In this document: piece after piece, positions 1 through 38,048 of the stretch
Position numbering within the stretch: position 1 is the stretch's first letter
How the letters are laid out: every line of letters begins with the position of its first letter
Made by a program: the position numbers and the translations under genes
Assembly (NCBI GenBank): GCA_010093705.1
Contig: MU006130.1
Coordinates: 1-38,048 of the forward strand
Origin: Patellaria atrata CBS 101060
Lineage: Eukaryota
Reading direction: 5' to 3'
Length of the DNA stretch: 38,048 nucleotides
The notes under the pieces: model-generated
Told to the model about the DNA's origin: nothing
Database searches by the model: none
Seen by the model: the letters and a program-made list of their open reading frames with translations, nothing else

Positions 1-654
1 TATTAATTTTATCTATAAATTTAAATATTATAATTTTAAATTTAACTTTATTTATTATATTATTTTTATATAATATATTTTATTTTATTATAAATATTAT
101 TTAAAATTAAGAAATTAAGAAATTATATTAATAATTTAAAATATTTTTATTATATATATTTTATTATTTTATTAAATTTATTTTATTAATTAATTATATT
201 AAATAAAAAATTAAGTATATTTTTAAATTTATTTCATTCTATTTTAATAAATATAAACTTTTATTATAATATTATAATTATTATATAATAGAAAAATATA
301 TAATAAATTTAAATATAATATTATTAATTATAATTAATATAAAGATTAAAAAAATATATTTAAATATTATATAAATATATTAATAAATTTAAAAATAAAA
401 AAATAATTTAAAAATTTAAAAATTTAAAAATTTATTTAAATAATTTATTATATAATTATTATTATTATAAAAAAGAATTATAAAAGTTAAAGAATTTATA
501 TTATATAATAATAAATAAAATAAATTAAAAGAATTTTTAATTTAAATAAAAATTTATTATAAAAGAATAAAATTAATAAATAATAATAAATATATATTTA
601 ATATATTAATATATTTTAAAAAAGATATTTTAAAATAATTTAAATTTATTATAA
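1..654 (+). mobile_element. Family B gypsy fragment F: 3' part of a 5' LTR (1-271) plus start of gag (272-654)
   Basis: Aligns by eye to the LTR end and gag start of element A (about 13975-14620), including the RIP-mutated 'KGDALKWFEP' segment. It ends where LTR L2 begins. Confidence 0.8.
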
Positions 655-1283
655 TATTATAGCTATAAATTATAGAAATATATAGATAATAAATAAGAGA
701 AAAGAAGAAAGACTATTTAAAAAAATTATAAATAAAATAAATAATAACGAGTTATATAACTTTAATATTTAAATATATAGATATTTTAATTATAAATAAA
801 ATAATTAAACGATTAAATAATTAAAAAAACTAAAAAGTACTATATAATTTAAATATTTAAATATATAGATATTTTAGTTATAAGAGAAATAATTAAATAA
901 TTAAATAATTAAAATAACTAAAATATAAATATATTAAATTAATTATAAAGAATAGAAATATTTAAAAATAGTTTTTCTTTTATATATTTAAATTCTTTAT
1001 AATTATTCTTATTATTAATTTTATTTATAAATTTAGATATTATAATTTTAAATTTAACTTTACTTATTATATTATTTCTATATAATATATCTTATTTTAT
1101 TATAAGTATTATCTAAAATTAAGGAGTTAATAAATTATATTAATAATTTAAAATATTTTTATTATATATATTCTATTATTTTACTAAATCTATCTTTATA
1201 ATTAATTATATTAAATAAGAAATTAAATATATTTTTAAATTTATTTAACTTTATTTTAATAAATATAAACTCTTATTATAATA
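655..1283 (+). mobile_element. Family B solo LTR (L2)
   Basis: Starts TATTATAGC (RIP form of TGTTACGGC) and ends ATTATAATA. It is 629 bp and colinear with the LTR at 20524-21151. TATAA lies on both sides, but the left and right flanks belong to different fragments. Confidence 0.85.
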
Positions 1284-2843
1284 TATAAATTTAAAATATA
1301 TTTTATTTTATAATTTTTATTATTTAAAAAATTATATTTTATATTAATTATTTATATAATTCTTTAATTTATTTAATTTTTAATATTATTTTTTAAAGAA
1401 TATTTTTAATTTATAATATACTTTTAATTTAAAATTATAATTTATATAAAAGAATAAAAATTTTATATTATTATATATAAATTATATTATTAATAATTAT
1501 ATTATTAATAATTTATATAATTATTTTATTAATAATTTATATAATTATATAAATATTATTTTAAAAATTAATTTATTTTTTTAATTTAATTATTTATTTA
1601 TTTATAAATAAAAGTTTATTAATAATTTATAATTTATCTTTAAATTTTATATTAAAGTTTATTAAAATATAAATTTAAATAGTTTATTTTTATTTAAAAT
1701 AATTTCTATTAATATTTAATAATTAATTAATCTTAATTTTTATATTAATATTATTATTTATAATACTATTATTATTATTTTTATTAATATAAAATAAATA
1801 ATCTTTATTAATTATTTTATAATAATTAATATTATATTTTATTTTATTTTTATTATTAAATTTTATATTTATTTTTAATAATTTAATATATTATATTTAT
1901 TTTTAAAATATAAATTTTATACTTTTATTTTATATATAATTATTATATTTTAAAATAATTATTTTTATTATATATTTTATTTTTAAAAAATTATAATTTC
2001 TTAAAATTTTTTTTAAATTTTATTAATATTTTAATAATTATATATTAATATTTTAAAAAATTTTTTAATAAAAGTTTTTTATAATATTATTAATATATAT
2101 TAAAATTTATTATATAATTATATTTTTTAAATTATTTTTATTATTTTAAAATTATTATTTTTTTAAAACTTTTTTATTAATATTATAATTAATTTTAATT
2201 TATTATAAATAATTATATTTTTTTCTTTTTTTAATATTATATTATATATTAATTTTTTTTTTTAAATAATTAAATTTTCTATTTATAATATTAATTAATT
2301 TATTTTTAACTTTTAATTTATAGAATATTTTAAAATTAAAGAATATAAATATTTCTATTTATTTTATTTATCTTTAATTTAAAGTCTTTATTATAAAAAA
2401 GTTTATTAAATTTTATTAATTTAATTAAATTTTTATAATTTTTTTTATAATTTTTTTATATATTTTTTATATTTTTTAAATATTTTATTTATATATATTA
2501 ATATATTATTTAAATAAATAATTATTAATATATTTAAATATTTTTTTAATATATAATTATTTATTACTTAAAATATTATTAAAATATTATTTAAATTAAA
2601 TAATATTATTATATATTTATATAATTTAAATTTTATTTTTATAATTATTTTTTATAATTATTTTTTTTTATCTTAAATTAATAATATTTATTTTAAATAA
2701 TAAATTTTATAAATTATTTTACTTTTTATAATTTATCTTAAATTTTTAAAATTAAAAGTAATAAATCTTTATTTTTAATTATAATATTATTTAATTATTT
2801 ATAATTTATATATAATTTTAATTTAATATTTTTTTTTAATATA

Positions 2844-2995
2844 AATAAAATTAATAAAATTAATAAAATTAATAAAATTAATAAAATTAATAAAATTAAT
2901 AAAATTAATAAAATTAATAAAATTAATAAAATAATAAAATTAATAAAATTAATAAAATTAATAAAATTAATAAAATTAATAAAATTAATAAAATT
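2844..2995. repeat. 9-bp tandem repeat (AATAAAATT), about 17 copies, inside the RT region of element E
   Basis: Directly visible array with one 8-bp unit. Its flanks match the RT region of element C near 10830-10870. Confidence 0.95.
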
Positions 2996-3916
2996 TTATT
3001 AAATTATATATATTTATTTTTTAAATTAATATAAATATATTTTTTAAATATTTTATATTATTTCTTTAATAATAAATAAATAAAATTAAATTATAATTTT
3101 ATATTTAATAATTTAAAAATATAATTTCTATATTTTTTTTTTAAATAAATCTTTAAATTTATTATATTTTTTAAATATTATAAATTCTTTAAAAAAAATT
3201 TTAATATTTATTTTTTTAAATTATATTATTTTTATATTTTTAAATTTATTTTTATAAATTTTTATTATTTTATAATATAAAATATATTTTTTTTTATTTA
3301 ATTTTATTTTATTTTATTTTATTTTAATTAATTTAAATTTTTTATTTATAATTAATTTATTTTTAAAATTATATTTATATTATTTTAATAGAAGTCTATA
3401 CTTATTAAAATAAAGTTAAATAAATTTTAAAATATATTTAATTTCTTATTTAATATAATTAACTATTAAGATCGATTTAATAAAATAATAAAATATATAT
3501 AATAAAGATATTTTAAGTTAATAATATAATTTATTAACTTCTTAACTTCGGGTAATACTTATAATAATATAAGATATATTATATAAAAATAATATAATAA
3601 GTAAAGTTAAGTTTAAAACTATAATATTTAAATTTATAAATAAAATTAATAGTAAAAATAATTATAAAAAATTTAAATATATAAAAAAAAAATTATCTTT
3701 AATTATTTTTATTCTTTATAATTAATTTAATTATTTATATTTTAATTATTCTAGTTATTTAATCGTTTATTTATTTCTTTTATAACTAAAATATTTATAT
3801 ATTTAAATATTTAAATTATATAATACTTTTTAATTATTTTAATTATTTAATCGTTTAATTATTTCTTTTATAATTAAAATATCTATATATTTAAATATTT
3901 AAATTATATAATTTAT

Positions 3917-4210
3917 TTTTATTTATTTTATTTATTTTATTTATTTTATTTATTTTATTTATTTTATTTATTTTATTTATTTTATTTATTTTATTTATTT
4001 TATTTATTTTATTTATNNNNNNNNNNNNNNNNNNNNNNNNNNNNNNNNNNNNNNNNNNNNNNNNNNNNNNNNNNNNNNNNNNNNNNNNNNNNNNNNNNNN
4101 NNNNNNNNNNNNNNNNTTTATTTTATTTATTTTATTTATTTTATTTATTTTATTTATTTTATTTATTTTATTTATTTTATTTATTTTATTTATTTTATTT
4201 ATTTTATTTA
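3917..4210. repeat. 9-bp tandem repeat (TTTTATTTA)n spanning the assembly gap
   Basis: The same unit is present on both sides of the N run. True length is unknown. Confidence 0.95.
4017..4116. other. Assembly gap (100 N)
   Basis: Run of exactly 100 N, a typical placeholder for a gap of unknown size. Confidence 1.
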
Positions 4211-6555
4211 TAATTTTTTTAAATAATCTTTTTTTCTTCTCTTTATTTATTATTTATATATTTTTATAATTTATAATTATAATATATATCTTTTAAATTA
4301 ATTAAGAAAATATATTAAATAATTTTTTTTATATATTAACTTTTATTAATATAGTTTTAAAATTAATTAAATTTTATATTTATTTTATATTTTTATTATT
4401 TTTTAATTATAATAATATTATATTTTTAAATTTTATATAAAATATATTTTTTCTCTTTATTTATTAAAATAAAATAAATAAATTAATAATATTATTATTT
4501 TTTATTATATATAATAATATTTATTTAAAATATTTTATTATTATTTTATAAAAATTTAAAAAATTTAAAAGTTTTATTTTTTAATTATTTTTATTTTAAA
4601 TAATTTAATAATTTTTTATATAATTATATATTAAATAATTAAATTTTATATATTAAATAATTTAATTTTATATATTTAATTTAATATAATTTAATATATT
4701 AATTATAATATAAATTTTTATTTAATAATTATATTATAATTTAAATTATTTTTAATTTTTACTTTTTATTTTTATATTATATAATAATTATATTATATAA
4801 TAATTATATTTTATTTAAAGTTTTATATATTATATTTAATAATATATTTAAATATTTTTTTTTATAAAACTTTTTCTTTAAATTATTATAATATTAATAA
4901 TTTATATTATATTTATAATTTTTCTATATTATTATTATATAATTTATCTAAATTAATTATTATAATTATAAATTATAAGAATATATAAATAATAAGTAAA
5001 AGAAAAAAAGAAATATTATTTAAAAAAACTATAAATAAAATAAATAATAAAGAATTATATAATTAAAATAATAATTATCGATCGCGTTAATTATAAAGAA
5101 TAATTAATAATTAAAATAATTAAATAATAATTATTAGTTATATTAATTATCTTCTATTAAAATTTAAAGAAAAAAGTGAAAAATAAATAGATTTATTATA
5201 AAAGATTAATAATTATATAAAATATAATAACTTTAGTAATTAGAATAGATAATAAATTATATAAATATAAATAAAAAAAGGAAAAATAAAAGAATATTAT
5301 AATTAAATATAAGAAAAAGATAATAAAAATTATAAATAAATAAAATTAAAAAGATTTAATAAATCTCGATTAACTATAATAGATAAAATAAAAGAAGTTA
5401 AAAAAATAATAATAATTTATTTAAAAAGAAAAAGAATATTTTATAAATAAAATATATTTATAATATAAAGAAATAAAATATTTTAAAAGAGATTATTTAT
5501 AAAAGATATAATTATTAACGCGATATAATTAATATATATAATTTAAAGTTATATATTTAATATTATTATTATTAGTTTTATTATTAGAAGAAGAAGAGAT
5601 TAAAAATATATTATTATTATATTAAATAAAGATAAATAGACTATTAATACTATTTTTAACGATAGAAAATTAGTTAAAAAAGAAGATACTTTAATAATAT
5701 TTAAATAATTAATAATATTAGATATATAAGAATATATATATATATATAATATTAGAATATCTAGTATAGAATTAAAATTAAAAAATTAAAGTATAAATAT
5801 TTAATAGACTTAATTTTATATATTAAATTATAAAATAATAATAATAGCTTAAATAAGAATTTTAAGATTAGAAATTAATTAAATTTAAATTCGATATTAA
5901 CGTAATTATTAAAGAATAATAGTTAAATCTTATATTAAAAATAGAAGATTATTTAACCTTTTAATAAATATAATATAAAGAAAATAACTATTTATACTAT
6001 AAATAGTAAAAGGTTATAATAAAGTTTAAAAACTAAAATCTTATATATATATATTTACTTAAAGGCGAGTATTAAGTAAAAGAATATAAAATTTATAAAG
6101 ATAAAATAAGAATATTTAAAAAGAATTAAAAATTTAAACTACTAATAAATAATTATAGAAAGTATAATAGTTTTAACTATATAAATAAGCTTAATATTAT
6201 AATAAGAGTCTATACTTATTAAGATAAAACTAGATAAGTCTAGAAATATATCTAGCTTCTCACTTAATATAGTTAACTATAAAGGTAAGTTTAGTAAAGT
6301 GATAGAATATATATAATAAAGGTATTTTAAGTTATTAATATAACTTACTAACTTCTTAACTTCGGGTAATACTTATAATAAGATAAGACGTACTATATAG
6401 TAATAATATAATAAGTGAAGTTAAGTTTAAAACCGTAATATTCAAATTTATAGGTAAGATTAATAGTAAAAATAATTACGAAGAATCTAAATATATAAGG
6501 GAAAGATTATTCTTAAATATTCCTATCCTTTATAGTTAATTTAATTGCCTATACT

Positions 6556-6835
6556 CTAGTTATTTTAGTTATTAGTCGTTCTCTATAACTAATATATCTA
6601 GCGACTACTATCTAATTATTTTAGTCGTTAATTATTTTCTATAACTAATATATCTAGCGACTATTATCTAATCGTTTTAGTCGTTAGTCGTTCTCTACGA
6701 CTAATATATCTAGCGACTACTATCTAGTCGTTTTAGTTATTAGTTATTTTCTACGACTAATATATCTAGCGATTATTATCTAGTCATTTTAGTTATTAGT
6801 CGTTTTCTACGACTAGTACGTCTAGCGACCACTAT
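6556..6835. repeat. Five tandem copies of a 56-bp unit in the U3 part of the element C LTR
   Basis: The unit CTAGTCGTTTTAGTCGTTAGTCGTTCTCTACGACTAATATATCTAGCGACTACTAT repeats head-to-tail, and copies differ by transitions. Confidence 0.95.
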
Positions 6836-7056
6836 CTAGTCACGTGATTCTCTATTACTCGTTTCACCCGTAGTTTCTCTAAGTGATATTCTTTCCTTTC
6901 CCTTACTTATTACCTATATATTCTTATAATTTATAATTATAACACTATTCTCCCCCTTTTTAACTCTTATTTTAAGAGTTTATTTCTTTTACTTAGATAT
7001 ATAATAAACATGTCGCCTATCTATTAAGTTATACGTATCTCTCTTTCCTTTCCGAG

Positions 7057-7605
7057 ATACTAAAAGCTAAACCCCGTCTAGTCTATCGCTAATATTACGC
7101 TACCTATATTACTTTACACGATTATCCTATATTAACTCTTTATTCCGTTTATCGTCGTTCTTCTTATTCTTATATTATCGATATCCCTTCTAGTTTCTAT
7201 TTTAAGTATCTCGCTCGTGATTTAAAATACGATCTTATAGTAATATAAAAGTATTAAGATAAGTTTAACGTTTTAAAAACTTATACTTATTCTAAGCTAG
7301 CTATTATCGAGAACGAGTAAGAATCTCTTTAGACTTATATATATTATCTTTATAAATAACTTCGTTCTCTTAAAGAGAAAGAGTTTAAGATATCTCGCCG
7401 TAAGCTTAGTTCTATCGAGAAACTTAAGGCTTTAAAGCGAGTAGTTAAAGAATAATAAATTTCCTCGATTATTTCTTCTTTCTCTATTATTATATCTTCT
7501 TCTAGTTAGTCTAGTTTAGATTTCTCTACTCTTAAGGGTCTAGAATTCTCTAATTTTAGCGATAAAACTATTTAAGTTTCTAATTATAGTTTATTAAGTG
7601 CTTAA
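7057..7605 (+). pseudogene. Antisense extra ORF of element C: putative Zn(II)2Cys6 protein with a charged, coiled-coil-like tail (RIP-inactivated)
   Basis: TAT/TAC codons at 7141, 7150, 7171, 7198, 7207 and 7228 give x2-x6-x8-x2-x6 spacing. RIP converts TGT/TGC to TAT/TAC. The start (ATA, presumed former ATG) and the end are inferred. Confidence 0.75.
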
Positions 7606-8987
7606 ATAGTTTTTATATATTATTTACGTATCTATAGTCTTTCTATTTTATTAAATATTTATACTAATTATTTATTTATTATAGATTTAAGATTTATTCT
7701 ACTTTATAGATATCTTTTTCCTTAAATTTTATAGATTATATTTAGAGTTTAGTATTAATATATACTAGTTCTAGAAGTGATATATAGAAAATTAAATGTA
7801 TCTTTATTTTTTATAGTAATTTTAACTTATAATTAACTTTTCCTTTAATTTATTTAATTTTAAAAGGGCCGATTTTCTTATAGTCTAGTTTCTTATTAGG
7901 TCGTTTTATTTTAAGGTTTTTCTATAATAAGTAAACTTTATCCTCTCTTTTAAAGATTAATTCTAGCGATTTATACTAATTATTATATTTTATAGCCCTT
8001 ATTATCTAAAAAGTTATATCTCGTGATAATTATATATATAATTCCTTAATTTACTTAACTTTTAATATTACTTCTTATAAAATGCTTTAAACTATTCTCG
8101 GCTCACGATATACTTCTAATTTAAAACTATAGTTCGTATAGAAAGATAAAACCTTTATAATATCGGACTTCGCGTTATTATATATAAATTATACTATTAG
8201 TAGTAGTTCTACCTAGTTATTCTACTAGTAATTTATATAGTTATATAAGTATTACTTTAGAGATTAGTTTATTCTTTTAGTTTAACTATTTATTTATAGA
8301 TAGAAGCTTATTAATAGCTTATAATTTACCTTTAAACTTTATACTAGATTCTACTAAAACGTTAATTTAAATAATTTATCTTTATCTAAGATAATTTCTT
8401 TCGATATTTAGTGATTTATTAGCACTATTTTTATCACTAATACTATTATTTATAGTGCGGTTATTATTATCTTTATTAATATAAAATAGGTGAACTTTAT
8501 TAGTCGTTTTATAATAACTAATATCGCGTTATACTTTATTTCTATCGTTAGATCTTTAAATCCTAGTAGACTTATAATAAAATCTATTATTATTAAATCT
8601 TATACTCGTTTTAATAACTTAATATATTATATTTATCTATAAGATACGTGTTTTACACTTTTATTTTATATATAATTATTATACTCTAAGATAACTTATT
8701 TTATTATACTTCTTACTTCTAGGAAATAGTAATTTCTTAAAATCCTTTTTAAGGTTTTATTAATATCTTAATAACTATATATTAATATTTCGTGAATCTC
8801 TTTAGTAAGAGTCTTTCGTAATATTATTAATATATATATAAGTCTATTATATAATTATATTCTTTAAGCTATTTATATTACTTTAAAGTTATTATTCTTT
8901 TAAAACTCCTTTATTATATTATCCTTCTAATAGATATCACGAATTTATTATTCTCTCGTGAATTCGATTATTAGTATTATAGCTAAT

Positions 8988-9615
8988 TATTATAATAGGA
9001 GTTTATACTTATTAAGACGAAGTTAGATAAGTCTAGAAACACGCTTAACTTCTCACTTAATATAGTTAACTATTAAGGTAGGTTTAGTAAAATAATAGAA
9101 TATATATAATAAAAGTATTTTAAGTTAATAATATAACTTACTAACTTCTTAATTTCGGGTAATACTTATAATAAGATAAGATATACTATATAGAAATAAT
9201 ATAATAAGTGAAGTTAAGTTTAAAACCGTAATATTTAAATTTATAGGTAAAATTAATAGTAAGAATAACTACGAAAAATCTAAATATATAAGGGAAAGAC
9301 TATTCTTAAATATTTTTATTCTTTATAATTAATTTAATTACTTATACTCTAGTCGTTCTAGTTATTTAGTCGTTTAATCGTTTCTCCTACGACTAAAACG
9401 TCTATATATCTAAACGTCTAAATTATATAGTATCTTTTAATCGTTCTAGTTATTCGGTCGTTTAGTCGTTTCTCTTACGATCGAAATATCTATATATCTA
9501 AACGTCTAAGTCACGTGATTCGTTATTACTTATTTTATTTATAGTTCTCCTAAGTAGTCTTTCTCTCTTCCCCTTATTTATTATCTATATATTCCTATAA
9601 CTTATAGCCGTAACA
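8988..9615 (-). mobile_element. Family B solo LTR (L6) inserted between RNaseH and integrase of element C, TSD CTAAT
   Basis: 628 bp, ending GCCGTAACA (TGTTACGGC on the minus strand). CTAAT lies at 8983-8987 and 9616-9620. The uninterrupted site is seen in element A near 18381-18415. Confidence 0.95.
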
Positions 9616-12600
9616 CTAATCTTAGCTAATTATAGGTGATTATATTATTTTCTTTCTTTAATACCGTATTATATACTAGTTTTATTTCTTTTAAGTAGTT
9701 AGATCTTCTACTTATAATATCGACTAATTTATTTTCGACTTTTAATCTATAAAATATTTTAAAGTTAAAGAATATAAGTGTTTCCGTTTATCTTATTTAT
9801 CTTCGATTTAACTTCTTTATCGTAAGGAAATTTATTAGGTTTTAATAATCTAATTAAACTTTTATAGTATATTTAGGTTCTTTAAAGTATAACCTTTATT
9901 ATTCGAATACGTCGATAATCGCTAATAACTCTTTATCGTATATATTATAATTTAGCTCCGCGGCCGTAAACTTCTATAAATAAAAGGCTATTAAATATAA
10001 TCGTCCTTTCTTATTTAGCTAACTTATATATATATCTAGTATATAATTAGATACGTTAATTTCTAATACTATTAGTTTCTCTAAGTTAAATATAATTAAG
10101 ATAGATATTATAATAAACTTTTTCTTAAATTTATTAAATATTTTCTATATCTTTCTTTATTTAAATAAAAGTATTTTCCTTCTTTATTAATTCTAATAGC
10201 GGTATTATTATCTTCGAGTATCTCTAGATAAACTTTCTATAATAGTTCACGAAATTTAAAAACAATTATACGTCCTTTACGTTTTTTAGTATCGGCTAAT
10301 CTTTAATTATAGCTACCTTTTTTAGATCTACTTATATACCTTTAATAATAATAATAAAGTCTAGAAATTTCGTTTCTTTAATATATTATTTATATTTATC
10401 TAAATATACTAAGAGTCTCTTTTCTCGTAGTTTTATTAATATTTTCTTTATATACTCTCTATACTTTTTAAGCGTTCCATTTATATATACTAGTATATTA
10501 TCTAGGTAAATAGTTATAAATACGTCTAAATATTCTTTTAGTATATAATTAATTACTACTTAAAATATTACTAGAGTATTAATTAAGCTAAATAGTATTA
10601 TTATATATTTATATAGTCCGAATCTTATTTTTATAGCTATCTTCTATTTTTCGCTTTCTTTTATTCTAATTCGATAGTAACTATCTCGAATATCGAATTT
10701 CGTAAACTATTTTACTTCTTATAACCTATCTTAAATTTCTAAGATTAAGGGTAATAGGTATCTATTCTTAACTATAATATCGTTTAACTATTTATAATTA
10801 ATATAAAGTCTTAACTTACTATTTTTCTTTAATATAAATAGAATTAGTAAAGCTATTAAGCTTTTACTAGATTATATATATCCCTTTTCTAAGTTAATAT
10901 AAATATATTCTTTAAATACTTTATATTATTCTCTTATTAACGGGTAAATTAGATTAGGTTATAATTTTATACTCTTTTTTAACATTATTTTATAATCCTA
11001 TATCTAGTAATCTAAAAGTATAGTTATTATATCTTCCTTAAATAAATCTTTAAACTTATTATACTCTTTAAATATCTTAAGTTCTTCGAAAATCTTCTTA
11101 TCGTTTATTTTTTTAAGCTATATTACTTTTATACTTTTAGATTTATTTTTATAGATCTTTATTATCTTATAATACGAAATATATTCTATAAATATATTAG
11201 TATCTATTTATTTAGTATATTTTATTCGCTTAACTTTATTCTTTTATAAAATATCTTAATTAATTTAAATACTTCTCGTCTTCTAGTTAATATCTAGATT
11301 TATTATTTATAATTAATCTATTTCTAGAATTATATCTATATCTTCTAAATTAGTTATAAGGATATATTAAGTAATTACCTTCCCTTATATATTAACTTTT
11401 ATTAATATAGTCTTAAAGTTAATTAGATTTTATCTATATTCTATTTCTTCGCTATTTCCTAGTCGTAACGGGACTAGATTTTTAAATTTTATATAAGATA
11501 TACTTTTCTTTTCTATTTATTAGGATAAAATAAATGAATCGATAACGTTATTATTAATTAACGCTATTATTCTCTTATTATATATAATAATATTTATTTA
11601 AAGCGTTCTATCGTTACTTTATAAGGTTTTAAGGAATTTAGAAGTTATACTTCTCGATTATTCTTATCTCGAGTAGCTTAGTAGTTTTTTATATAGCTAT
11701 ATACCGGGTAACCGGATTCTATATATATAGTCTAGTGTAATTTATTATATCGGTTATAGTATAGACTTTTACGATATTCTTCGCACTTTAATTCTCGATA
11801 TTCTCGTTTAATAATTATATTATAACTTAGATTACTTTTAATTCCTACTTTCTATCTTTATATAGTATAGTAATTATATTATATTTCTTTAATCGCGTAC
11901 TATCTAAAGTCTATCGCGTCGTATTTAGTGGTTTACTTAGTAGTCTTTCTATTATTTTTAAGTATTTCTATTTTCTATAAAAATATTTTTATTTTATAAA
12001 ACTCTTCCTCTAATTCTTTATAGTACTAGTAATTCGTACTATATTTATAATTTTTCCACGTTACTATTATATATCTCGTATAGATTAGTGTCTAGTAATA
12101 TTATCTATATCTAAGTTTATTTATATAGTTAAAACTATTATATTTTCTATAATTATTTACTAGTAACTTAAGTTTTTAATTCTTTTTAAGTACTTTTATT
12201 TCGTCTTTATAGATTTTATACTCTTTTATCTAGTATTAGTTTTTAAATAAATATATATATATAGAGTCTTAATCTTTAAACTTTATTATAACCTTTTATT
12301 ATTTATAATATAAGTAATTATTCTTTTTATATTATATTTATTAAAAGGTTAAGTAATCTTTTACCTTTAATATAAAGTTTAATTATTACTCTTTAATATT
12401 TATATTAGTATTAGATTTAAATTTAATCGGCTTCTAGTCTTAAAATTCTTATTTAATCTAACGTTATTATTTTATAATCTAGTATATAAAGTTTAATTTA
12501 TTAGATATTTATACTTTAATTCTTTAACTTTAATTTTATATTAAGTATTCTAATATTATATATATATATACGTTTTTATACGCTTAATATTATTAGTAGT

Positions 12601-14276
12601 TTAAATATTATTAGAGTATCTTCTCTTTTAACTAATTTCCTATTATCGAGAATAATATCGATAGTCTATTTATTTCTATTTAATATAGTAGCGATATTTT
12701 TTTAATCTCTTTTTCTTCTTTAAGTAATAAGACTAGCGATAGTAATATTAAATATATAACTCTAAATTATATATATCGATTATATTATAATTAAGATTAT
12801 ATTTTTTATAGATAATCTTTCTTAAAATATTTTATTTCTCTATATTATAGATATACTTTATTTATAAAGCGTTCTTTTTCTTCTTAAATAAATTATTATT
12901 ATTTTTTTAACTTCTTTTATTTTATTTATTATAATTAGTTAAGATTTATTAAATCTCTCTAATCTTATTTATTTATAATCTTTATTATCTTCTTTTTATA
13001 TCTAATTATAATATTCTTTTATTCTCTCTTTTTTTATCTATATTTATATAACTTATTATCTATTTTAACTACTAAAATTATTATATCTTATATTATTATT
13101 AATCTTTTATAATAAATCTATTTATTCTTCACTTCTTTCTTTAAACTTTAATAGAAAGTTATTATTAGTGATTTATCGAGTTAATTTAATATTAATATTA
13201 TCTATTAAAATATAATTATATATTTTAAAGTTAATTCTTTTTATTTAAATTCTTAAAACTTTCTTTTTATTATTTATTATTTATCGACTTTTCTAAAGAT
13301 ATTCTTAAGCGTTTCTTTAAACTTTAGAAATAATTTAAAAATCTTAACTATTTCGTCTTTTTAATATTCTTCACTATTCTTAAAATAGTCTTATATAATA
13401 GATTTAAACTATTTTAAAGCGTCTTCTTTAAAGTATATTAATATATCGAGTATATATTTATTATTATCTATTAACTTTATTCTTTTATAATAAATTCTTA
13501 TTTAGATTAAAAATTCTTTTAATTTATTTTATTTACTATTATATAAGATAGATTCTTTAACTTTCACGGTTTACTTTTATAGTAAAAGTAATTATATAAT
13601 AAATTATTTAAGTTAATCCTTAAATTTTTAAATTATCTCTTTATTTTTAAGTTTATTAATATATTTATATAATATTTAGATATATTCTTTATTTATTTTT
13701 ATATTAATTATAATTAATAATATTATATCTAAGTTTATTATACGTTTTCTTACTATATAATAGTTATAATATTATAATAAAAGTTTATACTTATTAAAAT
13801 AAAGCTAAATAAATTTAAAAACACGTTATAGACGTTTCGATTATAGAAAAAATAATTAAATAACTAAATAATTAGAATAACTAGAGTATAGATAATTAAA
13901 TTAACTATAAAGAATAAGAATATTTAAGAATAATTCTTTTTTTATATATTTAGATTCTTTATAGTTATTTTTACTATTAATCTTATCTATAGATTTAAAT
14001 ATTATAGTTTTAAACTTAACTTCACTTATTATATTATTTCTATATAGTATATCTTATCTTATTATAAGTATTACCCGAAGTTAAGAAGTTAATAAATTAT
14101 ATTATTAACTTAAAATATCTTTATTATATATATTTTATCACTTTACTAAACCTATCTTTATAGTTAATCACGTTAAGTGAAAAGCTAGGCGTATTTCTAG
14201 ACTTATCTAGTTCCGTCTTAATAAATATAGACTCCCGTTATAATATTATAACTACTATATAGTAGAAAAGCGTATA

Positions 14277-16328
14277 ATAGATCTAGACACGATATTATTA
14301 GTTATAGTTAATATAAAGATAAATAAAGAATATATTTAAGCGTTATATAAATATATTAATAAACTTAAAAATAAAGAGATAGTTTAAGAATTTAAGGACT
14401 AGCTTAAATAACTTATTATATAATTATTATTATTATAAAAACGTACCGCGAAAGTTAAAAAACCCGTACCGTATAATAGTAAACGAAACGAGTTAAAAGA
14501 ATTCTTAATTTAGATAAAAATCTATTATAAAAGAATAAGGTTAATAGATAATAATAAATATATACTCGATATATTAATATATCTTAAAGGAGACGCTTTA
14601 AAATAGTTCGAATCTATTATATAAAACTATCTTAAGAATAGTGAAGAATATTAAAAAGATAAAATAGTGAAGATCTTTAAGTTATTTTTAAAGTTTAAAG
14701 AAATATTTAAAAATATCTTTAAAGAAGTCGATAAATAATAAATAGTTAAAAAAAAGCTCTAAGAACTTAAATAAAAAGAGTTAGCTTTAAAGTATATAAC
14801 TATATTTTAATAGATAGTATTAATATTAGGTTAATCTAATAAATTACTAATAATCGCTTTTTACTAAGGCTTAAAGGAAGAAATAAAGAACGAGTAAATT
14901 TATTATAAAAGACTAATAACTATATAAAATATAGTGATTTTAGTAGTTAGAATAAATAATAGATTATATAAATATAGATAGAAAAAGAGAGGATAGAAGA
15001 ATATTATAATTAAGTATAGAAAGAAGATAATAAAAATTATAAATAGATAAAATTAAAGAGATTTAATAAACTTTAATTAACTATAATAGATAAAATAAAA
15101 GAAGTTAAAAAAATAATAATAATTCACTTAAAAAGAAAAGAAATATTTTATAAATAAAGTATATTTATAATATAGAGAAGTGAGATATTTTAAGAAAGAC
15201 TATTTATAGAAGATATAATTATCCTCGCGATATAATTAACGTATATAACTTAGAGTTATATATTTAATACTATTATTATTAGTCTTATCGCTAGAAGAGG
15301 AAGAGATTAAAGAAACGCCGTTACTCTATTAAATAGAGATAAGTAGGTTATTAACGCCGTTTCTAATAATAGAAAACTAGTTAAAGGAGAAAATACTCCG
15401 ATAATATTTAGACTATTAATAATATTAGATATATAGAAATATACACGCGTATATAGTATTAGAATATCTAGTATAGAACTAAGATTAAAGAATCGAAATA
15501 TAAATATCTAATAGATTAAGCCTTATATACCGGATTATAGAATAATAATATTAGCTTAAATAGAAATTCTAAGATTAGGAGTCGATTAAACCTAAATTTA
15601 ATATCGATATAATTATCGAAGAATAATAATTAAATTTTATATTAAAAGTAAAAGACTATCTAACCTTTTAATAAATATAATATAAAGAGAATAACTATTT
15701 ATACTATAAATAGTAGAAGGTTATAATAAAGTTTAAAAATTAAGATCCTATTTATATATATTTATCTAAAAGCTAGTATTAGGTAAAAGGGTATAAAATC
15801 TATAAAAACGAAATAAAAGTACTCGAAAAGAACTAAGGACTTAAATTATTAATAGATAATTATAGAAAATATAATAGTTTTAATTATATAGATAAATTTA
15901 GATATAGATAATATTACTAGACACTAGTCTATATAGAATATATAGTAATAACGTGAGTAGATTATAAATATAGTATAAATTACTAGTACTATAAAGGATT
16001 AAAGAAAGAGTTCTATAAAATAAAAATATTTTTATAGAAAATAGAAGTGTTTAGAAATAGTAAAAAGACTATTAAGTAAGCTATTAAATACGACGCGATA
16101 GATTTTAGATAATACGCGATTAGAGGAATATAATACGATTATTACACTATATAGAGATTAAAAATAGGAATTAAAAGTAATCTAAGTTATAATATAATTA
16201 TTAAATAAGAATATCGAGAATCGAAGTATAAAGAATATTATAAAAGTCTATACTATAACTAATATAATAAATTACACTAGACCGTATACGTAAAATCCGG
16301 TTATCTAGTATATAGTTATATAAAAAAC
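14277..16328 (+). pseudogene. gag: gag of element A with a long C-terminal extension
   Basis: One frame carries 'AKVKKPVPY', 'YLKGDALK*FE' and a zinc knuckle with Y-x2-Y-x4-Y-x4-Y spacing (former CCHC) at 15162-15203. The same frame continues to A AAA AAC at 16322-16328. Confidence 0.8.
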
Positions 16329-19300
16329 TACTAAGCCACTCGAGATAAAAATAATCGAGAAATATAGCTTTTAAGTTTCTTAAAACTCTATAAAACGATA
16401 ATAGAATATTTTAAATAGATATTACTATATATAGTAAGAGAATAATAACGCTAATTAATAATAACGCTATCGATTTATTTATCTCACCTCGATAAGTAGA
16501 AAAGAAAAATATATTTTATATAAAATTTAAGAATTTAGTCCCGCTACGACTAGAAAATAGCGAAGGAATAGAATATAAACGAGGTCTAATTAACTTTAGA
16601 ATTATACTAATAAAAGTTAATATATAAGAAAAGATAACTACTTAATATATCTTTATAATCGATTTAGGAGATATAGATATAATTTTAAGGATAAATTAGT
16701 TATAAATAATAAATCTAGATATTAATTAGAAGATAAAAAATATCTAAATTAACTAAAATATCTTATAAAAGAATAGAGTTAAATGAATAAGATATATTAA
16801 ATAGATAGACGCTAATATATCTATAAGATATATTTCGTATTATAAAATAATAAAAATCTATAGAAATAAATCTAAAAGTGTAAAAGTAGTATAGTTTAGA
16901 AAAGTAAATATAAAGAGAGTTTTCGAAGAATTTAAGATATTCGAAAAGTATAATAAGTTTAAAGATTTATTTAAGAAAGATATAATAACTATATTTCCGA
17001 ATTATTAGACGTGGGATTACGAAATAATACTAAAAGAGGGTATAAAACTATAATCCGATCTAATTTACCCGTTAATAAGGGAATAGTATAAAGCACTTAA
17101 AGAATATATTTATACTAATTTAGAAAAAGGATATATACGATCTAGCGAAAACTCGATAGTTTCACCGATTCTATTTATATTAAAGAAGAATAATAAGTTA
17201 AGATTATATATTAATTATAGATAGTTAAATAATATTATAATTAAGAATAGATATCTATTATCCTTAATCTTAGAAATTTAAAATAAATTATAAAGAGTAA
17301 AATAGTTTATAAAATTTAATATTTAAGATAGTTACTATCGAATTAGAATAAAAGAAGACGAAGAATAGAAGATAGCTATAAAAATAAGATTTAAATTATA
17401 TAAATATATAATAATATTATTTAGTTTAATTAACACTTTAATAACGTTTTAAGTAATAATTAATTATATATTAAGAGAATATTTAGATATATTTATAACT
17501 ATTTACCTAGATAATATATTAATATATATAAATAAAACGCTTAAAAAGTATAAGAAGTATATAAAGAAAATATTAATAAAATTATAAGAAAAGAGACTTT
17601 TAGTATATTTAGATAAATATAAATAATATATTAAAGAAATAGAATTTCTAGACTTTATTATTATTATTAAAGATATATAAATAGACCTAAAAAAGATAGC
17701 TATAATCTAAGATTAATTAATATTAAAGAATATAAAGAATATATAATCGTTCTTAAGTTTTATAAACTATTATAGAAAGTTTATTTAGGGATACTCGAAA
17801 ATAATAACACCGCTATTAAAATTAATAAAGAAAGAAAATACCTTTATTTAAATAGAAAAGATATAGAAAATATTCGATAAACTTAAAAAGAAGTTTATTA
17901 TAATATTTATCTTAATTATATTTAATCTAAAGAAATCGATAGTATTAGAGATTAATATATTTAATTATATACTAGATATATATATAAATTAGCTAGACGA
18001 GAAAGAACGACTATATTTAATAGCTTTTCACTTATAGAAGTTTATAGCTATAAAGCTAAACTATAATATACACGATAAAGAATTATTAGCGATTATCGAC
18101 GTATTTAAATAATAGAGGTTATACCTTAAAAAACTTAAGTATATTATAAAAGTTTAGTTAAATTATTAAAACCTAATAAACTTTCTCACGATAAAGAAGT
18201 TAAATCGAAGATAAATAAAATAAATAGAAATACTTATATCCTTTAACTTTAAGATATTTTATAGACTAGAAGTTAAAAATAAACTAGCTAATATTATAAG
18301 TAGAAGATTCGATTATTTAGAAGAAATAAAATCGATATATAATATAATATTAAAGAAAGAAAGTAACGCGATCACCTATAACTAGTTAAGATTAACTATA
18401 ATACTAATAATCGAATCTTCGAGAGAATAATAAATTTATAATACTTATTAAAAAGATAGTATAATAGAGGAGTTCTAAAAAAATAATAATTTTAGAGTAA
18501 TATAAATAACTTAAGAAATATAATTATATAACGGGCTTATATATATATTAATAATACTACGAAAGACTTTTACTAAAGAGATTCACGAAGCACTAGTATA
18601 TAGCTATTAAGATATTAATAAAACCTTAAAAAGAATTCTAAGAAATTACTATTTTCTAGAAATAAGAAGTATAGTAAAGTAAATTATTTTAGAATATAAT
18701 AACTATATATAAAATAAGAGTATAAAATATATATCTTATAAATAAATATAATATATTAAGTCACTAAAACGAGTATAAGACTTAATAATAATAGACTTTA
18801 TTATAGGTCTACTAGAATTTAAAGATCTAGCGATAAAAGTAAAATATAACGCGATATTAATTATTATAGAATAATTAATAAAGTTTATTTACTTTATACT
18901 AGTAAAGATAATAATAATAGTACTATAAGTAGTAGTATTAGTAATAAAAATAATATTAATAAATTACTAGATATTAAAAGAGATTATTTTAAATAAAGAT
19001 AAACTATTTAAATTAACGTTTTAATAGACTCTAATATAGAGTTTAAGAGTAAATTATAAGTTATTAATAAGCTTCTATCTATAAATAGATAGCTAAACTA
19101 AGAGAATAAATTAATCTCTAAAGTAATACTTACGTAATTATATAAATTACTAATAGAATAATTAGATAAAGCTACTATTAATAGTATAATTCGTATATAA
19201 TAACGCGAAATCCGATATTATAAAGGTTTTACTCTTTTATATAAATTATAGTTTTAAATTAGAAGTATATTATAAGTCGAGAATAGTTTAGAGTATTTTA

Positions 19301-19870
19301 TAAAAAGTAATATTAAAAGTTAAGTAAATTAAAGAATTATATATATAGTTATTATAAGATATAGCTTTCTAGATAATAAGAGCTATAAAGTATAATAATT
19401 AATATAAGTCGCTAGAATTAATCTTTAAAAGAAAGGATAAAGTTTACTTATTATAGAAAAATTTTAAAATAAAATAACTTAATAAGAAACTAGATTATAA
19501 GAAAATTAGCTCTTTTAAAATTAAATAGATTAAAGGAAAAGTTAATTATAAGTTAAAATTATTATAAGGAATAAAGATACACCTAATTTTCTATATATTA
19601 CTTCTAAAACTAGTATATACTAACGCTAAACTCTAAATATAACCTATAGAACTTAAGAAAGAAGATATTTATAAGATAAAATAAATTTTAGATCTATAAT
19701 AAGTAAATAATTAGTATAAATATTTAGTAAAATAGAAAGACTATAAATATATAAATAATATATAGAAATTATTTAAACACTTAATAAATTATAATTAGAA
19801 ACTTAAATAGTTTTATCGTTAAAACTAGAAAATTCTAAACTCTTAAAGGCGGAGAAATCTAAACTAGACT
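16328..19870 (+). pseudogene. pol: pol of element A (protease, RT, RNase H, integrase, chromodomain); end approximate
   Basis: Frame is -1 relative to gag. Motifs: protease relic 'TLINNNA' at 16448, 'IYLDN' (YLDD) at 17501-17515, 'YNIHDKELLAI' near 18062, chromodomain relic near 19667. Confidence 0.85.
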
Positions 19871-20408
19871 AACTAAAAGAAGATATAATAGTGAAAGAAG
19901 AAAAAACGATTAAGAAAGTTTATTATCCTTTAACTACTTACTTTAAAGTCTTAAGTTTCTCGATAAAATTAAGTTTATAATAAGATATTCTCGCCTTCTT
20001 ATATTTAAGTAAAAGAAACTTATAATAAAATCGATAAAAATAAGTATAAGTAGTATAAATCGCTTTATATTAAGTATAAATTATCTCTTATTAAAGATAT
20101 ATCGCCTCTAAAATCGCCTTCTTATAGAGATAAGTGGTTTTCTCCTCGATCTTTTTAATAGTATTAAGCTTAGAATAAAACTTTACTTTTAAAACGTTAA
20201 GCTTATCTTAATTCTTTTATATTACCACGAGATTATATTTTAAACTACGAGCGAGACACTTAAAATAGAAACTAGAAGGAATATCGATAATATAAAAATA
20301 AGAAAAATAATAATAAGCGGAATAAAAAGTCGATATAAGATAATTATATAAAGTAATATAGATAATATAGCGTTAATAATAAACTAAATAGAGTTTAGCT
20401 TTTAATAT
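19773..20408 (-). pseudogene. Antisense extra ORF of element A (long variant), putative Zn(II)2Cys6 protein
   Basis: Motif at 20235-20324 with the same spacing as in C. The fifth Cys codon survives as TGT (20256-20258). The ORF is 87 nt longer than the C and D copies. Confidence 0.75.
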
Positions 20409-22332
20409 CTTAAAAGAAAGAAAAAAGAGATATATATAACTTAATAGATAGATAATACGTCTATTATATACTTAAATAAAAGAAATAAACTTTTAAGATA
20501 AAAGTTAAAAAGAGGGAGGATAATATTATAACTATAAATTATAGAAATATATAGATAATAAATAAGGGAAAGAGAGAAAAACCATTTAAAAGAATTATAA
20601 ATAAAATAAATAATAATAAATTATATAATTTAGATATTTAGATATATAGATATTTTAGTTATAAAAGAAACGATTAAACGATTAAACGACTAAAATAACT
20701 AAAAGATACTATATAACTTAGATATTTAGATATATAGATATTTTAGTCGTAAAAGAAATAATTAAACGATTAAATAACTAAAATAATTAAAGTATAGATA
20801 ATTAAATTAACTATAAAGAATAGAGATATTTAAAAATAATTCTTTTTTTATATATTTAGATTTTTTATAGTAATTTTTACTATTAATTTTACCTATAAAT
20901 TTAGATATTATAGTTTTAAACTTAATTTTACTTATTATATTATTTCTATATAATACGTTTTATCTTATTATAAGTATTATCTAAAGTTAAGAAGTTAATA
21001 AGTTATATTATTAATTTAAAATATCTTTATTATATATATTTTATTATTTTACTAAATCTATCTTTATAGTTAATTATATTAAGTGAGAAGTTAAGCGTGT
21101 TTCTAGATTTATCTAGTTCCGTCTTAATAAGTATAGACTTCTATTATAATAACTAATATATAATTATTAAAGTATTAATAAAATCTTAAAAAGAATTTTA
21201 AGAAATTACTATTTTTTAGAAATAAGAAATATTATAAAGTAAATTATCTTAAAATATAATAATTATATATAAAATAAAAGTATAAAGTATATATTTTATA
21301 GATAAATATAATATATTAAGTTATTAAAGCGAGTATAAAATTTAATAATAATAAATTTTATTATAAATTTATTAGAATCTAAAAATTTAATAATAAAAGT
21401 AAAATATAATATAATATTAATTATTATAGAATAACTAATAAAGTTTATTTATTTTATATTAATAAAGATAATAATAATAGTATTATAAATAGTAATATTA
21501 ATATTAAATTAAATATTAATAAACTATTAAATATTAAGAAAGATTATTTTAAATAAAGATAAACTATTTAAATTAATATTTTAATAAATTTTAATATAAA
21601 GTTTAAAAGTAAATTATAAGTTATTTATTAGCTTTTATCTATAAATAGATAATTAAATTAAAAGAATAAATTAATCTTTAAAGTAATATTTATATAATTA
21701 TATAAATTATTAATAAAATAATTAGATAAAACTATTATTAATAATATAATTTATATATAATAACGCGAAATTTAATATTATAAAAGTTTTACTCTTTTAT
21801 ATAAACTATAATTTTAAATTAAAAATATATTATAAGTCGAGAATAGTTTAAAGTATTTTATAAAAAGTAATATTAAAAGTCGAGTAAATTAAGAAATTAT
21901 ATAATTAACTATTATAAAATATAACTTTCTAAATAATAAAGACTATAAAATATAATAATTAGTATAGATTATTAAAATTAATCTTTAAAAAAGAGAATAA
22001 AGTTTACTTATTATAGAAAAATCTTAAAATAAAATAATTAAATAAGAAATTAAATTATAAAAAAATTAACTTTTTTAAAATTAAATAAATTAAAAGAAAA
22101 GTTAATTATAAGTTAAAACTATAATAAGAAATAAAGATATATCTAATTTTCTATATATTACTTCTAGAATTAATATATATTAACGTTAAACTTTAAATAT
22201 AACTTATAAAACTTAAGAAGGAAAATATTTATAAAATAAAATAAATCTTAAATTTATAATAAATAAATAATTAATATAAATATTTAGTAAAATAAAAAGA
22301 CTATAAATATTTAAATAATATATAAAAATTAT

Positions 22333-22881
22333 TTAAATATTTAATAAATTATAATTAAAAACTTAAATAGTTTTATTATTAAAATTAAAGAATTCTAAAT
22401 TTTTAAAAATAAAGAAATTTAAACTAAACTAACTAGAAGAAAATATAATAATAAAGAAAGAAGAAATAATTAAGAAAATTTATTATTCTTTAATTATTTA
22501 CTTTAAAATTTTAAGTTTTTTAATAAAATTAAGTTTATAATAGAATATTTTAAATTCTTTATTTTTAAGAGAATAAAATTATTTATAAAGATAATATATA
22601 TAAATTTAAAGGAATTCTTATTTATTTTTAATAATAATTAATTTAAAGTAAATTTAAATCTTTAAAGTATTAAGTTTATTTTAATCTTTTTATATTATTA
22701 TAAGATTATATTTTATATTATAAGTAAAATATTTAGAATAAAAATTAGAAGAAATATCGATAATATAAAAATAAAAAAAATAACGATAAATAAAATAGAG
22801 AGTTAATATAGAATAACTATATAAAGTAATATAGATAATATAATATTAATAATAGATTAAATAGAGTTTAACTTTTAATAT
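22333..22881 (-). pseudogene. Antisense extra ORF of element D (short variant), putative Zn(II)2Cys6 protein
   Basis: Colinear with 7057-7605, motif at 22708-22797, more heavily mutated. Confidence 0.65.
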
Positions 22882-25258
22882 CTTAAAAAAAAAAAAGGTA
22901 TATATAATTTAATAAATAGATAATATATTTATTATATATTTAAGTAAAAGAAATAAACTCTTAAAATAAAAGTTAAAAAAAGAGAAAATAATATTATAAC
23001 TATAAATTATAAGAATATATAGATAATAAATAAAAAGAAAAAAGAAGTATTATTTAAAGAAATTATAAATAAAATAAATAATAAAGAATTATATAATTAA
23101 GATAATAATTATCGATTATATTTATTATAAAGAATAACTAATAATTAAAATAACTAGATAAATAATTATTAATTATATTAATTATAGAGAATAATTAATA
23201 ACTAAAATAATTAGAGTATAAATAATTAAATTAATTATAAAGAATAGAAATATTTAAAAATAATCTTTTTCTTATATATTTAAATTCTTTATAATTATTT
23301 TTATTATTAATCTTATCTATAAATTTAAATATTATAGTTTTAAACTTAACTTTATTTATTATATTATTTCTATATAATATATCTTATTTTATTATAAATA
23401 TTATCTAAAGTTAAGAAGTTAATAAATTATATCGATAATTTAAAATATCTTTATTATATAAATTCTATCATTTTATTAAATCTATCTTTATAGTTAATTA
23501 TATTAAATAAAAAGCTAAATATATTTATAAATTTATTTAATTTTATTTTAATAAATATAAACTTTTATTATAATACTAATATTTAATAATATTATTTAAA
23601 TTTAAATTTATTTATATAATTAAAATTATTATATTTTTTATAATTATTTATTAATAATTTAAATTTTTAATTTTTTTAAAATATTTTTATTTTATCTTTA
23701 TAAATTTTATATTCTTTTATTTAATATTTATTTTTAAATAAATATATATATATAAAGTTTTAATTTTTAAATTTTATTATAATTTTTTATTATTTATAAT
23801 ATAAATAATTATTTTTTTTATATTATATTTATTAAAAAATTAAATATTCTTTTATTTTTAATATAAAATTTAATTATTATTTATTAATAATTATATTAAT
23901 ATTAAATTTAAATTTAATTAATTTTTAATTTTAAAATTTTTATTTAAATTATTATTATTATTTTAAAATTTAATATATAAAATTTAATTTATTTATATTT
24001 ATACTTTAATTTTTTAATTTTAATTTTAATTTTATATTAAATATTAAAATATTATATATATATATATATTTTTATATATTTATATATTTAATATTATTAA
24101 TTATTTAAATATTATTAAAATATTTTTTTCTTTAATTAATTTTTTATTATTAAAAATAATATTAATAATTTATTTATTTTTATTTAATATAATAATAACC
24201 TTTTTTAAATTTTTTTTTCTTTAAATAATAAAATTAATAATTTTAATAATTTTAAATATATAATTTTAAATTATATATATTAATTATTTATAATAATAAT
24301 TTTATTTTTTATAAATAATTTTTATTTAATATTTTATTTCTTTATATTATAAATATATTTTATTTATAAAATATTTTCTTTTTTTTTTAAATAAATTATT
24401 AATATTTTTTAAATTTTTTTTATCTTATTTATTATAATTAATTAAAATTTATTAAGTTTTTTTAATTTTATTTATTTATAATTTTTATAATTTTCTTTTT
24501 ATATTTAATTATAATATTCTTTTATTCTCTTTTTTTTTATTTATATTTATATAATTTATTTTTTATTTTAATTATTTTAATTATTATATTTTATATAATT
24601 ATTAATTTTTTATAATAAATTTATTTATTTTTTATTTTTTTCTTTAAATTTTAATAAAAAATAATTATTAATAATTTATTAAATTAAATTAATATTAATA
24701 TTATTTATAAAAATATAATTATATATTTTAAAGTTAACTCTTTTTATTTAAATTTTTTAAATTTTCTTTTAATTATTTATTATTTATTAGTTTTTTTAAA
24801 AATATTCTTAAATTTTAAAAATAATTTAAAAATCTTTATTATTTTATTTTTTTAATATTTTTTATTATTTTTAAAATAATTTTTTATAATAAATTTAAAT
24901 TATTTTAAATTATTTTTTTTTAAAATATATTAATATATTTATTATTATTTATTAATTTTATTTTTTTATTATAAATTTTTTAAATTTATTTTATTTATTA
25001 TTATATAATATAAATTTTTTAACTTTTATAATTATTTTTTATAATAATAATAATTATATAATAAATTATTTAAATTAATTTTTAAATTTTTAAATTTTTT
25101 CTTTATTTTTAAATTTTTAAATTTTTTCTTTATTTTTAAATTTATTAATATATTTATATAATATTTAAATATATTTTTTATTTATCTTTATATTAATTAT
25201 AATTAATAATATTATATTTAAATTTATTATATATTTTTCTATTATATAATAATTATAA

Positions 25259-25883
25259 TATTATAATAAAAATTTATATTTATTAAAATAAAATAAAATA
25301 AATTTAAAATTATATTTAATTTTTTATTTAATATAATTAATTATTTAATTAAATTTAATAAAATAATAAAATATATATAATAAAAATATTTTAAATTATT
25401 AATATAATTTATTAACTTTTTAACTTTAAATAATATTTATAATAAAATAAAATATATTATATAGAAATAATATAATAAATAAAGTTAAATTTAAAATTAT
25501 AATATTTAAATTTATAAATAAAATTAATAGTAAAAATAATTATAAAAAATTTAAATATATAAAAAAAAGATTATTATTAAATATTTTTATTTTTTATAAT
25601 TAATTTAATTATTTATACTTTAATTATTTTAATTATTTAATTATTTAGTTATTCTTTATAATTAAAATATTTAAATATTTAAATATTTAAATTATATAAT
25701 TCTTTTTTAATTATTTTAATTATTTTAATTATTTAATTATTTTTTATAATTAAAATATTTAAATATTTAAATATTTAAATTATATAATTTATTATTATTT
25801 ATTTTATTTATAATTTTTTTAAATAATATTCTTTTTTTTTTTTATTTATTATTTATATATTTTTATAATTTATAATTATAATA
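25259..25883 (-). mobile_element. 5' LTR of element E
   Basis: Reverse complement of the family B LTR, about 625 bp, directly abutting the gag start region. Confidence 0.85.
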
Positions 25884-28800
25884 AATAAATTATTTATATT
25901 TAAAAATTTTATAATATTTAATAATATTTTATATTAATAATATTTATATTTATTAATTTTTTAATAAAGAAATTATTTTATTATTATTTATAAATAAAAT
26001 TAAAAGTTTTATAATAATTATTTTAATTTAATTTAAAAATTTTTTAAAATTTTTTAAATTTTTTTTATTATTTATTAAATAATTATTTAAAGATAATTTA
26101 ATTAATTAATTATTATTTATATTTATATTAATTATTTAATAAATTAAATAAAATTAATTATTAATTATATTTATCTTAATTATTTAATAAATTAAATAAA
26201 ATTAATTTATATATATAAAATATATTTTATTTTTTATATATTTTAATTTATAATAAATTTTAAATTATTATTTATTTAAATATTAATAATATAATAATAT
26301 TTATTAATTAAATAAATTTTAATTATATTATTTATTTTATAAAATATATTATTATAAATTTATATATATTTAATTTAATAAAATTTTTAAATTATTTAAT
26401 ATAAATTTATATTTAATTTAAAATATATATAATTAATAATTTAAAAGTAAATCTTTTATTTAAATATAATATTAAAAATTTTTATAAAATTTATATTAAT
26501 ATATTAAAAAATATATTTATAATTAAAATATATAAATATTTATAAATATTTATTTTTATATAAATTAAATAAAAATAATTATAATATAATTTATAAATAA
26601 TAATAAAATAATTTTTAATTAAAAAATTAATAAAATAAAATATTATTAATAAATAATTAAATATTATAAATTTTTAATATAAAAATTTTCTATTAAATAT
26701 ATTTAATATAATTTATAAATAAATAATATATTTTTCTATTTTATTATAATTTTTAAATTTAATTATATAATTATAATTTAAAAAAATTAATTATATTTAA
26801 TTAAATTTTCTTTTTTAAATATTTTTTTCTCTTTTTAATAAATTTATATATTATATTTAATCTTTTTATATTTTTTATAATATTATAAATATAATAATTT
26901 TTTCTTTATTAAATTTTTTTTCTTTAACTTTTTATTTAATTATTATTTAATAATCTCTTTTTAAATAATTAATTTTTATATATTTTATATATTAAATATT
27001 TTTTTTTATTTATATATATATTTTTTTAATTTATTATTATTTTATAAATATTTTATTAATCTTTTAAAATATTTAAATATTCTTATATATAAATATTATT
27101 TTATAAATAATAAATTTTATACTTTTTATTAATTATTTAATAGTTAAAAAAATAGTATTTAAAGAATTTTCTTAATATTAAATTATTTAATTCTTAATAT
27201 ATTTAAATTATAAAATTATTTTTTTAAAGTTATTTAATATTTAAAAAATCTATAAATTAATAGCGAGAAAAAGGAATTTAATTAATATTAATATTTATAA
27301 CTTTATATTAAATTTTAAAATAATAGTTTAAAAGTTATAAGAAATTAAATTAATATTAAAAAAATTTATTTAAATATTTTTAATTATTATAATATTAATA
27401 TTAATATTTTTAAATATAATAAAGAACTTAATTTTAATAATATAATTAATATAAATTTTAATAAAAACTTTAAATTCTCGATTATATATTTATTTTAATA
27501 TATTAAAATATTTAATATTTAAAGATTAAATAAAATATAAAAAATATATAAATAAATAAATAATAATAATATTCTTTTTTTTATAAAATTCTTTAAACTA
27601 AGTTAATAAATAGTTTATATAATTATTAAAAATAATTATTTAATAAATATTTTTCTATTAAATATTTATATATTAATAGAAATATTAAATTTAGTTTATA
27701 ACTATCTTTTTATCTATTTAACTATTTAATAAGGTCTTAATAATCTAGAAAAACGGGAGACTATATTTAATATATTAGAATATAAGATAATTAATATCTT
27801 ATATAATTAAGAAAGAAAATAATATAAATTATTATTATTTATATACTCGATTATTATAATTTATTTATAATTATTAAGCTAAAATTATTTATCTTTACTA
27901 TATTTATTAATATATATAATAATTATACTATTATAGATAATATTTATTATAAAGTCTATTTTATCGAAATTATAAAGATTAGTATTTTAAATCGTATATT
28001 TTATATATATATTAGCTATTAAATAGAATTATATATTTATTATATTTAAATCTTTATAAAAGATTCTTTAGAAGTTATAAATATAAGAAAAATATATTTT
28101 TAACTTTAATTATTATTTAATAAAATTCTTTATTTAATATTTTTTAACGCGTCTTATAATATATTTTATAAAAAGTAGATTAGCTATCTCTTTTATATTA
28201 ATTAATTAAAATAAAAAATCTTATATATTTAAATTTAAAATATATTAAATAACTATTTTTTCTTTAATTTCTATTAACTTTTATAAATTAAAGTAATAAT
28301 TATATTTAAAAGTTTAATTATTTATTTTTATATAAAAAGTAGTTTTAAAGATATTATAAATTATTATAACTTTTTAACGATTAAATTTTTTATTATATTA
28401 AAGAGTTTAAATAATAAAAATAATTTAACTTTTATTTAATTATATAAATATTATTAATTATAAAGAAATATATTATTATAAAAGAAAAAATTATAATATA
28501 TAGAAAAGTATATTATTTATTTATATATATTATTTATTTATAAATTATATTATTTAAAATTAAATAAAATAAATAAAAAAATTTATATTTTTTAACTTTT
28601 TAATATTTATAATTTAAAAAATAATTTTAAATAAATAAAATTTTAATAAATATTTATAAATTTAATAAATTATTAAATTTAATATTTATTTTATATTTTT
28701 ATATATTAATATTATTATAATTATTTTTAATTATAATTTTATATTATTAATAAATATAATTATTTTTTTTATTAATCTTTAATAATTATAAAAAATTAAT

Positions 28801-30516
28801 ATAAATTTATTATTATATTATATTAAAATTAAAAATAATATAAAAATATAATAATAAAATTTAAAAATAATTTAATATATATTTAATATTAAATAAATTT
28901 AATTTTAAAATTTAATTTTATTATATAATAAATAAATTTATAATAATAAATAATATTAAATAAATAAAAATATATTTAATTTTATTTTTAAATAAAATAT
29001 TTTTAATTATAAAATATTATTATTAATTTTTAAAATTAAAAATAATATATTTTATATAAATATTTTAATATATTAAATTTATAATTATAATAATATAATA
29101 TAACTATAATAATTATATTTTAATTATCTTTATTACTAATTACTAAATATAAAGATTAAATTAAAAAATAATAATATTATAAATTAAATATTTATATATA
29201 ATAATTTTATTTTATTAAACTTTAATTTAATTATTTTTTATTTAATTAATTAATATTTAAAGATCTTTTTTATATTTAATTTAATAAAAATCTTTTATAA
29301 ATAAACTAAATATTTAATATAGAAAATATAAAATTAATATTATAATATATTATTATATTATTCTCTTTTTAATAATAGAAATCGGCCTTAATTTTTATAA
29401 TAATATTAATAGTATTTTATAATATAATTTATTATTTATTTATAATATCTTAAAATTTATATAAACTTTTTCTTTTTAATTATATTATTATTATTATATA
29501 GTTTTATTTTTATCTTAAATTTAAAGACTTAAAATTATTCTTTAAATTAAATTAATAATTTAATATTAATTAATCTTTAATTATAAAAATTTTCGAGTTT
29601 ATATAATATTTTAATAAAGTTATAAACTAAATATTATATTTTATTAAAATTATATTTAATCTAATTTACTTTATATTATAATTTATTATAAAAAATATAA
29701 TTTACTAAAATTTTATTTATTTTATATTTAAGTTTATTATTTATTTTAATTAATAATAATAGTTTTAATTATTATTTAAATAATAAATTTATTAATATTT
29801 TATAAAGTTTATTTATATAAAATATATTTAATATTTTTATATTAATAAATAAATTAATTATATAAAAATATCTTTTTATTTTTATTATTTTATATAAATT
29901 TATATTTTAATAGTTTAATTTAATATTTAGTTTATTTAATATTTAATCTTTATATAAAATAAAGATATAATCTTTTAATTTAAAATCTAGTTTTTTTTAA
30001 TATTTATTAATTAATTTTATTTATATTATTTATATCTTTTTTAAATTATTTTTTATTTATTTAATAATATTATAAATATATTTTATAAATAATTAAACTT
30101 TCTTTTTATTTATTTTTTTTTAAATTATTTTATATATATTAAAATTTATTTATTTTTATTAATTAAAATATATTTATAATTAATAATTAAATTTTAATTT
30201 ATAAATTAATATAATTTAAATAAAATTTATTATAAATAATAATTTTAATTAATTATTTTAATAATAATTTATAAAAAGTTAAAACTATAAATTTATATAT
30301 TAATTAATAATCTTTATATCTTTATTTATTTATAAATAATAAATTATAAATAACTTTTATTTTATTTTTATTAATTTATAAAATTTATCTATAAATATAA
30401 AAATAAATTATAAATTATAATTTAATATTATTATCTTTAATATATTATATATCTATTATATATATTTATAATATAGCTTTATAGCTATTTTAATTAAAAT
30501 ATCTTTAATATAAAGA
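25884..30516. other. Unidentified RIP-degenerate sequence, probably relics of other repeats
   Basis: Same compositional signature as the rest of the block, but no alignment to family B or G by eye. Slightly more G/C at about 27100-28400. Confidence 0.55.
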
Positions 30517-30788
30517 TATAATGACGTGTCACGATGCTAATCCCGTATTTCCTACGCTAAGTGTTTGGTTTATTTGCAAGAGATCTTTGCCGGGTCGGAC
30601 GCGGAAAAGATCTCTAAGCGCTGATTAGTTAAACGGAAGATAGTCGGGCCGAGGCTTGGTAAGGCGGGACTGTTATATACGGATATTCGGCCCACGATAT
30701 TATTGTTCCTTAACTTAATCTCCACACTTAGTAGTTAGTAATAGAGATAGTCAAAATACGATTACTATAGCTATACTACATTGTCACA
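30517..30788 (+). repeat. 5' LTR of family G element (272 bp)
   Basis: Direct repeat of 36746-37007, ending TTGTCACA. Confidence 0.93.
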
Positions 30789-30790
30789 CT

Positions 30791-30800
30791 AGATTAAGTT
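30791..30800 (+). promoter_or_regulatory. Primer-binding site for self-primed reverse transcription
   Basis: AGATTAAGTT lies 2 nt after the LTR and is the exact reverse complement of AACTTAATCT at 30712-30721 inside the LTR. Confidence 0.8.
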
Positions 30801-30841
30801 CACCTTCAACGGCCTCTAGAAAGGCGACATAATATTCCAAC

Positions 30842-32503
30842 CGGAGCACGATATTAGTCTAGCCGACGAACGATCATCGGACCGATCGGGGATCTGCAAG
30901 CAGCCGAGCTCCACCAGCAACGAGATATCCGGTGCCTGAGAGTATCAGCGCCGACGATAACGACGACCCAGTACTTGAAAGAGATTAGGACTGACGAATG
31001 CGAATTACTTAGAGAAGCAAACATTATAGCAAACTAAACGAGATAGTTAAACCTTCAGCAACCTCAGCGAAGTAGACGGGCAACGAGCCAACCATAGATC
31101 CAGGAGTAGAGAGTAGCACCGGATCAAAAGGAAAAGGAAAAATGCACCGACGTAGATCGACGCTAGAAGTGGTCGACCAGCAGATTACCGACGATATCCT
31201 AGAAGCGGATCTATAGAACCTACTAAGAGGAATCCCCGGAATGATAGAAGAAGGGAAGCCTCTTAGGTGTACCGCTATTACAGACGATCGAAACGCCGAT
31301 ACAATCAACGGAGCGAAGGAATGGGTAGCTGAAAGCCTAGACCAGTTCGTAACGGAGTACCTCCACACGAGAGCGAAGCTTATGGCTCGAGAGATACAAC
31401 TCGGAAAGATGGCAAACCTTATTAACGAGATAGCGCCCGACTTACAGCTGAAGCTGCAAGTATACTAAGCGAACGAAGAAGCCATAGAACGCCTCCAGGA
31501 CGAGATCGATGACCTAAAGAGGCAGACTAAGCAGTCTAAACCAGACCGAAGGAGCGTCCGGTTCGACGACGAATCTGACGACGAAGAACCATTGGCACCA
31601 CGTAGTCGTAACGACCGAGCTAGAACAGTCGACTCAACCGGAAGCTTCAGGAGCAGGGGCGACGATAAGATAAAGAAGTTCCCCGATCCACCAGAACTAA
31701 CCGATGGCAAGAAGCCAACCTATAAGGAGTGGAAGAGCAAGATAAACGACAAGCTCCACGTCAACAGCGACTAGTTCCAAGACGAAAGGGCGAAGACTGC
31801 CTATATCAAGACACGGATCAGTGGCGAGGCAGCTAAACACATGTACCCTTTCTTAGAATCGGAGGAGGACGACGTAACCTCAATAAGGCTAATGAGATTC
31901 CTAGACCAGATCTATAAGGACCCAAATAGGCGACTAAAAGCTAGAGACGAACTAAAGGAGTTAAGGCAAGGCTACCTAGCGGACTTTCCGAAGTTCCAGT
32001 CTACGTTCATCCGGCTGGCTAATGAAGCCAGGTTATCACGCGACCAGTGGAAAGAGGAACTCCACGACAGACTCTACGACAGTCTAAGGCTAACAATGGC
32101 GGAAGCCGTGGGCAACGACGAAATTAGCTTCCAGAAGTACTACAGTAAAGCCACGACGCAGGCACGAGAGCTAGAAAGGTCAGGCAAAGCTAGTAAGGCC
32201 CGTAGAGAGAGTCAGAAGCGTGGTAAACCGACTAGAACAACTTCCACCTCAACAACGACGAATAGAACTTTATACCGATTAGGGAGCGGAGGAACCACCC
32301 CACCCATAACACCACAAGTAACGGAGCAGACTATAACTGTTCGGAAGTTTACGGGTAACTGCTTCAACTGCGGCAAGGCCGGACACAGCGCGTTGGAATG
32401 CCGGGGACCAAAGAAGACAACCGAAGTAAAGTCGGTCCAGAAAGACGAGCATTAGAGCTCAAAGTCCGATTCAGGGTCAGATTCGGAAAACGAGAAACCC
32501 TAA
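30842..32503 (+). pseudogene. gag: gag of family G element, interrupted by nonsense codons; start uncertain
   Basis: ORFs 31241, 31592 and 31841 share one frame. CCHC knuckle CFNCGKAGHSALEC. Reading through TAG 32453 gives ...SDSENEKP* at 32503. Confidence 0.88.
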
Positions 32504-32523
32504 GCAGAGACTCCGCATCAGGG
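32485..32523 (+). promoter_or_regulatory. Putative -1 ribosomal frameshift signal (G GAA AAC plus downstream hairpin)
   Basis: pol is -1 relative to gag. The heptamer is in gag phase, followed by a 6-nt spacer and CCCTAAGC...GCATCAGGG (32498-32523). Confidence 0.6.
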
Positions 32524-35500
32524 CTAACAGTAGGAGCACTAGCAACACCGATCAGCGATCCGGTATTAGAAAAGCCATTCACGATGCCGTGCCGAATCTC
32601 GAAGAACGGAATCGCAATACAGCTTAGGGCCCTAATCGACACTAGAGCTCAAGGGTATACCCTACTGAATAAGAGATGGCTACCCGCTCTAAAACAACGC
32701 CTCGGAATCGAAGTCAGAAAGATGGACCAGGAGATCGAAGTCAATGCATTCAATAATTCGAAGGCAGCACCAATTAACCAAGTACTCGAGGCGAGCCTCG
32801 TGATTGGAGGACGAAGGTGGCCAACACCGATTATAGTGACGGATACGGGCCATAATGACATACTTATAGGCAAGGAGTGGTTCTCTAAGACTGGTGGCCT
32901 ACCTGATTGCAGGCACCATCGGATTGTTTGGCCGGAATGGGCTACTGCAGTTGAAGACCAGCAACGAGACATCGTGATTCCGAAGAGCGAGCTGCGAACC
33001 CAAACTGACCCACAGCACCAATTCGACATGGAACGACGAGACAAAGCCATCGATGAACGAGAACGCAACCGACAGAAAGCATTAGTTAACCAGAGGAGGA
33101 AACCGCAACTATTCCAATAGAAGCAACCGAGTTCATGGGCTAAGAACGTCGGCTCCGATCTCCGAAAGATGAAATCAGAACTATCGGACCTAACGGAGAG
33201 GGAGACGCCGGAACTCTCTGAAAAGCCGAAGCCGAAGCCGAGTAAGCGGGTCAATGTTGCCGGGATCTATATAAATATCTGCTTAGTTAGCGGAGAGAAC
33301 TACCTACGGAATGCAAAGCGCAAACATATCGTTATAGGCGCCACGAGCCTACACGAGATTAACTCCTTGATACAAGATCGACTTACGGAAGACGAAGACC
33401 CTCTAGACGAAGACGAAGACGCCCATAGGGCGATGATCTACGAGAAGCTACCTAAGGAGTACCATCACTTGACCCACGTGTTCTCAAAATCCGCATCAGA
33501 CAAACTACCACCGTTCAGAGAAGGTGTAGACCACGATATAGTGCTAGACCAAGATAGTAACCTCACTACTAGCCCCTTATATAACATGCCCATTAAGCAC
33601 TTACAATTAGCGAAAGACTACCTAGAAGAGCATCTCCAGAAGGGGTTCATCGTTCCGAGCGAAGCACCATACGCGTCTCCAGTGCTATTCGCTAAGAAGC
33701 CAGGAGGTGGCTGGAGATTTTGCGTCGACTATCGGAAGCTAAACAGCATCACGAAGAAGGACAAATACCCGTTGCCATTGATCGAAGAGACACTGACACG
33801 ACTGCAGCGAGCTAAGATCTTTACCAAACTAGACGTGAGACAAGCATTCTACCGGATTCGGATGAAAGAGACAGCTGAAGACCTCACCACATTCCGAACG
33901 AGATACGGATCGTTTAAATATAAGGTACTACCGTTCGGGTTATGTAATGGGCCGGCCTCGTTCCAACGGTTTATCAACAAAGCACTCTTCGATTACTTGG
34001 ACGACTTCTACACGGCATACGTCGACGATATCTTGATCTACTCTACGTGTCCGTTAGAACATAAGATTCACGTCACCAAAGTATTAAAAGTATTGGCAAA
34101 AGCCGGCCTGCAAGCCGATATAAAGAAGAGCGAGTTCCACGTAACGAAAACCAAATTCCTGGGGTTTATTATCAGCACCGACGGAATAGCAATGGACCCA
34201 GAGAAGACTGAGGTAGTTCGAAACTGGAAGCTACCCACGAGTGTAAAAGGCATTCTATCGTTTAACGGATTCTACAACTTCTATCGGAAGTTCCTTGAGA
34301 AGTTCGGTCGGGTAATACGGCCGCTGACAGTTCGGACCCGAAAAGGAGTATAGCAACCGCTCGGGCCAAAAGAAGAAGAAGCATTCGAAAGAGCTAAAGA
34401 ACTAATTCTATCGGATCAAGTACTAGCGCACTACGACCCTCTACTCGAGACAAAAGTCGAATCCGACTATAGCGACGGAGTTACTATAGTAGTCCTATCT
34501 CAGCTTCACGGAAAGATCTGGAGACCGGTTGCCTTCTGGACAAAGACGTTATCAGAAACGGAACTAAGGTACGAAATCCACGACAAAGAGATATTGGCCG
34601 TAGTGAGAGTACTAGCCGAATGGAGAAGCATGTTAGTAGGACTACAGCAAGTCCCCTTCACTGTGATTACTGACCATAGAGCACTGGAATACTTCACCAC
34701 GAAACGGTTACTCAATGCTCGACAAGCCCGATGGAGTGAAACCCTATCCGATTTCCACTTCCGAATCACGTACCGGCCCGGAGCCCAGAACGTCGTCGCG
34801 GACGCGCTTTCACGTAAGCAAGAGGACCTGAAGACGGCAAAAGATAAAGACATTACGGCACGGACCCAGGTGCTAATCGACCCGAATATAATGGTAGCAC
34901 CCCTCCAGTTCTTTACAAAACAACAACCACTGTCTAAGAAGACATCTCAGAACAGCAGAAAACGTGTAGCCTCCGAAGAAGAAAAGGAGGTCAGGTTTCA
35001 AGAGGAAGAAAGGGAGGATATACCCACAGATTCGGAGCGGCATGTCCAAAACGAGCTCGGTCGGAACCAGGAACCGTTAGCAACATACCTACTAGTGGAC
35101 CGGATCTTAGAAGTAAACAGGAAGCATAACTCTCTATCGGTATACCGAAAGCAAGCCGAAGCCAAGGAGAGACACTGGGAACTACAGAACGGCCTACTCG
35201 TCAAATTTAGTAGGCTTATAGTTCTAGACGTGGATAACCTTAGAACGTATCTGATACGAGACGTACATGACGCGCTGGTTACAGGACATCCAGGAACGAA
35301 GAAGACGAGAGAGCTAATCCGAGCACGATACTATTGGCCCGGCTTAGTGGCCGACGTGGAGAGATACGTCCGGAACTGTCACACTTGTCGCCGAACGCAT
35401 ATACCAAGAGACAAAACCCCTGGTTTACTGAAATCACTGCCGATAGGAGACAGATATTGGCAACACGTCTCTTTCGACTTCAAATCGTTCCCCAAAGACA

Positions 35501-36666
35501 CACACGGTTTCGAAATGGCGTTCGTAGTGGTAGATCGACTAGGAAAGAGAGCGATCTCGCTTCCCTGCACCAAAGATATCTCAGCTAAGATAGCTGCAAA
35601 GCTGTACTACGAACACGTATGGCGAATATACGGCACACCGGAAACGGCGACATCAGATCGTGGCCCACAGTTTGTATCCGCGTTCACGGACGAACTTTGC
35701 AAACTGACAAAAGTGAAACAGAAGCTATCCACAGCCCACCACTCGCAGACAAACGGAGGAACGGAGATCATTAACCAGTATATAGACCTACGACTCCGAC
35801 CCTTCGTGAACCACCACCAAAGCAATTGGTCGGAATTATTACCTGCAGTGGACTTTGCCCAGGCCACGTTAGTCCACGAATCGACGGGCATTTCCCCTTA
35901 CGAGTTAGAATTCGGTTACCAACCACGAATGCATTTCGACTGGCAAGAGCGGACAGAGCTTGACGCATGCAAGACAGTCCGAGAAAAGATGAGTAGAGAG
36001 GAAGCCCAGCTGTTCGTGAAACGAACTCACGACGCCGTCCAATGGGCGAAAAGCAATCTAGCAAGAGCGCAAGCAACGCAAGCTAAGTCGGCTAACAAGC
36101 ACCGACGAGAACCAGACTTCGGCCCGGGGGACTACGTGTTTATCTCACGGAAGGGCTGGATATCAGATAGGCCAAGCGTCAAGCTCGATCATCAAAACGC
36201 GGGCCCATACAAGATAACTAGCATGAAGGGGCACTCCTACGTGGTCGACTTGCCTAGCAATATGAAGATGTCGAACGTCTTCCACGCCGACAGACTGAGA
36301 AAGGCTCCGATGGATCCGTTGCCCGGACAATCGTTGGAACCACCGCCACCAATCGAAATCGACGGAGAACCCGAATACGAAGTGGACAAGATATTGGCCA
36401 GCCGCATCTCTCGTGGCAAGTTGCAGTACAAAGTAAGCTGGATTGGCTATGATCCGGACGAGACATGGTATCCGGCTTGAAACTTCATCGGGGCACCGCA
36501 CAAGCTCGAGGAATTCCACGACCAGAGACCAGCCGATGCCGGACCACCAGTTCGGCTTAAAGAATGGCTGAGGGCCTTCCGCTCCGACAAAGAAGCACAA
36601 CCGCACGACGATGACGACATCGCAGAGAAGAAGGGCCCGATACAGATACTTAGACGCCGCAAATAG
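32491..36666 (+). pseudogene. pol: pol polyprotein of family G element (protease, RT, RNase H, integrase, chromodomain) with 3 premature stops
   Basis: ORFs 32398, 33169 and 34594 share one frame, with stops at 33118, 34351 and 36478. Motifs: ALIDTRA, WRFCVDYRKLN, YVDD, YEIHDKE, H-x6-H...CHTC, SDRG, GPY, and chromodomain YEVDKIL...YKVSWIGY...TW. Confidence 0.95.
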
Positions 36667-36732
36667 GCAACGACAAAGCGTTACGAAACGCTACCAACGT
36701 CACAACGGAAATCGGGGCCGATTTCTACTGTT

Positions 36733-36742
36733 AGGGGGGGGG
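36733..36742 (+). promoter_or_regulatory. Polypurine tract
   Basis: A followed by nine G, 3 nt upstream of the 3' LTR. Confidence 0.92.
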
Positions 36743-36745
36743 TAA

Positions 36746-37007
36746 TGTGACGACTTGTCACGATGCTGGTCTTGTTCCTATGTTTGGTGAGTTTGCACGA
36801 GGTCTTGGCCGGCTCGGACGCGGAAGAGATCTCGTGGCTGTGATTGGTTAAACGGAAGACAGTCGGGCCGAGGCTTGGCAAGGCGGGACTGTTATAAGCG
36901 GGCATTCGGTCCACGATACAATTGTTCCTTAACTTAATCTCCACACTTAGTAGTTAGTAATAGAGATAGTCAAAATACGATTACTACAGCTATACTACAT
37001 TGTCACA
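36746..37007 (+). repeat. 3' LTR of family G element (262 bp)
   Basis: TGTGAC...GTCACA inverted termini, following the PPT. Confidence 0.95.
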
Positions 37008-37144
37008 CCTAGATATCCGTGCAACAGCTAAATTCGTGCACGACACCGTATAAACTTCTATTGTTCCATCACACATGTTTTCTCGGATTGATTTTAATGT
37101 TCTGGGAAGAAAGTCAAGACTCACTCTCTCTATAACTTTGTAGT

Positions 37145-37150
37145 GATATA
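37145..37150 (+). promoter_or_regulatory. TATA-like upstream element of the 5S gene
   Basis: GATATA at -29 to -24 from the 5S start, the position known for dispersed 5S genes of filamentous ascomycetes. Confidence 0.5.
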
Positions 37151-37173
37151 CACATCCAGAAACTTAGGTTGGC

Positions 37174-37292
37174 ACATACGGCCATAGAACAAGGAAAATA
37201 GGGCATCCCGTTCGCTCTGCCATACTCAAGCCTTGTATCGGTGCAGTAGTAGTTGGGTGGGTGACCACCAGCGAATGCGCACTGCTGTATGT
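37174..37292 (+). rRNA. 5S ribosomal RNA, dispersed copy
   Basis: 119 nt with ACATACGG...CTGTATGT terminal pairing, the conserved TAGTAGTTGGGTGGGTGACCACCAGCGAA segment, and a T run at the 3' end. Confidence 0.96.
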
Positions 37293-37296
37293 TTTT
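37292..37296 (+). terminator. RNA polymerase III terminator (T5)
   Basis: TTTTT at the 5S 3' end, with further T4 runs just downstream. Confidence 0.8.
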
Positions 37297-37513
37297 AACC
37301 TTTTGCTGTTTTAAGAGGGGTGGTCCTTTTTATCAACTGGATTAAGATAGTAATCATATGTGTCTTATAACTAGTTCTATATTTTATTAGCTAATTTATC
37401 TTCTTTTTTCCAATTCCATGTGCGGTATATCAACACCATTAAGGGTTAAAGTATTTTTATACTCTAAAGGAACGTAGCACCTACTCGATAAACCCTTCTA
37501 ACTAGTAATAGAC

Positions 37514-37526
37514 GAGAGAGAGAGAG
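37514..37526. repeat. Short (GA)n microsatellite
   Basis: GAGAGAGAGAGAG. Confidence 0.8.
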
Positions 37527-37559
37527 TTTTGTTTACGTATCAGCACGCTTCCTGTCCCC

Positions 37560-38048
37560 TGTGACGGCGTAGCGGTTGTAGAGAATCGAATTGGATTGCA
37601 ACTAGTATAACCTAACTACAGTGTAAAGAGATTAAGTTAAGGAAAGAAGAAGTTATAGTCGCGCGATCTACTAGTATCAAGCACGTAGCGGTAGAACCTC
37701 GGCGCGACTACTACTAATAAGGGAAAGTAGGAAATGATAATCTGTGACATCGTCACACTACCCCCCCCCCTAAAAGTAGAAATCGCCAACTGGTTGCGGA
37801 TTTCTGCGGTAACGTTCGCCTTATCTATACTCACTTTCGACGCCTTTGAATCTGAGCTGGACCTTTCTTCTCGGCTTTGTCGTCGTCTGGATGTGGTTCC
37901 AGTTCGTGGTTGTCGGCCCGATAGGCTTTAAGCCATACGTTCAATCGGATCGGAGGCCCAGCGTCTAATGGTCTCTCGTCGTGAAACTCCTCTATCTTGT
38001 GCGGGGCTCCGATGAAATTTGAGGCTGGATACCACGTATCGTCGGGGT
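37560..38048 (-). mobile_element. 3' end of a second chromovirus related to family G: 3' LTR 37560-37757, PPT 37761-37770; runs off the window
   Basis: TGTGAC...GTCACA 198-bp LTR, C10 (G10 on the minus strand), then the pol C-terminus. Confidence 0.93.
37831..38048 (-). CDS. pol: pol C-terminus (chromodomain end), partial
   Basis: Minus-strand translation PDDTWYPASNFIGAPHKIEEFHDERP...KKGPAQIQRRRK* is clearly homologous to the end of the family G pol. Confidence 0.9.
   Translation of the reverse strand, partial: PDDTWYPASNFIGAPHKIEEFHDERPLDAGPPIRLNVWLKAYRADNHELEPHPDDDKAEKKGPAQIQRRRK

Follow-up and report, generated by a model that had tools for sequence, protein, structure and literature searches.

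Organization of the locus

The window (the whole 38,048-nt stretch of Patellaria atrata CBS 101060 contig MU006130.1 that was analysed) consists for the most part of fungal repeat DNA mutated by RIP, with a GC content of 2-24% up to about 30.5 kb. The dinucleotide indices of the region 6195-8987 (TpA/ApT 1.41, (CpA+TpG)/(ApC+GpT) 0.14) presumably lie on the RIP side of the usual thresholds; the corresponding values for a GC-rich element at 30523-37014 are 1.15 and 0.80. Self-comparison of the window, Pfam searches of read-through frames, and reverse transcriptase (RT) and chromodomain motifs that are readable by eye in the RIPped frames together indicate that the repeats are nested copies of a single family of Ty3/Gypsy chromoviruses. 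The Pfam searches identified RT_RNaseH in the read-through frames (E 1.5e-9), and Integrase_H2C2 and SH3_Tf2-1 with scores under their cut-offs in a RIPped frame; the RT-RNase H-integrase order and the C-terminal chromodomain are those of Ty3/Gypsy chromoviruses.

The elements and long terminal repeats (LTRs) that concern us are listed below. LTRs are called 56-type or 88-type after the length of the unit that is repeated in their U3 regions.

6195 to ~13903, minus strand: element C, a full-length RIP-killed chromovirus; in an earlier note on this DNA, C denoted LTR L1 together with the internal part to 8987
6195-6944, minus strand: L1, the 3' LTR of C, 56-type, 750 nt, U5 end at 6195 and U3 start at 6944
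6556-6835, minus strand: array of five head-to-tail 56-bp units in the U3 of L1
6945-6961, minus strand: polypurine tract, adjoining the U3 start of L1
8988-9615, minus strand: L2, a solo LTR, 88-type, array at 9349-9505; inside the integrase region of C
13844-21151, plus strand: element A, internal part 14262-20523, 3' LTR L5
20524-21151, plus strand: L5, LTR of A, 88-type, array at 20634-20792 (69 + 88 nt) with a GTCGT-N7-ACGAC palindrome
21152-23575: element D, a mirror copy of C, carrying LTR L6
22992-23575, plus strand: L6, LTR of D, 56-type, two units at 23102-23214 (57 + 56 nt)
4962-5160, plus strand: L10, LTR fragment, 56-type, ~1.6 units at 5043-5150
25241-25883, minus strand: L7, LTR of a host element, 88-type duplication at 25602-25777, N5 palindrome spacer
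651-1290: L8, 88-type
3142-4004: L9, 88-type

The solo LTR L2 is flanked by a 5-bp target duplication, ATTAG, and has the same orientation as the 56-type element C in which it resides. L6 reaches host gag sequence at 23602 after 26 nt of filler, and L10 is the 5' LTR of the insertion whose other LTR is L6, the two marking one host gag site.

A tandem array in the U3 region of a chromovirus LTR

Five 56-nt units fill positions 6556-6835 exactly and in register, at the same coordinates as had been marked in the earlier note; TRF reports the repeat at 6555-6842 with a period of 56, 5.1 copies, 85% matches and a score of 380. Both this output and the in-register alignment bear out the earlier description of a 56-bp unit with five copies in C; D has two units, where the note gave about two. 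The five units of C vary in 17 columns, every one of them C/T or G/A with no transversions, which implies five identical copies prior to RIP. In the orientation of the antisense gene described below, each unit contains three direct GTCG sub-repeats, an inverted CGAC that makes up GTCGT-N5-ACGAC, and then GCGAC. The hexamer AGTCGT occurs 24 times in the window against an expectation of 7.4 +/- 2.7 (none of 100 shuffles reached 24). Of these occurrences, 15 belong to three of the LTR arrays, with 9 in that of C, 4 in that of the solo LTR (8988-9615) and 2 in that of A. With nine AGTCGT in 280 nt, the array of C is a dense cluster of CG-centred half-sites with inverted pairs.

The U3 location is established by the alignment of nine LTR copies and by the polypurine tract alongside. 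Within the 750-nt LTR the array takes up nt 110-389. It is 294-573 nt upstream of the position equivalent to the antisense start codon, the ORF beginning 185 nt beyond the U3 edge. On the opposite side, a TATA-like box that would belong to the sense LTR promoter was picked out by eye in AT-rich RIPped DNA (6527-6535, minus strand), at a distance of 21 nt from the array; a less mutated copy from the same genome differs at this site. The position of the array is consistent with an upstream activating region serving both the antisense gene and the LTR promoter. U3 regions are, however, hypervariable and repeat-rich with or without an encoded factor, so that position and repetition are weak evidence for a regulatory reading, and at present the array looks like any ordinary U3 tandem repeat. 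Tandem repeats are missing from the LTRs of the chromovirus at 30523-37014, the only one in the window with no antisense gene (n = 1).

Two array types from one ancestral core

At least eight LTRs in the window can be typed, three of the 56-type (L1, L6 and L10) and five of the 88-type (L2, L5, L7, L8 and L9, all with the 69 + 88 nt arrangement). The earlier note had counted only three elements as the basis of its proposal; that number is correct for LTRs with an adjoining ORF region, and has to be replaced by at least eight for typable LTRs and by two for independent lineages. For element A, the same note had described two copies of a different unit of about 80 bp. A two-copy array is roughly what is found, with a unit of 88 bp in ~1.8 copies (69 + 88 nt), but the unit is not a different one. 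The de-RIPped 56- and 88-bp units align over a 34-37-nt core with a score of 36, compared to a mean of 12.9 and a maximum of 28 among 2000 shuffles, none of which reached 36. This core contains the shared sub-repeats and the inverted CGAC, and the rest of the 88-bp unit is a copy of the flank that adjoins the array. The "types" of 56 and 88 bp arose as alternative duplications, in tandem, from a single ancestral U3 core.

The spacer within the inverted pair is 5 nt in all 8 of the 56-type units and 7 nt in 8 of the 10 88-type units. In L7, both units combine the 88-type duplication with the 5-nt spacer, a third architecture; the window thus holds at least three array architectures, and array features reassort. 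An attempt to assign LTRs to subfamilies outside the array was dropped, the 2-9 transversions per 470 columns that separate L1, L6, L2, L5, L7 and L8 being too few; this range leaves out L9 and L10, whose rows are inflated by an N run or misalignment, and L4, which is truncated to 391 columns (9-15 transversions).

Unit number varies between close copies. There are five units in L1 and two in its sister L6, and because these LTRs belong to copies of one insertion (see below), copy number drifts without transposition, whether by growth from two to five units or by loss from five to two. In contigs from the same genome (two public runs of one sample), eight array joints have known inserts, and the arrays are shorter by 56 nt in two, by 111-112 nt in three and by 168 nt in one; the difference is 103 nt at one of the remaining two and 215 nt at the other. 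Of the 16 contig pieces listed, not one covers the array and the ORF indel together. Both the drift and the shorter forms would be natural for a neutral minisatellite, a functionless product of slippage or unequal exchange that is tolerated in the U3. This seems to us an improbable account of the array, given that one core was duplicated in at least three separate architectures, that the five units were identical before RIP and that the U3 of a distant intact relative contains a motif cluster in the corresponding position.

The antisense gene and its protein family

The elements carry an additional ORF in the interval from pol to the 3' LTR, running antisense to gag-pol. The arrangement is clearest in A, where the pol domains end near 19800 (plus strand), the ORF runs from 20336 to 19773 (minus strand) and the LTR starts at 20524. 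The copies in the window are the following.

7129-7605, plus strand: antisense ORF of C, short form, 158 codons; RIP-killed, with Cys-to-Tyr codons and several stops
7262-7475, plus strand: variable coiled-coil block of this ORF, with 25 of the 58 C-versus-A transversions
19773-20336, minus strand: antisense ORF of A, long form, 187 codons; closest intact relative P0003
22333-22809, minus strand: antisense ORF of D, short form, in the mirror copy of C

A profile made from the three read-through translations, with stops written as X, was searched against 1.84 billion proteins. Two of them matched at E up to 0.001, and P0001, a protein of 174 amino acids, matched best (E 8.8e-19). Residues 5-34 of P0001 have the form CX2CX6CX8CX2CX6C, which fits the Pfam Zn_clus pattern CX2CX6CX5-12CX2CX6-8C, and the protein passes the Zn_clus model (PF00172) marginally, with 22.0 bits against a cut-off of 21 (E 1.8e-4). 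The close family comprises seven paralogs of 127-175 amino acids, all named in their source as Patellaria atrata CBS 101060 proteins; the profile search added one more Patellaria-named protein and six from metagenomes, giving 14 members in all. Two of the metagenome relatives, P0012 and P0013, although called as proteins, have Tyr at the family Cys positions and look RIP-damaged themselves.

The AF2 model of P0001 (mean pLDDT 75.7, with 64-74 in the cluster and above 90 in the helix of residues 40-130) consists of two short helices at the Cys pairs, the 40-130 helix and a disordered tail with an acidic, hydrophobic motif. A Foldseek search of the Protein Data Bank (PDB) at E up to 10 returned 15 matches, and 13 of the 14 listed are named Zn2Cys6 DNA-binding domains, among them those of Put3, Leu3, Pho7, Gal4, Ppr1, Hap1 and AlcR; the best E value is only 0.62, and none of the 15 reaches 0.001. 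The Gal4 structure 1aw6 superimposes on the model with an rmsd of 1.6 A over 31 columns. A sequence search of the PDB with P0001 gave coiled-coil noise only (best E 0.1) and no Zn2Cys6 domain. About five residues link the last Cys to the helix, in the short and long forms alike. The cluster has Ser-Ser at the position of the Lys-Lys through which Gal4 contacts DNA.

In the window copies, nearly all of the Cys positions of the cluster are Tyr, with a single Cys retained in A, which is the TGY-to-TAY change expected from RIP. Pfam found no family in the RIPped minus-strand frames of 14262-20531, and the zinc cluster was not detected there. The layout of the ORF at 7129-7605 combines a Zn2Cys6 cluster with a coiled coil and an acidic tail. 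The profile match, the Zn_clus score and the Foldseek matches support the view that RIP has killed an antisense ORF related to a genuine Zn2Cys6-type protein, the kind of protein that had been suggested in the earlier note. A Tyr-rich run, YATYITLHDY (7093-7128), was considered as a source of additional cysteines and rejected: the intact relatives begin at MPTPC, which places the run outside the protein.

ORF forms and array types are linked by descent

The antisense ORF of A has 87 bases (29 codons, in frame) more than those of C and D, which agrees with the previous assignment of the long form to A and the short form to C and D. The gap in C and D coincides exactly with that in P0004, an intact paralog of 158 amino acids. 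P0004 is also the best match of the C ORF (score 315, next best 250), and P0003 is that of the A ORF (210.5 versus 183.5), so that both the short and the long form exist intact elsewhere. The indel is at 7323/7324, and the 29-residue block (approximately residues 64-92) falls midway along the predicted helix 40-130, outside the 5-residue linker.

The differences between A and C are unevenly distributed. Of the 58 transversions, the array block accounts for 23 and the coil block for 25; only 10 are in the other ~2300 nt, and the zinc cluster and linker have at most one per 100 nt. By these counts, the array and the coil block are the only diverged modules of otherwise near-identical elements.

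The central claim of the earlier note was that the LTR type tracks the ORF variant. L1 (C) and L6 (D) meet host gag sequence at one and the same breakpoint, as mirror images of each other, and this shared junction means that C and D both descend from one insertion. The tracking therefore rests on two lineages rather than three, one combining 56-type LTRs (L10, L6 and L1) with the short ORF and the other combining 88-type LTRs with the long ORF. A difference at two sites between any pair of lineages would "track" in this sense; with C and D being copies of one insertion, the observation has no statistical content, and the correlation that was offered carries no weight as evidence. We read the co-occurrence of array type and ORF form in the window as linkage by descent, not as matched specificities.

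A more specific proposition is that the subfamilies carry private, co-evolved pairs of activator and upstream activating sequence (UAS), in which the coil block sets the dimer partner or reach, the length of the coil variant sets a half-site spacing matched to its own array type, and the U3 architecture evolves along with it. Competing subfamilies within one nucleus would then activate only themselves, in the manner of incompatibility groups. Such pairing could account for the restriction of divergence to the array and coil block, and for the consistent spacers of the two types (5 nt in 8/8 and 7 nt in 8/10 units). We nevertheless consider it unlikely. Just two independent lineages are available; neither the zinc cluster nor the linker differs between the variants, and the indel is in the middle of the helix; L7 joins the 88-type duplication to the N5 spacer in both of its units; and the coil block exists in at least four versions among the seven intact paralogs, including those of P0001 and P0006. 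Because the zinc cluster and linker are near-invariant and the half-site core is common to the array types, nothing suggests different DNA specificities, and the earlier idea that linker or dimer variants set the spacing loses its footing.

CGG content and the form of the half-sites

Zn2Cys6 binding sites had been expected to emerge in the de-RIPped units as regularly spaced CGG. They did not. The array of C contains no CGG or CCG, either raw or after de-RIPping from its own five units, and none is present in the arrays of A and D; the L2 array has one, the TTCGGTCG at 9453-9460 that had been singled out as a surviving sub-repeat and is indeed there; and a single CGG and a single CCG, separated by 23 nt, occur in the de-RIPped 88-bp unit. 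Less mutated copies from the same genome read (C/T)GGTCGTT where C reads TAGTCGTT, so that TAGTCGTT descends from this form, as had been guessed for the sub-repeats, and some CGG was once present. Among the 12 inserts listed for other copies in the genome, 5 also contain CGG or CCG. This amount is no more than expected by chance in GC-balanced sequence, and paired CGG/CCG half-sites at a fixed spacing were found neither in the C array nor in the 88-bp unit.

The expectation of spaced CGG is itself too narrow for Zn2Cys6 sites, since AflR recognizes CG half-sites in the form TCG-N5-CGA (PMC12501005), and yeast zinc-cluster factors are described as activating via dense clusters of half-sites without strict spacing, with an output that grows as half-sites become more numerous (PMC10250231). 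The arrays share with the AflR site the inverted, CG-centred half-sites, here TCG-N7-CGA in the 56-type and TCG-N9-CGA in the 88-type. The AflR site differs in its N5 spacing, and AflR, as it is described in this source, has no dimer coil; the likeness is one of motif form only.

A distant intact relative

A scan of metagenomes produced 595 pattern matches and a single confirmed locus, L001; a scan of viral contigs produced 430 pattern matches and no confirmed locus. L001 is a distant and intact relative (46% identity over residues 1-114) with the same layout as the window copies, its ATG being ~175 nt from the U3 edge. The U3 contains 8 GATCGC in 127 nt (shuffle mean 0.23, maximum 4 in 2000), along with a palindrome of 24 nt and a perfect tandem of 3.9 copies of 10 bp. 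The L001 LTR has no excess of CGG/CCG (10 versus 14.1 +/- 3.4 expected). The repeated motifs, GGTCGY in the window and GATCGC in L001, are only loosely alike. A common motif, GCGACCAC versus GCGATCAC (7/8 in the same orientation), was rejected, a rough estimate placing the match at chance level once rotations of the 10-bp repeat are allowed for.

Two further features of L001 deserve mention. An apparent short intron at 2203-2249 directly follows the zinc cluster; neither the window copies nor the Patellaria-named paralogs have an intron there, and their frames stay open across this point. At 1-1898 of its contig, the antisense gene is followed by one LTR and then by the primer-binding region and gag, on the minus strand, an order that fits tandem elements, a one-LTR circle or the collapse of two LTRs by the assembler.

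A candidate regulatory circuit within a retrotransposon

In the model we propose, the array would be a repeat-amplified upstream regulatory module of the LTR. Its core of ~45 bp, with GTCG/CGAC half-sites (ancestrally (C/T)GGTCGT) and GTCGT-N5-ACGAC, has been duplicated to five copies between two divergent units, the sense promoter of the LTR and the antisense accessory gene. The product of this gene was a small protein of Gal4 type, in which a Zn2Cys6 cluster and a linker of 5 residues are joined to a helix of ~90 residues, likely to be a dimer coil, and an acidic, DLDFSALEGLEF-like tail. The protein may have bound the clustered half-sites of the U3 and thereby activated both promoters, which would result in a positive feedback loop like that of the GAL1-GAL10 UAS or of foamy-virus Tas on its LTR; tandem duplication would have raised the half-site density. 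That the element's own Zn2Cys6 protein bound the U3 array is the reading we favor, tentatively and with a probability of about 0.4. In its favor are the position of the array, the protein family, the clustering of AGTCGT, the matching layout and motif cluster of L001, the concentration of transversions in the array and coil blocks, the repeat-free LTRs of the chromovirus that has no antisense gene, and the half-site clusters described for other zinc-cluster factors. Against it weigh the lack of CGG/CCG in the units of C and of CGG enrichment in L001, the Ser-Ser in place of the Lys-Lys of Gal4, the loose likeness between the motifs of the window and of L001, the drift in unit number, and the marginal Zn_clus score.

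Alternatively, host factors alone may have bound an ordinary U3 tandem-repeat enhancer, with the zinc-cluster protein acting elsewhere, for example on host genes, in silencing or as a coiled-coil adaptor that does not bind DNA. This account is plausible, if short of an even chance. It draws on the general hypervariability and modularity of the U3 in LTR elements, as in Tnt1A, Tnt1B, Tnt1C, Retrolyc1 and Retrosol, subfamilies that differ mainly in the U3 and for which modular evolution is described (PMC1838419). It agrees, further, with the lack of CGG in the units of C and of CGG enrichment in the L001 LTR, and with published antisense ORFs between pol and the 3' LTR, to which no function is assigned in the available text of PMC7264820. 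What it leaves unexplained is the retention of a protein of DNA-binding type with an acidic tail beside a dense motif cluster in two distant relatives. The likeness to Tnt1 lies in elements that are near-identical outside the U3; there host factors are involved, whereas the elements studied here have a second variable module, inside a gene of DNA-binding type that they encode themselves.

The known antisense cases, termed aORF-3R, reportedly come from Zhao et al. 2011. Antisense ORFs between pol and the 3' LTR are described for Boty, with brtn, in Botrytis and Sclerotinia, for maize Grande, for rice RIRE2 and for Silene Retand (PMC7264820, PMC8365987). Like the gene studied here, brtn and the other aORF-3R are extra genes opposite gag-pol, in the pol-3' LTR interval of Ty3/Gypsy elements, and conserved across copies. 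They differ in that no domain or function is assigned to them in the available parts of these sources, while here intact relatives have a Zn2Cys6 cluster; the likeness is one of position, and no Botrytis protein is among the 14 family members from the profile search.

The GAL1-GAL10 UAS consists of clustered Gal4 sites between two divergent promoters. With Gal4 and other zinc-cluster factors, the present system shares the Zn2Cys6 cluster, short linker and coiled coil, as well as clustered half-sites between divergent promoters (PMC10250231). It departs from Gal4 in having GTCG/GGTCGY in place of clean CGG, a protein of only 127-187 amino acids and a location on a mobile element. The foamy-virus transactivator, Tas or BTas, binds its own LTR and an internal promoter (PMC4929722) and is, as in the proposed model, a retroelement-encoded activator of its own U3. 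Unlike the protein considered here, it is of an unrelated kind, belongs to a vertebrate retrovirus and is encoded by a sense gene; binding is demonstrated there and proposed here.

If the protein binds the arrays, these retrotransposons carried both halves of a transcriptional switch, an arrangement known in complex retroviruses and found in none of the papers on LTR retrotransposons that were consulted, and this would be the first function for antisense ORFs of this position. A full-text literature search yielded, among the papers it listed, none linking a Zn2Cys6 or zinc-cluster protein to a retrotransposon-borne gene. Intact natural proteins of the P0003 and P0004 types exist, as do natural arrays.

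Additional features of the window

Self-comparison identified 9617-14615 as the reverse complement of 13400-18394, with 82% identity. A palindrome of ~20 kb, spanning 4960-25883 with its centre near 14008, is built from nested copies of one retrotransposon family; its arms end at mirror-image junctions of LTR and host gag, and either a real inverted duplication or an assembly effect could have produced it. In the right arm, ~2.1 kb (18394-20531) have no counterpart at the matching place in the left arm, and, relative to the L2 site, the full element on the opposite arm ends ~200 nt further along (21151/21152).

The segments 1-5000 and 23600-30500 have a GC content of 2-5% and align weakly to the same chromovirus family, being almost all A/T from deep RIP. 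A run of 100 N at 4017-4116, an assembly gap or masked sequence, is located at the U3 end of L9 between the simple repeats (TTTATTTTA)n and (TATTTTATT)n, and (AATAAAATT)x17 occupies 2844-2995. The separate chromovirus at 30523-37014 is barely RIPped (GC ~48%), with LTRs at 30523-30794 and 36752-37014 and a gag-pol that is broken by a few stops or frame changes; a fragment of a related pol C-terminus is present on the minus strand at 37831-38046.
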